Of a DNA stretch of 64,000 nucleotides, positions 1 to 64,000 are shown in pieces (the first letter of the stretch is position 1; every line of letters begins with the position of its first letter). The position numbers were made by a program, and so were the translations under genes. The stretch is from Burkholderiales bacterium. GTDB taxonomy: Bacteria > Pseudomonadota > Gammaproteobacteria > Burkholderiales > SG8-39. Below the pieces are notes generated by a model. The model was given only the letters and a program-made list of their open reading frames with translations, was not told the DNA's origin and did not search any database. The DNA lies in contig DATEOW010000038.1 in NCBI GenBank assembly GCA_035273665.1, positions 324 through 64,323 on the forward strand. The letters are read 5' to 3'.

Positions 1-15
1 GTCTTCGAGAAAACC

Positions 16-1179
16 ATGAACGATCTGAGCCGAACCGCCGGTCCAATCGTTTGTGTGGTCGGTGCCCGTCCGAATTACATGAAAATGGCGCCGATCCTGC
101 GCGCGTTTGCCGCGCACCCAGGGTTGCCCAAGGCGTTGCTCGTGCATACGGGCCAGCATTACGATGTCGCGATGAACGACCAGCTATTCGTCGATCTCAA
201 GCTTCCGGCGCCGGACATTAATCTCGAAGTCGGTTCGGGGACTCACGCCGTGCAGACGGCCGAAGTGATGCGCCGCTTTGAACCTGTGTTAGATGATTTG
301 CAACCTTCCTGCGTTGTCGTAGTGGGTGATGTCAACTCCACGCTCGCCTGTAGTCTCGTCGCAAGCAAAAAAGGGATTGCAGTCATACATGTCGAAGCCG
401 GGCTGCGAAGCAACGACCGCACAATGCCTGAAGAGATCAATCGTATTTTGACCGATCAGCTATCGGACCTGCTCTATACCACCGAGCGTAGCGCGCAAGC
501 CAACCTGGAGCGCGAAGGCATTCGGGCCGAGCGTATTGAATTCGTCGGTAACGTGATGATCGATTCCTTGCATGCGAATCGGGCCGCCTCAGTGCCGGCA
601 CGCAGCACGCTGCAAAGCGCGAAAGTAGGCACCGATCTTCTTGACCATCCAAAAGGATATGGGGTCGTTACCTTGCATCGGCCATCAAATGTCGATCAAC
701 CTGAAACGCTAAGCGAAGTGCTCGGCATCCTGCGCGAGGTCAGCAATAAACTACCTTTGATTTGCGCGTTGCATCCGCGCACTCGGGCCAACATCGACCG
801 CTTCGGATTGGGCGAAATGATTGCGGGCGCGAATTTCGCAATTCTGCCGCCGCAGGGATATCTTGAAATGCTGGGCCTTATGTCGGGTGCAACGGTGGTC
901 CTAACCGACTCCGGCGGCATGCAGGAAGAAACAACCGCATTAGCGATCCCCTGCCTCACATTGCGCGAAAACACCGAAAGACCGATCACCATCGAGCAGG
1001 GAACGAACATGCTCGTGGGACGCGATCGCCGAATGATTCTCCAGGCGGTGGACGAGATTCTCCTAAGCGGCGGCAAACGCGGCCGCGTTCCCGAGTTGTG
1101 GGACGGACATGCCGCGGATCGTATTGCTGCGCATCTCTCCAAATGGCTCGTGACTCGTCATGCAAAGGCGACCGTTTGA
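16..1179 (+). CDS. wecB: UDP-N-acetylglucosamine 2-epimerase (non-hydrolysing)
   Basis: 387-aa ORF with motifs VHTGQHYD, IHVEAGLRS and LTDSGGMQEE, typical of WecB-type epimerases. First gene of the packed + strand sugar operon. Confidence 0.9.
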   Translation: MNDLSRTAGPIVCVVGARPNYMKMAPILRAFAAHPGLPKALLVHTGQHYDVAMNDQLFVDLKLPAPDINLEVGSGTHAVQTAEVMRRFEPVLDDLQPSCVVVVGDVNSTLACSLVASKKGIAVIHVEAGLRSNDRTMPEEINRILTDQLSDLLYTTERSAQANLEREGIRAERIEFVGNVMIDSLHANRAASVPARSTLQSAKVGTDLLDHPKGYGVVTLHRPSNVDQPETLSEVLGILREVSNKLPLICALHPRTRANIDRFGLGEMIAGANFAILPPQGYLEMLGLMSGATVVLTDSGGMQEETTALAIPCLTLRENTERPITIEQGTNMLVGRDRRMILQAVDEILLSGGKRGRVPELWDGHAADRIAAHLSKWLVTRHAKATV

Positions 1180-2027
1180 TGGGAACGCCCGCTAAGGTAG
1201 TTAATGCCTTCACTGTGGATGTGGAAGACTATTTCCAGGTGTCTGCCTTTGCCCCCTACATACCACGGAGCGACTGGGACCGTTTACCGTGCCGCGTGGA
1301 GCGCAATGTTGATCGCATCCTGGCGCTACTCAACGAAGCCGGCGCTAAAGCCACGTTCTTCACGCTCGGGTGGATTGCCGAACGTTACCCTCAGATTCCG
1401 CGCGCAATTGTTGCCGAGGGGCATGAACTTGCGAGCCATGGTTATGCTCACTTGCGTGCGAGCGACCAGAGCCGCGAAGAATTGCGCGAAGACATTGGGT
1501 CGGCGAAAAAAATTCTGGAAGATCTTGGCGGTCATGAAGTGAAAGGCTATCGCGCGCCGAGCTTCTCGATCAGTGAGCAGAACCTATGGGCTTTCGATTG
1601 CATTGCCGAGGCCGGTTATCGCTACAGCTCCAGCGTCTACCCGGTGCGTCATGACCATTATGGAATGCCCGACGCGCCGCGCTTCAGTTATCAATCGCGC
1701 ACCGGACTCATGGAAGTGCCGGTGACCACGGTGCGTTTCTTCAATACCAATTTGCCTAGTGGTGGCGGCGGCTATTTCCGTCTGATGCCTTATGCAATGT
1801 CCCGTTGGTTGATTAAGCAAGTGAACGTCAGGGATGAAAAGCCGGCAATTTTTTACTTTCACCCTTGGGAACTCGATCCAGCGCAACCGCGTATTCCCGG
1901 CGTCAACATGAAAACCCGTTTCCGCCACTACCTCAATTTGCATCGGACCGAGCGGCGCTTGCAGCGACTGTTGCGCGATTTTTCTTGGGACCGTATGGAT
2001 CGGGTTTTTCTCGAAAGCCGTGTATGA
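1179..2027 (+). CDS. Polysaccharide deacetylase (CE4), XrtA/PEP-CTERM-locus type
   Basis: ATG at 1179 overlaps the wecB stop (ATGA), so the ORF-track extension from 1098 is rejected. N-terminus NAFTVDVEDYFQVSAF, plus FTLGWIAERYP and HELASHGYAH, fits the deacetylase family that accompanies exosortase A. Confidence 0.85.
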   Translation: MGTPAKVVNAFTVDVEDYFQVSAFAPYIPRSDWDRLPCRVERNVDRILALLNEAGAKATFFTLGWIAERYPQIPRAIVAEGHELASHGYAHLRASDQSREELREDIGSAKKILEDLGGHEVKGYRAPSFSISEQNLWAFDCIAEAGYRYSSSVYPVRHDHYGMPDAPRFSYQSRTGLMEVPVTTVRFFNTNLPSGGGGYFRLMPYAMSRWLIKQVNVRDEKPAIFYFHPWELDPAQPRIPGVNMKTRFRHYLNLHRTERRLQRLLRDFSWDRMDRVFLESRV

Positions 2028-3085
2028 AAGCGGGCGACGCGATTGTGGGCGCTGCAGGGTTGCGCGTACGGGGCTTTGAGGCGAAAGATACTGCGCGCTG
2101 GGATGCGTTTGTCGAGTGTTGCCCCTCCGCTAGCTTTTTTCACCGCAGTCCTTGGCGCAGCATTCTTGAAGATGTGCTCGGCCATCGCACCCATTATTTG
2201 ATCGCCGAGCGAGACGATGCGGTTGTCGGCATTTTGCCGCTCGCCGAAATCAGAAGCCTATTGTTCGGCCACTCCTTGGTTTCTCTTCCATTCTGCGTAT
2301 ACGGCGGGGCCGCTGTCGTGGAGGACGCTGCTTTAAGGGCATTGCATGATCACGCGAAGGAACTGGGACAGCGTCTGGGCGTTAGCCACCTGGAACTTCG
2401 CGATCGTGAGCAACGGGAGAGCACATGGCCGCAACAGGATTTGTACGTCACCTTCCGCAAAGAAATTCTGCCGGACGTCGAGGCCAATATGTTGGCGATT
2501 CCGCGTAAGCAGCGCGCGATGGTGCGTAAAGGAATTAAGAATGGCCTTCTCAGCCATGTTGACGCGAACGTAGACCGTTTTTTCGCGCTCTACGCCGGAA
2601 ATGTGCACCGGCACGGAACGCCCCCACTATCGAAGAAATACTTCAGAGCGTTGCAGCGAAGCTTTGGTGCGGATTGCGAAGTGCTCACCGTCACTGACGC
2701 TCAGGGCAGGCCCTTGTCCAGCGTGCTTAGTTTTTATTTTCGCGACGAAGTATTGCCTTATTACGCAGGCGACGATGAACGGGCGCGGGACCTTGCGGCA
2801 AACGATTTCAAGTATTGGGAGCTGATGCGGCGCGCATGTGAACGAGGGTGCCGCTTATTCGACTACGGACGCAGTAAACGAGGGACGGGCTCTTTTGATT
2901 TCAAGAAGAACTGGGGCTTCGAACCGACGCCACTTGCATATGAATACTGCTTATATAAGGGCGACCAGGTTCCGCAGAACAATCCACTGAATCCGAAGTA
3001 CCGCGCCTTCATCGCCTTATGGCAGCGTTTGCCGTTGCCGATTGTAAATGCCATTGGGCCGCATCTGGTTCGGCATCTCGGATGA
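2024..3085 (+). CDS. FemAB-family protein, PEP-CTERM system-associated (putative aminoacyl/acyl transferase)
   Basis: ATG 2024 overlaps the preceding stop (ATGA). FFHRSPWRSILEDVLGH near the N-terminus and FDYGRSKRGTGSFDFKKNWGFEP near the C-terminus resemble FemAB-related proteins of XrtA loci. Family assignment is from memory. Confidence 0.8.
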   Translation: MKAGDAIVGAAGLRVRGFEAKDTARWDAFVECCPSASFFHRSPWRSILEDVLGHRTHYLIAERDDAVVGILPLAEIRSLLFGHSLVSLPFCVYGGAAVVEDAALRALHDHAKELGQRLGVSHLELRDREQRESTWPQQDLYVTFRKEILPDVEANMLAIPRKQRAMVRKGIKNGLLSHVDANVDRFFALYAGNVHRHGTPPLSKKYFRALQRSFGADCEVLTVTDAQGRPLSSVLSFYFRDEVLPYYAGDDERARDLAANDFKYWELMRRACERGCRLFDYGRSKRGTGSFDFKKNWGFEPTPLAYEYCLYKGDQVPQNNPLNPKYRAFIALWQRLPLPIVNAIGPHLVRHLG

Positions 3086-3096
3086 GGGGCGCCGAA

Positions 3097-4347
3097 ATGC
3101 AACCGCTTTTGTTTTTAGCGCATCGGATTCCGTTTCCCCCGAACAAGGGCGACAAGCTCCGTTCCTATCGGCTCCTACGTTATCTCGCCGAGCGATACCG
3201 GGTCTATCTGGGCAGTTTCATTGATGATCCCGCCGATACTGTGCATTTGGATGAACTGCGCCGCTTTTGCTCAGATTTGTATATTCCGAGTCTTTCACCG
3301 AGAGTGGCGCGCCTCGCATCGCTGCGCGGACTACTGACCGGGGAAGCGCTTAGCTTGACCTATTACCGGCATGGCGCTTTGGCAAAATGGGTGAGGCGCT
3401 GTGTGCGCGAACACGACATCAAGAAGGCCGTCGTGTTCTCCTCCGTCATGGCGCAGTATGTGCAGCCATTTCCGGAGCTCAAGCGTGTCGTGGACATGGT
3501 CGATGTCGATTCGGCCAAATGGACCGCTTATGCAGCAGAGCATCAATGGCCGATGTCTTGGCTGTACGCAAGGGAGGGCAAGCGGCTGCTCGCCTTCGAA
3601 CGAGAAATGGCACTCGCTTCGGATGCGAGTTACCTCGTCACCGGCGCGGAAGTGAAGTTATTTGAAAGTCTGGCACCGGATGCGCGCGGACGCGTGCAGA
3701 TCATGTCGAACGGCGTGGATGCGGCTTATTTTTCACCGGATGCGCGGCGCTCTTCGCCTTTCGAGCCTGGTATTGAAGCGCTCGTGTTTACAGGCGCCAT
3801 GGATTACTGGCCGAATGTCGATGCCGTCGTGTGGTTCGCGGAAGAAATCTTACCGGCATTGCGCATCGTGCGACCAACCATTCAATTTTTCGTCGTCGGA
3901 ATGCGTCCCACCGCTGCCGTGCAGGCGCTCGGCAAACTGGAAGGCGTGACCGTGACAGGCGGCGTCCCGGATGTAAGACCATATTTGCAGCACGCGCATC
4001 TGGTCGTGGCGCCTTTGCGCATCGCGCGGGGAGTTCAAAATAAGGTGCTGGAAGCGATGGCAATGGAAAAAGCCGTCATCGCGTCGAAGGCCTGCGCTAG
4101 CGGCGTGGACGCTATCGAGGGTTTGGAATACGAAACGGCAGCGGACGCTGGCGGCTTCGTCGAAAAGACCTTGGCGTTGTTGAACGACGCTGCGCGCGTG
4201 GCAACAATCGGGCGTGCCGCACGAGCCCGTGTGCTCGCCGATTATGACTGGGACAAAAATCTATCGCCTATCCAGCAAGCCTTGAATGCGGGCGACGAAG
4301 TGCGCCCGTCTGCGAGGGTTGTACGCGCCATGGCGTCACCAGTTTGA
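3097..4347 (+). CDS. Glycosyltransferase (GT-B), PEP-CTERM/EpsH1-associated sugar transferase type
   Basis: Begins MQPLLFLAHRIPFPPNKGDKLRSYRLLRYL, characteristic of this family. C-terminal RIARGVQNKVLEAMAMEKAVIAS. GAGGGG lies 7-12 nt upstream of ATG 3097. An alternative ATGA-coupled start exists at 3082. Confidence 0.8.
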   Translation: MQPLLFLAHRIPFPPNKGDKLRSYRLLRYLAERYRVYLGSFIDDPADTVHLDELRRFCSDLYIPSLSPRVARLASLRGLLTGEALSLTYYRHGALAKWVRRCVREHDIKKAVVFSSVMAQYVQPFPELKRVVDMVDVDSAKWTAYAAEHQWPMSWLYAREGKRLLAFEREMALASDASYLVTGAEVKLFESLAPDARGRVQIMSNGVDAAYFSPDARRSSPFEPGIEALVFTGAMDYWPNVDAVVWFAEEILPALRIVRPTIQFFVVGMRPTAAVQALGKLEGVTVTGGVPDVRPYLQHAHLVVAPLRIARGVQNKVLEAMAMEKAVIASKACASGVDAIEGLEYETAADAGGFVEKTLALLNDAARVATIGRAARARVLADYDWDKNLSPIQQALNAGDEVRPSARVVRAMASPV

Positions 4348-4356
4348 ATTGACGCC

Positions 4357-5931
4357 ATGCATACCGATCCCCAATTCGTAGAAGCGCAACTAACGCGTAG
4401 ACGGCCTATGTCGAACGCTTCCTCGGTGATCGCGATCATCGCGGCGTGCGCACTGTTTGTGTTTGGCTGGCATTGGCAGGTCAGCTACTCGATGGCACAA
4501 ACCTGGTGGACTTCCGAGACTTACGCACACGGCATGCTGGTACTGCCGATTTTCTTCTACCTCGTCTGGCGGGTCCGCAATATTCTTACGGTGACAGAGT
4601 GCAAACCCTATCCTCCCGCTGCTGCGGCGATCGCGTTCGCTGGTTTCGTGCTGCTTGCAGGACAACTCGGAAGTGCGGTCGGCGTTACACAATTCGCAGT
4701 GGTCGCCATGCTGCCCCTGTCGATCTGGGCCTTATGCGGCACACGCATCATGCATGCGCTCGCTTTTCCGATGGTCTTCCTCTTTTTTATGGTGCCCTTC
4801 GGCGAGGTTCTTCTACCTTGGCTCATGACTTGGACCGCGGATTTCACCGTCGCTGCGCTGCGCATCACCGGCATTCCCGTTTATCGCGAAGGAATGAGCT
4901 TCATCATTCCCTCCGGCGCATGGTCCGTGGTGGAGGCCTGCAGTGGTTTGCGTTATCTCATCGCCGCGCTCATGGTCGGTTCCCTATACGCTTACCTCAC
5001 CTATCGGACCAGGCGTCGTCGCCTAGTCTTTATAGGGCTGTCCGTCGTCGTGCCGATCATCGCCAATTGGCTGCGAGCGTACATGATCGTCATGCTCGGC
5101 CATTTTAGCGGCAACAAACTTGCCACCGGCGTGGACCATTTGATCTATGGCTGGGTATTCTTCGGCGCCATCATGTTACTCATGTTTTCCATTGGCGGCC
5201 GCTGGCGCGAAGACCAGCGCCCCATCGACGCGGATAAAGTCGCCTTGCGTTTGCCTGCCGCGCCGCTTCCCTTCAGAGCAATCGGTTTCACCGCGATTTT
5301 TCTGCTCGCCTGCATGATTCCTTGGTCACCGGTTGCGACAGCGCTCAACGAACCGCTGGGCAATCAAGTCGCCTTGGAACCGATATCGACTAAGGGCGAT
5401 TGGGCGGCTCGTTCAGGCACCTTGGCAGGGTGGCGCCCGGACTACGACAAACCGAGCGCGGAATTGCAGCAGGTATTCGATGGACCGAAGGGCGAAGTGG
5501 GTCTCTATATCGGTTACTACCGCGATCAATCGCAGGCCGCGGAACTCGTCAATATCAACAATGCGCTGGTCACGACGCGCAACCGTCGTTGGGATATCAC
5601 CCACCGCGTCAGTGCATCGATGCCGGCTGGCGCGGCTGAGGTCGAGGCGCAGGGCGCCGCACTTCGCAGCGTGCAACAGCAACGCTTATTCGCATGGCAG
5701 TGGTTCTGGGTCGATGGGCGGCTCACCGCCAATCGTTATATGGCCAAAGTCTATCTTGTGCTGGCGAAGCTACGTGGCCATGGGGACGATTCGGCGGTGG
5801 TAGTGATCTACGCACCGCACGCTGAATTCAGTACGGAACCGCCCGAAATCCTTACACAGTTCGCCGCAGAGATGGGCGACAACATTCAAGCACAGCTCAC
5901 TGCCACCCAGCGAGCAGGAAAGGCACGCTGA
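4357..5931 (+). CDS. xrtA: Exosortase A (XrtA) with C-terminal EpsI-family domain
   Basis: Polytopic N-terminal half carries the exosortase catalytic motifs VVEACSGLRYL (Cys) and IIANWLRAYMIVMLGH (Arg/His). Soluble C-terminal ~200 aa (GDWAARSGTLAGWRPDYD...LYIGYYRDQ) is EpsI-like. Start could also be M18 at 4408. Confidence 0.9.
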   Translation: MHTDPQFVEAQLTRRRPMSNASSVIAIIAACALFVFGWHWQVSYSMAQTWWTSETYAHGMLVLPIFFYLVWRVRNILTVTECKPYPPAAAAIAFAGFVLLAGQLGSAVGVTQFAVVAMLPLSIWALCGTRIMHALAFPMVFLFFMVPFGEVLLPWLMTWTADFTVAALRITGIPVYREGMSFIIPSGAWSVVEACSGLRYLIAALMVGSLYAYLTYRTRRRRLVFIGLSVVVPIIANWLRAYMIVMLGHFSGNKLATGVDHLIYGWVFFGAIMLLMFSIGGRWREDQRPIDADKVALRLPAAPLPFRAIGFTAIFLLACMIPWSPVATALNEPLGNQVALEPISTKGDWAARSGTLAGWRPDYDKPSAELQQVFDGPKGEVGLYIGYYRDQSQAAELVNINNALVTTRNRRWDITHRVSASMPAGAAEVEAQGAALRSVQQQRLFAWQWFWVDGRLTANRYMAKVYLVLAKLRGHGDDSAVVVIYAPHAEFSTEPPEILTQFAAEMGDNIQAQLTATQRAGKAR

Positions 5932-5932
5932 T

Positions 5933-7855
5933 ATGTGCGGTATCGCAGGCATCATTGACATAAAAACCAAGCGCGAACTTCATCCAGGCGCGTTGGCATG
6001 CATGAACGCCGTCCAACACCATCGCGGCCCCGACGAAGGCGGCGTGCATATCGAACCCGGAGCGGGCCTCGCGCATCGACGGCTCTCGATCATCGACCTG
6101 TCTACCGGTCAGCAGCCCCTTTATAACGAGGACGGCAGCGTTGTCGTCGTATTCAACGGCGAAATTTACAACTATCAGGAATTGATCCCGGAGCTTCAAA
6201 AACTCGGCCACGTCTTCCGCACAAAAAGCGATACGGAAGTAATCGTGCACGCCTGGGAAGCTTGGGGCGAGGATTGCGTCAAACGATTCCGCGGCATGTT
6301 CGCCTTCGGATTATGGGACCGCAATCGCGAAACACTTTTCCTCGCCCGTGATCGTCTTGGTGTGAAGCCCCTGTACTACGCCGTGTTGAATAGCGGCCTT
6401 GTCTTGTTCGGATCGGAATTGAAATCTTTGCTCGCGCAAGGCGATTTACCTCGCGAACTCGATCCGCTTGCAATCGAAGAATACTTCGCGTTGGGCTATG
6501 TGGCGGAGCCGCGTACGATTTTCCGCGGCGCGCAAAAGCTTTCGCCCGGGCATACCCTCACTTTTCGTCGTGGCGGGCCAATGCCGGTGCCACGCGAATA
6601 TTGGGATGTTTCATTTCGCCCTAATGCAAGCATTAGCGACGAAGATGCGCAACATGAATTGATCGCAAGACTGCAAGAGTCCGTGCGGCTGCGCATGATT
6701 TCGGAAGTGCCGCTCGGGGCGTTTCTTTCCGGAGGTGTCGATTCGAGCGCAGTGGTCGCAATGATGGCGGGTCTTTCGAAGGAACCCGTCAACACATGCT
6801 CCATTTCCTTCGATGATCCTGCTTTCGACGAAACCCGTTTCGCGCAACAGGTGGCGGACCGCTACAACACGCGTCACTATGTCGAACAGGTGAAAAGCGA
6901 TGATTTCGGTCTGATCGACGAACTCGCGAAGTTATACGACGAACCCTACGCGGACAGTTCTGCGATTCCCACCTACCGCGTATGCCAGCTTGCGCGTAAG
7001 CACGTCACCGTCGCGCTGTCAGGCGATGGCGGCGACGAGAACTTTGGTGGTTACCGCCGGTACCGCATGCATCTTATGGAAGAGCGGATGCGAGGAGCGT
7101 TGCCTTTATCATTCAGGCGTCCGATCTTCGGTCTATTGGGTCGCGTCTATCCCAAGGCCGATTGGGCGCCCCGCGCTTTTCGCGCGAAAAGCACTTTCGA
7201 AGCGCTGGCGCGGGATTCCGTCGAGGCTTATTTCACCGGCGTGTCCATTGTGCGCGACCGCGCCCGTCGAGCGCTCTTCAGCAATAACTTCCGTTCGCAA
7301 CTCGGCGGCTATCAGGCATTGGAAGTGTTCCGCCGTCATGCGGCGCGTGCGCAGACCGATGATTCGCTTTCCATGTTGCAGTATTTGGATCTCAAGACTT
7401 ATCTGGTTGGGGACATCAACACAAAAGTCGACCGGGCGAGCATGGCGCATTCGCTCGAAGTGCGGGAACCGCTGATGGATCATCACCTGGTCGAATGGCT
7501 CGCCACATTGCCGACCTCGCTTAAAGTGCGTGGCCAAGAGAGCAAATGGTTGCTGAAAAAATCAATGGAGCCCTATCTTCCCGCGGACATCATGTATCGA
7601 CCGAAGATGGGGTTCGCTGTGCCGCTGGCCCGTTGGTTCCGCGGGCCTCTGAGAGAGCGCGTGCGTGAGAGCCTGCTCGGTGAACGTCTTGCCGATACGG
7701 GAATTTTCGATCAGAAGCAGCTGCGTCAGCTTGTCGAGCAGCATGAGTCCGGTATTCGAGACCACAGCTCCGCGCTGTGGACGGTGCTCATGTTTGAAAG
7801 CTTTTTACGCAATGTGATGGACGAGCAGCGCGTGCCCGTCCCGCAGGCGGCATAG
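5933..7855 (+). CDS. Asparagine synthase (glutamine-hydrolysing) family amidotransferase, exosortase A-associated
   Basis: N-terminal MCGIAGI gives the Ntn nucleophile Cys2. PP-loop FLSGGVDSSAV. 640 aa, directly downstream of xrtA as in known XrtA loci. Confidence 0.9.
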   Translation: MCGIAGIIDIKTKRELHPGALACMNAVQHHRGPDEGGVHIEPGAGLAHRRLSIIDLSTGQQPLYNEDGSVVVVFNGEIYNYQELIPELQKLGHVFRTKSDTEVIVHAWEAWGEDCVKRFRGMFAFGLWDRNRETLFLARDRLGVKPLYYAVLNSGLVLFGSELKSLLAQGDLPRELDPLAIEEYFALGYVAEPRTIFRGAQKLSPGHTLTFRRGGPMPVPREYWDVSFRPNASISDEDAQHELIARLQESVRLRMISEVPLGAFLSGGVDSSAVVAMMAGLSKEPVNTCSISFDDPAFDETRFAQQVADRYNTRHYVEQVKSDDFGLIDELAKLYDEPYADSSAIPTYRVCQLARKHVTVALSGDGGDENFGGYRRYRMHLMEERMRGALPLSFRRPIFGLLGRVYPKADWAPRAFRAKSTFEALARDSVEAYFTGVSIVRDRARRALFSNNFRSQLGGYQALEVFRRHAARAQTDDSLSMLQYLDLKTYLVGDINTKVDRASMAHSLEVREPLMDHHLVEWLATLPTSLKVRGQESKWLLKKSMEPYLPADIMYRPKMGFAVPLARWFRGPLRERVRESLLGERLADTGIFDQKQLRQLVEQHESGIRDHSSALWTVLMFESFLRNVMDEQRVPVPQAA

Positions 7856-7858
7856 CCC

Positions 7859-9136
7859 ATGAACGCTATATCGCCGATTAGGGACATGCCGCCGCAAACG
7901 GTTAAGGACGCGACGTTCAATGCGTTCAAGGTGCTGCACGTGCTCGATCATTCTGTGCCGATGCATAGCGGTTACAGTTTTAGAACGCTGTCCATACTTC
8001 GCGAGCAGCGCGCCCTCGGTTGGCAAACCTTTCATCTCACCAGTCCGAAGCATACCGCCGCGCAGATCGACCGCGAGCAGGCGGAAGGCATGGATTTTTA
8101 TCGTACGCTTTGGCAACCCCGCGGATGGCGGAAGTTGCCCTTGCTCTGCCATCTCGCGCTGATGAATGCCACGACTGCGCGTCTGCGCTCGCTCGCTCTG
8201 CAATTGCGGCCGGATCTTTTACACGCGCATTCCCCTGCGTTGAACGCGCTGCCGGCTCTACGGGTCGGACGTGAATTGGGTATCCCTGTCGTCTATGAAG
8301 TAAGGGCCTTCTGGGAAGACGCGGCAGTGGACCACGGCACGGCGCGCGAAGGCGGTATTCGTTATCGATTGACCCGCGCATTTGAGACCTACGTCATGCG
8401 ACGAGTTCAGCATGTGACAACCATCTGCGAAGGGTTGCGCCAGGACATCGTTGCGCGCGGCATTCCGGCCGATAAAGTCACCGTTATTCCTAACGCGGTT
8501 GATGTGGAGAAGTTTCAATTCGATCAACCCGGCGATCGAGCCTTACGCGCATCCCTAGGTTTAGAGGACGCGGTCGTTCTAGGTTTTATCGGCTCATTCT
8601 ATGCCTATGAAGGGATCGACCTGTTGCTGAAAGCCGCACAACAGCTACGCCCCCGACATCCAAAGCTTCGCTTGCTATTAGTGGGTGGTGGGCCGCAGGA
8701 AGCGGCATTGAAAGCGCAAGCCAAGCGGCTAGGCTTGGACGATTGCGTGCGCTTCGTCGGCCGCGTGCCGAACAACAAGGTGCAGGATTACTACAACCTC
8801 ATCGATGTGCTGGTGTACGCACGCCATGCAATGCGACTCACCGAGTTGGTCACGCCGCTCAAGCCGCTGGAAGCCATGGCGCAAGGCAAACTTTTCGTCG
8901 CCTCGGATGTCGGTGGCCATCGTGAGCTCGTCAAAGATCGCGTGACCGGTTATCTTTTCAAGGCGGGCGACGCGCAGCATTTGGCCGAGACGGTGGAAGA
9001 ACTGCTTCGGCAGACCGAAGGATGGCCGGGGTTGCGCGCAGCGGGTCGGCAGCACGTTGAAACCGAGCGCAATTGGAAACGCAGCGTCGCACGCTATCAA
9101 CAAGTGTTCGCGACCTTAACGGGACGAGCTGCTTGA
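7859..9136 (+). CDS. Glycosyltransferase family 4 (exosortase A-associated type)
   Basis: FKVLHVLDHSVPMHSGYSFRT near the N-terminus and PLKPLEAMAQGKLFVASDVGGHRELV (EX7E-like region). Start could be M10 at 7886. Confidence 0.85.
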   Translation: MNAISPIRDMPPQTVKDATFNAFKVLHVLDHSVPMHSGYSFRTLSILREQRALGWQTFHLTSPKHTAAQIDREQAEGMDFYRTLWQPRGWRKLPLLCHLALMNATTARLRSLALQLRPDLLHAHSPALNALPALRVGRELGIPVVYEVRAFWEDAAVDHGTAREGGIRYRLTRAFETYVMRRVQHVTTICEGLRQDIVARGIPADKVTVIPNAVDVEKFQFDQPGDRALRASLGLEDAVVLGFIGSFYAYEGIDLLLKAAQQLRPRHPKLRLLLVGGGPQEAALKAQAKRLGLDDCVRFVGRVPNNKVQDYYNLIDVLVYARHAMRLTELVTPLKPLEAMAQGKLFVASDVGGHRELVKDRVTGYLFKAGDAQHLAETVEELLRQTEGWPGLRAAGRQHVETERNWKRSVARYQQVFATLTGRAA

Positions 9137-10240
9137 ATGCGTGCCGGTCTTCGCATCGGTCTGGTCGGGCCTTTACCGCCGCCCGCGGGTGGAATGGCCA
9201 ATCAGACACAACAGCTCGCAGCTTTGCTAAGCGCTGAGGGCTGCAAGGTCGAACTGATCCGTACCAACGCCGACTATCGTCCGACTTGGATAGGCCGAAT
9301 TCCGATTCTCCGAGCCCTCTCGCGTCTTGCTCCCTATAAGTTTTCGCTTTGGCGCACGGCGGGCCGTGTCGATCTGTTTCACGTTATGGCGAACTCCGGT
9401 TGGTCCTGGCATCTGTTCGCAGTCCCGGCAATTCTGATTGCCCGATTCCGTGGCGTGCCGGTTGTCGTCAACTATCGCGGTGGCGAAGCGGAAGTTTTTT
9501 TGCGGCGCGAATCGAAATGGGTGCTACCCATCCTCCGGCGCGCAGATGCGCTTGCGGTTCCCTCTGGATTTTTGCGAGACGTATTCGGTCGATTCGGTGT
9601 TCAAGCGCGCATCGTTCCGAACATCGTCGACCTTTCTCGTTTTGGCGCAAAGGGCACATATACAGGGAATGGAGCGCCGCATCTCGTGGTGACGCGAAAC
9701 CTCGAGGCACTCTACGATTGCGCGACAGCCTTGCGGGCATTCGCCATTGTTCGCCGCCGTTTCCCGCGCGCGCGCTTGACGATCGCCGGCAGAGGTCCCG
9801 AACGAGAGATGCTTCTCGGTTTAGCTGGGCAACTGGGCGTTGGAGAAGCGACGAGCTTTCCCGGCTCGCTCGATCGCGATGCGATGGCTTCCCTCTACGC
9901 GTCCGCCGATCTCATGCTCAATCCGAGCCGGGTGGACAATATGCCCAATTCAGTACTGGAAGCGCTCGCGAGTGGTGTAGCCGTGGTGAGCACGAACGTC
10001 GGCGGTGTGCCTTATATGGTCGATGACGGAAAGACCGCCTTGCTTGTGCCGCCAGGCGATCCACAAGCCATGGCCGATGCAGCCTTGCGCATCTTGAGCG
10101 AACCTTCGCTGGCCTCGGCACTGGTCGCGGCAGGGCGAGAAATGGCGCAACGCTACACTTGGCCGGAAGTGCGAACGCAACTCGCCGCCCTATATGAAGA
10201 AGTGCTTAGGGTTTCGGCCGCGACGCGGAGCCCCGTATGA
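9137..10240 (+). CDS. Glycosyltransferase family 4
   Basis: ATG immediately follows the previous stop. NMPNSVLEALASGVAVVSTNVGGVPYMV is a GT-B/GT4 signature. Confidence 0.85.
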   Translation: MRAGLRIGLVGPLPPPAGGMANQTQQLAALLSAEGCKVELIRTNADYRPTWIGRIPILRALSRLAPYKFSLWRTAGRVDLFHVMANSGWSWHLFAVPAILIARFRGVPVVVNYRGGEAEVFLRRESKWVLPILRRADALAVPSGFLRDVFGRFGVQARIVPNIVDLSRFGAKGTYTGNGAPHLVVTRNLEALYDCATALRAFAIVRRRFPRARLTIAGRGPEREMLLGLAGQLGVGEATSFPGSLDRDAMASLYASADLMLNPSRVDNMPNSVLEALASGVAVVSTNVGGVPYMVDDGKTALLVPPGDPQAMADAALRILSEPSLASALVAAGREMAQRYTWPEVRTQLAALYEEVLRVSAATRSPV

Positions 10241-11631
10241 GCATGGCCGGCGACATCTATACGAGGCTTATCGCGGGGGCAGTATTTCCGCTTCATGAAC
10301 GTTTGAAGAAACACACGACAGTCGCTGCGCGGCGCGAACTCGAGCGCAGTCAGTGGTTGAGCGCATCGGATTTGAAGGGTCTGCAACTCCGGCGTCTGCA
10401 AGCGCTTCTTCGTAGCGCGCAAGCGCATGTTCCCTATTATCGAGAGCAGTGGCGAAAGCTCGGGTTCGACGCCTCCAAACTTCAGTCGCTTGAGGATCTC
10501 AGACAACTGCCTTTTCTTGGAAAAGCAGAGATCCGGGCCAACGTCGAAGCTTTGAAATCGGAAAGAGCCAAAGGACTGGCTCGCTTTAACACTGGAGGAT
10601 CGAGCGGCGAACCGTTGATCTTTTACATCGGGCGAGAACGGGTTAGTCATGATGTGGCGGCGAAGTGGCGTGCGACAAGATGGTGGAACGTGGACATCGG
10701 CGATCCGGAAATCGTGGTCTGGGGATCTCCTATCGAGTTAGGCGCTCAAGACAGTGTTCGCATGCTGCGCGATCGCTTATTGCGGACGGAGTTATTGCCC
10801 GCATTCGAAATGTCCGAGGCGAAGCTGGATGAATTCGTCCAGCGCATTCGTGACCGACGGCCGCGCATGCTTTTTGGTTATCCCTCTTCTTTGTCGCTGA
10901 TTGCCCGTCATGCGCAGACACGCGGGCAGCGGATGGACGATCTCGGGCTGCGTGTCGCCTTCGTCACTTCCGAGCGTTTGTACGAAGATCAGCGCAACAC
11001 TATCGAAACCGTTTTCGCTTGCCCTGTGGCAAACGGATATGGCGGCCGTGATGCGGGATTCATCGCGCATCAATGCCCTCAAGGCGGAATGCACATCACT
11101 GCCGAGGATATCGTCGTCGAAATCGTCGATCAGCAGGGTGCGCCTCTGCCTGCTGGCGAGGCGGGAGAAATCGTTGTCACACATCTTGCCACTCAAGAGT
11201 TTCCTTTTATTCGATACCGCACTGGCGATATTGCGTCGCTCGATACAAATAATTGCGCTTGCGGCCGTGGATTGCCGGTACTGAAGGAAATTCAAGGGCG
11301 CAGCACCGACTTCGTCGTTGCCGCCGATGGCACGGTGATGCACGGATTGGCGTTGATCTATGTTTTAAGGGGTTTACCCGGGCTCGAAAGTTTCAAAATA
11401 GTCCAGGAAAGCTTGGAGCTCGTTCGCGTGCAAATTGTGCGCGGTGCGCAGTTCGGTCCGGATTCGCTCGCCGCGATCGAGCAAGGATTCAAAGCTCGGC
11501 TAGGCGCGGGGGTACAGGTGCTGATCGAAAGTGTCGATGCGATATCGGCCGAGCGATCCGGCAAGTTTAGGTACGTCTCCAGTAAAGTGCCCCTGCCTGC
11601 AACAATGGCCGCGGCCGACAATGCAGTGTAG
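10237..11631 (+). CDS. Phenylacetate-CoA ligase / CapK / F390-synthetase family adenylate-forming enzyme
   Basis: ATGA overlap with the upstream gene. Adenylation motifs FNTGGSSGEPLIFY, YRTGDIASL and a C-terminal SGKFRYV lysine motif. Confidence 0.8.
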   Translation: MSMAGDIYTRLIAGAVFPLHERLKKHTTVAARRELERSQWLSASDLKGLQLRRLQALLRSAQAHVPYYREQWRKLGFDASKLQSLEDLRQLPFLGKAEIRANVEALKSERAKGLARFNTGGSSGEPLIFYIGRERVSHDVAAKWRATRWWNVDIGDPEIVVWGSPIELGAQDSVRMLRDRLLRTELLPAFEMSEAKLDEFVQRIRDRRPRMLFGYPSSLSLIARHAQTRGQRMDDLGLRVAFVTSERLYEDQRNTIETVFACPVANGYGGRDAGFIAHQCPQGGMHITAEDIVVEIVDQQGAPLPAGEAGEIVVTHLATQEFPFIRYRTGDIASLDTNNCACGRGLPVLKEIQGRSTDFVVAADGTVMHGLALIYVLRGLPGLESFKIVQESLELVRVQIVRGAQFGPDSLAAIEQGFKARLGAGVQVLIESVDAISAERSGKFRYVSSKVPLPATMAAADNAV

Positions 11632-11643
11632 GCGAGGAACAAA

Positions 11644-12579
11644 ATGAAAGTATCAGTCATCATGCCCTGCTATAACGGGGGGACCTTCCTGGAATCGGCG
11701 GTCCGCTCGGCGCTCGCTCAAGAGAATTGCGAGTGGGAGGTTGAAGTGATGGTGATCAACGACCATAGCGACGATGCGTACACCCTGGAGCTGATGGATC
11801 AACTCGCGAAACTTCCTGGTGTGCGGGTGGTTTCGAATACAGGAAATCGGGGCATCGCTGCGGGTCGTAATTTTGGTATGGCTGCATCGGATGCCGATTG
11901 GTTCGCATTTTTGGACGGCGACGATTTATGGTTGCCGCATTCGATGCAAGCGCGGATCGAAGCCTGGAAGCTTTTTCCGCAAGCGGAAATTCTCTCGGGC
12001 GATCATGCAATCTTCAATGGCGAGATTCCGCAAGAACCGGAGCCCTTCGTGGCTGCACGATTGAATCGCTACGCCAATGTGGCGTCTGCTTTCAAAAGCG
12101 GCCGACCGATCGGCTTGTCAAAACCGGTAGATCTTTTTGTCGGCGCGATACCCATGTGGGTCGGAACCGTCATCATCAAGCGAAGCGTTTTTGAGAAAGT
12201 GGGCGTTTTCGACGAGCAATTGCGCCGCGCTCAAGATGTGAACATGTGGCTGCGCGCATCGCGCGTCGCGGATGTAGCGTTCACGCCGCGCATCGTCGCC
12301 CTCTATCGCCAGCATGCCGGCGCCATTACTGCCGAAGAAGGGCCGCCTGGGAAAGGGAGTGCGCTGTCTTATCAGAAGTTGCACGATATGCCGGAGTTTG
12401 CGGCGCATCGGAAAGCGCTTCGACGCGTTATCGGGTACTCGCACAACCGCGATGCAGTTTATTACCGGCGGCGCGGTCGTTATGCAGAGGCGGTCAAAGC
12501 CTCTTTGCGCGGCCTTCGTGCGGATTTACGCAATCCTCTTATTTGGAAAAACCTTGCCGCATCAGTTGTGCGCCGTTGA
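11644..12579 (+). CDS. Glycosyltransferase family 2
   Basis: VSVIMPCYNGGTFLESAVRSAL and FAFLDGDDLW (DXD). Confidence 0.85.
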   Translation: MKVSVIMPCYNGGTFLESAVRSALAQENCEWEVEVMVINDHSDDAYTLELMDQLAKLPGVRVVSNTGNRGIAAGRNFGMAASDADWFAFLDGDDLWLPHSMQARIEAWKLFPQAEILSGDHAIFNGEIPQEPEPFVAARLNRYANVASAFKSGRPIGLSKPVDLFVGAIPMWVGTVIIKRSVFEKVGVFDEQLRRAQDVNMWLRASRVADVAFTPRIVALYRQHAGAITAEEGPPGKGSALSYQKLHDMPEFAAHRKALRRVIGYSHNRDAVYYRRRGRYAEAVKASLRGLRADLRNPLIWKNLAASVVRR

Positions 12580-12635
12580 ATGAAATCACCATCGCAAACC
12601 GCTCGCTGGGCTCGTTATGACTGCGACATAGTCCG

Positions 12636-14084
12636 ATGAGTCCCGTTCGCCGAACCTTGGCACTCTCCTTCGCGGAGAACTATACGGTCATGTTCATCAG
12701 TTTCGCCGGCTCCTTAGTGCTGGCGCGGATATTGACGCCGACGGATATCGGCGTTTTCTCGGTGGGCGCAGTGTTGGTGGGGCTTGCACACATCATGCGA
12801 GATTTCGGCGTCGGCCAATACATCATTCAGGAGAAGGAGCTTACCGAAGATCGCATCCGTGCCGCGATGACCGTCACGCTCGTGCTTGGTTGGAGCATGG
12901 CGGCGCTATTGGCGGTTTTGAGTGTTCCCGCCGCAATTTTTTATGCAGAACCCGGTGTGCGCAATGTCATGCTCGTTCTGGCCGCGAATTTTATGTTAAT
13001 TCCCTTCGGCACAGTCGCGATGGCCTATATGCGTCGCGAGATGAAATTCGGTGCGCTGTATTGGGTTCGCTCTCTGGGCTCGCTTGCACATACCGCGACG
13101 GCCATTGGCCTCGCCTTTATGGGGCTAGGCTATATGTCTCTCGCGTGGTCCTCAATGGTGGGAATCGCAATGACGGTGCTATTGACGGGCTTGTTGCGTC
13201 CGGCGGTCCTGCCTTGGCTACCCGGTCGACGGGAACTACCTCGCGTGCTCCGCTTCGGTTCGTTTTTGAGCGGTGCCAGTATTGTGAATGAGATGGGCCG
13301 CGGTGCGCCCGATCTCATTATCGGCAAGCTCCAATCCATGGAAGCCGTCGGTTTTTTTGGACGCGCCAACGGCATGGTCGATCTTTTCAATCGGCTCATC
13401 GGTACCGCGATATCTACGGTGGCTACCCCGTACTTCGCCGCCCAGAATCGGGCCGGAGAGGACCTGGCGCCGATCTACTTGCGCATCGTTCATCTCGTGA
13501 GCGGCATCTCGTGGACCTTCTTCGCTTTTGTCGGGATCATGGCTTACCCCTTGATCAACCTGCTCTTCGGTTCCCAATGGAACGAATCGGTGCCCGTCGC
13601 ACGCATCCTGTGCTTCTGGGCTGCGCTGGCCAGCACCTTCCGCTTTTCCGGCCAACTCTTCATTGCGCTCGGGGAAGTCAAGATTTATGCGCAGCTGCAG
13701 TTTCTAACCCAATTGTTGCGTGTGGCCTTCATTCTTGCGAGCGCGCCTTTCGGGCTGGAAGCGGTCGCCGCCTCGATCGTCATTTCCTCATGCCTTGGTT
13801 CAATCCTCACCATGCGGCGCCTTCGCTCGTTGGCGGGCATTCGCGCCCTGGATATCTTTAAGAAACTCTTACCCAGCGGCGCGGTTGCCTTATCGAGTTC
13901 CCTCGGGCCGATCACGACGGTCGCCATTTTTGGTTTGGAGTCGGAACGAATTTGGCTAGTGTTGGCCCTGGCCGGCGCTGGGGCAGCGCTGGGTTGGCTT
14001 ACTTCCATTTATGTCCTGAAGCACGGGATCAGCGGCGAAGTAGACTTACTGCTGGCTCGCGTTCGCGGCGCATTGAAAAAATGA
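12636..14084 (+). CDS. Wzx-like oligosaccharide flippase (polysaccharide biosynthesis protein, MOP superfamily)
   Basis: 482 aa and strongly hydrophobic throughout, with about 12-14 predicted TM segments. Sits inside the GT cluster. Confidence 0.8.
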   Translation: MSPVRRTLALSFAENYTVMFISFAGSLVLARILTPTDIGVFSVGAVLVGLAHIMRDFGVGQYIIQEKELTEDRIRAAMTVTLVLGWSMAALLAVLSVPAAIFYAEPGVRNVMLVLAANFMLIPFGTVAMAYMRREMKFGALYWVRSLGSLAHTATAIGLAFMGLGYMSLAWSSMVGIAMTVLLTGLLRPAVLPWLPGRRELPRVLRFGSFLSGASIVNEMGRGAPDLIIGKLQSMEAVGFFGRANGMVDLFNRLIGTAISTVATPYFAAQNRAGEDLAPIYLRIVHLVSGISWTFFAFVGIMAYPLINLLFGSQWNESVPVARILCFWAALASTFRFSGQLFIALGEVKIYAQLQFLTQLLRVAFILASAPFGLEAVAASIVISSCLGSILTMRRLRSLAGIRALDIFKKLLPSGAVALSSSLGPITTVAIFGLESERIWLVLALAGAGAALGWLTSIYVLKHGISGEVDLLLARVRGALKK

Positions 14085-15586
14085 CGGCAATATCGATTCA
14101 CGAGACCAGGGTGTTGGGGCAAGGCGCGACGGCGAAAGGCCGGTATTTGCGTGTCTCATTGCGCAATGGACAAGCGCAGATCGAAGGCAGAACGAGTTGC
14201 ACCCTGGGAATTGCAAATGGAATTCATGCGCGGTGGCATTGGGACGGGGAAAAACTCGAAATCAGCAATTGCACGATGGGCTTTCAGCCGCTGTTTTGGA
14301 AGAGCGATGCGGAATCGATCTGCGTTTCGGAACATCTTCCCGATTTGGTCGAGGCGAACGAGACCCTAGATGAAACGGCACTGGCAGTATTTCTGCGCTT
14401 AGGCTTTTTCCTCGGTGACGACACTGCTTTCGTTCAAATACGTCAACTGCCGCCGAATTCAAAACTCAGTTGGCGGCCCGCGCGCGGTGCCGATTTGAAT
14501 CGCGGAGAGCGGCCCAGTGCACCGGCTCATGCGATCGAGCGCGATCGGGCGATTAGAATTTATGGCGAGCTTTTTCACCGCGCCGTAGAGAAAACGCTGC
14601 CGGCGCCGGAGAAAGGCTTGTTTCTGCCCCTCACAGGGGGCCGTGATAGTCGACATATCGCTTATGCGTTGAAGCGCTTGAACGTCGCACCGGAAGCCTA
14701 CGTGACGCAACGACACCTCCCGACACGCGTTGATAACGATGCGCGCATTGCGGCAGTACTTGCTCGAGAGCTCGGTAGTCCTCTGCGCGTGTTCGGACAA
14801 CCGGGGTTCTACGTCCAGAATCTCCTGAACAATCTAAGCGAGACCGGTTACTGCGCAGATGAGCACGGGCAACTCGAACCGCTGCGCCAGTGGCTCAAGG
14901 AAGTTGGTGCCCGGCGTGTGTACGACGGCATCGGCGGCGACGTGATGTCGCAAAGCAGCTATCAGAACGAGCAGTTGAATGATCGTTATCGGGCAGGAGA
15001 GCTCCACTTCGTTGCCGACGCACTATTGGAACGTTGGCGAGGATCGACCGGCGGTTGGGCCGCGCTGCTGCATGACGATATGCGGCAGGCATTCTCGATG
15101 GAAAAAGCGCGTCAGCGCCTGCGCGACGAGTTAGCCATGCACGCCTCGCATCATGACCCGCTGCGCGCCTTCTATTTTTGGAATCGCACACGTCGCGAAA
15201 TCGCATTGTGCTTCCCTCCGCGCGAGGGACTAGACGTGTGTATGCCCTATCTCGAAGAAGATATCTGGCATTTTCTGGAAGGTCTTCCATCGGACTTACG
15301 ATGCGATCGTCGATTGCACACCGACACTATTTTGCACACCTACCCCGAATGGGCGCATATCCCGTTCGAAGACAAGAGCGACAGGCGCGTGCCTTCGCGC
15401 AGGGAAAGCCTGCGCTTCGCTATCGACTTTCTCCTACGAGCGATGCCCTTGGATTCGCCGGCCATCGATTCTTCAGCGCTAATGACGCGCTGTATGGGCC
15501 TATTTTTCCGGCGCGCCTGGTGGAGCCCGGAAATGGCCTTGTACTTACTCAGCCTACTGAAGAAACGGCAAAATGGCGACCTTTAA
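14081..15586 (+). CDS. Asparagine-synthase-fold protein lacking the N-terminal Cys nucleophile (ATP-pyrophosphatase domain only)
   Basis: ATG 14081 overlaps the flippase stop (ATGA), so the extension from 13952 is rejected. Starts MTAISIHE with no Cys2. PP-loop-like LPLTGGRDSRHIAYAL. Confidence 0.7.
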   Translation: MTAISIHETRVLGQGATAKGRYLRVSLRNGQAQIEGRTSCTLGIANGIHARWHWDGEKLEISNCTMGFQPLFWKSDAESICVSEHLPDLVEANETLDETALAVFLRLGFFLGDDTAFVQIRQLPPNSKLSWRPARGADLNRGERPSAPAHAIERDRAIRIYGELFHRAVEKTLPAPEKGLFLPLTGGRDSRHIAYALKRLNVAPEAYVTQRHLPTRVDNDARIAAVLARELGSPLRVFGQPGFYVQNLLNNLSETGYCADEHGQLEPLRQWLKEVGARRVYDGIGGDVMSQSSYQNEQLNDRYRAGELHFVADALLERWRGSTGGWAALLHDDMRQAFSMEKARQRLRDELAMHASHHDPLRAFYFWNRTRREIALCFPPREGLDVCMPYLEEDIWHFLEGLPSDLRCDRRLHTDTILHTYPEWAHIPFEDKSDRRVPSRRESLRFAIDFLLRAMPLDSPAIDSSALMTRCMGLFFRRAWWSPEMALYLLSLLKKRQNGDL

Positions 15587-15613
15587 GCTCCAGCGACAGG
15601 GCCATGGATTCGA

Positions 15614-16582
15614 ATGAGTACGCAATCGCGCGCTGAATACATCAATGTTCTAATCCCCGCTTATAACGCGGCGTCCTTCATTGGCGAGGCGCTGGAGAGT
15701 ATTGCGGCCCAAACTCGCTTGCCCGACAACGTTATCGTCGTGGACGATGGTTCCAAAGACGGCACTGCGGACATCGTCGAGGCGTTCGCCCGTACAAGTC
15801 CCATGCCGCTCAAGCTCATACGTCAACCGAATAGCGGCGCCTCCAAAGCGAGAAACAACGGCATCAAAGAAATGCGTGAAGGATGGGTCGCTTTTCTGGA
15901 TGCGGACGATTTATGGTTGCCAAATAACCTTGCGGTCCTGGAAGAAACTGCACGCGCGGCGCCCAATGCGGTGGCCGCATTCGGTGACGGCGTCTATTTC
16001 TCGAAACATGGTCCCGACAGCGCGCCTTTCTCACGCGCAAAAGCCATTGCCGCCGGCGAGCCGCTGCCCGAGTCCGGCTTATTTTTGCTCGGCCAACGTC
16101 TCTTCACCGGCCTTTTGCCGGGTAGCTTCATCATTCCCTCGAGCTTCATGGTGCGTACAGCGGTGCTGCAAGCGGTCGGCGGCTTCAATACCGATATCCT
16201 CTATCACGCCGACCGTTTGCTGATGCTTCAGCTGTCCAAAGCGGGCGATTTCGTTTTCGTAGATCGGGTGCTATCTAGAAACCGCATCCATGAGAACAAC
16301 ATCACCCATCCCAAGAACACGGCTCGCAACGAATTGTCTTCGCTGAGCATTTTGAACAAGTTGAGCACACTCGTCCCGCTTACCGACCAAGAAGTGGCCA
16401 GCATCGAAGCGCAGAAACGGATCACCGTTCATCAGGGGTCGTACAGCGCATCCACTTCCGGCTTGAAAAGCTATCTCCGCTTTTTGCGCGAGGTAAAGAG
16501 CATCAACGGCCGTGTGGCAATCCCGCGTCTGAAAGACATCGCGCGCGCGGCACTACGCTCTTTTTCAAGTGCCGGGGCTTGA
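15614..16582 (+). CDS. Glycosyltransferase family 2
   Basis: INVLIPAYNAASFIGEALESI and VAFLDADDLW. Confidence 0.85.
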   Translation: MSTQSRAEYINVLIPAYNAASFIGEALESIAAQTRLPDNVIVVDDGSKDGTADIVEAFARTSPMPLKLIRQPNSGASKARNNGIKEMREGWVAFLDADDLWLPNNLAVLEETARAAPNAVAAFGDGVYFSKHGPDSAPFSRAKAIAAGEPLPESGLFLLGQRLFTGLLPGSFIIPSSFMVRTAVLQAVGGFNTDILYHADRLLMLQLSKAGDFVFVDRVLSRNRIHENNITHPKNTARNELSSLSILNKLSTLVPLTDQEVASIEAQKRITVHQGSYSASTSGLKSYLRFLREVKSINGRVAIPRLKDIARAALRSFSSAGA

Positions 16583-16583
16583 T

Positions 16584-17345
16584 ATGGCGCAAGCAAGTGC
16601 GTTCGACGTGGAGTTTGAGGCCGCATTTCCGGGCGTCACCCAGCGCGAAAAAGACCGTTTGGTTGCGACTTTGGACGCGATACCTTCCGACGCAAAACGT
16701 GCTTTGGAGGTTGGTTTTCTGGAACTGGGAATGACGCGACTCTTGGACCGGCGTCTCGATCTGGTGAGCATCGATCTACCGCTGAATAAATCACTCCCGA
16801 AGGAATTCAAGCTCGCGTACGCCAGTATCGAAGGTTTGCCTTTCGCCGATCGTCATTTCGATATCATCGTTTGCACGGAGGTGCTCGAGCATCTACCCGA
16901 ACAAACCTTCAGACGAGGGATCCGGGAGCTCGAAAGGGTCAGCGCCAGGTATCTGCTCGTTTCGGTGCCCTATCGGCAGCGGGTATGGAACGAATACTAC
17001 AAATGTTCACATTGTGGATACGTCGGCAATAGCATGAACCATTTACGCTACTTCGATGAGAAGAGCGTGGGTGCGATGTTCCCCGAGTTTTCGCTCACCG
17101 AGCAAAAATTAATCGGCGATATCGCGGGCTATGCGCCCGACTTTCTTTATCGTCTTGCGCGCAGCGTGGGGAATGTCTGGGCGACGCGCACTTGGAAATG
17201 CTCAAACTGCAAAAAGATGCCTGAAGAAATTCGCCCGAACCTATTCGGCGCCGCGTTGCGCCGTGTGATATGGCGTTTGGAAAAAGCGGCACCCAAGCGC
17301 AAGTGCTGGTCAATCTGTTTATTGGAAAGGCGTGTTGCAACGTGA
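16584..17345 (+). CDS. Class I SAM-dependent methyltransferase with inserted CxxC...CxxC zinc-ribbon-like element
   Basis: FDIIVCTEVLEHLPE (post-II motif) and two CxxC pairs (KCSHCGY, KCSNCKK). ATG 16584 lies 1 nt after the GT2 stop. GTG 16569 is an alternative start. Confidence 0.65.
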   Translation: MAQASAFDVEFEAAFPGVTQREKDRLVATLDAIPSDAKRALEVGFLELGMTRLLDRRLDLVSIDLPLNKSLPKEFKLAYASIEGLPFADRHFDIIVCTEVLEHLPEQTFRRGIRELERVSARYLLVSVPYRQRVWNEYYKCSHCGYVGNSMNHLRYFDEKSVGAMFPEFSLTEQKLIGDIAGYAPDFLYRLARSVGNVWATRTWKCSNCKKMPEEIRPNLFGAALRRVIWRLEKAAPKRKCWSICLLERRVAT

Positions 17346-18646
17346 GAGATATCGTCGTCACGCTGATTATCGTGGGGGCTTTGCCCTACATCATCCGTGC
17401 GCCCTGGTTCGGCATTATCGGCTGGAACTGGGTCGGCATCATGAATCCTCACCGTCTTGGGTGGGGTTTCGCCGGCAGTTTGCCTTTCGCCCAGGTGATC
17501 GGCATTTGCACCTTGGTCGGCTTGATTTTTTCGAAGGAGAAAAAAAGTTTCCCGATCAATCGGGTGACCGTGACGCTCATCATTTTTATTCTTTGGATGT
17601 GCTTCACCACGCTCACCGCCTTGAACGGGCCCGATGCGGTCGACGGCATGGTCAAGATGCTGAAGATTCAGATCGTCATCTTGTTGGGTTTCATGCTGAT
17701 GCAAAGCCGCGAGCGGATCCACTGGCTCACCTGGACTTTGGTCGTGTCCGTCGGTTTTTACGGCGTAAAGGGAGGCATTTTCACGCTCATCGGCGGTGGT
17801 TCGAACATGGTGCTCGGGCCGCCAGGCACTTTCATATCGGGCAACACCGAAATCGGCCTGGCGCTACTCATGATGATGCCGCTGATGCGCTATCTCCAGC
17901 TCAATACAAAAAAGAAGTTGGTACGTTGGGGACTTGGCATCGCGATGCTGTTGACCGGGATTGCCGTGCTCGGAACGCATTCGCGCGGCGCCCTCCTCGG
18001 CGCTGGTGTGATGATCGCCGCTTTCTGGTGGAAGAGCCGCAGCAAGTTGCTGATCACAGGTGTGATGATTCTCGCTGTACCCGCCTTTTTGGCATTCATG
18101 CCGCATGAGTGGTGGGCGAAGATGGACACCATTCAAAATTATGAGCAGGATGCTTCGGCGATGGGCCGAATCAATGCATGGCACTTCGCGGTCAACGTGG
18201 CGACGGACAGGCCGTTTGGCGGCGGATTCGATGCTTTTACGCCGCGATGGTTTGAACGCTATGCACCGGTGCCCGACGATTTTCACGATGCGCACAGCAT
18301 TTATTTCGAGATTTTGGGCGAGCACGGTTTTGTCGGTCTTGCGCTATTCCTAATACTGATGTGGCTTACTTGGCGCACGGGATCGCGCATCGTTCGCCTG
18401 ACAAAAGGGAAACCGCAATTCACTTGGGCGCGAGATCTGGCATTGATGTCTCAAGTCAGTTTGTTGGCTTATTGGGTTGCCGGCGCCTTTTTGGGACTCG
18501 CGTATTTCGATGGTTATTATTTGATCATTTCGCTGTTGGTGTTGACTCGGATTGTCGTCGAACGCGAACTGGCCGCTGTGCCTGAGGCAGTCGACCAATC
18601 GCAGCTGCGACCGGCGACGTACCCGGCGACTGGGCATGTCTCGTGA
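17342..18646 (+). CDS. O-antigen ligase/polymerase-like membrane protein (putative O-glycosylation ligase, exosortase A-associated type)
   Basis: GTG 17342 overlaps the upstream stop (GTGA). N-terminus RDIVVTLIIVGALPYIIRAPWFGIIGWNWVGIMNPHRLGWG, plus GTHSRGALLG and AHSIYFEILGEHGFVG (Wzy_C-like). Multi-pass membrane protein. Confidence 0.8.
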   Translation: MRDIVVTLIIVGALPYIIRAPWFGIIGWNWVGIMNPHRLGWGFAGSLPFAQVIGICTLVGLIFSKEKKSFPINRVTVTLIIFILWMCFTTLTALNGPDAVDGMVKMLKIQIVILLGFMLMQSRERIHWLTWTLVVSVGFYGVKGGIFTLIGGGSNMVLGPPGTFISGNTEIGLALLMMMPLMRYLQLNTKKKLVRWGLGIAMLLTGIAVLGTHSRGALLGAGVMIAAFWWKSRSKLLITGVMILAVPAFLAFMPHEWWAKMDTIQNYEQDASAMGRINAWHFAVNVATDRPFGGGFDAFTPRWFERYAPVPDDFHDAHSIYFEILGEHGFVGLALFLILMWLTWRTGSRIVRLTKGKPQFTWARDLALMSQVSLLAYWVAGAFLGLAYFDGYYLIISLLVLTRIVVERELAAVPEAVDQSQLRPATYPATGHVS

Positions 18647-19389
18647 AAATCGATCCGCAGCCGGCTTTTGAAAAACGCTGGCGTCGTCGTTTCGAAGAAT
18701 ATGCGTTGCGCTTCGATGACGACGCCGGCATTGCCGGTTGGTCACCGAGCGGACTCGACGCGCGCTTGAGACATTTCGCGCAGGCGTGGTCCGGCGCTAT
18801 CAGCAATGCACAATGGCTCGATGTGGGTTGCGGCGCGGGGAGCTACACGCGCTACCTCATGGCCTCAGGCGTCAAAGTGCTTGGCTTGGATTACTCATAT
18901 CCATCCCTGAAGAAGGCGCGCGGTCGGAAGGGGGGCGAAGGCGCGACCTGGGCGGTAGGCGATGCGACAAGATTGCCTGTGGCCTCAAAAAGTTTCGACG
19001 GCGCCTTGTGTTTTGGCGTGTTGCAGGCTTTATCGCGGCCAGACGACGCGCTTCGTGAATTACATGATTGCCTCAAAGACGGAGGCGAGTTGTGGGTTGA
19101 CGCCTTGAACGCTTATTGCCTGCCTACTTTGATCCAACGTCTGCGCGCGCGCATGCGGGGCTTGCCGATGCATTTGCGATACGATTCTCCATGGCAGCTC
19201 GCACGAAGCATGCGTAACACCGGCCTGAGCGAGGTCAAGCTTCATTGGGTGCCCATCGTGCCGATGCGCTTGGCGAAATTCCAACCTCTGTTTGAAAGCG
19301 CCCCGCTGCGCGTACTCATCAAGTTCATACCTTTCTTGGGCGCGCTCATCAGTCACGCTTTTGTGCTATCGGGGCGCCGCAGGGGATGA
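18643..19389 (+). CDS. Class I SAM-dependent methyltransferase
   Basis: GTG start overlapping the upstream stop (GTGA). SAM motif WLDVGCGAGSYTRYL, and GDATRLP. Confidence 0.8.
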   Translation: MKIDPQPAFEKRWRRRFEEYALRFDDDAGIAGWSPSGLDARLRHFAQAWSGAISNAQWLDVGCGAGSYTRYLMASGVKVLGLDYSYPSLKKARGRKGGEGATWAVGDATRLPVASKSFDGALCFGVLQALSRPDDALRELHDCLKDGGELWVDALNAYCLPTLIQRLRARMRGLPMHLRYDSPWQLARSMRNTGLSEVKLHWVPIVPMRLAKFQPLFESAPLRVLIKFIPFLGALISHAFVLSGRRRG

Positions 19390-20354
19390 GCCATTTTTTG
19401 CTGAAAGGTCTGGCACGCTACACGCTGCCCGGCGGTGAAAAGAATCGGCTTGGCGTGTTGATTTATCACCGCGTGCTACGCGAGGCGGACGCATTGGTAC
19501 AAGACACCGTTGCCAACGATTTCGATTGGCAGCTGCAGACGCTGAAGCGCTGTTTCAATGTCTTGCCCCTTCCCGAAGCACTCGACCGCCTGCAGCAGGG
19601 GGAGTTGCCGCCGGGCAGCGTTGCGATCACCTTCGACGATGGCTATGCGGATAACGCGACCGTCGCCCTGCCATTGTTGAAGCGGCATGGTTTACATGCG
19701 ACTTTTTTCATCGCTTCGGGATTTCTGGATGGTGGCCGAATGTGGAACGACAGCGTCGTGTATGCGCTGCGCAACACAACGAAGTCGTCGATAGAAGTCC
19801 CCGCGCTGCAAAGCGAACCGATCTCCCTCGCTACGTTGGACGAGAAGCGCTCGGCGATCGCCAGTTTGCTGCCGAAGATCAAATATATCCCCGAACCAAG
19901 GCGGTCTGAAGTGGTGCAAGCACTGACGGAAGCGGCTGGCGCCGCCTTGCCGGATGATTTGATGATGAGTTCGGCGCAAGTTCGAGAGCTGCGCCAAGCG
20001 GGGATGGAAATCGGCGGCCACACGATTACACACCCCATTCTCGCTTTGGTACCCGAGGCCGAAGCCAGTGAGCAGATTGGGCGAGGGCGGGAAATCTTGC
20101 AAGGCATTCTAGGCGAGCCCATCAGCTTGTTTGCGTATCCCAATGGCGTGCCGAAGCGAGATTACCTGCCTGCGCATATCGCGGCGGTCAAAGCGGCCGG
20201 TTTCAAGGCCGCCTTCAGCACGGCATGGGGCGCCGCCACACGTCACCGCGACCCGTTTCAATTGCCGCGCTTCACGCCCTGGGACAAAACACCTGCGCGA
20301 TTTGCCCTGCGTTTGGCATTGAATGGGCGAAAAACAGAGGCACGTGCGGTTTAA
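19386..20354 (+). CDS. Polysaccharide deacetylase family protein (CE4)
   Basis: ATGA overlap with the upstream gene. VAITFDDGYADN and EIGGHTITHP metal/catalytic motifs. Confidence 0.85.
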   Translation: MSHFLLKGLARYTLPGGEKNRLGVLIYHRVLREADALVQDTVANDFDWQLQTLKRCFNVLPLPEALDRLQQGELPPGSVAITFDDGYADNATVALPLLKRHGLHATFFIASGFLDGGRMWNDSVVYALRNTTKSSIEVPALQSEPISLATLDEKRSAIASLLPKIKYIPEPRRSEVVQALTEAAGAALPDDLMMSSAQVRELRQAGMEIGGHTITHPILALVPEAEASEQIGRGREILQGILGEPISLFAYPNGVPKRDYLPAHIAAVKAAGFKAAFSTAWGAATRHRDPFQLPRFTPWDKTPARFALRLALNGRKTEARAV

Positions 20355-21088
20355 CCGTGCTGCGGTTGCCGCGGCACTCGCCCGCGCGAAGCATCGTCCA
20401 GCGTTGAAGCCACGAGTTCCGCAGCGGTTTTTGCGAGACGTCGCCTCAAGCTAACCGCATCGCTGCCCCGCTCTATTGTGACCGCCCTCTGATGCGCGAT
20501 GTCGCCGGTGTCGATGCCTTCATCGATCCAATGCAAGCTGACGCCGCTCTCGCTGGCGCGATCACGAAGTGCTGCGCCGATTGGATCGGCTCCCCGGTAA
20601 TTTGGCAGATACGAAGGATGCACATTCAATGTGGCAATACGCGCTATGCCGATCGCTTCACGCTTCAAAATGTGATTGAAAGTAGCGATAAGAACGATGT
20701 CGGGATCGAGCGCTTGTAAAGCTGCAATGCTTTCCGAGTCGTTGATGTCGCGTGTATAGCGGTAGGGAATGCGATGGCGATCGCAGAAGGCTTCGATTCT
20801 TAAAGGCGAATCGCTTAGGGCCTTTGCACCTGGAATCTTCGACTTCAAACGGTGGAGACGGTGGCCGAAGGCCAAGCGGGCTTCACGGACCAAGCCCTTC
20901 CATCCTTTTTGCTTAACAATGGCCGCAATCTGCTTATGTTTCGGCAAGCCGGCCAGCGGCGAGCGATGCGGCAAGGAGAGGATGGCGGCTTGAAAGTGAT
21001 GAAGAAGTTCGGGTCGATCTAAGCCAAGCGCTTCGAGCATCTCAGCGCTGAAGGGAGCGCCGGCGCAACTCAGTAGAATCACCCGCAT
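20351..21088 (-). CDS. Formyltransferase (Fmt/ArnA N-domain-like)
   Basis: LNVHPSYLPNYRGADPI matches the HxSLLPxxRG formyltransferase signature. Last gene of the - strand operon. Confidence 0.8.
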   Translation of the reverse strand: MRVILLSCAGAPFSAEMLEALGLDRPELLHHFQAAILSLPHRSPLAGLPKHKQIAAIVKQKGWKGLVREARLAFGHRLHRLKSKIPGAKALSDSPLRIEAFCDRHRIPYRYTRDINDSESIAALQALDPDIVLIATFNHILKREAIGIARIATLNVHPSYLPNYRGADPIGAALRDRASESGVSLHWIDEGIDTGDIAHQRAVTIERGSDAVSLRRRLAKTAAELVASTLDDASRGRVPRQPQHG

Positions 21089-21089
21089 A

Positions 21090-22373
21090 TCAATCGCACA
21101 ATCGGTTCAATTCGGCAGCCAATTGCACGGTTAGTTGCTCGCGGCTGTACTTGCGAACACTGGGAGACGGTTCGCGTGCTTGTCTAGGGATGTGACGTTG
21201 CGCATAGAGGTCTCTCAGCGCCGCCGCAATTCCTTCAGTATCGTCCGGCGACACCGGCGCGCCACCGCCCGTTTCAGCGAGCACTTCCTTCACGGCGCCT
21301 TCGGAAACCAAAGCAAGCATCGGTTTGCCCAGACGCAAGTACTCGTAGACTTTTGCCGGCACCTGCAAGCGCGTCCAAGCTTGCTCCGCTTCAGCACCTG
21401 CGGTCGCCATTTCACTGAGAACAGTCAGAACATCCGCGCCTGCCAAGCGTTTCAGGGCCTCGCCATAAGGAATGCGCTTCACCACGCAATCAACCTGTGT
21501 GCTTAAACCATATTGCTGCAATTCGTTCTGGAAGGCGGCTGACTGTGCCCATTCCCCACAACCCAAAAAGGTGATTTTGAGATCGTCGGCGCGGAGCCAT
21601 CCTTTGTCCAAGGCCAAACGCACACCGGCCAAAAGTGGACGCGGGTGACGATTACCGACGGATATCACGCCGGGATAAATGATATGAAACTGTGCTTCAG
21701 TGTGCGGTTCGATCTGCGCGAAGTCCGGTTCGTCATAGCCGTTGGTAATCGTGACGAACTTGGCCGCATCCACTTGCGGATAGCGCTCAAGAAAGAATCG
21801 TCGCATGGCTGGGGTGTTACAGATGACGCGATCCGCGTGACGCATAATTTTCGCTTCGAGAATGCCTTCGAGTTTGCGCCGATACCAGGGCATCGAATCC
21901 TCGACCCAAGGATCGCGAAAATCTGCAATCCAAGGCAGGCCGAAACGCTTTTTCAACCGCAAGCCTATCCAGTGTGCGGTGGGAACGGGATAGGTGGTGT
22001 ACAGCGCTTGAAAGCGACCGCTGCCTAATAGCTCGCTTCCGGCCCGCGTGCCGGAAAACAACCAGGGCCAATATCGATCCGGCACCGCCAGTGCGCTGGG
22101 ATACAGGCCGCGAAAGCCGAGCGCTTCTTTGATATCGACGGCAGCGCTGCGTCGGACTTCGACGTGCGCCGGGATTTTCGCCAGGGAAGCGGCGTCGGTG
22201 CTGTAGTAAAGATTCGGCGGCACAGTAAGCACGGTGGAGGACCAACCGTGACCATGCAGGTATTGAGTGAATTTGAGCGTGCGCAAAACACCCGTGCTGG
22301 TGTTGTCGGGCGGATAGTGAAAGGCGACGACCAGCACGCGCCTTTGTGTGCGTTCGCTATTCATCGGGCTCAA
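21090..22373 (-). CDS. Glycosyltransferase (GT-B fold, GT4-like)
   Basis: 427 aa starting RVLVVAFHYPPDNTSTGVLR. Rossmann-like halves. Overlaps the AsnB stop by 4 nt. Confidence 0.75.
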   Translation of the reverse strand: MSPMNSERTQRRVLVVAFHYPPDNTSTGVLRTLKFTQYLHGHGWSSTVLTVPPNLYYSTDAASLAKIPAHVEVRRSAAVDIKEALGFRGLYPSALAVPDRYWPWLFSGTRAGSELLGSGRFQALYTTYPVPTAHWIGLRLKKRFGLPWIADFRDPWVEDSMPWYRRKLEGILEAKIMRHADRVICNTPAMRRFFLERYPQVDAAKFVTITNGYDEPDFAQIEPHTEAQFHIIYPGVISVGNRHPRPLLAGVRLALDKGWLRADDLKITFLGCGEWAQSAAFQNELQQYGLSTQVDCVVKRIPYGEALKRLAGADVLTVLSEMATAGAEAEQAWTRLQVPAKVYEYLRLGKPMLALVSEGAVKEVLAETGGGAPVSPDDTEGIAAALRDLYAQRHIPRQAREPSPSVRKYSREQLTVQLAAELNRLCD

Positions 22374-24202
22374 AGCTCGCGGCTATCCAGCCACAAGGAC
22401 ATCATCATGAGCACCCACACAATAGTGCCGTAGTAAGCGGCATGTTCGTGCAACGCGCGGTCCGATAGAAAATCAATGAACTCCGAGCGCACGATGCCTC
22501 GCTGACGTAGACGCGCGAGACTGTCGCGCGCCATATCGTTGAGCGGGGCATGCCCTAAAAGCCAAGCGCCAACGGGCAAGCCGAAGCCGTGCTTTTCCTT
22601 GCTCAGAATCTCGTCCGGCAAGAAACCGCGCAGCGCCTCCTTGAAGAAATAGCGCAAGCGGGTCCCTCGTAACTTGAAATCCGGCGCAAGTGAGGCGGAA
22701 AGATCCACGACGCGCTCGTCGAGCATCGGAAAGCTGACGTCCACACCGGCCAGCTCGCACATACGCGTTACCTTCGGCAGGTCGTTATCCGCGAGCGTAA
22801 ATTTCAAATCGAGCGCTAACATGCGATTCAATAGCGTTTGCGCGTTGGTGTCTTCATAACGCTGCGTCAATAGTGCGAGCGGCGCGCCGCGATCCACTGC
22901 GGCGAGAAAATCTTCATTGAATACGCGTTCAGGACCCAGGCGCTCAAGAAGGTTATAACTCTCATAACGTGCCGGCATAGGAAGAGAGGCCTGCGCGACA
23001 TAGCTTCGCGCTTTTTTTGCGAGTGGGATGGCGTTCATCCCGGGGACCTGCAGCGCCCATTGAAGCAGCGATCGCAAAGCGGCAGGACTGCGCTCATAGA
23101 AAGCGAGCTTATGTTGGGTGGCGTACCGCGCATTGCCGCCGTAGAGTTCATCGCCGCCATCGCCTCCAAGAAGGCGTTCAATACCGTTTTCTCGGGCGAG
23201 GCGAGCACAGTAATAAGTCGGTACGGCAGAGGCGTTGCCGAAGGGCTGGTCGTAAGCCGATACGACGCGTGGTATTGCATCGACGACATCCTCCGGCGTT
23301 ACGTAGTATTCATGATGTTCCGCTTTGAAATGGCGCGCGGCGATACGCGCGTATTCCATTTCGTCGTATCCCGTTGCGTCGAAGCCGATGGAGTAGACCC
23401 GCGGTTTGCCGGGCGCAACCTTGGCGAGCATGCCTGTGATGGTGGAGCTGTCTGTACCGCCGCTCAGAAAGGCACCCACTGCTTCAGCACCCTGCGCCGC
23501 GTCAGCAGTCGCTTGGCGCACCGCAGTCAAAAACGCGTCGCGTTGTCCTTCAACGCTGCTCGGACGGTCTTCCACAAACTCCATGCGCCAATAAGGACGC
23601 AGGTGAATGTGCCCGTCGTTCGACTCAAGATAATGTCCGGCCGGCATGCGCAACTGCGACTTAAATGCGGTTTGCGGACCCGGCAGCATATGAAAATAAA
23701 CGTAGTTATACAAAGCCTGCGGATCGAGCTCACGACGCGATAGCGGGTGTGCACGCAAAGTGTCCAGCGTCGCACCGAAGATGAGTCCAGCAGCCGTTTC
23801 TTGATAACAAAGATTGCGCGTTCCGATGCGATCGATCGCAAGTAGGGCATGCCGCTTCTGGCTGTTCAACAACGCCAGCGAAAAGTCGCCATTGAGACTC
23901 AATAACGCGGCCGCTCCATGCTTAAGATAGGCATCGAGAAAAAGGCGGCAAACGTTTTCAATATCGGCTGTGCCGGCGCCATCTTGCAACCAGCGAGGAT
24001 GGCCCTGCATCGCGAGAATGTAACCGCTCTGCTCGTAAAGCCCAACAGTGCCGGACATGCCTCGCGCGGCAAGACCAAAGCCCGTCGCTTGCGCGCTTCG
24101 GGACATGGGCATGTCTTGCCCTGGAAGCAGGCTCGCCATCTGGGCGATGATCTGTTGAGGATTATTTTCCAGATTGCCCAACCAGCCGCAGATTCCGCTC
24201 AT
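22370..24202 (-). CDS. Asparagine synthase (glutamine-hydrolysing) family amidotransferase
   Basis: 610 aa with PP-loop FLSGGTDSSTI. The N-terminus reads MSGICGW, so the Cys is residue 5. ATG 24202 is ATGA-coupled to the upstream gene. Confidence 0.85.
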   Translation of the reverse strand: MSGICGWLGNLENNPQQIIAQMASLLPGQDMPMSRSAQATGFGLAARGMSGTVGLYEQSGYILAMQGHPRWLQDGAGTADIENVCRLFLDAYLKHGAAALLSLNGDFSLALLNSQKRHALLAIDRIGTRNLCYQETAAGLIFGATLDTLRAHPLSRRELDPQALYNYVYFHMLPGPQTAFKSQLRMPAGHYLESNDGHIHLRPYWRMEFVEDRPSSVEGQRDAFLTAVRQATADAAQGAEAVGAFLSGGTDSSTITGMLAKVAPGKPRVYSIGFDATGYDEMEYARIAARHFKAEHHEYYVTPEDVVDAIPRVVSAYDQPFGNASAVPTYYCARLARENGIERLLGGDGGDELYGGNARYATQHKLAFYERSPAALRSLLQWALQVPGMNAIPLAKKARSYVAQASLPMPARYESYNLLERLGPERVFNEDFLAAVDRGAPLALLTQRYEDTNAQTLLNRMLALDLKFTLADNDLPKVTRMCELAGVDVSFPMLDERVVDLSASLAPDFKLRGTRLRYFFKEALRGFLPDEILSKEKHGFGLPVGAWLLGHAPLNDMARDSLARLRQRGIVRSEFIDFLSDRALHEHAAYYGTIVWVLMMMSLWLDSREL

Positions 24203-25350
24203 GTTTCTTTATCTTTTTCCGTGACGTGTTCTTTATGCGCAAAGCGTGCACGCACACGACGCGCGAAGGGCTTTAATCGAAGGTCGATCAGTGCAAACCC
24301 ACGCGCACGCAAACGCGGTCCATAGGCGGTGAGCTCGTGCACTTGCTCGTCGCCCTGCGCCCACCGCTGCTTGTATGCATTATCGCCCGGCCCCATGTAA
24401 TAGCGCTGCAGACCACAGCCGAAGGACTGCACCAAAAGTTCGCGATTGAGGTAGGCACCGGGCGATATCTCCGGATAGCCTTCGACGAAATCGGCGCGGA
24501 GTGCGTGGATATTGCCTTCATAAACCAGCTGGCATTCCATGGCGATCGACTTGCCGTCCAAGGCCAACAACCACATCAGCCACCACCCGCGGTCCGCAGC
24601 CAGCTGTTGTAAACGGCGTATAAAAGCCTGCGGTCCGGCTTGATCGAGCGCATTACCGGTATGACGTTTCCAGCTATGCGCCGAGATTTCGATTACTTGC
24701 TCAAGCGCGCACTGTGCTTCCGACTGTGCACCCTTGAAGCTTTTGACTTCGGCGCGTCCCGCCTTGTTGAGTCGGTTGATGGCGAGGTTGTGCGCTTTTT
24801 TAAAACTGCGCGTTCGCGTGGCGAAGTATTGCTCCCAATCGCCCTGTAACTCGATATAAGGATTCGCTCCGGTGGCTTTACTTTCGATCGCGCAGCCATG
24901 CTTGCGGAGTTCCGCAGCCATTGGGCCGGCCCCAAGAGAGTTTTCAGGTAAATAATGAAGATTAAGGATGTCCCAATCCTTCGCCGACAATAATGCTTCG
25001 GCGAAACTGCGGCAGGCGGCGGGAACATTGCCCGGGTCGCAGATGAGATCGCAAAGCTGTGTGTCAGGCACGCTGAGAAAGCGCAGGATTCGGCACGGAA
25101 GACCGCAGCGGATTTCGGTTTCGCGAACGAGCGGAAAGATACCGACGAGTTCATCGCCGGCGTAGGCGCACAATAAATTTAGGCTGGCGTGCTGCCCGCG
25201 CCATTGCCACGCCGCATCGAACCATTCATGTGTGTGAAAAACCGAACGCCGCGGTAGTCGCCGCAACAAATCATCCCATGCAGGACGCAGGGCCGCGAAT
25301 GCGAGCGAATCACACACGCGCACAACGCGCAGCTTCCGAGCATCGTCCAT
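24199..25350 (-). CDS. CelD/BioF2-like (FemAB-related) GNAT-fold acyltransferase
   Basis: 383 aa. The pattern AHSWKRHTGNAL...GWWLMWLLALDGKSIAMECQLVYEGNIHALRADF resembles Acetyltransf_6-type proteins of EPS/cellulose loci. Assignment is from memory. Confidence 0.7.
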   Translation of the reverse strand: MDDARKLRVVRVCDSLAFAALRPAWDDLLRRLPRRSVFHTHEWFDAAWQWRGQHASLNLLCAYAGDELVGIFPLVRETEIRCGLPCRILRFLSVPDTQLCDLICDPGNVPAACRSFAEALLSAKDWDILNLHYLPENSLGAGPMAAELRKHGCAIESKATGANPYIELQGDWEQYFATRTRSFKKAHNLAINRLNKAGRAEVKSFKGAQSEAQCALEQVIEISAHSWKRHTGNALDQAGPQAFIRRLQQLAADRGWWLMWLLALDGKSIAMECQLVYEGNIHALRADFVEGYPEISPGAYLNRELLVQSFGCGLQRYYMGPGDNAYKQRWAQGDEQVHELTAYGPRLRARGFALIDLRLKPFARRVRARFAHKEHVTEKDKET

Positions 25351-25418
25351 GGGCTTTGTTTTGTTGTCGAAATGAATTTTTCGCCGCTTCCCGGCGGCGT
25401 CCCGACGATTCTATTGCC

Positions 25419-26165
25419 TTATTTGCTGTTGCGCGCGTTCGGGGGTGCGAGTGGCGCCCCTTCGATCGTAGGCGGGTTGGCGGCATTGGCATCGCTTAAA
25501 GGAGCCGGCTCCGCCTTCGCCGCTTCGCCCGCCGCGCGCGGTTTCCATGCATCCGCCTTCACCAGCTTTTGCTGCAACCCAGGCAAAGTCATGCCCAAGT
25601 CGTACGCTTTTTGCGCATGCTCGTTCGCGTTCGCGTAATCGCCCTTGGCGAAGTAGGCCAGGCCGAGGTTGTAATGCGCATTGCCGGAATTAGGCGCGAT
25701 CGACAGCGCGGTTTGATAGCTCTGTATGGCATCGGCGTATTTCCCTTGCTGATGCTGATGGATGCCCAGAATGATATGCGCGGGCGCTTGATCGGGACTC
25801 AGCTCAATCGCTCTGGAAAAATATTCTTCTGCTTTGCATTTCGGATCGCGCCAACTTTCGCAGACTTCGGCCATGAGCATCAAGGCGCGCGGATGATTGG
25901 GGAAATAGCGCAGCATGAAATCCAAATCCGCCCACGCGTATTGATATTTCCCTCTGCGCAGGGCGTCTACGCCCTTTTGGAGGTGATATTTCTCGACGTT
26001 ATGCAGGAGATTTTTCGTCGCCTTGTTTTGGCCGGCTTTGTAGTAGTCGTTCGGCGTTTGTGCCAAGCCATCGGCGGAAAAAAAGCACAGAGTGAGGGCA
26101 ACAGCCGCAAGCACGCGAACTAGCGACGACTCAGGAGAGAAAATAAAGAGTTGGTGTTTCATCAC
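25419..26165 (-). CDS. Secreted tetratricopeptide-repeat protein with Ala/Pro-rich tail
   Basis: N-terminal hydrophobic signal-like segment (VLAAVALTLCFFSADGLAQ). TPR-like repeats (AHYNLGLAYFAKGDYANANEHAQKAYDL). Confidence 0.75.
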   Translation of the reverse strand: MMKHQLFIFSPESSLVRVLAAVALTLCFFSADGLAQTPNDYYKAGQNKATKNLLHNVEKYHLQKGVDALRRGKYQYAWADLDFMLRYFPNHPRALMLMAEVCESWRDPKCKAEEYFSRAIELSPDQAPAHIILGIHQHQQGKYADAIQSYQTALSIAPNSGNAHYNLGLAYFAKGDYANANEHAQKAYDLGMTLPGLQQKLVKADAWKPRAAGEAAKAEPAPLSDANAANPPTIEGAPLAPPNARNSK

Positions 26166-26181
26166 AGCCCTTTCCGTATCT

Positions 26182-27246
26182 TTAAGGGGTCGAAGCTTGG
26201 GGTGCAGGAGCGCTTTCCCCTTGCAAACCGCGTTTCAACTTCGGCAACCCGACATAGCGTAAATGCGCCAACCGCCCGCTGAGTGAGTCGCGGAACACGC
26301 GCAAGGTATGCAGATTTTCAACACCCGTCGCCCATTTCATTTTTGCTTCGGTCTGCGGGCCGTACATGTCGAAAGTTTTGATCTGTGGCTGCGCAAAGGC
26401 CCACTTCAGCACTTGCATGCGCAGAACTTGTCCCGGCCCTTGTTTCGCCAGCGCCTCGTCATAGCCGTGTTTGATGCAGTTCAGCACGCCGCGGTATTCA
26501 GCATTCAATTCGAAGGCCGCCGCTTGTTCGCCGATGTAGAGGACGAATAGACGCAGCGCCCCGGCTTCGCTCCAATAACGGGCCATTTCCTTGTAGAAAC
26601 CGAGCGTTTGCGGCGATTGCACGATGGCGGAACCTTCTTGACCCTTCCATCCTGACGCTTCGATGGCAAGGATTTGCTCGAATATCGGTTCGATCTCGTC
26701 CCACTGCGTCAGCATCGCGCAACGTGCCTTCTGATCTTCCATCAGGCGGCGCTCGCGGCGACCCCACTCGGTTCGACTCTTACCGCGACTTTGCCAATAG
26801 TCATCCCAGCTGCCGCGACAATCGATAAAAGGGGCCGCCTCACAAAACTCGACTTGATGCAGGAGCGCGCTCGCTTGTACGGCACGCAGAAGCTGAGATT
26901 GCGCCGAAAGGTATGGAAAGCTAAGCATGGCTACGTTCATATCCCGCATGAGACGTTCAACGCTCGATGCGTCATCCAGTTTACCGAGCGCGTCGAACCG
27001 GGGCGTATGCGAATTTGCCGCCGCACGTCCGATCGCAATGGGAATCGGACCGATCGTGGCCCGTTCGCGTTGAATCGCGATGGCTGCCCGGTCGCCGCTT
27101 TGCGTGTCTTGCCATAACTGGCCGGCCGGGCCGCCGAAGTATTTCAGCCACGCAGTGAACCACTGCGGCGAAGTTGAGATAAAGTCGTCGCGCGAATTAG
27201 TCATGGAATGAAAGTCTTGCCGCACGAAGGCGGGCGTCAGGGGCAA
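26182..27246 (-). CDS. CelD/BioF2-like (FemAB-related) GNAT-fold acyltransferase, second copy
   Basis: IEASGWKGQEGSAI and ALRLFVLYIGEQAAAFELNAEYRGVLNCIKHGYDE parallel the protein at 24199-25350. Alternative start M15 at 27204 would leave room for a divergent promoter. Confidence 0.7.
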   Translation of the reverse strand: MPLTPAFVRQDFHSMTNSRDDFISTSPQWFTAWLKYFGGPAGQLWQDTQSGDRAAIAIQRERATIGPIPIAIGRAAANSHTPRFDALGKLDDASSVERLMRDMNVAMLSFPYLSAQSQLLRAVQASALLHQVEFCEAAPFIDCRGSWDDYWQSRGKSRTEWGRRERRLMEDQKARCAMLTQWDEIEPIFEQILAIEASGWKGQEGSAIVQSPQTLGFYKEMARYWSEAGALRLFVLYIGEQAAAFELNAEYRGVLNCIKHGYDEALAKQGPGQVLRMQVLKWAFAQPQIKTFDMYGPQTEAKMKWATGVENLHTLRVFRDSLSGRLAHLRYVGLPKLKRGLQGESAPAPQASTP

Positions 27247-27253
27247 AGATATT

Positions 27254-28609
27254 ATGATGAAAACCCCGCTGTGCCTATTACAACCGCGACTTGAAACAAT
27301 GATTCACGTTGGGCAGTACACATTGGTACGCCTTTTTGTGCTTGTGTCGCTTCTATTAACCGTCGCACTTTGGCCGCCCCACCTTGCCGCCGCTAACAAG
27401 CAAGGCAGAGTCCTGGACGCGAATCCGGACAACTATCGCGCGATGTTGCGTCAACTCGAGCCGGGCGACACGCTGCGTTTGGCGGAAGGTGAATACCGCA
27501 ACGGTTTGCCGATCCATCGCCGGCAAGGCGAACCGGGCAGACCGTTGACCATCGAGGGGCCGGCACCGCCGGCAAAGGCGATTTTTGTGGGCAGACCCGG
27601 GGCGAATACCGTGAGCTTCATCGACGCCGCTTACATCGTCCTTCGCCAACTCGAGATTGATGGCCGCGGCTTGCCTGTCGACGGCATTAAAGCCGAGGGG
27701 CACGCGAATTGGACGCATCACATCGTGCTCGAAGATCTACGCATCGTCGGCCATGGGCACGATCAGCAAACTGTGGCCATATCGACGAAGTGCCCTTCTT
27801 GGGAATGGGTGGTTCGCCGCGTCACCTTCATCGAACCCGGAACAGGGATGTATTTCGGCAATTCCAATGGGGCGGCTCCTTTCGTAGCTGGGCTTATCGA
27901 GGAGAACGTCGTCATTAATCCTCGTGGTTATGCGATGCAGATCAAACATCAACATCGCAGACCGTCGTTGGACAACTTGCCGACTACGCCGCAGCAGACC
28001 CTTATTCGGACGAATCATTTCATCAAGACATCGGGCTCATCCGAGGGCCCGCTCGCTCGCCCTAGCGTGTTGATCGGCCATGCGCCGCTTGAAGGCGCGG
28101 GAAGCAACGATCTTTATCTTATCTACAACAATTTGTTTTACGACAATCCCACCGAGGCGCTTTTCCAGGGGGAAGGCAATCTCGCCCTCTACAACAATCT
28201 ATTTATCAATCCGCACGGCCCCGCGCTACGGATACAACCCCATAACCATCGGCCGCGTAGCGTTCAGGTTTTTCACAATACCGTCCTGAGCGCCGGGACG
28301 GGCATCGAGGTGTCCGGCGTGGATGCCGGTTACACGCCGACAATTGTTGCGAACGCCGTGTTCGCGGCCCGACCCTCCGCCGGCGACGCCCCCATGTTGG
28401 AAAATTTCTTCGCCGACGTCGATGCGGCCGATGCCGAACTCCGGCAGGCGAGCGGCGACTTGGAAATACTGGATCTACGGCCGCGAGTCGGCCGCTTGCT
28501 TCTCGGCGGACGTCTTCCGAGTGCCCTGATGAAATTTCCCGGCGCCGAAACAGATTTTCTCGACAGGCCGAGGCAACTTCGGGCTTACGGCGCATATGAC
28601 GGACGCTGA
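27254..28609 (+). CDS. Secreted right-handed parallel beta-helix repeat protein (candidate polysaccharide lyase/hydrolase)
   Basis: Signal-like LVRLFVLVSLLLTVALWPPHLAAA. Repeated rungs YLIYNNLFYDN, LALYNNLFINP and VQVFHNTVLSAG. Alternative start M16 at 27299. Confidence 0.7.
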   Translation: MMKTPLCLLQPRLETMIHVGQYTLVRLFVLVSLLLTVALWPPHLAAANKQGRVLDANPDNYRAMLRQLEPGDTLRLAEGEYRNGLPIHRRQGEPGRPLTIEGPAPPAKAIFVGRPGANTVSFIDAAYIVLRQLEIDGRGLPVDGIKAEGHANWTHHIVLEDLRIVGHGHDQQTVAISTKCPSWEWVVRRVTFIEPGTGMYFGNSNGAAPFVAGLIEENVVINPRGYAMQIKHQHRRPSLDNLPTTPQQTLIRTNHFIKTSGSSEGPLARPSVLIGHAPLEGAGSNDLYLIYNNLFYDNPTEALFQGEGNLALYNNLFINPHGPALRIQPHNHRPRSVQVFHNTVLSAGTGIEVSGVDAGYTPTIVANAVFAARPSAGDAPMLENFFADVDAADAELRQASGDLEILDLRPRVGRLLLGGRLPSALMKFPGAETDFLDRPRQLRAYGAYDGR

Positions 28610-30821
28610 GCATCAGAATACTGTTGCCGCAGCTACCCCGGGCGCATCGCCGGCCTTTGCCTGGATGGCCGCCGCATTCACGCTCTTCATTATTTACGGG
28701 AGCTTGGTGCCTTTCGATTATGAAGTCACCACAGAGACGGAAGCACTTGCAAAGCTGCGCGCCATGTTGCGACAGCCCATTGGTCCCGATACTTCTTCCG
28801 ACTGGGCAGCCAACGTTCTTTTATTCGTCCCCTTCGCCTTTTTTCTGGCCGGTAGCTTCAAGACGGGACATCGCTGGTCAGATTTGATCAAAGCGGTGCT
28901 GCCGATATTCGGCTTGGCATTTTTACTGGGTGGCGCCGTTGAGTATGCGCAAATCTATTTCCCCCCCCGCAACCCTTCACTCAACGATCTGCTGGCGCAA
29001 AGCGTTGGGACCGGATTAGGTTTATGCGCATGGAAATTTTGGGGACAGGCACTAGGCCTCTGGCTCGATCGTCCAAGTGCGCAGCAAGGCGGCGGATATC
29101 GATCGGTGTTCTTCGCCTATATCGCGGTGCTGGTGATCTACAGTGCGTTCCCTCTCGATCTCAGCATGAGCATGGCGGAGATATACCGTAAGTTGCGCGC
29201 CGGTAAAATCGTCTTGCTCCCATTCAGCTATACCGGCAAAGCGGGCGCAGAGCTTCTCTATGACCTTCTCACCGATGTGTTGATTTGGGTTCCACCGGCT
29301 GTGCTGGCTTGGCGCGCCTTCGGATGGACGTCTTTCCAAGTTTTCGTTCGGCTCATCGCGATGGCGATCGGTATCGAGTTGATGCAGGTCTTTATACTGA
29401 GCCGCATTGCCGACCTTACGGATGTCGTGCTCGCGGGCGCAGGCGTCTTCGCCGGGTTGCGAATAGGTTCTCGTTTTGCCCCTCGGTCCGGTGAGAACAA
29501 GTTGTCCCTGCATGTGGCAGGGTCTGCATGGTTGCCTGTTGCATCGGGTCTTCTATGGGCCGTCGTTGTCATGCTCGTGTTCTGGTACCCCTACAATTTC
29601 GTGCTGGACGCAGACCTGCTCGCACGCCGGTGGCAGGCCGTCAGCAAACTTCCATTCATCGCCTATTTTGCGAGTACGGAATACCGCGCGCTGACAGAGG
29701 CTTTGCACAAATCCATTTTTTTCGCGCCGTTTGGGTTTGCGCTTGCTTGGATAGGGCGATCCCGCAAGCGGCTATTTGTCCTGAGCGGCGTGATGGTGCT
29801 TTTTTTCGCGTGCGGAATAGAGACAGGCAAATTGGTCTTGCCCGGCCGCTCGCCGGATCTCGGCAATATCATCGTGGAAATGTTGGGCGCATTCATGGGC
29901 TACATCTTGTTGTCGCGCAGGATGCACCGCTTCGCACTGTCATCTACGTCACCACGATGGCGTTGGCACACAGAAATTGCGGTGCTCTTGGCCGCTTCTC
30001 TTACGCTCGTACTGGGATTGCTCTGGCCGAGTGCCCCGGCCTTTTTCCATGAAGCTTTGGAGTCGCCTCTCTTACTGAGTTTGGCTGTACTGCTGCTGTG
30101 GTTTTACGCGCTTGCTCGTCTCCCCTTGTTGACGTTCTTTGTGGAACGGAGCGCGCGCCAATTAGCCGCAGTAAGCGCGCTGTACTTTCTATCTGCTTTT
30201 CTTGGCGCCGCGCTTTTGGATATGGTGTTCACGTCGACTGCTTTGATCAACAGTGCGATATGGCAGGCCGTATTGCTCTGGGCCGTCGCTGGGGGTGGGC
30301 TTGGCGTCGCCCGTGCTGCCAAAGCTGTGCAGCGGCCTCACCTAACCTCGATCCTTTGGTTTGTTTCCATCCCTTTCTTATTCGGCGCACTGTATTGGAA
30401 TTTTGAAGGGCTTTCGTGGGAAAACGGCGAGGCTTTGCATTCGAGCAAAGCATGGACGGCCTTCACCTCGATGCTTGCGCTGAGCCTAATAGGAGCGGCG
30501 CCGGCATTTGTCAGTTATCGCGTCGCGTCCAAGGGCGCACACGCAATCTTCGCGGGCGTTCTCGTATGGTTATTCTTGATCGTCGTGAGCTTTTTTATTA
30601 TGCGAGCAGGACTGGCCGAGGCACTCATCATTGAGGGACGCGTTTATACCGGCCTTGAGTATTTCTTGAGTTCCGGGCCGCAGTACGCGCTCAGTCCGTC
30701 GGCCTTACTTCTACGCTATGTGTTGATATGCGGTTGCGCTACGGCGGTGATTGGATTGCTGCAATATCCGATGTGGCGCCGCAGGTTCTCGGTTCAAATA
30801 CCTTCAGGCCGATATAAATAA
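28596..30821 (+). CDS. Polytopic membrane protein with three tandem VanZ-like modules plus a ~300-aa C-terminal membrane domain
   Basis: 741 aa. Three repeats each carry an N/D-hhhF/W-h-P-h segment (NVLLFVPFAFFL, DVLIWVPPAVLA, KSIFFAPFGFAL) and an E-x2-Q/K...R-x4-D-h3-x2-G-x3-G segment (VEYAQIYFPPRNPSLNDLLAQSVGTGLG, IELMQVFILSRIADLTDVVLAGAGVFAG, IETGKLVLPGRSPDLGNIIVEMLGAFMG). Confidence 0.75.
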   Translation: MTDAEHQNTVAAATPGASPAFAWMAAAFTLFIIYGSLVPFDYEVTTETEALAKLRAMLRQPIGPDTSSDWAANVLLFVPFAFFLAGSFKTGHRWSDLIKAVLPIFGLAFLLGGAVEYAQIYFPPRNPSLNDLLAQSVGTGLGLCAWKFWGQALGLWLDRPSAQQGGGYRSVFFAYIAVLVIYSAFPLDLSMSMAEIYRKLRAGKIVLLPFSYTGKAGAELLYDLLTDVLIWVPPAVLAWRAFGWTSFQVFVRLIAMAIGIELMQVFILSRIADLTDVVLAGAGVFAGLRIGSRFAPRSGENKLSLHVAGSAWLPVASGLLWAVVVMLVFWYPYNFVLDADLLARRWQAVSKLPFIAYFASTEYRALTEALHKSIFFAPFGFALAWIGRSRKRLFVLSGVMVLFFACGIETGKLVLPGRSPDLGNIIVEMLGAFMGYILLSRRMHRFALSSTSPRWRWHTEIAVLLAASLTLVLGLLWPSAPAFFHEALESPLLLSLAVLLLWFYALARLPLLTFFVERSARQLAAVSALYFLSAFLGAALLDMVFTSTALINSAIWQAVLLWAVAGGGLGVARAAKAVQRPHLTSILWFVSIPFLFGALYWNFEGLSWENGEALHSSKAWTAFTSMLALSLIGAAPAFVSYRVASKGAHAIFAGVLVWLFLIVVSFFIMRAGLAEALIIEGRVYTGLEYFLSSGPQYALSPSALLLRYVLICGCATAVIGLLQYPMWRRRFSVQIPSGRYK

Positions 30822-33100
30822 GTCTGCCCGTCCACACTGCCCACATAGCAGAAACACTTCAATGCAGGGACCCAATGCCAGCGTTTGAAAGTTCCCGTCG
30901 CTTGGAAGTCCGGAAGTTTCTCGCCGCGCATGGTCAATTGTTTGACTTGCCACTCGCCTTGAAAAGGATCTTCGGGTACCTCTATGCGCCAAAGCACCTG
31001 CTGGCGGCCGCGACGCGCGGACGGCATGTACGCAAAGATGCATTGCAAGTCGGGACAGAACTCAAAACCACAACCGTAGGCGGCGCTTTTGGGAATTTCA
31101 TCGCCGCCCAAACGCCCGGTCTGCCACGCTCGCGGATCCTTTAAATCCAATAAGGACAGTATTGCCTCTCCGCTCGGACGATTGACCCCGAGCATCGCCC
31201 AAGTGTCCGACTTTTCGAGATAAACGCTCGTGCCCATATAGGCGGTTTCTTTCGGCGCCTTGATTTTGAGATCGGTGTGCTGGCGCGAGCGCAAATCGAG
31301 ATAACTTAGGCCGGTGGGTCGCGGTGGAGAAGGTGAGCGCCAGATTCGGTCCCGCTTGGGATCGAACACGCTTCCTTGCACTTTGCCTAGACCATGCGAT
31401 TTCGCCTTGTTGAGCGAAAAACGCGACCACTTCCCCGTATCGAGGTCCAGCACATGCGAGCGATAGGTGTCGCATACGGTGTAGACGATGGTGGAACACA
31501 CGCGCAAAAGACCGCCGCGTTTGTTGCCCATGTAGCTGGGCGGTAGCCAATGCAACGTGTCATGCGTATGCGGGGTGCCTGGCGTTCCGTCGCCATGTTC
31601 GCATTCAATGCGATCGAAACTGGGGTCTTTTTTATGACCTTTGCCATTCATGGCGGTGGTCGGTTCGCCGACACGTTCCCATTTGAGCGTATCAAAGGGA
31701 AAGGCATAAGCCTCCGTGCCGAAATAATCGCCATCGCCGCCGCCATGGACCACAAGCGCGCCGTAGGGTCCCCAACTCTCGGCGATGATGCCGGAGGTCC
31801 ACGCCTTGAGCATTCCGGCTAGTCCTCCATAGGCGAGATACACGCAATCCTTGCTCGGACATGCGCCCACGGCGCGGATATTGTTACGCGCAACACCTTT
31901 GACTTCGCCGGGGGCCGGGAGGAAATTCGCATCGACGGCTTTAGCGTGAGCCGAACCGATGAAGAACAGCGCTTGTGCTAGCGGTTTGTTGTTCCGGCTG
32001 TAATGGAAGATCGCGTCTACCGCACCCGGTCGACCCACGGTGCCGAAAGAGATGATGGCGTCGAGTGTCGGGTCGTAGCTGCTGTAGTTCAAATAGGACG
32101 CCGTGCCTTGCGGATTGCGAGGTTGCGGGGGCCCGGGATGAAGCGCGCCGCTTTCAGTGGACACGAGCACCGACTCAGGACTGCCGCCGTGTGGGCCCCA
32201 TAAAAACAATTCCCGACTTCGGCTCAAGTAGGGCATATCGATCGCCGAATACACCGGCCAAGGCAAGGTCGCGAGTAGGCGATTTTTGAAGCTGCGCAAA
32301 TCCACTTCGAATATGCGTGCGGGCTCGCGTTTGCCGCAGTCGAGAAACCACATGAGCCGGCGCTCGGGGTCTATGGCGCCTTGTCGCCATCTCGCTGCGG
32401 GCTTTGAACGCGCATCGCCATTGGAAAACCGTCGCTCGATGCTGTGGCTCGACAGATCGAGCACGCGAATCGCGGTACCTGCGCCGCCATCGTAATACGC
32501 GTAGTAGACACGGTCGTCGATCGGGTCGAGTACACCGCGCGACCCGCTCTGGCCGCCAAAAAAATCGCCTTCCCTGACTTGCCACTTGCGGTTGCCCGTG
32601 TGATCGAAGCTCATAAGCCGTTGACGCACCGGCGTGGCTGCGCCCGCTTTCCACGGCGTTTCGTATAGGGTTTCCTTGAACATGTAGCCGCCCGCCATCA
32701 GGAGGCGACCGCGTTTGGCATCTTCAACGAGGGTCACTTCATCCGGGTGACAAGGTTGCACCTCCCCCGCGGGGCCCCAATAGGGATACTCAAGGCGCCA
32801 TGCTTCGCGGCCTTCACGCTGGGCGAGGGCATCGTAGCTCCATAAGGTGTTAACCCCGCTTTCGATCGCCCAGGGGTTGCGCATGTCGCCGCCCAAGAAA
32901 TAATGGCGCCGGGTTAACGAGGCGTAGCAGACGCGTGAATGCTTATTCGGTGACGCCGGCATGCTTCGAGCGCCTTGGGGATCAAGCGCGAAGCGTTCGA
33001 CTCGCCACTCCGAATCAGGAACCCGCTCAGTGACGGCACGCGCCACGAAGGGCGAGGCAATCGACACGGCGGCTGCTTTCAGGAGTGTGCGGCGTTTCAT
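30794..33100 (-). CDS. Tat-signal secreted protein, beta-propeller-like (Kelch-type GG doublets), function unknown
   Basis: Start taken at ATG 33100 (MKRRTLLKAAAVSIASPFVARA, a twin-arginine signal). The TTG extension to 33154 is rejected. About 768 aa, beta-rich, with recurring hydrophobic-GG motifs (YFLGGD, LLMAGGY, YYDGGAG, VVHGGGDGDY). Confidence 0.75.
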   Translation of the reverse strand: MKRRTLLKAAAVSIASPFVARAVTERVPDSEWRVERFALDPQGARSMPASPNKHSRVCYASLTRRHYFLGGDMRNPWAIESGVNTLWSYDALAQREGREAWRLEYPYWGPAGEVQPCHPDEVTLVEDAKRGRLLMAGGYMFKETLYETPWKAGAATPVRQRLMSFDHTGNRKWQVREGDFFGGQSGSRGVLDPIDDRVYYAYYDGGAGTAIRVLDLSSHSIERRFSNGDARSKPAARWRQGAIDPERRLMWFLDCGKREPARIFEVDLRSFKNRLLATLPWPVYSAIDMPYLSRSRELFLWGPHGGSPESVLVSTESGALHPGPPQPRNPQGTASYLNYSSYDPTLDAIISFGTVGRPGAVDAIFHYSRNNKPLAQALFFIGSAHAKAVDANFLPAPGEVKGVARNNIRAVGACPSKDCVYLAYGGLAGMLKAWTSGIIAESWGPYGALVVHGGGDGDYFGTEAYAFPFDTLKWERVGEPTTAMNGKGHKKDPSFDRIECEHGDGTPGTPHTHDTLHWLPPSYMGNKRGGLLRVCSTIVYTVCDTYRSHVLDLDTGKWSRFSLNKAKSHGLGKVQGSVFDPKRDRIWRSPSPPRPTGLSYLDLRSRQHTDLKIKAPKETAYMGTSVYLEKSDTWAMLGVNRPSGEAILSLLDLKDPRAWQTGRLGGDEIPKSAAYGCGFEFCPDLQCIFAYMPSARRGRQQVLWRIEVPEDPFQGEWQVKQLTMRGEKLPDFQATGTFKRWHWVPALKCFCYVGSVDGQTYLYRPEGI

Positions 33101-33171
33101 GCGGGACGAAGATTTTCCATTTTTAACACTCCCGCGTGCCCAGGGGTGGTACAAAGGCGAGCCCGAGGGGT

Positions 33172-33187
33172 TGCAAGGCAGGTGCCT
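33172..33187 (-). promoter_or_regulatory. Candidate sigma54 (-24/-12) promoter for the Tat-signal propeller-like gene
   Basis: The - strand reads AGGCAC-CTGCC-TTGCA (GG-N10-GC; consensus TGGCAC-N5-TTGCW). It lies about 70 nt upstream of ATG 33100. Confidence 0.55.
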
Positions 33188-33286
33188 GTCGACATTCTTT
33201 ACAAAACGACTTCATGGCCTGTTTTGTCGGATAACAAACATAAGAAATGACTTTTCGAAACAATATGCTGCCCACCATGCGGGTCT

Positions 33287-33302
33287 TGGCATCAGCGTTG
33301 CT
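33287..33302 (+). promoter_or_regulatory. Candidate sigma54 (-24/-12) promoter for the 33358-36289 operon
   Basis: TGGCAT-CAGCG-TTGCT (GG-N10-GC). The -12 element lies about 55 nt upstream of ATG 33358. A sigma54-dependent activator (PrsR) is encoded 7 kb downstream. Confidence 0.6.
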
Positions 33303-33357
33303 TTAGACGCTCTGCAAATCGGCTCGGCCTTGTCCGAGCGAATTTAGAAAAAACATT

Positions 33358-33933
33358 ATGAGCCTGGAACGTCGACGTTTAGTGAAAGGTGCCTTGGCGG
33401 CACCCCTGATTTTGACCGTGCGCACGGCCTCCGCTGGGGGCAAGGGCGGTGGTCATCATGGGGGCGGCGGTGGAGGGGGCGGCAATGTGATGCTCAGCGT
33501 CGGGGCGTGTCTAGCGCGCGACGATGAGCGATCCAAGGGTTATGACGGTCCCAAGGCCGTCCTGTCGAAATACGAAAAAAGCGATAACTGGCTTCGCAAG
33601 AAAGTGGAAGTCTGCAAGCTCAAGTGGAACTCTTCAGGCAAGCATGACAAGCCGGACGCCGATTACGACGCAAAAGCACTCTACGTTCTAGGCCACGACA
33701 ACAAGTGGTGGAAGTTGGACGCTGCCGACAAGTGGGGGAAGAATCCCAAATACACCGGTATGTCCAAACCCCAATATTCTCGTAAATCGACCGACAGCTG
33801 GCGTTATGCGCTGGTCCAGGTCGATCCGAATAGCGGCGAAGTCGTCGGTTTCTCCTGGGAAAAAGAAGACGGGCAATTGGCGACCTGCACTTGCTGGGTT
33901 TCCTTCGTCGCCGCCAACAAAAATCGCGCTTAA
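33358..33933 (+). CDS. Tat-signal small secreted protein with Gly/His-rich mature N-terminus, unknown function
   Basis: MSLERRRLVKGALAAPLILTVRTASA has a twin-arginine motif and an ASA cleavage site. It is followed by GGKGGGHHGGGGGGGGN and then a Lys/Trp/Asp-rich domain with four Cys. No PEP-CTERM tail. Confidence 0.7.
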   Translation: MSLERRRLVKGALAAPLILTVRTASAGGKGGGHHGGGGGGGGNVMLSVGACLARDDERSKGYDGPKAVLSKYEKSDNWLRKKVEVCKLKWNSSGKHDKPDADYDAKALYVLGHDNKWWKLDAADKWGKNPKYTGMSKPQYSRKSTDSWRYALVQVDPNSGEVVGFSWEKEDGQLATCTCWVSFVAANKNRA

Positions 33934-33948
33934 GTTTCTCGTCGTTTC

Positions 33949-34248
33949 GTGGGCGAGCAACACGTATCCCAAAGATGGTCTTTGCGTTTTCCCGCTGAAA
34001 CGCAGATCTGCCATTTCGATGGCGAATCACTAGTCTTCAATCCTCTATCGTGGGAAACCCATCTTCTGAACGTCTCGGCCGCCGAGGTCGTTTCCGTTTT
34101 GTCCGAGGGACCGCAATACTTCGATATTTTGGTCGGACGTATGCGTGAAGCCGGAATGAATGTCCAGAATGGCGTATCTGTAGAGGATCAGCTTGAGGGC
34201 CTGTTAATCGAGTTGGAGAGCCTGGGCATAGCGATTCGCAGCCTATGA
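33949..34248 (+). CDS. PqqD-family peptide-binding protein (HPr-rel-A system PqqD-like chaperone type)
   Basis: 99 aa with a GTG start 15 nt after the upstream stop. FDGESLVFNPLSWETHLLNVSAAEVVSVL matches the PqqD/RRE pattern (x-h-h-F-N-x-x-x-x-x-x-x-x-LN-x-x-A-x-x-h). Confidence 0.75.
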   Translation: MGEQHVSQRWSLRFPAETQICHFDGESLVFNPLSWETHLLNVSAAEVVSVLSEGPQYFDILVGRMREAGMNVQNGVSVEDQLEGLLIELESLGIAIRSL

Positions 34249-35162
34249 GGCGACTTAACGAGTTGGCGCCCGATCAACTCCGCGGAGCGCTGCAAGCGGA
34301 AGGCATCGGACTATCTCTTGGCACGGCGCGCGTCCATATTCGCAGCGATGTACCTGCACTCGCGCCTGCATTGGCACGCGTTTATGGGCAATTCCCTGTC
34401 GAAGAGCCGAGTGGATTTTTTGATGTCGCTCCAAGACTTGAACTTGTTCGCCGTCCTGGGCAATTGTTCCGTGCGCAACTCCGCTTTTTTGTAGACGGGG
34501 AAGTGCCTTTCGAGCTTTTTCCCGGCGATACGCATTTACCTTTGTTGGAATGGGGCTTGAATTGGTGCCTTGCCGACCGTTCGAATCACAAATTGTTGCT
34601 GCATGCGGGCGTCGTAGAGAAAAACGGGCGCGCTGCGATCCTTCCAGCCTTGCCGGGATCGGGAAAGAGCACCTTGACGGCGGCCCTCAGTGCAAGAGGT
34701 TTTCGGCTTCTTTCCGATGAGTTTGGCGTGCTTGACCCGATGGATGGGACGCTGCGCGCATTGCTGCGCCCCATCGCATTAAAGAACGAATCGATTGAGG
34801 TCATCCGCCGGTTTCATCCTGACGCGGTGCTTGGTCCACGGTTCCCGAAAACGCGCAAAGGCGACGTCGCGCATATGGCGCCAGATCGCGCCAGCGTGGA
34901 TCGACGAGATGAGCCGGCAGTGCCGCATGTCGTGCTTTTTCCCGCCTACGAAGCGGGGGCGGCGACGGTGCTGGAGGAATTGCCGCCGGCACGCTGTTTC
35001 GCCAAGCTCTCCACGAATTCCTTCAACTACGAAGTACTTGGGCCCGCCGGATTTCGTGCCGTAACACGGCTTGTCGAATCTACGCGTGGCTACAGCCTTC
35101 GCTATAGCACGCTTGAGGAAGCGGTCGAGCGCGTGCAGCGCCTGTTCGAGAGCGAACGATGA
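34245..35162 (+). CDS. HPr-kinase-related P-loop kinase (HprK-related kinase A type)
   Basis: ATGA overlap with the PqqD-like gene. HAGVVEKNGRAAILPALPGSGKSTLTAALSARGFRLLSDEF parallels the HprK catalytic core (H-G-V-x-V...G-x-S-G-x-GKS...RG-x-x-L-h-x-D-D/E). Confidence 0.85.
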   Translation: MRRLNELAPDQLRGALQAEGIGLSLGTARVHIRSDVPALAPALARVYGQFPVEEPSGFFDVAPRLELVRRPGQLFRAQLRFFVDGEVPFELFPGDTHLPLLEWGLNWCLADRSNHKLLLHAGVVEKNGRAAILPALPGSGKSTLTAALSARGFRLLSDEFGVLDPMDGTLRALLRPIALKNESIEVIRRFHPDAVLGPRFPKTRKGDVAHMAPDRASVDRRDEPAVPHVVLFPAYEAGAATVLEELPPARCFAKLSTNSFNYEVLGPAGFRAVTRLVESTRGYSLRYSTLEEAVERVQRLFESER

Positions 35163-36289
35163 GTGCCGCTTCTACCCTGTGTTGGTTCAGGCCGGCGCCG
35201 CACATCGTAGATTTGCTGGGGTTGCTTGGCGGGCGCACAAGCGCTGCGGACCTATCACTCGAGCAATGGGACGTGTTGGTGCGCACGGCGAGACGTTTGC
35301 GCCTCCTGGGAACGGTTGCGTACCGCCTACGGGCAGATAGTGATCAATGGGCCGCTGTTCCAGGGCCGGTACGGGCGCATTTTGAATCCGCGCTGACCAC
35401 CCTCGCCTTTCGACGGCAGAAAGTGCTGCTGGAAATGGATAGCGTCCGCCAAGCCTTGAGTGACCCTGCTATCCCAATCGTCCTGCTTAAAGGGGCGGCT
35501 TATATTGCTCAGAATCTCCCTTTGGCGCATCAACGGCTGGTAGGCGATCTCGATCTGCTGGTCGATCGGGATCGCTTGGACGAGGTTGAAACCAGACTGA
35601 TCGATAGCGGATGGGAATCGCTAAAACCGGATCCTTACGATCAAAAATATTATCGAGATTGGTCACATGAATTGCCGCCGATGCAATTGCCTGGGCACGC
35701 TTTGGAGTTGGATGTACACCACAACATCCTTCCCCCTACCGGGCGTCTTCATCCTCAGGCGGCGCAGCTCATACGCGATGCCATTCCGCTAGAAGAAGGT
35801 TTTTTCCGCGTGCCGCATCCTGCCGATCAGGTGCTGCATGCCGCAGTCCATCTGTTTCAGGATTCCGATTGCCTTTTTCGTGCGCGCGATCTAGTGGATA
35901 TCGACGAACTTATCCGAAACTTCGGGCAAACGCCGTCTTTCTGGGATGAGCTGATATCGCATGCGCGAGTGCATGGTATAGAACGGCCACTCTGGTATGC
36001 ACTGGACTGTGGCGTCGCCATCTTCGATACGCCTGTGCCCAATACCCTGTTCGAAAAATTAAATACTAGGGGTCCGGGCTATGCGGCCCGTACAATGATG
36101 CGCCTTTTGCTTCCGAAAGTACTTTTTACCGAACACCCAGAACGCACTCCTGCCATATCGGAGCGCGTTGCCCGTTGGCTCCTCTTCCTTCGATCGTTCT
36201 GGTTGCGCATGCCCTTAGGGCTATTGCTGCTGCATAGCGCCATGAAGCTGATAAGAAACTTCCGCAAAACGTCAGAGCGTACTGAATAG
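35159..36289 (+). CDS. NTP_transf_5-type nucleotidyltransferase family protein
   Basis: ATGA overlap with the kinase gene. VLLKGAAYIAQNLPLAHQRLVGDLDLLVDRDRLDEVETRLIDSGWE matches the uncharacterised nucleotidyltransferase family (KG...R-x-x-x-D-h-D-L-L-V). Confidence 0.8.
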   Translation: MSAASTLCWFRPAPHIVDLLGLLGGRTSAADLSLEQWDVLVRTARRLRLLGTVAYRLRADSDQWAAVPGPVRAHFESALTTLAFRRQKVLLEMDSVRQALSDPAIPIVLLKGAAYIAQNLPLAHQRLVGDLDLLVDRDRLDEVETRLIDSGWESLKPDPYDQKYYRDWSHELPPMQLPGHALELDVHHNILPPTGRLHPQAAQLIRDAIPLEEGFFRVPHPADQVLHAAVHLFQDSDCLFRARDLVDIDELIRNFGQTPSFWDELISHARVHGIERPLWYALDCGVAIFDTPVPNTLFEKLNTRGPGYAARTMMRLLLPKVLFTEHPERTPAISERVARWLLFLRSFWLRMPLGLLLLHSAMKLIRNFRKTSERTE

Positions 36290-36312
36290 ACCCAGTTTGT
36301 CTGTACCACTTA

Positions 36313-36328
36313 TGGCATGCCGGTTGCT
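36313..36328 (+). promoter_or_regulatory. Candidate sigma54 (-24/-12) promoter at the head of a 648-bp non-coding leader
   Basis: TGGCAT-GCCGG-TTGCT (GG-N10-GC), 24 nt after the stop at 36289. It has the same hexamer and -12 element as the site at 33287. Confidence 0.55.
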
Positions 36329-36937
36329 GGCAGTTGCATCGGCGGGGAAGTTCGAGTTCGCAGGGGCGCTGCAGCGCTAAGTGGGTTGGGCGCAAGTGCT
36401 ACGCGTATTTGTCAATCTTTAACAAACCCAAACAAACCGCTATGGCATCTTAAGCGCCCGTAGTCTCGCCGTAATTAGGCTGAGCTTGTGTACTAGACGA
36501 TGATACATAGCTCTAGTCTTAGGCCTAACGAGGAATTGAGAACATGGTGTTTGGTATGACACGATGAAGCGTGAGTAAGGCAACCGAAGGAGCAGTTTAA
36601 GCACTTAAAAATAGAGTTAGGAGAGGCAATACTGCGGTTCGTTACAGCCGCCTGAAGCGTCAGCGAATGTTGCATATGCATTCGGTCAAATCCAGGCAAA
36701 CACCGTAGTCAATGGAAGTCCTGTCCCCTGCGTCACATAGCGACGCAATTAAAAGAACAACAGTTTTCTCGAGTTTTGCAGTATCGCCGTCCAAAAAGAA
36801 GCGAAGGACGTATAGGTTGCTTTTGCCCAGTGGAACCGCAGTAACAATGTGCAGCGCGGGGGAATGCAGTCTTGTAATAAAAAAGAGCGATAACAAAAAC
36901 GATAAACGGAGGATAAAAAGATGAGGGGTTTGCTTGT

Positions 36938-38326
36938 ATGGTTAACTTGTTTCGCCACTACGTACCGTTGGCAACGATTCTGCAGTTAGCGCTCGAAGCG
37001 GGATTATTTTTCGCCGCTATTCTGCTTGCGGTAATGATGCAGACGCACAGCACGTTGCTGTCGAGTAGTCTGCCCATTCTGCCGGCCTTCGCGTTCGCAG
37101 CCTTGATGGTTTGCGTCAACAGCGCGCTTGGACTGTACAGACGCGATAGCGCGCCCTCCTTTTCGCATATGGCGCCTCGCCTATTGGTCGCCCTATTGAT
37201 TGGGTTCCCCCTTGCTTACGCCCTTTTTTCGGCGCTTCCGCATGGCGGCCTCTATCAGGATGCGCTGGGCTACACGGTCCTCCTCGTATTAGCCGGCTTA
37301 TTAATTTTACGTCGTGTCCTAAGCGCTTCGATCTTGGGCGGTACTTTGCTTAGCCGCCGTGTGCTCATTCTCGGAACGGGCGCAGACGCCTTAGCGGTGG
37401 ATCAAGCCTTAATGGGGCCGCGCGGCTCGGGTTATACCGTGGTTGGCTTCTATCCCATTAGCAATAACGTGAACGTATCGGTTCCACAGCACCGAGTGCT
37501 GCAACCGGTCGAGTCGCTGCAATCCCTGATCCGATATCTCGCCGTTGACGAAGTGATCGTCGCAGTACGCGAACAACGCGGTGGCGTCGTGCCGATGAGT
37601 TGTCTGCTCAACTGCCGTCTCGAGGGTGTCCGCGTGACCGACCTGCCCGGTTTTTATGAACGTGTGCGGGGCGAGGTGCCCATCGAATCGCTAAAGGCGA
37701 GCTGGCTGATTTATGGCGAAGGCTTTAGGCAGGGGCGCATGCGCAATATCGTCAAACGCGCCTTCGACGTTGCGACCGCGGGTACGCTGCTCGTCCTCAC
37801 TTTTCCGCTCATGGTGCTCGTGGCATTGACCATCCTGTTCGAGGGCGGCGGCGCCGTCATTTATCGTCAGGAACGTGTGGGCCGGGGCGGCCGACCGTTC
37901 ACGGTCTACAAATTCCGCAGTATGGTCGCCGACGCGGAAGGCGATGGCCAAGCGCGGTGGGCCCAAACGAATGATCCACGGGTCACCGCGTTTGGAAAAT
38001 TTATCCGCCGCACGCGTATGGACGAGTTACCGCAACTTTGGAATGTTCTCAAAGGCGAAATGAGCTTTGTGGGTCCTCGCCCTGAGCGTCCCCAGTTCGT
38101 CGGCGAATTGGAGCAATCGATTCCTTATTACGGCGCGCGTCATAGCGTCAAACCGGGTCTGACTGGATGGGCGCAAGTGCGTTATAGCTACGGCGCGTCT
38201 GTGGAAGACGCGACTCGCAAACTACAGTTCGACTTGTATTACGTCAAAAACCATTCACTCTTTCTCGATTTGTTGGTTCTGGTCGAAACGGTGCGTGTGG
38301 TCCTGTGGGGTGAAGGGGCGCGCTGA
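36938..38326 (+). CDS. Priming sugar transferase (bacterial sugar transferase family, EpsB/PEP-CTERM-associated type)
   Basis: MVNLFRHYVPLATILQLALEAGLFF is an N-terminus typical of the family. C-terminal catalytic domain KRAFDV...YRQERVG...FKFRSM...DELPQLWNVLKGEMSFVGPRPERP. Confidence 0.9.
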   Translation: MVNLFRHYVPLATILQLALEAGLFFAAILLAVMMQTHSTLLSSSLPILPAFAFAALMVCVNSALGLYRRDSAPSFSHMAPRLLVALLIGFPLAYALFSALPHGGLYQDALGYTVLLVLAGLLILRRVLSASILGGTLLSRRVLILGTGADALAVDQALMGPRGSGYTVVGFYPISNNVNVSVPQHRVLQPVESLQSLIRYLAVDEVIVAVREQRGGVVPMSCLLNCRLEGVRVTDLPGFYERVRGEVPIESLKASWLIYGEGFRQGRMRNIVKRAFDVATAGTLLVLTFPLMVLVALTILFEGGGAVIYRQERVGRGGRPFTVYKFRSMVADAEGDGQARWAQTNDPRVTAFGKFIRRTRMDELPQLWNVLKGEMSFVGPRPERPQFVGELEQSIPYYGARHSVKPGLTGWAQVRYSYGASVEDATRKLQFDLYYVKNHSLFLDLLVLVETVRVVLWGEGAR

Positions 38327-38423
38327 GGCCGCATCAGCGCTTAGTGCCGGATCGGTGGGATGACACTCGCCACCGGCGCGCTCCCGTAATACATTCCCGA
38401 TTATTTAAGCCCGAAAGGCTCCC

Positions 38424-40517
38424 TTGAATCCCACCGCTTTTGCCGACCCAGCGACCTGGAGTTACGGCTTCGCTGCGCTAGGGTTTACTGCTTTTGCGAT
38501 TCAACTCGCACTGGCATGGCGCGGCGGCTCGCGCGCTTGGTGGTTGCTCGCCGCCGTTTCGCTTGGGGCGTCGTGGGCAGCGGCGGGTCTGGGTTTCGTC
38601 CTCACGCAAAACAGCCTTTGGTGGACGCTAAGCCGTTGGCTCCAACTTGCGCAGATCGCAGCATGGTGCGTTTTCTTGTTGTTGCTCGCCACTGATCGAG
38701 ACAATAGCCGGCCGTGGGAATCGTTGTTGTTCAAGGGCGGGCTCTTTGCGCTCATCGTGCTTCTTTTGGGAGCCGGCTATTCGCCGTCTTATCCGCCTGC
38801 CGATGCAGTGCCTACCCAGGATGCGCGGTTTGGTTATTCCGCCATGGTGGGCCTTGCTATTCTTCAATTGGTCTTGCTCGAACAAATCTGGCGCAATGCG
38901 CCGGAAGCGAACCGCTGGGCGCTCAAGCCGCTTTGCTTGGGCCTTGGAGCCGCTTTTATTTATAACTTGTACATGTACGCCGAGGCCTCGCTTTTCGGCG
39001 TCTTGAGCCAGAATCTTTGGAGTGCGCACGCCGCAACACAAGCCTTGGTGATTCCCTATATCGCCATCGCGGCGGCCCGCAACAAACAGTGGACGATCGA
39101 CATCCACATGTCGCGGCAAGTGGTGTTCCACTCTACCGCGCTGCTCGGATGCGGCATTTATCTTTTGCTTGCATCGGCGATCGGCTATTACATTCGTTTT
39201 TTTGGCGGGAGCTGGGGCGGCACTTTACAAGTGGCGCTTCTTTTCGGCGCTTTATTGTTGCTAGGCATGCTCTTTTCGTCCGGGACGCTGCGCAGCAAGC
39301 TGCGCGTGTTCGTCAATAAGAATTTCTTTTCCTATCGTTATGACTATCGGGAAGAGTGGCTTCGTTTCACTCGACGCTTATCGAGCCGCGAGGCAACGGC
39401 AAATTTGAATGAGACCTCGATTCAAGCGCTCGCCGATCTGGTCGAAAGCCCCGCGGGCGCTTTATGGCTTCGCCGGGAAGGGAAAGTCTTCCGGCAGGTG
39501 GCCAGATGGAATATGCCTGCGGTCGCAGAATCGGAGTCCGACACCAGTTCGCTGGCCCTATTCCTCGCGCGAACAGGATGGGTTGTCGATGTTTCCCAAT
39601 ATCGACTCAAACCCGAACTTTACGATGGGCTTGTGTTGCCTGACTGGATGGAACGCTCGGAGGACGTATGGATCGTGCTTCCTCTGCAGGGCGCCGAAGA
39701 GTTGAACGGCTTTGTCGTGCTCGCGAACTCAAGGGTGAAACTCGATATCAATTGGGAAGTTCTGGATTTACTTAAAACGGCCGCCCGCCAGACTGCGAGC
39801 TACTTGGGCCATGTGAATGCCGTCGAAGCGCTGATGGAGGCGCGCAAGTTCGACGCTTTCAACCGCATGTCCGCTTTCGTCGTTCACGATCTGAAAAACC
39901 TTGTGGCGCAATTGAATCTGATGATCAAGAATGCGGAACGCCATCGCCACAATCCCGAGTTCCAGCGCGATATGATGGACACCGTACAGCACGTCGCCAG
40001 CAGAATGAATCATCTGTTGATGCAACTGCGCGCCGGCGCCACGCCGATAGAGAACGCCAAAGCAATCGATCTCAGCGCGATTGTTCGACGTGTGGAACGC
40101 GCCAAGGGCGCCGGAGAGCGGTTAAGTATTCAAGTGGAGGAAAACCTAACTGTATGCGGCCATGAGGAACGACTTGAACACGTCGTCGGGCACCTCGTTC
40201 AGAATGCACTCGACGCAACGGAAGCCGGCGGACAGGTAGAGATTCGCGTTATTCCCGCAAGCGACGCCGAAGCGTTGCTGGAAGTCGAGGACAGCGGTAT
40301 CGGAATGAGCCCCGAATTCGTGCGCGAGCGTTTGTTCCGACCTTTTCAAAGTACCAAACCGACCGGCATGGGGATCGGCGCATACGAGAGCGCACAATAC
40401 CTTCAGGGGATTGGCGCTCGTTTGCAAGTTCAGAGCGTCCCCGGACAGGGAACGCGCATTCAGGTATATCTGCCTCGGCCGAAGAACGCCGAAATCAACT
40501 TGGTTCAAGCCGCATGA
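38424..40517 (+). CDS. prsK: XrtA/PEP-CTERM system sensor histidine kinase
   Basis: About 300-aa polytopic N-terminal domain followed by a GAF-like region. H-box FVVHDLKNLVAQL, N-box LVQNALDA, G-boxes EVEDSGIGM and GMGIGAYES. TTG start in the ORF track, so the exact start is uncertain. Overlaps prsR by 4 nt. Confidence 0.85.
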   Translation: MNPTAFADPATWSYGFAALGFTAFAIQLALAWRGGSRAWWLLAAVSLGASWAAAGLGFVLTQNSLWWTLSRWLQLAQIAAWCVFLLLLATDRDNSRPWESLLFKGGLFALIVLLLGAGYSPSYPPADAVPTQDARFGYSAMVGLAILQLVLLEQIWRNAPEANRWALKPLCLGLGAAFIYNLYMYAEASLFGVLSQNLWSAHAATQALVIPYIAIAAARNKQWTIDIHMSRQVVFHSTALLGCGIYLLLASAIGYYIRFFGGSWGGTLQVALLFGALLLLGMLFSSGTLRSKLRVFVNKNFFSYRYDYREEWLRFTRRLSSREATANLNETSIQALADLVESPAGALWLRREGKVFRQVARWNMPAVAESESDTSSLALFLARTGWVVDVSQYRLKPELYDGLVLPDWMERSEDVWIVLPLQGAEELNGFVVLANSRVKLDINWEVLDLLKTAARQTASYLGHVNAVEALMEARKFDAFNRMSAFVVHDLKNLVAQLNLMIKNAERHRHNPEFQRDMMDTVQHVASRMNHLLMQLRAGATPIENAKAIDLSAIVRRVERAKGAGERLSIQVEENLTVCGHEERLEHVVGHLVQNALDATEAGGQVEIRVIPASDAEALLEVEDSGIGMSPEFVRERLFRPFQSTKPTGMGIGAYESAQYLQGIGARLQVQSVPGQGTRIQVYLPRPKNAEINLVQAA

Positions 40518-41866
40518 GCGAAAAACGCAAGCCTTTGCTGATTATCGAAGACGACCCGGCATTGCAGAAGCAGATGCGGTGGGCTTTCGACGCCTATGAA
40601 ACGGTGGTCGCGGACGACTACGAGAGCGCCATTACGCAATTGCGTCGCTACGAACCGGCAGTTATCACGATGGATCTGGGTTTACCCCCGCATCCGGACG
40701 ACACCCGGGAGGGTTTCCGGCTGTTACAAGATCTGTTGGCGCTTGCGCCCGATGTGAAAGTCATCGTGCTGACGGGGCAGCATGACCGGGACAATGCGCT
40801 GAAAGCGATTGGTATGGGGGCGTACGATTTTTTCGCCAAACCTTTCGAGCCGGAGATGCTCAGCCTCACCATCGAGCGGGCCTTTAGATTGTTCGAGTTG
40901 CAGGAGGAGAATCGCCGTTTGCAAGCAGTGGCGATGGAGGGCGATCCCAATGGTTTGATCACCCGCGACCCGGCTATGCAACGCGTCTGCCGCATGGTGG
41001 AGAAAGTAGCCGCGACCAACGCCACCGCGCTCCTTTTGGGCGATTCTGGCACGGGCAAGGAGTTACTCGCGCGGGCGCTGCATCGTCAGTCACCGCGTAA
41101 AGACAATCGTTTTGTCGCGATCAACTGCGCCGCTATCCCGGAGAACCTGCTCGAAAGCGAGTTGTTCGGCTATGAGAAGGGTGCCTTCACCGGTGCTGCG
41201 AAGACAACGCCGGGAAAAATAGAAACCGCTCATAACGGCACGCTTTTCCTCGATGAGATCGGCGATCTGCCGCACCCATTGCAAGCCAAACTCTTGCGGT
41301 TCTTGCAGGAGCGCGTCATCGAGCGGGTCGGCGGGAGAGAGGAAATTCCGGTCGATGTACGTATCGTCTGCGCAACGCATCAGCATCTCAAAGATCTCAT
41401 CGCCAACGGGCGCTTCCGAGAAGACTTGTACTATCGGCTGGCGGAAGTGGTTTTGGAGATCCCGCCTTTACGCGAGCGGCCGGGCGATGCAAGTCTGCTT
41501 GCACACGTCTTTGTTCGCCGCTTCGCCAGTGAACAGAAGCGCGGAAGCATGACCTTGTCTCAAGAGGCGCTTGCCGCGATTGAGGCGCATCCATGGCCCG
41601 GGAATGTTCGGGAATTGGAAAACACCATCAAGCGGGCAGTGATCATGTCGGAGGGACAGACCCTGCGCGCGGATGACATTGGTTTGGACGAGGTGGAGGA
41701 GAACCCCGAAGCCCTCAATCTACGCCATGTGCGAGAAACCGCGGAAAAACAGGCGGTGGTACGCGTCTTGGGCCGCGTCAATGGCAATCTAAGCCGCGCA
41801 GCGGAGTTGCTCGGCGTCAGCCGTCCCACCTTGTACGATTTGATGCATCGATTCGGACTCAAATAA
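40514..41866 (+). CDS. prsR: PEP-CTERM-box sigma54-dependent response regulator
   Basis: REC domain (LLIIEDDPALQKQM, TMDLGLPP). AAA+ domain with Walker A GDSGTGKE, ESELFGYEKGAFTGA (GAFTGA) and Walker B TLFLDEIGDL. C-terminal HTH AAELLGVSRPTLYDLM. Confidence 0.9.
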   Translation: MSEKRKPLLIIEDDPALQKQMRWAFDAYETVVADDYESAITQLRRYEPAVITMDLGLPPHPDDTREGFRLLQDLLALAPDVKVIVLTGQHDRDNALKAIGMGAYDFFAKPFEPEMLSLTIERAFRLFELQEENRRLQAVAMEGDPNGLITRDPAMQRVCRMVEKVAATNATALLLGDSGTGKELLARALHRQSPRKDNRFVAINCAAIPENLLESELFGYEKGAFTGAAKTTPGKIETAHNGTLFLDEIGDLPHPLQAKLLRFLQERVIERVGGREEIPVDVRIVCATHQHLKDLIANGRFREDLYYRLAEVVLEIPPLRERPGDASLLAHVFVRRFASEQKRGSMTLSQEALAAIEAHPWPGNVRELENTIKRAVIMSEGQTLRADDIGLDEVEENPEALNLRHVRETAEKQAVVRVLGRVNGNLSRAAELLGVSRPTLYDLMHRFGLK

Positions 41867-41883
41867 AAGCAGGACTATAAGTC

Positions 41884-44670
41884 ATGACTACAAAAAACGT
41901 TCTAAGAAGAATTGCTTCCCTCAGCGCGCTCCTATGTTGTTCGGTCGCGCTGCTTGCCGGTTGCGGGGAGAAGCCCGAAGCGCTCGTTGCCTCCGCGAAG
42001 GAGTATCGCGCAAAGAACGACCACAATGCCGCGATCATTCAGTTGCGCAATGCGTTGCAACAGCAGCCCAACAATGCCGAAGCGCGTTATCTACTCGGTA
42101 TGTCGCTGTATGCGACGCGCGATTTCTTTACTGCCGAAAAGGAACTGCAGAAAGCGCTGGAGCTCGGCTATTCGGCGGAGCGCGTGCTGCCGGTACTCGG
42201 ACGGGTCATGCTTGAAATCGATAGAGAAGCGGCGCTCTTGTCGCAATACGGCAATCAAAAACTCGCTGACGCCGATGCACAAGCGACTTTTCAAACGGTT
42301 TTGGGCGACGCTTATTTAAACGAGCGCAAGGTGGCCGAAGCCAAGGCGGCCTACGTTAATGCACGCAGCGCCAAGCCTGGCTATGTGCCTGCGCGCGTTG
42401 GGGAGACGCGGCTACTTGCTGCGCAAGGCAAACTGGAGGAAGCCGAGCTTGCGGTGTTGGACATCCTTCGCGAGACACCCGACAGCATAGAAGCGATGAT
42501 GCTTCACGCGGAATTGCTGAGCAACCGGCAAAAGCTGGAAGAAGCGCAGAAGCTGTATGCGCGCATCCTTGAACTGCAGCCCGATAACCGCCCGGCACGC
42601 AATGCGCTGATCGCCACCTTGCTCAACGCAGGCAAGCTCGACAAAGCCAAAGAAGAGATCGAAGCGGCTAAAAAAATCATCGGCAAAAGAGATATACGGC
42701 TGATGTTCTCTGAGGCAATGCTGAATCTGAGGCAAAAGAACTACACACAGGCCCGCGATATATCGCTGCAGATTTTGCGTGTCGCGCCGGATCATGGCCC
42801 AACTCTCTTTGTTGCAGGCAGCGCAGAATTTGCATTGGGCTCGCTCGCGCAAGCCGAAGAGCAATTGCGCAAGGCGCTCGATCGTATGCCGCGACACGCG
42901 GGGGCTCGTCGCGCATTGGTTGCGGTGTATCTACGTATGGGTCAAGGCACACGCGCGGCCGAAACGCTGAAAGATCTGCTCGACCAACCGGAACCGAGCA
43001 GCGAGGTCTACGCGCTCGCAGGCGAGGTTGCGCTGGCCAACAATGACTTGAAGAAAGCCGAAGAATACTTGCAGCGAGCGGCCGCGCTCGACAAAGACAA
43101 TGCGGCGCTGCGTTCGCGCCTTGGACAGCTTCGCTTGTCCACCGGCGAGGTCGCCGAAGGCATAGCGGATTTGGAAGCGGCCTCGGCGGCAAATTCCAGC
43201 GATATTAAATCGGATCTTCTCCTTATTCTTGGGCACTTGCGTAGTGGGCAGTACGACAAGGCGAAAGCCGCGATGGAGGTTTTAGAGAAGAAGCAACCGA
43301 ATAACCCATTTACCTTCAATATTAAAGGCGCGCTCAGCGTGTCCATGGGCGATCACCAAGGTGCGCGCGCGAGCTTCGAGCAAGCACTGGCGTTGGCGCC
43401 GACCTATTCACCGGCGCTGCTTAATCTTGGACGTCTGGACGCGGCAAACAAAGAGCCGGATGCCGGACGAAAGCGTTTCGAGGGCGTCTTGGCTAAAGAA
43501 CCGAACAACGAGCAAGTGCTGCTTGCGTATTTGCAGTACCTCGAGGAAATACGGGCGCCCGAACAGGAAGTGCTGGGCATCGCCAAGCGGTCGGTTGAAA
43601 GCAACAGTAGTTCTGCCATCGCGCGTATCGCGTTGATCAATTCTTATATTAAAAGCAATGATAAAAAAGGCGCGTTAGACGCGGCGCAGGATGCGCTGGC
43701 CGCCTTTCCCACGCAGGCTGGTGTACTGGATATCGCCGGTCGCGCCCAGCTCATGGCGGGCGAAACAAACCAGGCGATTTCCACCTTCAGCAAACTCGCA
43801 GGGCTGAATCCACAATCGCACGCCGCGCAGATGCGGTTGGCGCAAGCTTATGCCGCGAGCAAGGATGTCGACCGTTCGGTAGAGGCCTTGCGTCGAGCGT
43901 TGGCAATCAAGCCGGACCTCCTTTCCGCGCATAGCGATATCGTTGCCGTGTTGACAGCCAATGGTCGATTCCAAGAAGCCTTGACGGAAGCGCGCCAAGT
44001 GCAGAAACGCTATCCCCAGCTCGGCCTCGGACATGTCTTGGAGGGCGACATTCACGCATCGCAGAAGAAGACAGCGGAGGCGCAGGCGGCTTATCGCGCA
44101 GCACTCAAGTTCGAACCTGACAATACCGGCTTGTTCATCAAACTCCATCGGACTTTAAGTGCTGGGGGGGCGCCGCAAGAAGCAGAGGCGCTGGCTGCGC
44201 GATGGTTGAAAGAACACCCGAAAGATATCGGTGCGCGCGCCTACATCGCGGAAAAAGAAATGGCGGACCGCGATTACAAGACCGCGAGCGCGCATTACAA
44301 GATCATTGTTGAGGCCCAACCCGGCAACGTCATTGCGCTGAACAACTTGGCTTGGTTAGCCGGCCAGCTGGGCGATCCTGCCGCCCTGACTTATGCGGAG
44401 AAAGCCAAGCAGATCGCACCGCAAAACCCGGCGGTGCTCGATACGCTCGGCATGCTGTTGCTCGACAAAGGCGATACCGCGCAAGCGTTGTCGCTTTTGG
44501 AGCAGGCGATCAAGCTCGCGCCGCAAGCGCCCGGCATTCGTTTGAACTATGCGAAAGCGCTCATGAAATCGGGCAACAAAGACGCCGCCCGTCGCGAATT
44601 ACAGAGCTTGGCCAAGCACGAGAACCAGCAAATAAGGGCTGAAGCGGAAGCGGCGTTGAAAACGCTTTGA
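41884..44670 (+). CDS. prsT: PEP-CTERM system TPR-repeat lipoprotein
   Basis: Lipobox LLAGCGEK, then about 900 aa of TPR repeats. Positioned after prsK-prsR as in described XrtA loci. Confidence 0.85.
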   Translation: MTTKNVLRRIASLSALLCCSVALLAGCGEKPEALVASAKEYRAKNDHNAAIIQLRNALQQQPNNAEARYLLGMSLYATRDFFTAEKELQKALELGYSAERVLPVLGRVMLEIDREAALLSQYGNQKLADADAQATFQTVLGDAYLNERKVAEAKAAYVNARSAKPGYVPARVGETRLLAAQGKLEEAELAVLDILRETPDSIEAMMLHAELLSNRQKLEEAQKLYARILELQPDNRPARNALIATLLNAGKLDKAKEEIEAAKKIIGKRDIRLMFSEAMLNLRQKNYTQARDISLQILRVAPDHGPTLFVAGSAEFALGSLAQAEEQLRKALDRMPRHAGARRALVAVYLRMGQGTRAAETLKDLLDQPEPSSEVYALAGEVALANNDLKKAEEYLQRAAALDKDNAALRSRLGQLRLSTGEVAEGIADLEAASAANSSDIKSDLLLILGHLRSGQYDKAKAAMEVLEKKQPNNPFTFNIKGALSVSMGDHQGARASFEQALALAPTYSPALLNLGRLDAANKEPDAGRKRFEGVLAKEPNNEQVLLAYLQYLEEIRAPEQEVLGIAKRSVESNSSSAIARIALINSYIKSNDKKGALDAAQDALAAFPTQAGVLDIAGRAQLMAGETNQAISTFSKLAGLNPQSHAAQMRLAQAYAASKDVDRSVEALRRALAIKPDLLSAHSDIVAVLTANGRFQEALTEARQVQKRYPQLGLGHVLEGDIHASQKKTAEAQAAYRAALKFEPDNTGLFIKLHRTLSAGGAPQEAEALAARWLKEHPKDIGARAYIAEKEMADRDYKTASAHYKIIVEAQPGNVIALNNLAWLAGQLGDPAALTYAEKAKQIAPQNPAVLDTLGMLLLDKGDTAQALSLLEQAIKLAPQAPGIRLNYAKALMKSGNKDAARRELQSLAKHENQQIRAEAEAALKTL

Positions 44671-44720
44671 GTCTGAGAGTCTGACTATCGAATTAATGGA
44701 ATGATGAGACGAGGAATTGC

Positions 44721-46001
44721 ATGAGTACAGTTGCTGTTGTCGGGCTGGGATACGTTGGCCTCCCGTTAGCCGTCGAGTTCGGGAAAAAATACACGACCAT
44801 CGGTTTTGATTTATCTGCGGCGAAAGTTGCCGCCTATAAACGCTTTGTGGATCCTACGGGCGAAGTCAGCACCGAGCAGTTGAAAGCCGCGAACAAGCTG
44901 AGTGTGACGACTGATCCGGCGGAACTCGCCAAAGCGGATTTCATTGTTGTTGCCGTGCCGACGCCTGTTGACGAAGCACACCAGCCGGATTTTAGCCCCC
45001 TCGTCGGTTCGAGTGAGTCAGTGGGGCGGCACATGAAGCGCGGCGCGATTGTCGTGTATGAATCGACCGTATATCCCGGTGCCACCGAAGAAGTTTGTAT
45101 TCCGGTGCTGGAGAAGTTCTCCGGCATGAAGTGGAAAAAAGATTTCAATGTCGGTTACTCGCCTGAGCGGATTAATCCGGGCGACAAAGAGCACACGCTC
45201 ACGCGCATTGTCAAAGTGGTTTCAGGCGACACACCTGAAACCTTGGAACGCGTCGCCGAAATTTACGGCGGAATCATCAGCGCCGGCGTGCATCGGGCCA
45301 CCAGCATCAAGGTCGCTGAAGCGGCGAAGGTCATCGAGAATACGCAGCGCGACTTAAATATCGCGTTGGTAAACGAGCTCTCGTTGATCTTCCACCGTAT
45401 TGGTATCGACACGACGGAAGTGCTTGAGGCCGCAGGCACGAAGTGGAACTTCCTGCCTTTCCGCCCGGGTCTCGTCGGCGGTCACTGTATCGGAGTCGAT
45501 CCCTACTATTTGACGCACAAGGCCGATATGCTGGGCTATCACCCGCAGGTCATTTTGGCGGGGCGCCGTATCAATGACGGCATGGGGAAGTACATCGCCG
45601 AGCAGACCGTCAAACAGATGATCCAGGCGGGACACACCGTCAAAGACGCTGATGTGATCGTCCTCGGACTGACGTTCAAGGAAGACTGCCCCGACCTGCG
45701 TAACTCGAAGGTCATCGATATCATCCGCGAATTGCAGTCTTACGGCGCTAAGGTGCACATTTACGAACCGATGGCCGATGCGGAAGAGGCGATGCATGAA
45801 TACGGCGTCACTCTGACGCCCTGGGACAAGCTCCCGCGCGCCAATGCGATCGTTGCTGCGGTGGCGCACCGCCCGCTCATCGAGCGGTCCGCGAAGGACT
45901 ACGCCGCCAAGTTGGCGCCCAAGGGAATCTTTATCGACGTGAAATGCAAGGCGGACGCGGCAGCGCTTCGCGCGCAAGGTTTGCACGTGTGGCGGCTTTA
46001 A
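44721..46001 (+). CDS. UDP-N-acetyl-hexosamine 6-dehydrogenase (TviB/WbpO-like nucleotide-sugar dehydrogenase)
   Basis: [20 protein letters not shown] fold and catalytic [12 protein letters not shown]. Length and N-terminus resemble TviB/WbpO. Confidence 0.88.
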
Positions 46002-46002
46002 A

Positions 46003-47085
46003 ATGACGCAAGCCGAATGGACTGAAAAAGCTTCTGCCTCCTTGAGGCAGAAGCCGATGCGTTGGCTGGTGACCGGTTCCGCCGGATTCATCGGCTCACA
46101 CTTGCTCGAGACGCTTTTGCAAATGGGTCAGGAAGTTGTCAGCCTGGATAATTTTTCCACCGGCCACTGGCGCAATCTCGAACAGGTCGAATGCGCGGTA
46201 GGCGAAGCGGCTTGGGCCCGTCACGTCTTCATCGAAGGCGATATCACCGATATAGAAACGTGCCGCAAAGCCTGCACCAACGTGGAGGTCGTGCTGCATC
46301 AGGCCGCGTTGGGATCGGTGCCCCGTTCACTGGTCGATCCGCGCGCCACTAATGCGGCGAACGTCACGGGCTTTCTCAACATACTGGACGCCGCGCGAGA
46401 AGCCGGTGTACAGCGTTTTGTGTACGCCGCATCGAGCTCTACCTACGGCGATTCGGCGGCTCTTCCCAAAGTAGAAGACCGCATCGGACGGCCGTTGTCG
46501 CCCTATGCCGTCACCAAATATGTCAACGAACTTTATGCCGACGTTTTTGCGCGCGCTTATGGCATGCAGATCGTCGGATTGCGATATTTCAACGTGTTCG
46601 GTGCACGTCAAGATCCGGAAGGCGCGTATGCAGCGGTGATTCCGCGCTGGGTGCGCGCGCTTCTTCGCGGTGAGGCACCGGTCATTAACGGTGACGGAGA
46701 GACATCTCGGGATTTCTGCTACGTCGCAAACGCGGTGCAGGCGAACATTCTTGCCGCGCTCACGACGAATCCCGATGCAATCAATCAGGTGTACAACGTC
46801 GCCGTCGGCGGGCGCACAAATTTAAATGAGCTATTCACGACTTTGCGCGATCTTCTGGGTGCGCGCTTCCCGGCGCTAGCATCGGTGCAGGCGGTGCATC
46901 GTGATTTTCGTCCAGGTGATGTGCGTCATTCGCAGGCGGATATCTCGAAGGCGCAGCGTCTTCTCGGCTATGCGCCGACACATGATATCGTCAAAGGGCT
47001 TGAGCAAGCATTGCCTTGGTACATCGAGCGCTTTAGCAGTGACGTGAGCGGCACGAAGGACGTCCATGCGAGCGTCGCGTCCTGA
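46003..47085 (+). CDS. NAD-dependent UDP-sugar 4-epimerase (TviC/WbpP-like SDR)
   Basis: [18 protein letters not shown] and [13 protein letters not shown] (YxxxK). The ~18-aa N-terminal lead is also seen in WbpP-type proteins. Alternative start at 46057. Confidence 0.85.
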
Positions 47086-48025
47086 ATGGAGGTATGGCGT
47101 TGCCGCGGTGCTCATGTGCACCGCAGTCTCGTGCTTGGCCGAAAATAAAAAACTCTCGCTCAATGCGACCAGCAAGAGCACCAGCGATGTGGTGACAGCG
47201 TCGCGGCTCGCGATCGAAGCGGAAACGACTTCACATATCGCGACGCTATTGCGCGAAGCCGTGGCCTTTGAACACGGGGAAGGCGTCCTAAAAGATATTG
47301 CGAAGGCCATGGCATTGTATTGCGAGGCCGCACGCATGGGCGATGCCGAAGCGCAGTACGCACTTGGATGGATATATGCCAATGGGCGCGGTGTCCCGCG
47401 GGACGATGAGCGCGCGGCGGTATTCTTCGCTTTGGCCGCGGCCCAGGGCCACCCGCATGCGCAACGTGCGCAGACCTTCGCGGGCCACGCGGTCGGCCGC
47501 TTGCCTGACTGCATGTTCATTGATCGGGCGGGAGCGCCTGGAGCCAACGGGGTTTTCGACTTCAGCGCGCTGGAATCGCTCAATCCCGGCAAAAAACGGA
47601 TGATTGAATTAGTGCGCAAGCTTGCACCTGAATATTCAATCCATCCGCAACTTGCTTTAGCGGTGATTGCAGTCGAATCCAATTTCAATCCGCATGCTCG
47701 TTCGCCCAAGAATGCGCAGGGTTTGATGCAGTTGATTCCCGCCACGGCGCAGCGCTTCAAAGTCAAAGACATTCTTGACCCGACGCAAAACATCCGGGGC
47801 GGGTTGTCGTATCTACGCTGGCTCCTTTCCTACTATCGAGGCAGGGTCGATCTCGCGGTCGCAGCGTACAACGCCGGCGAAGGCGCAGTAGACCGTTATC
47901 GAGGCGTTCCACCCTACCGGGAGACGCAGGAATACCTCAAACGGGTTCGTCACTTCTACGGCGGCATCGATCATCCGTTTGATGATGCGTTGACCGAGCC
48001 GTCACCTGTTGTGCAATTAATGTAA
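47066..48025 (+). CDS. Sel1-repeat / lytic transglycosylase (SLT domain) protein, probable lipoprotein
   Basis: GAAGGA precedes ATG 47066. Signal/lipobox-like [11 protein letters not shown]. Sel1 repeats ([28 protein letters not shown]). SLT motif [30 protein letters not shown]. Confidence 0.75.
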
Positions 48026-48059
48026 GCGTGCAACCTGCGCTGGCGGCTAGAGAAAAAAT

Positions 48060-48821
48060 ATGATCAAACGCCTTCCATTTTTTGTGCTGCTGCTTGGCCT
48101 CGCGATCAATCGAGCGTCCCACGCCGCGTCTCCCGAGGAAACGATCGCGCGAGTGAAAACGTCGATCGTCGCGGTCGGCACGTATTTGCCGACCCGTGCA
48201 CCGCAATTCAATTTTCGCGGCACGGGCTTCGTGGTGGGCGACGGCACATTGATTATTACTAATTCACATGTTTTGCCGACGGTACTTGAGGATCGGGAAA
48301 GCATCGCTGTCGCCGTGCATGTCAGCGGTGCGCAAGGCGCTGCGCGTGTGGCGACGCGAGTTGCGAATGATCCCGAGCATGACTTGGCCGTGTTGCGTAT
48401 ACAAGGCTCGCCGCTGCCCGCGCTCGAAGTCAAGCGCTCGGAGACGGTGCGTGAGGGCAACAACCTTTTTTTCACCGGCTACCCGATGGGTACCGTCCTG
48501 GGTCTGTTCCCGGTTACGCATCGCGCCATGGTGTCCGCACTAACGCCCGTTGCCATCCCCAGCAGAAATTCCGCGCAGCTTGATCCAAAACTGATTCGGC
48601 GACTGAGCGCCGCGCCGCTACCCATTTTTCAACTCGATGCCACGGCGTACCCGGGCAGTAGTGGCAGTCCACTGTATGAACCGGACACTGGTGCCGTCGT
48701 CGGCGTAGTCAACATGGGCATGTTAAAAGGAAGCAAGGAGACTGCCATGACGCAACCGTCTGGCATCACCTACGCTATTCCCTCTAAGTGGGCGGAGGCG
48801 TTGCTGAGCGAAATACCTTAA
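48060..48821 (+). CDS. Secreted trypsin-like serine protease (S1 family)
   Basis: Signal peptide LPFFVLLLGLAINRASHA. Catalytic triad contexts ITNSHVL, DLAVLRI and GSSGSPL. Confidence 0.8.
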   Translation: MIKRLPFFVLLLGLAINRASHAASPEETIARVKTSIVAVGTYLPTRAPQFNFRGTGFVVGDGTLIITNSHVLPTVLEDRESIAVAVHVSGAQGAARVATRVANDPEHDLAVLRIQGSPLPALEVKRSETVREGNNLFFTGYPMGTVLGLFPVTHRAMVSALTPVAIPSRNSAQLDPKLIRRLSAAPLPIFQLDATAYPGSSGSPLYEPDTGAVVGVVNMGMLKGSKETAMTQPSGITYAIPSKWAEALLSEIP

Positions 48822-49393
48822 GGCGACGGCAGATCGGCCTGTAGGCGCGTGAGAATGCGCTCATGCGCCGTCCCCAACGCCTTGACGAAGGCTTCCGGGC
48901 GGGGCGCCTCCAAGTCCACGCGCTCGGCGTATTCGCGCTCGAATACAACATGCGGCGTCGGCCGCGAAGCGGTCAACTTGTAATGCATTCGTAAGACCGC
49001 CTGGCCGGGACGGCTTCGCATGTCGCCATACAGTTCCGGCGCATAGGCCTCAAGCAAATATGACGGCTCGGACAAGCCAAGTTGCGCCGAGCCGTCTTTG
49101 ATGCCGAACCATTCAGCGGTGCGATTCATAAGCATCTCTCGCGGTGTCGTCAGCAGCTCGTTGTAAAAATCACTTTCGTATCGCGTTTCGTCGAGGCGCC
49201 ATACCAATTGTTTTCCTTCGAACGCGGGCGCCACGTCGAAGCGGCCAAGGCGCGCGTCCAAAGGTTTTGATACCCGCGCGCTTAAGGGTGCCGGCAAATA
49301 ACTGCGGATTTCGACCGCCGGTCTGGCCAAATCGCAACCGCTCAATGGAAAAAGCGCGCATCCGCATAGGACACTGAGTAGTCGTTTCATCAT
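48818..49393 (-). CDS. ABC-type transport auxiliary lipoprotein (PqiC/DUF330-like)
   Basis: Lipobox FPLSGCDL. About 190 aa, immediately downstream of the MCE gene with a 4-nt overlap. Confidence 0.7.
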   Translation of the reverse strand: MMKRLLSVLCGCALFPLSGCDLARPAVEIRSYLPAPLSARVSKPLDARLGRFDVAPAFEGKQLVWRLDETRYESDFYNELLTTPREMLMNRTAEWFGIKDGSAQLGLSEPSYLLEAYAPELYGDMRSRPGQAVLRMHYKLTASRPTPHVVFEREYAERVDLEAPRPEAFVKALGTAHERILTRLQADLPSP

Positions 49394-50445
49394 TTCGCGC
49401 TGGACGGATCGATTCGCCGGGGCGGGTCTGCGAACACGGCGCCGGGATAGCGTTTAAGGCTTTCGCTCAAGTCGCGCAGGTTTTCGCTGGTGCGGCGTAG
49501 ATTGTCGATAATGGTTGCGACATCCTTGTCTTTGCCGGCTGCGGCCTTGTCCAGACTAGCCAAGGTGGAATCGAGGTTTTTGAGTGCGCGCTCAAGTTCC
49601 TCGCCTTCGAGCAGTTCACGCAAACGTCGCATGGATACGGCCGTATCCTCCGGTACGCTATCCAGACTTGGGTCTTCGAGCAATTTTCTTAGACGCGTGG
49701 CGGAAGCCGCCGCGTCACGCATGGTGCTTTGCGCTTCGGGGCCGCCAAGCACAGCTTTCAGGCGGCCGGCGGTGTCGCGCAAGTCACCCACCATTACACG
49801 CAAGTCCTTCCCGATGTTTTGCACGTCGAGCTGATCAAGCTTCGTGTTGAGCGTGATGAGCAGTGCATCGAGGTCCTGTGCGACTTTCGGCAGGTTCATA
49901 TCTTCGAAGTGCGCAAGAAAACGATCGGCACGTTCGAGAATCTGCGTCACGGTACTTGCACCAGAAGGGATATAAAGATGTGCAGGTTGCCAATCGAAAG
50001 GTAGCTTGGGCGAACGTTCTGGAGGCAGATAATCCATTTCAAGAAAGTAGGTCCCCGTGATGCCTTGTGCCGACATGCGCACGCGCAAGCCCTTTTGAAT
50101 GAGTTTATCCAAGAGCGCGGGGTCCACTTTGGTGTTGAAACCAGCCTGCTCGAGGTCTAGCTTCGCTTCCACATAGACATATGGTTTGCGTTGCGTCGGT
50201 GGCAGATGGTTCTCGTAGCGATTTGAAGTAAATCCCAATGTAGTGACTTCGCCGATCAGGACGCCGCGATATTTGACCTTTGAACCGACGTCGAGGCCTT
50301 GCACAGTGCCGTTAAAATACGTTTCCACCACGAGCTGCCGGCGGAAGAGACCACCGCCACCGAAGGCGATCACCAACGCGACCAAGAGGGCAATACCGAT
50401 CAGGATAAAAATGCCCAGGCGAAAATAATGTGCTTTCACACTCAC
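49390..50445 (-). CDS. MlaD/MCE-domain protein with long helical C-terminal region
   Basis: N-terminal TM segment. MCE core GLDVGSKVKYRGVLIGEV. The C-terminal ~150 aa is Leu/Asp/Arg-rich and helical. Confidence 0.8.
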   Translation of the reverse strand: MSVKAHYFRLGIFILIGIALLVALVIAFGGGGLFRRQLVVETYFNGTVQGLDVGSKVKYRGVLIGEVTTLGFTSNRYENHLPPTQRKPYVYVEAKLDLEQAGFNTKVDPALLDKLIQKGLRVRMSAQGITGTYFLEMDYLPPERSPKLPFDWQPAHLYIPSGASTVTQILERADRFLAHFEDMNLPKVAQDLDALLITLNTKLDQLDVQNIGKDLRVMVGDLRDTAGRLKAVLGGPEAQSTMRDAAASATRLRKLLEDPSLDSVPEDTAVSMRRLRELLEGEELERALKNLDSTLASLDKAAAGKDKDVATIIDNLRRTSENLRDLSESLKRYPGAVFADPPRRIDPSSAK

Positions 50446-51230
50446 GTTGCGCTTATCCCTTCTTCATCGGCTTGACGATTGAAGAACTGGCGTACCTTTG
50501 GATTGTCCGTGTGGTCGCGAAGCTCTTGCGGTTTGCCTTCTGCCACGATTCCTTTGCTCTCCTTGTCCAGCATGATTGCCCGATCCGCGATCGCGTAGAT
50601 ACTTTCTAATTCGTGCGTAATGACAATAAACGTGATGCCAAGCGTGTCTCGTAGTCGCAAGATGAGCCTGTCGATTCCCGCCGACGTAATGGGGTCGAGG
50701 CCTGCGGATGGCTCGTCGAGCAGTACCACCGCCGGATCCAGCGCCAAGGCGCGCGCAATTGCAGCGCGCTTGACCATCCCGCCGGAAATCTGCGCGGGCT
50801 TGTAGTCTTCGAATCCGCTCAACCCCACTAGTGCAAGCTTCATGCGAGCGACGAGTTCAATGGCTTGCGGGCGCATGCCGGTATGCACTTCTAGGGGCAG
50901 GCTGACGTTTTCCAGCAAGGTCATCGACCCGAAAAGTGCACCGAGCTGAAACATCACGCCGATGCTTCGCAAAATCTCGGCTCTTTCCGCTGCGGAAGCG
51001 GTGCTCAGCTCGCGGCCGTGAATGAAAATTCGGCCGGACAGCGGTTCATGCAAACCAATGAGGTGTCGCATCAGGACGCTCTTTCCGGAGCCGGAACCAC
51101 CCAGGATGACAAAGATTTCACCGCGCTTCACCTCAAATGAAACGCCATCATGAATGATGGTCGCGCCCATGCCGCTACGAAGCGCATCGACTTGCACAAC
51201 GGGTTGAGCGGAATCGAAGGTTTTGCGCAT
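50442..51230 (-). CDS. ABC transporter ATP-binding protein (MlaF-like)
   Basis: Start set at ATG 51230 (MRKTFDS...), 2 nt after the permease stop; the extension to 51371 is rejected. Walker A GGSGSGKS, signature ISGGMVKR, Walker B VLLDEPSAGLD. Confidence 0.85.
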   Translation of the reverse strand: MRKTFDSAQPVVQVDALRSGMGATIIHDGVSFEVKRGEIFVILGGSGSGKSVLMRHLIGLHEPLSGRIFIHGRELSTASAAERAEILRSIGVMFQLGALFGSMTLLENVSLPLEVHTGMRPQAIELVARMKLALVGLSGFEDYKPAQISGGMVKRAAIARALALDPAVVLLDEPSAGLDPITSAGIDRLILRLRDTLGITFIVITHELESIYAIADRAIMLDKESKGIVAEGKPQELRDHTDNPKVRQFFNRQADEEGISAT

Positions 51231-51232
51231 CG

Positions 51233-52381
51233 CTAAACATTCAAATGGTAATAAAGCACTGCAAAGATGCCGTCCGCGACAACGATCAATACCAACGCAC
51301 TTACTACTGCGCGTGTGGCCGATATGCCAACGGCTGCCGCACCTTGTCCCGTTTGCAAGCCGCGCAAACAACCGACACCTGCGATGAGTAAACCGAAGAC
51401 AAAGGACTTCACGAGCCCGCCAAAAAAATCCCCGGGTTGAACCGCTGTGAGCAATTGATTGAAATAAGTCACTAGCGGGATATTAAAAAGCAGCATCACC
51501 AAGCCGCCGCCTAGTAAACCGATGAGATCGGCGAAGATCGTGAGCAGCGGTGTCATCAGCAAGCCGGCGAGCATTCGCGGCACAACAAGAAAACGGACCG
51601 GATCGAGACCCATCGTGCTCAATGCGCTGATCTCATCGTTCACTTTCATTGTGCCGATTTCGGCGGCAAAGGCGGCGGCCGAACGCCCGGCTAGCAAGAT
51701 CGCTGTCATCAGCGGGCCTAATTCGCGCAATAAGGAGAGCCCGACGAGGTTGGCGACAAATATTTCGGCGCCAAACTGACGCATTGCGACCGCCGATTGA
51801 AAAGCCATGATGACGCCCATAAGGCATGCGATCAGTGCGACGATAGGTAATGCGTTGACGCCCACTTCTTCCGCGATTGCCAGCGCATCGCGCCAACGTA
51901 AAGCTTGTGGCCGCCCAAAGGTGTGGCCCAGCGCAACACCGGCCTCGCCTATAAAACCGATCTGCTCCCGCGCCCCTGCGGCAAATCTCGAGCCGAAGCG
52001 CCCTAAGACCTCAATCAGGTTGAGCTTCGTTTGTGCGGAATTTGGCCGAGGGCCAAATTCCTTTGGGTCGAACTGGTTGAGCAGGCTCTGATATGCCGGG
52101 GCTAGGTTCTCTATGTGAGCGGCCTCTCGCCGGGTCCGCAAGAGTTCAACAAAGAGCGCAATGCCAGCCGTATCGCAGTAATCGAGAGCTTCACAATCCA
52201 CAAAGAAAGGTTGGGCAGCGCACTGCCGTGATGCCTCGAACAAGGGCTCCCAAATCCCAGCAACGCTATAGACGTTGAGACTTCCGCACAGGCGAAATCG
52301 GCAGTCGGCGGCCTTCTCTAAGCGAAGTGCGGGGGGCGCATTCACCGTTTTTGAAGTTCTCATTGCTAGAGACATTCCCAC
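51233..52381 (-). CDS. MlaE-family ABC permease with N-terminal STAS domain
   Basis: First ~110 aa are STAS-like (LCGSLNVYSVAGIWEPL...FFVDCEALDYCDTAGIALFVELL). The rest is an MlaE-type permease. Confidence 0.8.
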   Translation of the reverse strand: MGMSLAMRTSKTVNAPPALRLEKAADCRFRLCGSLNVYSVAGIWEPLFEASRQCAAQPFFVDCEALDYCDTAGIALFVELLRTRREAAHIENLAPAYQSLLNQFDPKEFGPRPNSAQTKLNLIEVLGRFGSRFAAGAREQIGFIGEAGVALGHTFGRPQALRWRDALAIAEEVGVNALPIVALIACLMGVIMAFQSAVAMRQFGAEIFVANLVGLSLLRELGPLMTAILLAGRSAAAFAAEIGTMKVNDEISALSTMGLDPVRFLVVPRMLAGLLMTPLLTIFADLIGLLGGGLVMLLFNIPLVTYFNQLLTAVQPGDFFGGLVKSFVFGLLIAGVGCLRGLQTGQGAAAVGISATRAVVSALVLIVVADGIFAVLYYHLNV

Positions 52382-52481
52382 CCTTCTGCAAACGGCGGAC
52401 CGGTTGGCGAGGTATGGCAGGCCCGAGCAGCCGCGGTGCTAGGCCAGGGCAGTCGACCGCGGGGGGAGATAGAATGGCGGC

Positions 52482-53117
52482 ATGAGCGCCGCTTGCCGTC
52501 CGCCCTCACCAGACGCCGATTTTCGCCGCGTGCTTTGGTGGGCTTTGGCGATCAACCTAGCCATGTTCCTCATCGAGGTCTTCAGTGGACTGCATGCCCG
52601 GTCGACGTCGCTGCTGGCCGATGCCGTGGATTTTTTTGGCGACGCAACCAATTACGCGATTAGCCTGCTGGTTCTGCCGATGGGCTTAATCTGGCGGGCG
52701 CGTGCCGCCTACTTCAAAGGCTTGACCATGCTTTTGTACGGCATTGCCATACTTGTTTATGTTGGCTATAGCGTCGTGCAAAGCGTGCTTCCCAATCCGC
52801 ATACCATGGGCATCGTGGGCGCTCTCGCATTTCTGAGCAATCTCGCGGTCGCTTTTCTGTTGTATCGTTTCCGGCGGGGAGATTCAAATATGCGATCGGT
52901 GTGGCTTTGCACGCGTAACGACGTGCTGGGGAATCTGGCCGTAATTTGTGCCGCGTTGGGTGTGTTTGGTACGCAATCCGGATGGCCCGATCATGGTGTC
53001 GCGGTCGTGATGGCTTTGCTCGCATTGACTTCCGCCGTCAGTGTGTTGCGCCAATCACGGGCGGAAATGCGCGGCGAAGCACCACCTGCCGATGAGCATT
53101 TCGGCCACGGACATTAG
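52482..53117 (+). CDS. Cation diffusion facilitator family transporter, short form (membrane domain only)
   Basis: LWWALAINLAMFLIEVFSG and SLLADAVDFFGDATNY are CDF TM1/TM2 motifs. 211 aa with a His-rich tail DEHFGHGH and no obvious cytoplasmic C-terminal domain. Confidence 0.7.
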   Translation: MSAACRPPSPDADFRRVLWWALAINLAMFLIEVFSGLHARSTSLLADAVDFFGDATNYAISLLVLPMGLIWRARAAYFKGLTMLLYGIAILVYVGYSVVQSVLPNPHTMGIVGALAFLSNLAVAFLLYRFRRGDSNMRSVWLCTRNDVLGNLAVICAALGVFGTQSGWPDHGVAVVMALLALTSAVSVLRQSRAEMRGEAPPADEHFGHGH

Positions 53118-53119
53118 TC

Positions 53120-53812
53120 ATGCTCAGTACGTTCCAGTGGTTGGGCAACGATGTTGTCGCTGCGATCCTCGCGGCGACAATGCTACTCGGCTATCGAATC
53201 TTTATTCGCGCGAAGCTCAAGAGGGACCCTTTCTACACGGTGCAATCGGTCAATGCGATCGCTCGTGCGGCTTGGGTAGAGAGCGTGATGTCTGAGCCTG
53301 GCAAAGAAGTGCTGGCCGTGCAGACGCTACGAAATTCGATCATGGGGCCTACGTTTTTAGCATCTACCGCCGTGCTGCTCATCATCGGCACCTTGACGCT
53401 GTCAGGGCAAGGCTCAAATCTGGCGGGTACTTGGCACGCGCTCAATTTATCCGGGTCGCTGCAGACGGAAGTGTTCGTGGGCAAGCTCATGCTGCTTCTA
53501 CTCGATTTCTTTATTGCTTTTTTTGCCTTCACGATGGCAATTCGTATGTTCATTCATGTGGGTTACATGATTAACGTTCCTGCGGCACGCCAAAATCCGG
53601 CGATCACGCCGCGCTACGTCAGTTTCCATTTGAATCGTGCCGGGCGTTTCCACACCGTCGGCATGCGCGCATACTATTATTCCGTTCCACTGGTGTTCTG
53701 GCTCTTCGGTCCTTATCTCATGCTCGTCGCCACAGTGATCTTGGTCTTCTTGATGCATCGCCTGGATCGCGCGCCAAAAATCGAAACCGAAACAATTTCC
53801 CCTTCAGATTGA
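53120..53812 (+). CDS. DUF599-like membrane protein
   Basis: 230 aa and several TM segments. [10 protein letters not shown]...[16 protein letters not shown] resembles DUF599 proteins (from memory). Confidence 0.6.
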
Positions 53813-53813
53813 T

Positions 53814-54584
53814 ATGACTGCTCATTCGACCGCTCATTCCCGCATTGCCCTTGTTACGGGGGCTGGAAGCGGCATCGGCAAAGCCGCAGCCTTAGCTCTT
53901 TTGGAAGACGGCTACCGGGTCGTGTTGGTCGGGCGCCGCCAAGAGCCGCTCGATGAAACGATTGTCGCTTCAGGCCAGGCGGCGGTACGCGCTACCGCAC
54001 TCACCGGGGATGTGTCGGATCCTATTGCGGTGCGGTCGATTTTCGCCCGGGTAAAAAGTACTTTCGGTCGGCTCGATGTGTTGTTCAACAACGCCGGTGT
54101 GAGCGCCTTCGCTGCGTCGATCGAAGAAGTTCCTTATGAACAGTGGCAAAAGGTCGTTGATATCAACCTGACCGGTGTGTTCCTTTGCACGCAGGAAGCT
54201 TTCAAAATAATGAAAGACCAAACGCCGCGCGGTGGCCGCATCATCAACAACGGCTCGATTTCGGCGCAGGTTCCTCGGCCTACTTCCGCCCCCTATACGG
54301 CAACCAAACATGCAATCACGGGGCTGACAAAATCGACATCGCTCGACGGCCGTAAATACGATATTGCGTGCGGTCAGATCGACATCGGCAACGCTGCAAC
54401 GGAGATGGTGGCCAAGATGCCAAGCGGTGTGCCCCAAGCCAATGGCGAAATGGCGATGGAGCCGCTGATGGATGTGAAGCATGTGGTGAAGGCGATCGTC
54501 TATATGGCGAACCTGCCCTTAGAAGCCAACGTGCAATCGATGACGATACTCGCAACGAAGATGCCCTTTATCGGGCGCGGCTAG
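53814..54584 (+). CDS. SDR family oxidoreductase
   Basis: [15 protein letters not shown] and YTATKHAI (YxxxK). Confidence 0.85.
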
Positions 54585-55092
54585 CTGCGCTCCGCAGTTC
54601 TTCGGCATAACTGCCCGGCATATAAGCCGCAGCCAAGAGAAAGGGAATCGCGAGGCTGTAAAAAAATGTCGCCCCGGACAGTATTCCGATCACATCCGGC
54701 GCAGCGATGCCAGGTTGGGCGACGGCGAAATGTCCTAGACGCAGGCATTGAAAAAAAGCGAGCGCACCGACCCCAATAACGGCGACTTTGATGCCCGCCG
54801 GGCAAGCGGCCGTCAAGGCTCTTACCTCAACCCATCTCATGGCAGTCAATTTTTTCCATGTGCGCTGTCCGGGTCGGACCAGCGCGCTATATTCGTCCAA
54901 TAAGTGCAGCAGGACGGCGCATACGCCAAGCGATGCGATAAATAGCAATACGGCCGAAAACTTGATGAAAAAATTGACACCGATGTTGTGCAACAACATC
55001 GCGGACAGAAAAACGCATACGCTCATCGCGCTGATGGCGCCGAGTGCAAGTCGGAACAACAAACGCTTTCTTCCGCTGAATCGAGCCCGCAT
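54568..55092 (-). CDS. Hypothetical membrane protein
   Basis: 174-aa ORF with about 4 hydrophobic segments and no recognisable motif. Convergent with the SDR gene, overlapping it by 17 nt. Confidence 0.45.
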
Positions 55093-55191
55093 TGGGCACC
55101 CCTAAAAATCAGTGAACAGCGATTCTATGACGATTGGCATGCGGCACCCAATTTGCGTGCAACGCAGTATGGCGAGAACCGGAGAAGCAGA

Positions 55192-56040
55192 ATGAAGGAA
55201 GCAATCGAAACCATCGATTTTCACGGGCTGGAGGCCTTGAGACTGACCGCGCCTTCGGGAGCCAGTGCCATCGTTTCCCTCTACGGCGCGCAAGTACTTT
55301 CATGGACGACGCCGGACAAGCGCGAACGTCTGTTTTTAAGTGATGCTGCCGTATTCGACATGCAGACCGCTATCCGGGGGGGTATGCCGATTTCCTTTCC
55401 GCAGTTCTCCGGTCTGGGCGATTTGCCCAAGCACGGGTTTCTGCGAAAGCATCTCTGGACGGTGACGGAGCGTAACCATCGCGACGGTTACGTCATGGTT
55501 TCACTCGCTTGCCGCGATGACGACGCCACCCGACGGATATGGCCGCATTCTTTCAGCGCAGAACTATCCGTGGCCTTAGAGGCGGCACGCCTGGATGTCG
55601 AATTGTCGGTGGAAAATATCGGCGATGGGCCCTTTGCTTTCACTGCGGCTTTGCACACCTATCTACAGGTCGACGAAGTGGAAAATGCCGTCTTGGAGGG
55701 TTTGTACGGCTTTCAGTATCGCGACGCCCTGGATGGCGACAAAATCAAGAAGGACAGTGGCCCGACCTTGCACGTCTCCGGCCCGATTGACCGGGTTTAC
55801 CACGATGCCAATCGATCTCTGCTTCTGCGCGACGGGCAACACAGTCTCGGTATTCAGAACGAAGGGTTTCCCGACACGGTAATCTGGAACCCATGGGAAG
55901 CGCTTTGCGCCGAACTACCCGATATGCCGAAGCTCGGCTTCCGGCACATGCTATGTGTGGAGGCCGCCGCGGCGCAACGCCCGGTTAGCGTTCAACCGGG
56001 CGAAACATGGTGGGGGCGGCAAACCCTCGTTGCACTTTGA
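55192..56040 (+). CDS. D-hexose-6-phosphate mutarotase (aldose 1-epimerase family, YeaD-like)
   Basis: ATG 55192 is preceded by GGAGAAG; the extension from 54988 is rejected. IRGGMPISFPQFSGLGDLPKHGF is typical of the family. Confidence 0.8.
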   Translation: MKEAIETIDFHGLEALRLTAPSGASAIVSLYGAQVLSWTTPDKRERLFLSDAAVFDMQTAIRGGMPISFPQFSGLGDLPKHGFLRKHLWTVTERNHRDGYVMVSLACRDDDATRRIWPHSFSAELSVALEAARLDVELSVENIGDGPFAFTAALHTYLQVDEVENAVLEGLYGFQYRDALDGDKIKKDSGPTLHVSGPIDRVYHDANRSLLLRDGQHSLGIQNEGFPDTVIWNPWEALCAELPDMPKLGFRHMLCVEAAAAQRPVSVQPGETWWGRQTLVAL

Positions 56041-56047
56041 AAAATGG

Positions 56048-56494
56048 TCACGCCGTCCGCGTCAGCAAGCGGTCGAGGCTATTGGCGAAAGCTTGCCGGT
56101 CGCTCTGACTGAATGCGGCGGGGCCGCCTGTTTCAATACCACTGCCGCGCAAACCGTCCATGAAATCGCGCATGTTTAGAAACTCGCGAATATTTTCTTT
56201 GGAGTACAACTCGCCGCGCGGGTTTAATGCGTGAGCACCTTTGTCGATGATCGCAGCGGCGAGGGGGATATCGGCGGTGATAATGAGATCCCCCGGTTGG
56301 GCGACATCGACGATGTATTGATCGGCTACATCGAAACCTTGCGGCACCTGGATCGCCTTAATAAAAGGCGAAGGCGGCGTCCTCAACCATTTGTTGGCCA
56401 CCAACACGACTGGAATCTGCTTGCGCTCCGCAGCTCGAAAGAGAATTTCCTTGACCACTGCAGGACAAGCGTCGGCATCGACCCAAATGTTCAT
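56048..56494 (-). CDS. YaiI/YqxD family protein (UPF0178)
   Basis: The N-terminus [11 protein letters not shown] is the family hallmark. Confidence 0.8.
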
Positions 56495-56874
56495 TCCCTT
56501 GTTTCCTCGGCCGCGACGTAGAACCAGCGCCCCTCTTCGCGTACAAACCGGCTAAGTTCGTGTACTCGGCCGGCGCGTCCATTGAGTTTGCAGCGTGCGA
56601 CGAATTCCACCAGGGCATCATCTGGTCCCAGGAGCTGATGTCTTTTCACCTCCAGCCCAAGCCACTTTAGTTTCGGATCAAAGTCGAGCGAGGAGGGACG
56701 AGTAGACGGATGCCACGTATCGAGTAGATACGATTGAAGGGCTTGCGCGTAGGCGCTATACCGGGAGCGCATCAGCGCTTCGGCAGTGGGCGCGGCCGCT
56801 CCGGCATGCAGCCGGCCGCAGCAGGATTGAAGCGTCTCGCCGCTGCCGCAGGGGCAGGGTAGTTGAGCATTCAT
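56491..56874 (-). CDS. YchJ family protein (SEC-C motif, UPF0225)
   Basis: The N-terminus reads [14 protein letters not shown] (SEC-C metal-binding motif). 127 aa. Confidence 0.8.
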
Positions 56875-56908
56875 GGTAGGAGGGATGGTGCGCGTGACAA
56901 TAAAGCAT

Positions 56909-56941
56909 AAAGGATCGGCCGCACGAGGCGGCCGATCCTTT
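56909..56941 (-). terminator. Perfect 14-bp stem/5-nt loop hairpin, likely intrinsic terminator of the gene at 56963-57313
   Basis: AAAGGATCGGCCGC-ACGAG-GCGGCCGATCCTTT. On the - strand the stem is followed by TTTATGCTTTATT. Confidence 0.5.
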
Positions 56942-56962
56942 ATAGATGACAGAGAGGAAAGA

Positions 56963-57313
56963 CTAGTTGTGCTTTTGCTTGGCCGCGCTTAACCAGACGT
57001 CGCCTTCCGCGCCAAAACCGAATTTTTCACCATGGAGCCTGGACAGCCGCAAGAGCGCTTCGGCGACGTCCGGCGGAAAGCCCTGGCGATTGCCACGCTC
57101 ATCGATCAGCAAACGTTCCATATAGGCGTCAAAAGCAGGACTGCCCCAATAACCCGCGAGAGTTTGCGCAATTCGATCGAAGCGGCCTTCGATGATTGCC
57201 AATGCATGGTCGGTAAAGTTTTGCGCCGCATTGTCCGAGCCGTCGGACTCGGACTCGGCGATCCAATGCAGTTCATTGGAAAACACTGCGAGCGGATTGA
57301 CTTCCATGTTCAT
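56963..57313 (-). CDS. Hypothetical acidic protein
   Basis: 116-aa ORF with coding-like composition, followed by the hairpin at 56909-56941. No motif recognised. Confidence 0.55.
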   Translation of the reverse strand: MNMEVNPLAVFSNELHWIAESESDGSDNAAQNFTDHALAIIEGRFDRIAQTLAGYWGSPAFDAYMERLLIDERGNRQGFPPDVAEALLRLSRLHGEKFGFGAEGDVWLSAAKQKHN

Positions 57314-57394
57314 GTACTCTCCCCTAGCCTTTGTCGGGCCTTTGCAACAAAGGATAATCCGCGGTTAGGGGCAGTTCAAGACCGTTCGTCGGGG

Positions 57395-59056
57395 CTAACG
57401 ACTAATAGGTTTGTAACGAATGCGCTTGGGCCCGGCCTCATCCCCGAGTCGTTTCTTCTTGTCCTCTTCGTATTCCTGATAATTCCCGGCAAAGAAGGTC
57501 CATTGGGAGTCGCCTTCGGCGGCAAGAATGTGTGTTGCAATGCGGTCAAGGAACCAGCGGTCATGGGAAATGACCAGGACACACCCCGCAAATTCGAGCA
57601 GCGCATCCTCTAGCGCGCGCAAGGTTTCTACATCCAAGTCGTTGGACGGCTCGTCCAGGAGGAGGACATTGCCGCCGGTCATGAGCGTCTTGGCCAAATG
57701 GAGTCGCCCCCGTTCGCCGCCGGAAAGATTCCCGACGATTTTCTGCTGGTCGCCGCCCTTGAAGTTGAAGCGGCCGATATATGCCCGCGAAGGCATTTCG
57801 AATTTGCCGATAGTCAGCACGTCGGCTCCACCCGCAAGTTCGTCGAACACAGTCTTCGTATTTGATAAAGCCTCCCGGCTTTGATCGACGAAGGCCATCT
57901 TCACGGTCGGACCGATCGTCACTTCACCCGAGTCCGGCTGTTCTTTGCCGGTGATCATACGGAACAGCGTCGATTTTCCGGCCCCGTTGGGGCCGATGAT
58001 GCCGACGATCGCACCCGGCGGTACGCTGAAGCTGAGGTTATCGATGAGAAGACGATCGCCGAACGCCTTGCTGACCTTGTTGAACTCAATAACCTTGTCG
58101 CCGAGGCGCTCGCCCACCGGAATGAAGATCTCCTGGGTTTCATTCCGCTTTTGATACTCGTGCGAACTTAATTCCTCGAAGCGTGCGATGCGCGCCTTGC
58201 TCTTCGCTTGGCGCGCCTTGGGGTTGGAGCGAACCCACTCAAGTTCCTGCTTCATCGCCTTGGCGCGGGCCGCTTCACCTTTAGCTTCTTGTTCCAGCCG
58301 GGCCTCTTTCTGTTCCAGCCAGGACGAGTAATTCCCTTTCCACGGAATGCCGTGACCGCGATCGAGTTCCAAAATCCATTGCGCGGCATTGTCTAAAAAG
58401 TACCGATCATGGGTGACCGCCACCACGGTGCCGGGAAAGCGCGTGAGAAATTGTTCGAGCCATTCCACTGACTCGGCATCGAGATGATTGGTCGGCTCGT
58501 CGAGGAGTAGCATGTCCGGCTTGGAGAGCAATAATTTGCATAAGGCAACACGGCGCTTTTCGCCGCCTGAAAGATTGCCGATCGCCGCATCCCATGGCGG
58601 TAGTCGCAAGGCATCGGCCGCAAGCTCAAGCTGGTGTTCCACATCGCCGCCGCTTGCCGCGATGATTGCCTCGTACCGCGCTTGCTCCTCCGCCAATTTG
58701 TCAAAGTCGGCATCGGGCTCGGCGTAGGCGGCATAAACTTCTTCAAGTTTCTGTTTGGCTTGGGCCACCTCGCCCAGGCCGGCTTCCACTTCCTCGCGTA
58801 CGGTCTTCGCAGCATCAAGCTGCGGCTCTTGAGCTAAATAGCCGATGCTGAGATTGGGCATCGGTTCGGCATCGCCGTCGAAGTTCTTGTCGATGCCACC
58901 CATAATTTTGAGGAGGCTCGATTTTCCTGAGCCGTTCAGGCCGAGTACGCCGATTTTGGCGCCCGGAAAGAAGCTAAGGGAGATGTCTTTGAGGATCTGG
59001 CGTTTCGGCGGGACGGTCTTGCTCACCCGCCGCATGGAATAAACGAACTGGCTCAC
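57395..59056 (-). CDS. ettA: Energy-dependent translational throttle protein EttA (ABC-F ATPase)
   Basis: MSQFVYSMRRVSKTVPPKRQILKDISLSFFPGAKIGVLGLNGSGKSSLLKIM, two ABC cassettes, 553 aa. Confidence 0.92.
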   Translation of the reverse strand: MSQFVYSMRRVSKTVPPKRQILKDISLSFFPGAKIGVLGLNGSGKSSLLKIMGGIDKNFDGDAEPMPNLSIGYLAQEPQLDAAKTVREEVEAGLGEVAQAKQKLEEVYAAYAEPDADFDKLAEEQARYEAIIAASGGDVEHQLELAADALRLPPWDAAIGNLSGGEKRRVALCKLLLSKPDMLLLDEPTNHLDAESVEWLEQFLTRFPGTVVAVTHDRYFLDNAAQWILELDRGHGIPWKGNYSSWLEQKEARLEQEAKGEAARAKAMKQELEWVRSNPKARQAKSKARIARFEELSSHEYQKRNETQEIFIPVGERLGDKVIEFNKVSKAFGDRLLIDNLSFSVPPGAIVGIIGPNGAGKSTLFRMITGKEQPDSGEVTIGPTVKMAFVDQSREALSNTKTVFDELAGGADVLTIGKFEMPSRAYIGRFNFKGGDQQKIVGNLSGGERGRLHLAKTLMTGGNVLLLDEPSNDLDVETLRALEDALLEFAGCVLVISHDRWFLDRIATHILAAEGDSQWTFFAGNYQEYEEDKKKRLGDEAGPKRIRYKPISR

Positions 59057-59125
59057 GGTGCAATCATCGCTCTATCAAGGGAGAGCGGATCATACTGTGA
59101 GCGGCTGCAGCCTGCACCGCACAAG

Positions 59126-60064
59126 TTAGTTCGATACGATGCGGTCTCGGCCGGCTTCCTTGGCCTGATAAAGCCCTGCGTCCGATCGCGCGATCATGTC
59201 TTCCGGTCGCTGGTCTTGGCCATGACGGAATTCCGTAACGCCGATGCTCAAACTCACGGTTTTGACCGCCGCAAGGTTTTTTGGGTGATCGATCGCCATG
59301 GCCGCTAGCGCTTGGCGCACCTTTTCCATCAGTGCGGCGGCACCGGCGACGTCCGTGTCCGGCATGACGATCGCAAACTCCTCGCCACCATAACGCGCGA
59401 CTAGATCGCTTGCGCGCCGGCAACACCGCGCCAACACAGTGGCGACCTTGCGAAGACATTCGTCGCCGGCCAAATGGCCATAATTGTCGTTATACATTTT
59501 GAACGAATCGACATCGCATAACGCCAATGCCAGTTTCGTTTTCTGGCGCGTGGCCAAAGAGATGTGCTGGGTGAGAAAATCGTCGAAATAACGGCGGTTC
59601 GCAACCCCGGTTAAACCGTCGCGTTGCGAGAGCTGTTCCAATCTGCGGTTGGACGCGGCCAGCTCGGTGGACATTTCCTGTAACTTGCGCCGCATCTCAT
59701 CGAGGCGCTGCAGCGCGCGGATTTTCGCGAGCAAAACGATGCGCCCAACCGGTTTGATCAAGTAATCGTCGCCGCCCGATTCAATGGCCTTGCTGTAATC
59801 CTGATCCGCTTCATTCGCGGAAAGGAAAATAATAGGCGTCCAATCGTCCGGAGTGAGCGCGCGGAGTTGGCGCGCGGTTTCGTAACCGTCAATTCCCGGC
59901 ATGTTGACATCAAGCAAAACGATGCCCGGGTTTTCTTTTGGATAAAGCTCGATCGCGCGCTCGCCGCAATCGGCTTCCACGGGCACTAGATTCATGGTTT
60001 CCAGCATGCGGCACAACACCGCGCGCATGCTGGGCGAATCGTCGACCACCAGAACCTTCGTCAT
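59126..60064 (-). CDS. Response regulator receiver-GGDEF diguanylate cyclase
   Basis: REC domain (VLVVDDSPSMR, VLLDVNMPGIDG), a coiled linker, then a GGDEF domain with RYGGEEFAIV. An RxxD I-site (RASD) lies five residues upstream. Confidence 0.88.
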   Translation of the reverse strand: MTKVLVVDDSPSMRAVLCRMLETMNLVPVEADCGERAIELYPKENPGIVLLDVNMPGIDGYETARQLRALTPDDWTPIIFLSANEADQDYSKAIESGGDDYLIKPVGRIVLLAKIRALQRLDEMRRKLQEMSTELAASNRRLEQLSQRDGLTGVANRRYFDDFLTQHISLATRQKTKLALALCDVDSFKMYNDNYGHLAGDECLRKVATVLARCCRRASDLVARYGGEEFAIVMPDTDVAGAAALMEKVRQALAAMAIDHPKNLAAVKTVSLSIGVTEFRHGQDQRPEDMIARSDAGLYQAKEAGRDRIVSN

Positions 60065-60115
60065 GCCTTCGTCCGTATTTTTGTATGGATCATCGGCTTC
60101 CTCCCCTTCGCTACC

Positions 60116-60721
60116 TCAAAGCCTGCGCCTGCGTTGGTCCCGCCAGTGCCGGATCATCAAATAGCCCCCCAACATACCGCCTAAATGGGCAAAGTGCGCC
60201 ACGCCCGCTTGCGTACCGGTAACGCCCAGAAACAACTCCAAGGCGCCGTACAAGCTAACGAACAACCATGCCGGCATCGGAATTGGCGGAATGATCAATA
60301 AGATCATCCGCCGCGGGAAATACATCCCGAACGCCAGCAAAAGCCCGAAGACCCCCCCCGACGCACCGATCGTCGGATAGGTGGCCGCGCTTTGCCAGGT
60401 CACCAGTAGCTGAAGCAGGGCGGCCGACACAATACAAACTAGATAGTAGTTGAGATAGCGCTTACTGCCGAAGAACTGTTCGAGTTCACCGCCAAACATA
60501 TACAAGGCGAACATATTGAACAGCAGATGCATCGGATCGCCATGCAAAAAGCTGTAGGACAGCACTTGCCAAGGCATGAAACCGCCGACTCCCCACCCGG
60601 CATGCAAGGGCCAGAGGCCGAAAAGGACGATCAATACTGGGTCAAATAGCCACTGCAGCACGAAAACGGCAATATTCGCGAGCAACAGGGCCCGAGTAAT
60701 GGGGGGCAGATTGAAATTCAT
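60116..60721 (-). CDS. Rhomboid family intramembrane serine protease
   Basis: FLHGDPMHLLFNM, GASGGVFGL (catalytic Ser) and AHFAHLGGMLGG (catalytic His). Confidence 0.85.
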   Translation of the reverse strand: MNFNLPPITRALLLANIAVFVLQWLFDPVLIVLFGLWPLHAGWGVGGFMPWQVLSYSFLHGDPMHLLFNMFALYMFGGELEQFFGSKRYLNYYLVCIVSAALLQLLVTWQSAATYPTIGASGGVFGLLLAFGMYFPRRMILLIIPPIPMPAWLFVSLYGALELFLGVTGTQAGVAHFAHLGGMLGGYLMIRHWRDQRRRRL

Positions 60722-60822
60722 AGGGCTGAACTACCTTATTGTTGCACCGAGTTTGCCTGAAAGCCCCCGGGCGCGAAATATGCAAAAGGCAGGAATCAAC
60801 GTGGGTACCAGGAGCGGCAGTG

Positions 60823-61005
60823 ATGAAAGTTTTTGACCCTCAGAAGCACAGCTTTGAGCAAGAAGGCGGGACAAAAGTGCCCGCCAAGCAATTGCAAAAA
60901 GATCGGGAAGCCGCGGGAAAGCCGCTTGACGACGAACTCAAGGATACTTTTCCGGCCAGCGATCCGCCGTCGATCACGACGCCAAAAAAACGCAAGGGCA
61001 CTTAG
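60823..61005 (+). CDS. Small hypothetical protein with DTFPASDPP motif
   Basis: ATG 60823 is preceded by AGGAG. 60 aa and hydrophilic. The (D/E)TFPASDPP motif recurs in small proteobacterial proteins, from memory. Confidence 0.4.
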
Positions 61006-61910
61006 GGCCTGCGAGCCTGGAGCGCCTGCGCGACCTTAGAGCTTGGCTCGCGCCCCAGTTCCTTGCAGATGAACTGGCCGGCGTGGAACACGCCGTTTAA
61101 ATCGACGCCGGTTTCGATTCCTAGTCCGTGCAGGAAATACAAGACATCCTCGGTGGCCACATTGCCGGCAGCACCGGGCGCGTAAGGACAACCTCCGAGA
61201 CCCGCTACCGCGCTGTCGACAACCTCTATTCCCATTTCCAGAGCCGCCTGTAAGTTGACGAGCGCCTGACCGTATGTGTCGTGCAGGTGAATGGCGAGTT
61301 TCTTCGTGGGCAAGTCTGCGATCACCGCTTCAAGCATGCGTTTCACCAGCAAAGGCGTTCCCACGCCGATCGTGTCGCCTAGCGAGACTTCGTAACAACC
61401 CATCGCGTCGAGCTCACGTGCAACGGCACGTACGGTGTGTACATCGACCTCACCTTCATATGGACAGCCGACGACACAAGAAATGTAGCCGCGCACTTTG
61501 ACGCCTCGCGCACGGGCGGCTTCCATTACAGGCTTGAAGCGGTCGAGGCTTTCTTTGATCGAACAATTGATATTGCGGCGGCTAAAGGTTTCGCTTGCAG
61601 CAGCAAAAACGGCGACTTCCTCAACTCCTGCCTCAACGGCCGCATCGAAGCCTTGCCGGTTCGGCACAAGGACCGAGTAGGACACGCCCGGTTTGGCGCG
61701 GATGCCTCGCATCACTTCCGCATGGTCGGCCATTTGCGGCACCCACTTGGGCGAAACGAAAGCCGTGGCTTCGATGTTGCGTAAGCCCGCATCGGCCAAG
61801 CGCTCGATCAAGTCGATCTTCGTTGCAGTGGAAACTTTTTGTTTTTCGTTCTGCAAGCCGTCGCGTGGGCCCACCTCGACGAGCCGCACAAATCGCGGCG
61901 GCGCGCTCAT
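61002..61910 (-). CDS. Hydroxymethylglutaryl-CoA lyase
   Basis: [16 protein letters not shown]-terminal motif of the HMGL/TIM-barrel family. 302 aa. Confidence 0.88.
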
Positions 61911-62377
61911 ACGCCGCTGCGTTTATGTCTTTTGCGCAAATGCGCGCCGATCAAGGCGGCGGGGATCGCCAAGACCATATAGGCAATATCGAAAGAAAGC
62001 GGCGATTCGCTGTTTACTAGAACAATGAGCACAGCACTGGTGATCATTGAGGCCAGCCCTAAGTACAGGCCGTGCAAATATTCGCGATTGTTGGCTACGC
62101 GCGCGGCCACATAACCGCCGATGAGTGTGAATGCCAGGCCGCTGATAAAGAAGAACACGCGGAACGGGGTTGCGCTAAAAGTTTGGACAATCTCTTCTTC
62201 GCTGGCGCCTTGTATGGCCATGCTCACACCGAGGATGAAACTCGCAGCCAGAGAGAATAATTCAGTGCCAAGGACGTCCGCCGCAAGACCAGCGGCCACT
62301 GCCAGCCACGTTGGCCGCATCTTGCCGGACTCTCGGTCGGCTACTCTTGCTTTGGGCGGTTCGTAAGGAGTCGTCAT
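61907..62377 (-). CDS. Hypothetical membrane protein
   Basis: 156 aa with about 4 TM segments. ATGA-coupled to the HMG-CoA lyase gene. Confidence 0.5.
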
Positions 62378-62407
62378 GGCGATCGGCGAAGAATGCGATT
62401 TAGTCTA

Positions 62408-63166
62408 TCAGGTCGGAAGATTGCGCGGCTTTCGCGGTGCTTGTGCAAACAGGCGATCGTACAAAACACGGGGCATGCAGCGTAGCAGCGCGGCAATGCA
62501 GCCCATCTGCCAAGGCACGACGGCATAGGCGCTGCCGCGGTCAATAACCCGGGCGATGCGGCGTGCGGCGGTTTCTGCGCTTAAGAGGAAAGGCATTCGA
62601 TAGCGGTTTACGCGCGTCATGGGTGTGTCGACATAGCCTGGGCAGATCGTCACTGCTTTAAGGCCGCTTCCATAAATCTCCAGTCGGAGGCTCTCCATCC
62701 AGGTGATGACCGCAGATTTTGACGCAGCGTACGCGCTGCTTCCCGCCAATCCGCGCAGGCCCGCGACGCTGGCAATGCTTACGAGCGTGCCGCTACCGCG
62801 GCCACGCATCAAGGCAAGAAAGGGTTGGAAGCTGTTGGCCACACCGCAGACATTCGTGCGCAAGGTGCGCTCGAGGATTGAAAGGTCTTCGGGGAGGAAC
62901 GTATCGACCCCCACAGAAACGCCGGCATTGGCGATGACAATGTCGGGCAGACCATGCACTGCGATATATTCGCGTGCTGTGATTTGCATCGCGGCGGCGT
63001 CTGCGACATCCGTGCGATAGAGGCTCAGGCGCTCGGATTGAAGGCTTAATCTTTCTGGATGCCGCGACACGGCGCCTACCACCGCGCCGCGCGACAAGTA
63101 AAGCTCAGTGAGCGCTGCCCCAAGACCGCTTGAACCGCCGGTGATAAACACCCGCAGCGCAGGCAT
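62408..63166 (-). CDS. SDR family oxidoreductase
   Basis: VFITGGSSGLGAAL and YAASKSA (YxxxK). Confidence 0.85.
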   Translation of the reverse strand: MPALRVFITGGSSGLGAALTELYLSRGAVVGAVSRHPERLSLQSERLSLYRTDVADAAAMQITAREYIAVHGLPDIVIANAGVSVGVDTFLPEDLSILERTLRTNVCGVANSFQPFLALMRGRGSGTLVSIASVAGLRGLAGSSAYAASKSAVITWMESLRLEIYGSGLKAVTICPGYVDTPMTRVNRYRMPFLLSAETAARRIARVIDRGSAYAVVPWQMGCIAALLRCMPRVLYDRLFAQAPRKPRNLPT

Positions 63167-63179
63167 CGCAGCGACCGCT

Positions 63180-63839
63180 TTACTTCTGCGGTGCCGTTTT
63201 TGCCGCGCGATTTTTGCGCGCTTGCTCGATCGCGATATCCACGGCCGCCATCATGTTTTGAGGAGTTTGCGCCTTGGCCATTTCCACGACATAACGCCCA
63301 TCAACCACGATCGTGGGTACACCGCTGGACTGGGATTGGTCAAAGAGCTGTCCTGCTCTTTTCAGTTTGCTTTCTACCGCGAAGGAATTCTCCGCTGCAT
63401 GAAAACGGGCGATATCGACACCTTGCCGGCTCAACCAGTCGTCAACTTGCTGGGTATTGGTTGGACGTAAGCGATCGATCTGTACGGCATCGAAAAAAGC
63501 TTTGTGCAATTTCTGTTGCAAACCAAGGGCATCAAGCGAATAGAAAATCCGAGCCGCGACTTTCCATACATCGTTCGCCGGGGCCGGAATCCTTTTGAAC
63601 TCGACATCTGAGGGCAGCTTGGTCAACCATTCCTGCACATACGGCTCCAGCGCATAGCAATGCGGGCAGCCGTACCAGAAAAACTCCACCACCTCGATCT
63701 TGTTGCCCGAGCCGGTATTGAGCGGCTGGCGAAGTTCGGTATGAATGCTCTCCTGCGCGAACGCAAAGGTACTTGCGAAAAGCAATGCGGTTGCGGCAAG
63801 CAGACGTTTCAACATTCGGTTCTCCTCTTCAGCGCTCAT
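63180..63839 (-). CDS. dsbA: Thiol:disulfide interchange protein DsbA
   Basis: Signal peptide LLAATALLFASTFAFA and active site FFWYGCPHCY. Confidence 0.88.
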   Translation of the reverse strand: MSAEEENRMLKRLLAATALLFASTFAFAQESIHTELRQPLNTGSGNKIEVVEFFWYGCPHCYALEPYVQEWLTKLPSDVEFKRIPAPANDVWKVAARIFYSLDALGLQQKLHKAFFDAVQIDRLRPTNTQQVDDWLSRQGVDIARFHAAENSFAVESKLKRAGQLFDQSQSSGVPTIVVDGRYVVEMAKAQTPQNMMAAVDIAIEQARKNRAAKTAPQK

Positions 63840-63904
63840 GTGGTCGACCTCAGTACAACGGTTGCACCCTAATCGGGTTGACTGCCCGGCCGGTGCAAGT
63901 GTTT

Positions 63905-64000
63905 CTATTCTTTACGCGATTTCACCAGCGAGGCACTAATACCGTTTTGCGACAGCGTTTGGCGTACGTTGTTGATCTCCGCTAGGTCGGTATATGGGCC
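63905..64000 (-). CDS. C-terminal fragment of a SPOR-domain protein (runs off the window)
   Basis: Hand translation of the - strand gives GPYTDLAEINNVRQTLSQNGISASLVKSRKE followed by a stop at 63905-63907. This is a SPOR-like C-terminus, and SPOR genes commonly sit upstream of dsbA. Confidence 0.45.
   Translation of the reverse strand, partial: GPYTDLAEINNVRQTLSQNGISASLVKSRKE

What the first reader, a model, noticed from the sequence alone, without database searches (positions are those of the whole stretch)
33172..33302. Back-to-back sigma54-type promoters driving two divergent Tat-signal genes
Seen directly:
- The + strand reads TGGCAT-CAGCG-TTGCT at 33287-33302.
- The - strand reads AGGCAC-CTGCC-TTGCA at 33187-33172.
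- Both have exact GG-N10-GC spacing and a TTGC -12 element.
- Each faces outwards towards a gene whose product starts with a twin-arginine signal (33358 + and 33100 -).
- About 100 bp lies between them. It contains the palindrome TGTCGACA (33187-33194) and a TGTTT-N11-AAACA element (33224-33244). Either could be a shared enhancer site.

Established knowledge: sigma54 promoters need an AAA+ activator. PrsR, with a GAFTGA motif, is encoded at 40514-41866 and is the dedicated activator of PEP-CTERM systems.

Inference: both accessory genes belong to the PrsK/PrsR regulon.
Basis: partly seen in the sequence, partly recalled or inferred. Interest (0 to 1): 0.65.

Follow-up and report, generated by a model that had tools for sequence, protein, structure and literature searches.

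The report
PEP-CTERM-box sigma54 promoter plus divergent partner
One of the two back-to-back promoter-like sites is a textbook 'PEP-CTERM box' sigma-54 promoter, with the predicted PrsR enhancer 83 bp upstream, and it places a conserved protein-modification gene cassette in the PrsR regulon; the opposite site is a plausible sigma-54 promoter whose activator is unknown.

Summary

**The + site is real with high confidence.**
- This is 'motif 1' of Haft et al. 2006, the predicted PrsR binding site. It lies 83 nt upstream of the -24 box.
- The exact motif occurs 4 times in the 2.56-Mb genome (about 0.15 expected), always intergenic.
- The same motif 1 + sigma54 pair precedes PEP-CTERM genes in this genome.
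- It also precedes the HprK_rel_A cassette in 9 (plus 2 marginal) of 13 other genomes. Spacers cluster at about 62, 73, 83 and 92 nt, one helical turn apart.

**The - site is plausible but not proven.**
- In favour: 13 bits on my matrix, intergenic, correctly oriented, and GG/TTGCA kept in the one relative while 4 of 5 spacer bases changed.
- Against: it is lineage-specific, and the only motif 1 abuts its -24 box (spacer 0, against a published minimum of 32).

The claim that both genes belong to the PrsR regulon is therefore supported for one gene only. This is a new member of a known kind of element.

The parts
33287..33302 (+). P(+): sigma54 -24/-12 promoter TGGCATCAGCGTTGCT. The predicted transcription start is near 33313, 45 nt before the ATG at 33358.
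   Evidence: Exact consensus match. Scores 14.7 bits on my matrix. Conserved in L005 with only one spacer base changed. Motif 1 lies 83 nt upstream.
33187..33203 (+). PEP-CTERM-box motif 1, TGTCGACATTCTTTACA (a TGT-N11-ACA quasi-palindrome). This is the predicted PrsR binding site (upstream activating sequence).
   Evidence: Occurs 4 times in the genome against about 0.15 expected, always intergenic. It is the only match to the degenerate pattern in the window. It fits Haft 2006's description of a 17-nt motif ending in TTTACA. L005 keeps both half-sites while 3 of the 5 spacer bases changed.
33172..33187 (-). P(-): sigma54-like site AGGCACCTGCCTTGCA. The predicted transcription start is near 33161, 61 nt before the ATG at 33100. 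It shares base 33187 with motif 1.
   Evidence: Scores 13.05 bits. This class of site is enriched in intergenic DNA. L005 reads AGGCCC-TGAGC-TTGCA, keeping GG, TTGCA and the spacing while 4 of 5 spacer bases changed. No sigma70-like promoter is found in the region.
33225..33240 (+). Motif-1-like 16-mer TGTCGGATAACAAACA (TGT-N10-ACA). It could be a second, weaker activator site or an architectural-protein site.
   Evidence: L005 keeps TGTCGA-ACGG-CAAACA. It is unique in the genome. It lies 46 nt from P(+) and 37 nt from P(-).
33223..33272 (.). Conserved block between motif 1 and P(+). It is flanked by diverged segments (33204-33222 and 33273-33286).
   Evidence: Two-sequence alignment with L005. 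This is a footprint by inference only.
33358..33933 (+). First gene of the P(+) operon: a 191-aa protein with a conserved Tat-like leader (RRRLVKGALAAPLILTV) followed by a Gly/His tract.
   Evidence: Homologous first genes with the same leader are found in L006-L017.
33949..34248 (+). HPr-rel-A system PqqD-family peptide chaperone.
   Evidence: TIGR04353, 52.8 bits against a cut-off of 35.
34245..35162 (+). HprK-related kinase A.
   Evidence: TIGR04352, 346 bits against a cut-off of 200.
35159..36289 (+). NTP_transf_5 nucleotidyltransferase, the last gene of the presumed operon.
   Evidence: PF14907, E = 2.9e-52. Its start overlaps the preceding gene by 4 nt.
30794..33100 (-). 768-aa Tat-signal protein made of two ~370-aa Kelch-type beta-propeller modules. 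It is monocistronic and is the gene that P(-) faces.
   Evidence: 739 homologues, most of them matching a single half of the protein. The homologues carry Kelch Pfam hits.
40514..41866 (+). PrsR, the sigma54 enhancer-binding response regulator.
   Evidence: TIGR02915, 738 bits against a cut-off of 502.6. It is one of six enhancer-binding proteins in the genome.
38424..40517 (+). PrsK histidine kinase.
   Evidence: TIGR02916, 807 bits.

Best explanation
**P(+) (33287-33302) is a PrsR-dependent 'PEP-CTERM box' sigma54 promoter.**
- Phosphorylated PrsR binds the quasi-palindromic motif 1, TGTCGA-N5-TTTACA (33187-33203).
- It loops over an 83-nt spacer, which is the canonical ~62 nt plus two helical turns.
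- It then drives open-complex formation by RNA polymerase-sigma54.
- The transcript covers the four-gene cassette: 191-aa Tat-leader protein, PqqD_rel_X, HprK_rel_A and NTP_transf_5.
- This cassette is therefore a conserved, non-PEP-CTERM member of the PrsK/PrsR regulon.

**P(-) (33187-33172) is probably a genuine sigma54 binding site for the 768-aa double-Kelch gene.**
- It is a lineage-specific addition.
- It lacks a canonically placed motif 1, so its activator is unassigned: PrsR acting from the abutting or second site, or one of the five other enhancer-binding proteins.

**Shown versus inferred**
- Shown: the sequences, their statistics, their conservation, and the co-occurrence with PrsR.
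- Inferred: binding, looping, transcription starts and operon structure.
For: **Motif 1 matches the published element**
- It fits the published PrsR-site description and spacer range (PMC1569441).
- The exact motif occurs 4 times in the genome against ~0.15 expected, always intergenic.

**Same architecture in this genome**
- PEP-CTERM genes C22, C118 and C195 carry a strong motif 1 plus a sigma54 site with a 62-nt spacer. C189 has the same 62-nt spacer but only a weak motif-1 match (7.5 bits).
- C210 has a 65-nt spacer.
- Motif-1 scores are bimodal: at least 21 bits at these sites, below 12 bits elsewhere.

**Same architecture in other genomes**
- Across 13 other HprK_rel_A loci, 9 have a clear motif 1 plus sigma54 site before the first gene, 2 are marginal and 2 lack it.
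- Spacers are 61-65, 73-75, 81-84 and 92 nt. Rayleigh R = 0.72 at a 10-10.25 bp period, p about 1e-4.

**Co-occurrence with PrsR**
- 12 of 14 genomes with HprK_rel_A have PrsR, against 3 of 47 without it.
- G030 lacks PrsR, and its cassette lacks motif 1.

**Machinery and controls**
- Two rpoN genes are present.
- glnA carries a sigma54 site, which serves as a positive control for my matrix.

**Conservation in L005**
- P(+) and motif 1 are conserved while their flanks and spacers diverged.
- For P(-), 1 of 11 specified bases changed against 4 of 5 spacer bases.

**Other support**
- No sigma70-like promoter lies in 32900-34300.
- pepA of Aquincola is RpoN1-dependent, with a mapped start and the predicted enhancer upstream (PMC9850573).
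Against: **General limits**
- PrsR binding to motif 1 has not, as far as I could find, been shown biochemically. It remains Haft's prediction.
- My sigma54 matrix is an approximation written from memory of the Barrios compilation.
- The motif-1 matrix was built from the same sites it scores.

**Specific to P(-)**
- Only one relative is available for footprinting, and there the -24 box weakens to AGGCCC.
- The site is absent from the loci scanned on that strand, 12 of the 13 other cassette loci, including the same-genus genome (L018 was not scanned on that strand).
- Motif 1 at about -26 to -42 would clash with the polymerase footprint.
- Distant full-length homologues of the 768-aa gene sit inside operons with no sigma54 site.
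Confidence: 0.8

Rival explanations
1. One reading: both promoters work, and both are activated by PrsR from shared sites in the 99-bp interval. The 768-aa Kelch protein and the HPr-rel-A cassette would then be co-induced.
For: - PrsR is the only enhancer-binding protein encoded in the window, and one of six in the genome.
- Motif 1 is a quasi-palindrome, so orientation need not matter.
- A motif-1-like 16-mer lies 37 nt from P(-) and is partly conserved.
- Haft notes that motif 1 is sometimes repeated.
- P(-) is conserved in L005.
Against: - The spacer from motif 1 to P(-) is 0 nt, against a published minimum of 32.
- No other motif 1 lies within 220 nt; the best scores 0.8 bits.
- The 16-mer has the wrong spacing and does not recur anywhere in the genome.
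- No reverse sigma54 site turned up next to motif 1 in an upstream scan of 12 of the 13 other cassette loci. None was found at offset 0 in 400 genomes of the order.
Confidence: 0.3
2. P(-) is a real sigma54 promoter that answers to a different enhancer-binding protein. The two back-to-back promoters would then belong to two regulons that happen to adjoin. PrsR bound at motif 1 might even occlude P(-).
For: - Five other enhancer-binding proteins and two rpoN genes are present.
- There is a precedent in L062/L063. There, motif 1 has a canonical + promoter (spacer 63) and, 30 nt away, a reverse sigma54 site that precedes a nasT-like ANTAR regulator typical of the nitrogen regulon.
- A conserved block at 33223-33272 is not explained by motif 1.
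Against: - No recurring candidate site for another activator was found.
- The gene sits in an exopolysaccharide/PEP-CTERM locus, where PrsR control would be the economical guess.
Confidence: 0.3
3. P(-) is a chance match. The 768-aa gene would be transcribed from an unrecognised sigma70-type promoter, and only P(+) is a sigma54 promoter.
For: - One-mismatch matches are at chance level in the window: 6 found, 5.2 expected.
- The -26 base is A.
- The L005 version falls to roughly 8-9 bits.
- The site abuts a site that is probably occupied by a protein.
- It is lineage-specific.
- Homologues elsewhere have no sigma54 promoter.
Against: - Sites of this class are about 6-fold or more enriched in intergenic DNA.
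- Its orientation and its 61-nt leader are correct.
- GG, TTGCA and the exact spacing are kept in L005 although 4 of 5 spacer bases changed and there is a 2-nt indel nearby.
- TGGCCC -24 boxes occur in clear box promoters such as C195 and L016.
- No sigma70-like promoter was found.
Confidence: 0.35

Closest known systems
PEP-CTERM box cis-regulatory region (motif 1 + sigma54 motif 2) of Haft et al. 2006, PMC1569441. pepA of Aquincola tertiaricarbonis RN12 is an experimentally RpoN1-dependent example (PMC9850573).
   Same: - A 17-nt motif ending in TTTACA.
- A spacer within the published 32-92 nt range.
- A GG-N10-GC sigma54 motif.
- A non-coding location a few tens of nt before a start codon.
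[quoted passage not shown]
   Different: - The downstream genes have no PEP-CTERM tail. Instead they form the HPr-rel-A cassette.
- The spacer is 83 nt, two helical turns longer than the 62 nt used before this genome's PEP-CTERM genes.
- A second, divergent sigma54-like site abuts motif 1.
Divergent sigma54 promoter pairs with activator sites between them, for example E. coli zraP / zraSR with ZraR, or hyc / hyp with FhlA (from my own knowledge, not checked here).
   Same: Two outward-facing -24/-12 promoters separated by about 100 bp that contains palindromic activator-type sites.
   Different: In those systems the activator sites lie roughly centrally and serve both promoters. Here the one clear site is 83 nt from one promoter and 0 nt from the other, and shared activation is untested.
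NifA upstream activating sequence TGT-N10-ACA (from my own knowledge).
   Same: A TGT...ACA dyad recognised by a Fis-type helix-turn-helix of an NtrC-family activator, placed about 80-130 bp upstream with dependence on the face of the helix.
   Different: The spacing here is TGT-N11-ACA with the specific half-sites TGTCGA and TGTAAA. The activator is PrsR, a response regulator.

Membership tests
PEP-CTERM box (Haft 2006 motif 1 + motif 2), for P(+) | A 17-nt motif 1 ending in TTTACA upstream of the promoter | tested here: met
   TGTCGACATTCTTTACA at 33187-33203. Matches this genome's PEP-CTERM-gene sites. Scores 25.1 bits. Description taken.
PEP-CTERM box (Haft 2006 motif 1 + motif 2), for P(+) | Spacer of 32-92 nt (mean 62.8) between motif 1 and the sigma54 motif | tested here: met
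   83 nt (33204-33286). In phase with the 62/73/83/92 nt series seen across loci.
PEP-CTERM box (Haft 2006 motif 1 + motif 2), for P(+) | Genome encodes PrsR, PrsK and PrsT | tested here: met
   TIGR02915, TIGR02916 and TIGR02917 are all far above their cut-offs.
PEP-CTERM box (Haft 2006 motif 1 + motif 2), for P(+) | Downstream gene encodes a PEP-CTERM protein (typical of the family, but not required by Haft) | tested here: not met
   The 191-aa product ends ...SFVAANKNRA, with no PEP motif or transmembrane tail. [quoted passage not shown]
PEP-CTERM box, for P(-) | Motif 1 placed 32-92 nt upstream | tested here: not met
   The only motif 1 overlaps the -24 box by one base. The best other match within 220 nt scores 0.8 bits.
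sigma54-dependent promoter (both sites) | GG at -24 and GC at -12 with exact spacing, plus flanking consensus | tested here: met
   14.7 and 13.05 bits on an approximate matrix. glnA serves as a positive control.
sigma54-dependent promoter (both sites) | rpoN and an enhancer-binding protein present in the genome | tested here: met
   Two rpoN genes and six PF00158 activators.
sigma54-dependent promoter (both sites) | Transcription start about 12 nt downstream of the GC element, with expression dependent on rpoN and an activator | not testable with these tools
Twin-arginine (Tat) signal peptides | An (S/T)RRxFLK-like motif, a hydrophobic region, an AxA cleavage site, and Tat machinery in the genome | tested here: inconclusive
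   The motifs are visible: KRRTLLK...ARA and ERRRLVK...ASA. tatC is present. No Tat-signal HMM hit was obtained. The leader of the 191-aa family is unusually conserved and may also be a recognition element.

The most novel reading that the evidence does not exclude
One PrsR site would work as an asymmetric two-way switch. PrsR bound at motif 1 activates P(+) from the canonical looping distance. At the same time it occupies positions -26 to -42 of P(-), and so excludes RNA polymerase-sigma54 from it. Alternatively, it activates P(-) from an unprecedentedly close position. Either way, the secreted double-Kelch protein and the HPr-rel-A modification cassette would be reciprocally or jointly controlled from a single 17-bp element.
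Probability: 0.15. Interest if true: 0.55.

Novelty: new member of a known kind. Interest (0 to 1): 0.4.

Why it matters
**What is new**
- The PEP-CTERM box has been known as a computational prediction since 2006, and the PrsK/PrsR regulon is still poorly charted.
- This work shows that the uncharacterised HPr-rel-A cassette (Tat-leader protein, PqqD-like chaperone, HPr-kinase-like kinase, nucleotidyltransferase) carries the box across several genera.
- The cassette also co-occurs with PrsR.
- This ties the cassette functionally to exopolysaccharide and floc formation, and gives a concrete condition (PrsR activation) under which to study it.

**Testable mechanistic feature**
- The quantised spacers (about 62, 73, 83 and 92 nt) predict that PrsR must sit on a particular face of the helix to activate.

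**What is ordinary**
- The back-to-back arrangement itself is confined to this lineage and is of modest interest unless the switch model holds.

Tried and rejected
**Searches for more relatives of the intergenic region**
- Orthologues of the 768-aa gene in 40 relatives: none, only weak partial hits.
- Word-index protein searches with the 768-aa protein, its N-terminal 200 aa and the 191-aa protein: only one relative, L005.
- Wobble-tolerant DNA pattern for the 191-aa leader in metagenome and genome collections: no hits.
- Distant full-length homologues of the 768-aa gene (L040, L041, ~30% identity): they sit behind co-directional genes, with no sigma54 site or motif 1 nearby, so they say nothing about P(-).

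**Searches for transcripts, RNAs and other promoters**
- Rfam on 32900-37100: nothing relevant.
- Sigma70 consensus scan: none found in the intergenic region.

**Tests of alternative elements**
- Whether a reverse sigma54 site adjoining motif 1 is a recurring design in 400 genomes of the order: 28 pattern hits against about 6 in the control. Only L062/L063 are convincing, and there the reverse promoter serves a nasT-like gene.

**Ideas rejected**
- That AGGCA-GG-TGCCT is a regulator palindrome: it is not conserved in L005.
- That the 768-aa gene is a recent foreign insert: its G+C content is unremarkable.

Full report
**The observation**

The sequence is as described.
- The + strand reads TGGCATCAGCGTTGCT at 33287-33302.
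- The - strand reads AGGCACCTGCCTTGCA at 33187-33172.
- 99 bp lie between them.
- TGTCGACA is at 33187-33194.
- The TGTTT-N11-AAACA element exists, but at 33220-33240 rather than 33224-33244.

The flanking genes start with twin-arginine-shaped leaders.
- The 768-aa product starts MKRRTLLKAAAVSIASPFVARA (ATG at 33100, - strand).
- The 191-aa product starts MSLERRRLVKGALAAPLILTVRTASA (ATG at 33358, + strand).
- No Tat HMM scored either leader. tatC is present in the genome.

The window is C38:324-64323 of a 2.56-Mb, 216-contig assembly with 57% G+C.

**Context**

- The + gene heads a compact string of four genes:
  - the 191-aa protein;
  - PqqD_rel_X, the 'HPr-rel-A system PqqD family peptide chaperone' (TIGR04353);
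  - HprK-related kinase A (TIGR04352, 346 bits);
  - an NTP_transf_5 nucleotidyltransferase.
- Further downstream lie the XrtA-type priming transferase EpsB_2, then PrsK, PrsR and PrsT, all far above their curated cut-offs.
- The - gene encodes two tandem ~370-aa Kelch-type propeller modules. It has 739 homologues, most covering one half only, and those homologues carry Kelch Pfam hits.
- The genome has two rpoN genes and six sigma54 activators, of which PrsR is the only one in the window.

**Is it more than chance?**

- The exact consensus TGGCAY-N5-TTGCW occurs twice in the window, at 33287 and 36313, against 0.13 expected. It occurs 8 times in the genome.
- With one mismatch allowed, the window as a whole is at chance: 6 found, 5.2 expected. 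The - site therefore cannot be judged on the pattern alone.
- I scored the genome with an approximate -26..-11 matrix. It is my own rendering of the Barrios compilation and should be treated as approximate.
  - P(+) scores 14.7 bits, P(-) 13.05 bits and the 36313 site 17.2 bits.
  - The glnA promoter is recovered, which serves as a positive control.
- Sites scoring at least 13 bits number 49 in coding DNA and 32 in the 9% of the genome my crude gene caller leaves intergenic. The coding density predicts 4.8.
- For the non-T class VGGCA(C/T)-N5-TTGC(A/T), 14 of 26 sites are intergenic, against about 1.2 expected.
- A correctly oriented intergenic site of either quality is therefore more likely real than not.

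**The key result: motif 1**

Several PEP-CTERM genes of this genome have sigma54 sites about 40-70 nt before their ATG.

About 62 nt further upstream they share TGTCGA-N5-TT(T/G)ACA.

The exact form TGTCGA-N5-TTTACA occurs four times in the genome (about 0.15 expected from base composition), and all four are intergenic:
- the window (33187-33203);
- C195, before a PEP-CTERM gene;
- C210;
- C156.

The element matches Haft et al. 2006 (PMC1569441). They describe:
- a 17-nt 'motif 1' ending in TTTACA, predicted to bind PrsR;
- a spacer averaging 62.8 nt (range 32-92);
- then a 17-nt sigma54 motif.

In the window the spacer is 83 nt. Motif-1 scores upstream of all 55 intergenic sigma54 candidates are bimodal. 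They reach at least 21 bits at C22, C118, C195, C210 and P(+), and stay below 12 bits elsewhere.

In Aquincola tertiaricarbonis, pepA has been shown to be RpoN1-dependent, with a mapped start and the predicted enhancer upstream (PMC9850573).

**Conservation across genomes**

The two genes themselves are nearly orphans by word-index search.

One metagenome contig, L005, keeps the divergent pair. Its 191-aa homologue is 91% identical. In the alignment:
- P(+) is identical except for one spacer base, while the 11 bp immediately upstream diverged.
- Motif 1 keeps both half-sites while 3 of its 5 spacer bases changed.
- P(-) keeps GG, TTGCA and the exact spacing, while 4 of its 5 spacer bases changed and a 2-nt indel arose just downstream. 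Its -24 box weakens to AGGCCC. That variant is also seen in clear box promoters such as C195 and L016.

The cassette gives wider reach. HprK_rel_A is present in 13 other genomes among the 60 relatives searched.
- In most of them it follows a PqqD-like gene and a ~190-aa first gene with the same leader, RRxL(L/I)KGxLAAP(L/I)xxT.
- Before that first gene, 9 loci have a clear motif 1 plus sigma54 site, 2 are marginal (L017, L019) and 2 have none (L013, L018).
- Spacers fall at 61-65, 73-75, 81-84 and 92 nt. Together with the in-genome sites, this gives Rayleigh R = 0.72 at a period of 10-10.25 bp, p about 1e-4. The caveats are that the loci are not fully independent and that the period was scanned.
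- The window's 83 nt is the canonical 62 nt plus two helical turns. The same-genus genome has 82 nt.

PrsR (above cut-off) is present in 12 of 14 genomes with HprK_rel_A, and in 3 of 47 without it.
- G030 lacks PrsR, and its cassette lacks the box.
- G047 has the box but no detected PrsR, in an assembly that is 89% complete.

I conclude that P(+) is a PEP-CTERM-box promoter, and that the HPr-rel-A cassette is a conserved member of the predicted PrsR regulon. I found no paper on this cassette.

**The minus promoter**

In favour:
- its score, orientation and 61-nt leader;
- the pattern of conservation in L005;
- the lack of any sigma70-like promoter;
- the gene is monocistronic and divergent, so it needs a promoter within 33101-33357.

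Against PrsR control:
- The only motif 1 shares base 33187 with its -24 box. That places the PrsR site at about -26 to -42, where it should collide with the polymerase footprint (inference).
- No other motif 1 lies within 220 nt.
- The 16-mer TGTCGGATAACAAACA (33225-33240; 37 nt from P(-), 46 nt from P(+)) is one base short. Its orientation suits P(+), it is partly conserved, and it occurs nowhere else in the genome.

Other cassette loci and other genomes:
- No comparable reverse site turned up in an upstream scan of 12 of the 13 other cassette loci. The best scores 9.2 bits; L018 was not scanned on that strand.
- A scan of 400 genomes of the order for a reverse sigma54 core within 30 nt of motif 1 gave 28 hits against about 6 in the control.
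- Only one convincing case emerged (L062/L063), and none at offset 0.
- In L062/L063 the reverse promoter precedes a nasT-like ANTAR regulator, which points to a different regulon.
- Distant homologues of the Kelch gene lie inside operons with no sigma54 site.

My estimates for P(-):
- a functional sigma54 promoter: about 0.65;
- PrsR-dependent: about 0.3;
- served by another activator: about 0.3;
- a chance match: about 0.35.

**Mechanism proposed**

PrsK senses an unknown signal and phosphorylates PrsR. PrsR binds the TGTCGA/TGTAAA dyad at 33187-33203 and oligomerises. It may be helped by the second site or by a bending protein in the conserved block 33223-33272. It contacts sigma54 at P(+) by looping on the correct helical face and opens the promoter. 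The start is expected near 33313, and the transcript covers the four-gene cassette. Every step after the sequence features themselves is inferred.

**Verdict**

- This is a new member, with an unusual neighbour, of a known kind of cis-regulatory element.

Noticed in passing
window 33097-33133 (- strand): A 7-codon upstream ORF, ATGGAAAATCTTCGTCCCGCATGA (MENLRPA*, 33120..33097), has a Shine-Dalgarno GGGAG at 33133..33129. Its TGA stop overlaps the ATG at 33100 of the 768-aa gene, which has no Shine-Dalgarno of its own. L005 keeps an in-frame GTG-started upstream ORF with the same ATGA overlap, despite a 6-nt insertion. This suggests translational coupling.
   Followed up: partly
G000:C210:14014-14230 (locus L037): Motif 1 (TGTCGACCAGCTTTACA), a 65-nt spacer and the sigma54 site TGGCGTAGATATTGCT are followed by about 115 nt with no ORF and then a strong intrinsic terminator. 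This is a candidate PrsR-dependent small RNA. Rfam gives only a sub-threshold P9 hit on the terminator.
   Followed up: partly
window 36313-36328 (+): A third sigma54 site, the best-scoring in the window (TGGCATGCCGGTTGCT, 17.2 bits), heads the 648-bp non-coding stretch before EpsB_2. It has no motif 1 within 220 nt upstream, so it is not a canonical PEP-CTERM box.
   Followed up: partly
G000:C128:37500-44700 and C149:6301-7713: The genome has two rpoN paralogues. The one on C128 is surrounded by several sigma54-like sites with a G at -26 (GGGCACGGGCTTTGCA, GGGCATGGGTATTGCA and others). This may be a paralogue-specific promoter class.
   Followed up: no
L006-L017, first genes of the HprK_rel_A cassettes: The first genes share a strongly conserved Tat-like leader, RRxL(L/I)KGxLAAP(L/I)xxT(L/V). 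Their mature parts fall into two unrelated classes: a CxSPSGF...YWKN type and an ACL...YWKLD...C..S type. The window's protein is of the second type. The leader may double as the recognition element for the PqqD-like protein.
   Followed up: partly
L062 1500-1640 (G068) and L063 (G122): Motif 1 has a canonical + promoter (spacer 63) before a small membrane protein. A strong reverse sigma54 site (AGGCATGAACTTTGCT) lies 30 nt away and precedes a nasT-like ANTAR response regulator. This is an example of back-to-back sigma54 promoters belonging to different regulons.
   Followed up: partly
window 33141-33165: The best-conserved stretch of the whole intergenic region against L005 (about 24 of 25 bases), CAGGGGTGGTACAAAGGCGAGCCC, lies at about +1 to +20 of the predicted P(-) transcript. 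Its function is unknown and Rfam finds nothing there.
   Followed up: no

Follow-up and report, generated by a model that had tools for sequence, protein, structure and literature searches.

Among the closest described relatives of the locus analysed here are the linear polyphosphorylated peptide (LPP) clusters of Bacillota (Popov et al., Nat Commun 2026, PMC13381572) and the tailoring enzymes of paeninodin-type lasso peptides (PadeK/PsmK and PsmN; Zyubko et al. 2019, PMC6993621). LPP precursors, which reach 200 aa, carry the motif YxxPxVLxHQxIxFET|xxS, with cleavage after P+12 and the phosphorylated Ser3 at P+15. LppK polyphosphorylates Ser3, no activity of LppN was seen in the heterologous experiment, the NTP transferase of the cluster is labelled NTP_transf_5 in Supplementary Data 2, and the system is described as restricted to Bacillota (PMC13381572). 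In the lasso pathway, PsmK phosphorylates a precursor serine, and PsmN, an uncharacterised NTP-transferase-like protein with an essential Asp-x-Asp pair, is needed for placing a hexose on the phosphate (PMC6993621). The earlier note on this DNA knew of no experimental function for such kinase and PqqD-like families, a statement now outdated for homologous enzyme sets (PsmK/PsmN in 2019; LppK/LppB/LppN in 2026). NCBIfam holds the two families under the computational names of an HPr-rel-A system, i.e., HprK-related kinase A (TIGR04352) and PqqD family peptide chaperone (TIGR04353); a full-text literature search for these accessions or names found no paper.

By analogy, the cassette described below looks like a Gram-negative counterpart of the Bacillota peptide-phosphorylation system reported in 2026, and no earlier description of such a counterpart was found in the searchable literature. 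In it, a small adaptor most likely grips the unusually conserved export signal of the neighbouring protein, which would allow a kinase and an enzyme adding a sugar or a nucleotide to modify that protein before export.

Layout and family membership of the cassette

The window, i.e., the whole stretch of 64,000 nucleotides that was analysed, carries four tightly packed plus-strand genes at 33358-36289, downstream of a sigma-54 promoter. A 15-nt gap separates g1 (33358-33933) from g2 (33949-34248, GTG start), and ATGA overlaps at 34245 and 35159 mark the junctions of g2 with g3 (34245-35162) and of g3 with g4 (35159-36289); we propose that the four genes form one operon. Their products are, in order, a precursor protein of 191 aa from a family termed A below, a discrete PqqD-family RiPP recognition element (RRE) of 99 aa, an HprK-related kinase A of 305 aa, and an NTP_transf_5 protein of 376 aa whose fold is that of a nucleotidyltransferase. 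This packing and the motifs quoted in the earlier note (LVFNPLSWETHLLNVSAAEVV in g2, ALPGSGKST in g3, GDLDLLV in g4) were all found in the sequence. Its family assignments for genes 2-4, whose failure it had named as a refuting case, are borne out by curated models: g2 scores 52.8 bits on TIGR04353 (cut-off 35), g3 346 bits on TIGR04352 (cut-off 200), and g4 178 bits on PF14907 (cut-off 31). Thus, g2 and g3 are adjacent members of the HPr-rel-A system.

A profile of the g2 family hits the lasso RRE TfuB1 (6jx3_B) over its full length with an E value of 1.9e-8; TbiB1 and PqqD rank next (E of 0.07-0.2, below significance). A search of g2 against Pfam-A, which includes the TorD/DmsD and NapD families, returned no match. 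The P-loop (G138-S-G-K-S142) and acidic pair (D158-E159) of g3 align with HPr kinase structures, albeit with a weak E of 0.16, and S139, G140, K141, S142, D158, and E159 are among the residues invariant in its kinase relatives. TIGR04352 is also the best HMM for 65 kinases in LPP and paeninodin neighbourhoods. In g4, the retained D130-x-D132 pair parallels the essential Asp-x-Asp of PsmN; across 76 homologous sequences, conservation reaches at least 93% at G112, D130, and D132 and at many His and Asp positions. The retention of these putative catalytic residues in both enzymes supports a modifying role for the cassette.

XrtA at 4357-5931 makes this a genuine XrtA locus, as the earlier note had read it, and a TIGR03013 glycosyltransferase, PrsK, PrsR, and PrsT occupy 36938-44670, the three Prs genes lying 2-8 kb downstream of the cassette. 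Genes for a cyclase, a protease, or a radical-SAM enzyme are absent from the module, as are conserved short ORFs, in line with what the earlier note had said about these enzymes and about a short precursor ORF.

Conservation of the upstream leader protein

The survey covered 80 genomic loci holding the kinase, 76 of them evaluable for the upstream gene, and only kinases 44-58% identical to g3 were considered. In 73 of the 80 loci, nearly all of those with upstream sequence retained, the kinase is immediately preceded by a PqqD-like ORF, and in 77 an NTP_transf_5 gene comes after it. The PqqD-like gene, in turn, has in each of the 76 evaluable loci an immediate upstream neighbour that encodes a protein with a twin-arginine leader, which belongs to family A in 64 cases and to family B in 12; a reverse check from two family A proteins found the same gene order. 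The enzyme trio without an adjacent small-protein gene, which would have refuted the idea that the earlier note put forward, occurred in 0/76 loci, and the idea stands. That g1 is an orphan gene was ruled out, since its homologues occupy this slot in 64/80 loci. The loci have no other universally conserved gene and no conserved small ORF near the cassette. Of the 39 loci whose 10-kb flanks are complete, only 10 contain Prs or EPS genes within that distance, and about 15 of the surveyed loci adjoin genes with the length and order of hemA-prfA-prmC.

Family A comprises 624 cluster representatives at E <= 1e-10, and neither it nor family B matches any Pfam or NCBIfam model. Residues 1-26 of g1 form a twin-arginine-type leader (RRRLVKGALAAPLILTVRTASA) with a hydrophobic-x-x-P-x-hydrophobic motif (L13, P16, I18). 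The common layout of family A leaders is hydrophobic-x-x-P-x-V-L, then A-x-A at P+10 to P+12 and Ser at P+15. Among 58 sequences, the spacing from RR to P is 11 in 54, P+2 is V, I, or L in 52 (P+3 being L, M, or F), Ala stands at P+10 in 48 and at P+12 also in 48, and Ser at P+15 in 47. R5, R6, P16, and S182 (g1 numbering) are invariant, and conservation at S47, C51, R80, and C179 is 90% or higher. Leaders share 50% pairwise identity vs 22% for the mature domain, a folded unit of 115-230 aa with two invariant cysteines; the leader is thus the constrained part of the protein, which favours the pathway proposed below. An HMM of the leader alone picked out a single gene in each locus and had no further hit in the window or the loci, not even among other Tat-like proteins. 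The earlier note had characterised g1 as Gly/His-rich, but that stretch (residues 27-43) is a private insertion confined to g1 and its 91% relative and no family trait. In g1, S47 stands 31 residues from the proline, vs 15 in typical members.

No curated Tat-signal model scores above threshold for family A proteins, and g1 itself has no match at all; its homologues match PF10518 and TIGR02811 weakly. The AF2 model of a typical family A member, P0140 (pLDDT 80.5), has no PDB match and places the conserved serine and cysteine in a helix of the folded domain, where, if the model holds, an acceptor would be less accessible than in a linear peptide unless modified before folding. Family B is unrelated to family A and fills the same gene slot, again with a leader and, after it, an N-terminus that contains Ser and Cys. 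Its leaders lack the proline motif, so that this putative docking element is not universal.

Proposed modification pathway and competing explanations

On balance, we lean towards a RiPP-like protein-modification cassette whose substrate is the product of its own first gene. In this scheme, the g1 leader would double as a twin-arginine export signal and as a docking motif (hydrophobic-x-x-P-x-V/I-L) for the RRE g2, and leader-bound g2 would recruit the HprK-like kinase g3. The kinase would then phosphorylate, possibly several times, a conserved serine just past the leader, typically that at P+15, the third residue of the mature protein as predicted; in g1, the target would be S47, displaced by the flexible 17-residue Gly/His insertion. 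Next, g4 may extend the phosphoserine with a sugar or nucleotide-derived group. Glycosylation on the phosphate, as with PsmN, is inferred to be more likely than nucleotidylylation, and the presumed role of NTP_transf_5 rests on PsmN alone because LppN was inactive in the heterologous experiment. The folded, modified protein would leave via the general Tat pathway, and housekeeping signal peptidase I would remove the leader at A-x-A. The cassette has neither a dedicated peptidase gene nor a dedicated exporter gene, so these tasks presumably fall to signal peptidase I and Tat, in place of the SipW-like peptidase and the MsbA-like exporter that LPP clusters of Bacillota encode. Binding, the phosphorylated site, g4 chemistry, Tat dependence, and leader cleavage are thus inferred; no experimental datum exists for any member of the proteobacterial system, and binding, phosphorylation, and export are argued comparatively or by analogy.

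The resemblance to LPP clusters extends from the shared set of discrete PqqD-type RRE, HprK-like kinase (many with TIGR04352 as best HMM), and NTP_transf_5 to precursors with a conserved N-terminal leader and a variable remainder, as well as to the embedding of both systems in polysaccharide loci. Both have the xxPxVL leader motif with predicted or known cleavage after P+12 and serine at P+15, and this equality of spacing with experimentally studied precursors supports the proposed pathway. The two also differ: the cassette lacks the SipW-like and MsbA-like genes, its leader is a twin-arginine signal with A-x-A rather than YxxPxVLxHQxIxFET, its putative substrate is a folded protein of the size given above with two invariant cysteines, its hosts are Beta- and Gammaproteobacteria, it stands under sigma-54 with a PrsR-type box, and it has no experimental data behind it. 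Paeninodin-type lasso tailoring likewise combines an HprK-like kinase, a precursor serine, and an RRE-containing pathway; however, the module has neither macrolactam cyclase nor B2 protease, the lasso phosphoserine is the C-terminal residue, and the lasso substrate is a peptide of about 20 residues, not a protein. The displaced S47 counts against our reading, as do the mostly non-aromatic P-3 (aromatic in only 17/58 family A leaders), where known RRE motifs have Tyr or Trp, the helix position of the conserved serine in the AF2 model, the missing proline motif of family B leaders, and the subthreshold Tat-signal scores. S182, in a C-terminal SCWxS motif, is a candidate alternative acceptor given its invariance.

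The earlier note had already taken g1 as the substrate, with the PqqD-like protein on its N-terminus, a view that gains support from the universal linkage, the leader conservation, and the TfuB1 match. It remains possible, if unlikely, that the leader protein is a mere co-expressed exported partner, e.g., a periplasmic matrix or EPS-binding protein, and that the true targets of the enzymes are encoded outside the cassette, for instance PEP-CTERM proteins or a peptide that escaped annotation. The promoter type common to the cassette and PEP-CTERM genes, the lack of experimental evidence for g1 binding or modification, the large folded mature domain for an RRE-dependent substrate, and the missing proline motif of family B would all fit. 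Yet a leader better conserved than the mature domain is not easily reconciled with a passenger role, mature domains of two unrelated families share one slot and the same arrangement of leader and Ser/Cys N-terminus, the spacings equal those of LPP precursors, which themselves reach 200 aa, no conserved small ORF lies near the cassette, and about three quarters of the full-flank loci lack a nearby Prs or EPS gene.

Tat chaperones such as TorD, DmsD, and NapD are small cytoplasmic binders whose genes adjoin that of their Tat substrate, and HPr kinase proper is a reversible kinase/phosphorylase. Hence the suggestion, quite improbable in our judgement, that g2 mainly serves as a chaperone that proofreads or escorts the signal peptide of g1 and that phosphorylation by g3 is a transient export gate; the conserved element is indeed a twin-arginine signal, and g2 is a small, presumed signal-peptide binder encoded beside it. 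Against this, g2 belongs to the PqqD/RRE fold family, matches lasso B1 proteins and nothing in Pfam-A, and is coupled to a kinase and a transferase; the constancy of NTP_transf_5 points to a further covalent step, and phosphates persist on the processed product in LPP and pseudomycoidin. Finally, action of g3 and g4 on an intermediate of the XrtA exopolysaccharide, be it a sugar, a lipid-linked compound, or a nucleotide sugar, with the small proteins as accessories, would suit the nucleotidyltransferase fold of NTP_transf_5 and the position of the window module between glycosyltransferase and EPS genes, but is hardly tenable when characterised HprK-like relatives phosphorylate protein or peptide serines, discrete RREs have to our knowledge no role with sugar substrates, and most full-flank loci have no Prs/EPS gene nearby while about 15 loci have hemA-prfA-prmC-like neighbours instead of a setting shown to be one of EPS synthesis.

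Upstream regulatory elements

The sigma-54 (-24/-12) promoter at 33287..33302 (TGGCATCAGCGTTGCT, plus strand), 55 nt before the g1 ATG, had been proposed in the earlier note and is confirmed: TGGCAY-N5-TTGCW occurs just twice in 64 kb, this site included, vs 0.13 expected; no sigma-70-like promoter was found in 33000-37000. A candidate PrsR enhancer box (TGTCGACATTCTTTACA, 33187..33203, plus strand), a 17-mer ending TTTACA, lies 83 nt upstream of the sigma-54 site and is the single match to TGTCG-N6-TTTACA (<=1 mismatch) in the window. From their arrangement, these two elements would drive expression of the cassette.

A bipartite promoter of this kind, i.e., a 17-mer ending TTTACA and then a -24/-12 site, is known from the PEP-CTERM/XrtA regulon (Haft et al. 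2006, PMC1569441; Aquincola pepA, PMC9850573), although g1 has no PEP-CTERM domain. That the cassette box is PEP-CTERM regulatory motif 1 is inferred from the description in the text of PMC1569441, not from its logo; the spacer falls in the published range of 32-92 nt. PrsR control is likewise inferred. The promoter and the PrsR-type box lead us to propose that the product is made together with PEP-CTERM proteins and exopolysaccharide, and the co-regulation suggested in the earlier note is supported by the conservation of both elements across the survey. The exact TGTCG-N6-TTTACA occurs in 32/80 loci, in most cases 100-300 nt ahead of the gene for the leader protein, and with at most one mismatch in 41 of 70 evaluable loci (background, 0.009 per 400 nt). 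In 26/55 loci, the 300 nt preceding the family A gene contain a comparable sigma-54 site that meets at least 10 of 11 consensus positions (background, 0.016). The spacing between box and sigma-54 site is 40-110 nt in 35 of the 70 loci, and the same arrangement is also present upstream of family B loci.

The g1-g4 cassette and its XrtA surroundings

Four tightly packed + strand genes encode a leader protein (g1, 33358-33933; 191 aa), a PqqD-like RRE (g2, 33949-34248; 99 aa, GTG start), an HprK-related kinase A (g3, 34245-35162; 305 aa), and an NTP_transf_5 protein (g4, 35159-36289; 376 aa). A gap of 15 nt separates g1 from g2, and the g2/g3 and g3/g4 junctions are ATGA overlaps; the packing, junctions, and motifs quoted in the earlier note were all recovered in the window sequence. 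Since no sigma-70-like promoter was detected in 33000-37000 and terminator-like hairpins are not more frequent there than expected by chance, a single transcript off the sigma-54 promoter is the simplest reading for g1-g4. An Rfam scan of the window yielded no match. The surroundings are those of a genuine XrtA locus, with exosortase A (4357-5931) and, upstream of the cassette, a bona fide TIGR03108 amidotransferase (5933-7855), the stp1 and stp3 glycosyltransferases, and a FemAB-like protein. A TIGR03013 glycosyltransferase, PrsK, PrsR, and PrsT are encoded directly downstream.

The sigma-54 promoter noticed upstream of g1 (TGGCATCAGCGTTGCT, 33287-33302) is one of two consensus matches in 64 kb, where 0.13 would be expected, and precedes the g1 ATG by 55 nt. 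The only TGTCG-N6-TTTACA match in 64 kb (TGTCGACATTCTTTACA, 33187-33203) is found 83 nt before this site. According to the text of Haft et al. (2006), PEP-CTERM genes of Proteobacteria are preceded by a bipartite site, linked in that study to PrsK, PrsR, and PrsT, in which a sigma-54 -24/-12 motif follows 32-92 nt (mean 63) after a 17-nt motif with TTTACA at its end (PMC1569441). The proposed coregulation with PEP-CTERM production gains support from the elements upstream of g1, which fit that text description; the published logo was not part of the comparison. An Aquincola PEP-CTERM gene with such a promoter is RpoN dependent and required for floc formation (PMC9850573).

The second sigma-54-type site of the window (TGGCATGCCGGTTGCT, 36313-36328) is located 24 nt past the g4 stop and ~610 nt before the TIGR03013 glycosyltransferase gene (36938), without a preceding TGTCG-N6-TTTACA box. 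We found no explanation for the long untranslated stretch (36329-36937) between this site and the glycosyltransferase gene. Divergent from g1, a 786-aa ORF on the - strand (30794-33154) has a twin-arginine-like N terminus of its own (MKRRTLLKAAAVSIASPFVARA). It belongs to no Pfam/NCBIfam family, is not matched by the HMM of the g1-type leader described below, and has a relative in only 1/80 of the surveyed loci (L019).

Leader-bearing proteins across the kinase loci

Among 5.8 billion proteins, a word-indexed search with g1 returned a single relative (91%), and g1 as an orphan would have spoken against its being a substrate. This picture was overturned by tblastn, phmmer, and iterated HMM searches of six-frame ORFs from 80 loci surrounding kinase relatives 44-58% identical to g3, the hosts of which are mostly Burkholderiales, Rhodocyclales, and Thiobacillus, with some Gammaproteobacteria. 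In 14-24 loci, tblastn and phmmer already revealed relatives of g1 (22-34% identity), all of which end immediately ahead of the PqqD-like gene; the iterated profile extended this family (family A) to 64/80 loci (E = 1e-20 to 1e-47). An unrelated protein of ~220 aa with a twin-arginine N terminus (family B) occupies the same slot in 12 loci (Thiobacillus, Massilia/Pseudoduganella, and one Rhodocyclaceae); three of the remaining 4/80 loci are cut off upstream, and one, with two cassettes, is ambiguous. A leader-bearing protein gene is thus found directly upstream of the PqqD-kinase-NTP_transf_5 genes in 76/76 evaluable loci. The NTP_transf_5 gene follows the kinase gene in 77/80 loci, and a reverse look-up from two family A proteins recovered the same gene order. 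Clustering of the neighbors within ~10 kb in the 80 loci disclosed no further universally conserved gene and no conserved peptidase or transporter. Nor is a short precursor ORF conserved beside the cassette, where only shadow ORFs within neighboring genes occur, in agreement with what had been noted for the module.

This comparative evidence supports the earlier interpretation of g1 as the candidate substrate of g2-g4, with binding, modification, and export inferred. The reading that we consider most likely, and toward which we lean without insisting on it, is that g2 would bind the g1 leader, g3 would phosphorylate a serine beyond the leader, g4 would extend the phosphate, and the folded product would exit via Tat, signal peptidase I cutting the leader at A-x-A, in an operon that would be switched on together with the PEP-CTERM/EPS regulon. 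Its observed basis is the order of the genes, their families and synteny, how the leader is conserved and spaced, and the promoter elements; every biochemical step in it is inferred.

The promoter elements accompany the cassette. TTTACA is the commonest hexamer upstream of the sigma-54 sites across the loci, at a fixed distance, and the exact TGTCG-N6-TTTACA box is present in 32/80 loci, with ~0.6 expected by chance (an estimate from 11 specified bases and 2.5 Mb). When one mismatch is allowed, 41/70 evaluable loci have the box no more than 420 nt upstream of the leader gene (background, 0.009 per 400 nt), and in 35/70, family B loci among them, a sigma-54 site follows it 40-110 nt further downstream. 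Of the 39 loci whose 10-kb flanks are complete, just 10 have Prs or EpsB genes within that distance, and in ~15 loci the upstream neighbors match hemA-prfA-prmC in size and order (only prmC was recognized, by eye from its translation). The cassette is therefore an autonomous module, which retains a PEP-CTERM-type promoter wherever it is located.

Neither g1 nor family A or B is matched by any Pfam/NCBIfam model, and the database members are all annotated as "hypothetical protein." An exhaustive profile search collected 624 cluster representatives of family A at E <= 1e-10. The family is highly divergent (mean column identity, 17%) with a near-fixed leader, RR-x-L-[LIV]-[KR]-G-x-[AFL]-A-A-P-x-[VIL]-L-T-[VL]-x-S-G-S-A-x-A-A-[ST]-S-x-x-C, in which the RR-to-P spacing is 11 in 54/58 sequences and the P-to-Cys spacing is 18-19 in 44/58. 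Mean pairwise identity reaches 50% in the leader versus 22% in the mature part, the opposite of what signal peptides usually show, and an HMM of the leader alone picks out precisely one gene per locus. Conservation is complete at R5, R6, P16, and S182 (g1 numbering) and at least 90% at S47, C51, R80, and C179; S182 is an alternative candidate site for the modification and, as such, a weak point of the favored mechanism. The layout of the leader is of the Tat type, with the family consensus A-R-R-[RK]-L-[LIV]-[KR]-G, an uncharged stretch, and A-x-A (ERRRLVKG...TASA in g1). Against a Tat route, no Tat-signal model reaches its threshold: the curated models do not match g1, and homologues match PF10518 (15 bits versus 22.7) and TIGR02811 only below threshold. 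The g1 C terminus (...CTCWVSFVAANKNRA) has neither a PEP motif nor a hydrophobic C-terminal helix, and g1 is not a PEP-CTERM protein. Its description as Gly/His rich holds for residues 27-43 and does not extend to the family, since the insertion is confined to g1 and its 91% relative. One family A member (L008, 9025-9672) carries a poly-Gly insertion at this place and has a lipobox (LAGC) and this poly-Gly linker instead of A-x-A.

An AF2 model of g1 (69 sequences) was too poor (pLDDT 55) and was replaced by that of the typical family A member P0140 (147 sequences; pLDDT 80.5 overall and >90 across most of the mature domain). In the model, a beta-sheet is accompanied by an N-terminal helix that bears both conserved residues (Ser and Cys) and by a C-terminal one that bears the SCWxS motif; the predicted placement of the conserved serine within a helix is a weak point of the favored mechanism. 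Foldseek found no match to this model in the PDB (best E = 3; TM-score, 0.19). The invariant cysteines (C51 and C179 in g1, the mature domain of which spans residues 44-191) sit in the N- and C-terminal helices of the model and may form a disulfide, a suggestion made without checking coordinates. Short family A proteins of Accumulibacter/Rhodocyclaceae (116-172 aa; L045, L056, L061, L079, L033, L039, L049, and L067) share a conserved extra tail after SCWNS, ending in N-[LVI]-[LI]-x(-P), e.g., GDNVLIP or SSNVIN. Family B proteins (L047, L052, L057, L059, L060, L062, L064, L068, L075, L077, L078, and L080, at about 9040-9725) have ~205-235 aa and a twin-arginine leader followed by C-x-SPS...SG-x-LS...C-x-G-x-[ST]-PGYWK.

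Family A leaders resemble the lasso-type RRE docking motif, [Y/W]xxPx[L/V/I/F/A], in part. Counting from the conserved leader proline (P, P16 in g1), position P-3 is A, L, or F in family A (n = 58) and aromatic in just 17/58, P+2 is V, I, or L in 52/58, and P+3 is L, M, or F; family B leaders lack the proline. Both the rarity of an aromatic P-3 and the absent proline are weak points of the proposed mechanism. A substrate of g2-g4 encoded elsewhere is an alternative that we deem improbable but still worth keeping in mind.

Enzyme families and the parallel with polyphosphorylated peptides

The family assignments proposed for g2-g4 are borne out by curated thresholds. The kinase g3 scores 346.3 bits against TIGR04352 (cut-off, 200) over the full length (3-280 of 280), g2 scores 52.8 bits against TIGR04353 (cut-off, 35), and g4 scores 178.2 bits against PF14907 (NTP_transf_5; gathering score, 31.2). 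Iterated HMMs for g2 and g4 were contaminated by overextended six-frame ORFs and by antisense shadow ORFs of GC-rich DNA, and only positions and top matches were used from these runs. Taken as single sequences, g2 and g4 had no match among PDB sequences. The g2 family profile (alignment A4) matches the lasso leader-binding protein TfuB1 (6jx3_B) with E = 1.9e-8 over positions 4-86 of 91; its next matches, TbiB1 (E = 0.066) and PqqD, which together span E values of 0.07-0.2, are not significant. As another explanation, g2 could escort g1 to Tat, with phosphorylation as a transient gate. The twin-arginine leaders would suit such a role, the TfuB1 match points to leader binding of the lasso type, and against Pfam (E <= 0.01) g2 hits zero families and hence has no TorD/DmsD or NapD membership; we regard the escort as unlikely.

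Two RRE subtypes are distinguishable in A4, i.e., F[ND]PxxWxTH, which pairs with leader L/A at P-3, and WxxFSPx[ST]GETH, which pairs with F (16/17). This possible RRE-leader covariation follows clades and was not used as evidence.

The kinase family retains the P-loop GSGKS (138-142) and the acidic pair D158-E159, which its profile aligns with the Walker A motif and the Asp-Asp of HPr kinase, at only E = 0.16 against PDB sequences. The G112 and D130-x-D132 nucleotidyltransferase signature (G...DxD) of g4 is at least 93% conserved in 76 sequences, and the family is also rich in conserved His and Asp residues. In pseudomycoidin biosynthesis, the HprK-like PsmK phosphorylates a precursor serine, and the NTP-transferase-like PsmN, with an essential Asp-x-Asp pair, is needed to put one or two hexoses on the phosphate (PMC6993621). 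A sugar or lipid as the substrate itself, a reading that has the EPS-related surroundings in its favor, is very unlikely.

Our favored reading, in which g1 is modified by g2-g4, finds its closest parallel in the linear polyphosphorylated peptides (LPPs) of Bacillota reported by Popov et al. in May 2026, the clusters of which reside within capsular polysaccharide loci (PMC13381572). Their products include a 35-200-aa precursor (LppA), conserved in its leader and variable beyond it, along with a discrete RRE (LppB), an HprK-like kinase (LppK), and an NTP transferase (LppN); a SipW-like signal peptidase (LppS) and an MsbA-like exporter are encoded as well. Core Ser3 receives up to four phosphates from LppK, and cleavage of the leader follows T-1; no activity of LppN was seen in the one LPP experiment, which is a weak point for the step assigned to g4 (PMC13381572). 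In Supplementary Data 2 of that study, the RRE is labeled PqqD and the NTP transferase NTP_transf_5, and TIGR04352 is the best HMM for 65 kinases. It is by these shared Pfam/TIGRFAM labels, without direct sequence comparison, that the trio in the window resembles the LPP enzymes.

The spacing of the leaders adds to the resemblance. In the LPP consensus YxxPxVLxHQxIxFET/xxS, P+12 is the last residue before the cleavage point (slash), and P+15 is the phosphorylated Ser3 (PMC13381572). In family A, the A-x-A site has Ala at P+10 in 48/58 and at P+12 in 48/58, and Ser occupies P+15, the predicted mature position 3, in 47/58 (81%). Both thus share xxPxVL, a cleavage site at P+12 (predicted in family A), a Ser at P+15, and a variable remainder; the Tyr and HQxIxFET of the LPP leader are missing from family A, whose leader is a twin-arginine signal. 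By analogy, this equal spacing is the strongest single hint that g2/g3 may treat the g1 family as LppB/LppK treat LppA. An exception is g1 itself, in which the serine (S47) stands at P+31 because of the 17 residues of the Gly/His insertion. This weakens the phosphosite assignment for this protein; a flexible linker could still let S47 reach a tethered kinase.

Unlike LPP clusters, the module has no archaeal-type (SipW-like) signal peptidase I, with none conserved in the 80 loci, and no MsbA-like ABC exporter is conserved beside the cassette. Unlike paeninodin-type lasso clusters, it lacks a macrolactam cyclase (Asn-synthetase-like) and a B2 cysteine protease, neither of which is universally conserved in the loci. 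The cassette is not an LPP member as defined, since it belongs to a different phylum and lacks the LPP peptidase, exporter, and leader consensus; that it works like an LPP system is, by analogy, most likely. Popov et al. called LPPs and paeninodins restricted to Bacillota and made no mention of Proteobacteria, Tat, or PEP-CTERM (PMC13381572). Our literature search found no paper naming TIGR04352, TIGR04353, or their family names, nothing relevant linking "HPr kinase" with PEP-CTERM or RRE with twin-arginine, and PF14907 in one unrelated paper.

If correct, the proposed mechanism would bring to Proteobacteria, and from peptides to folded, exported proteins, an RRE/HprK-like kinase/NTP_transf_5 logic that has been demonstrated experimentally only in 2019-2026 and on Bacillota peptides. 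A general export signal (Tat) would then act as a recognition leader, and housekeeping Tat and signal peptidase I would stand in for a dedicated peptidase and exporter. It also provides a concrete candidate substrate for TIGR04352 and TIGR04353, families with computational names only, defines two leader-bearing families without a Pfam/NCBIfam model, one of them with a confident predicted fold without a PDB match, and adds a candidate member to the PrsK/PrsR sigma-54 regulon, through which activated-sludge bacteria control PEP-CTERM proteins and floc formation. Both the reading of a folded protein's Tat signal by an RRE and the link to the PrsK/PrsR floc regulon are directly testable, and the still unknown role of LPPs and paeninodins could become clearer from a genetically tractable system in Proteobacteria that is linked to a floc phenotype. 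A more far-reaching combination, to which we give little credence, joins a Tat signal serving as a RiPP leader, read by a lasso-type RRE on a folded 15-20 kDa protein, with a phosphoserine-linked glycan built at mature residue 3 by the kinase and NTP_transf_5; once exported by Tat, the phosphoglycosylated protein would covalently prime, anchor, or cross-link the XrtA/PEP-CTERM EPS matrix. If true, the protein would be a proteophosphoglycan of bacteria on which the formation of flocs or biofilms depends.

Variant cassettes and an AsnB-like neighbor

A 610-aa AsnB-like paralogue is encoded on the - strand of the window (22370-24202). It starts with MSGICG, without the usual Cys2 nucleophile, and scores 279 bits against TIGR03108 (cut-off, 817). 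Lasso cyclases are AsnB homologues. The paralogue was considered as a lasso-type cyclase and set aside on the grounds that it lies 9 kb off on the other strand with no B2 protease present, and that XrtA loci routinely hold AsnB-like amidotransferases. Its homologues directly flank the cassette in six loci (L003, L006, L014, L016, L022, and L081), and a functional link to the cassette is conceivable, with no supporting test.

The cassette itself varies in a few loci. The family A gene of L001 (9164-9799) is frameshifted, leaving the leader and the mature part in separate frames, the PqqD-like and kinase genes of L012 (9695-10927) form one ORF, and L073 harbors two cassettes in tandem (5724-8025 and 9718-12043).
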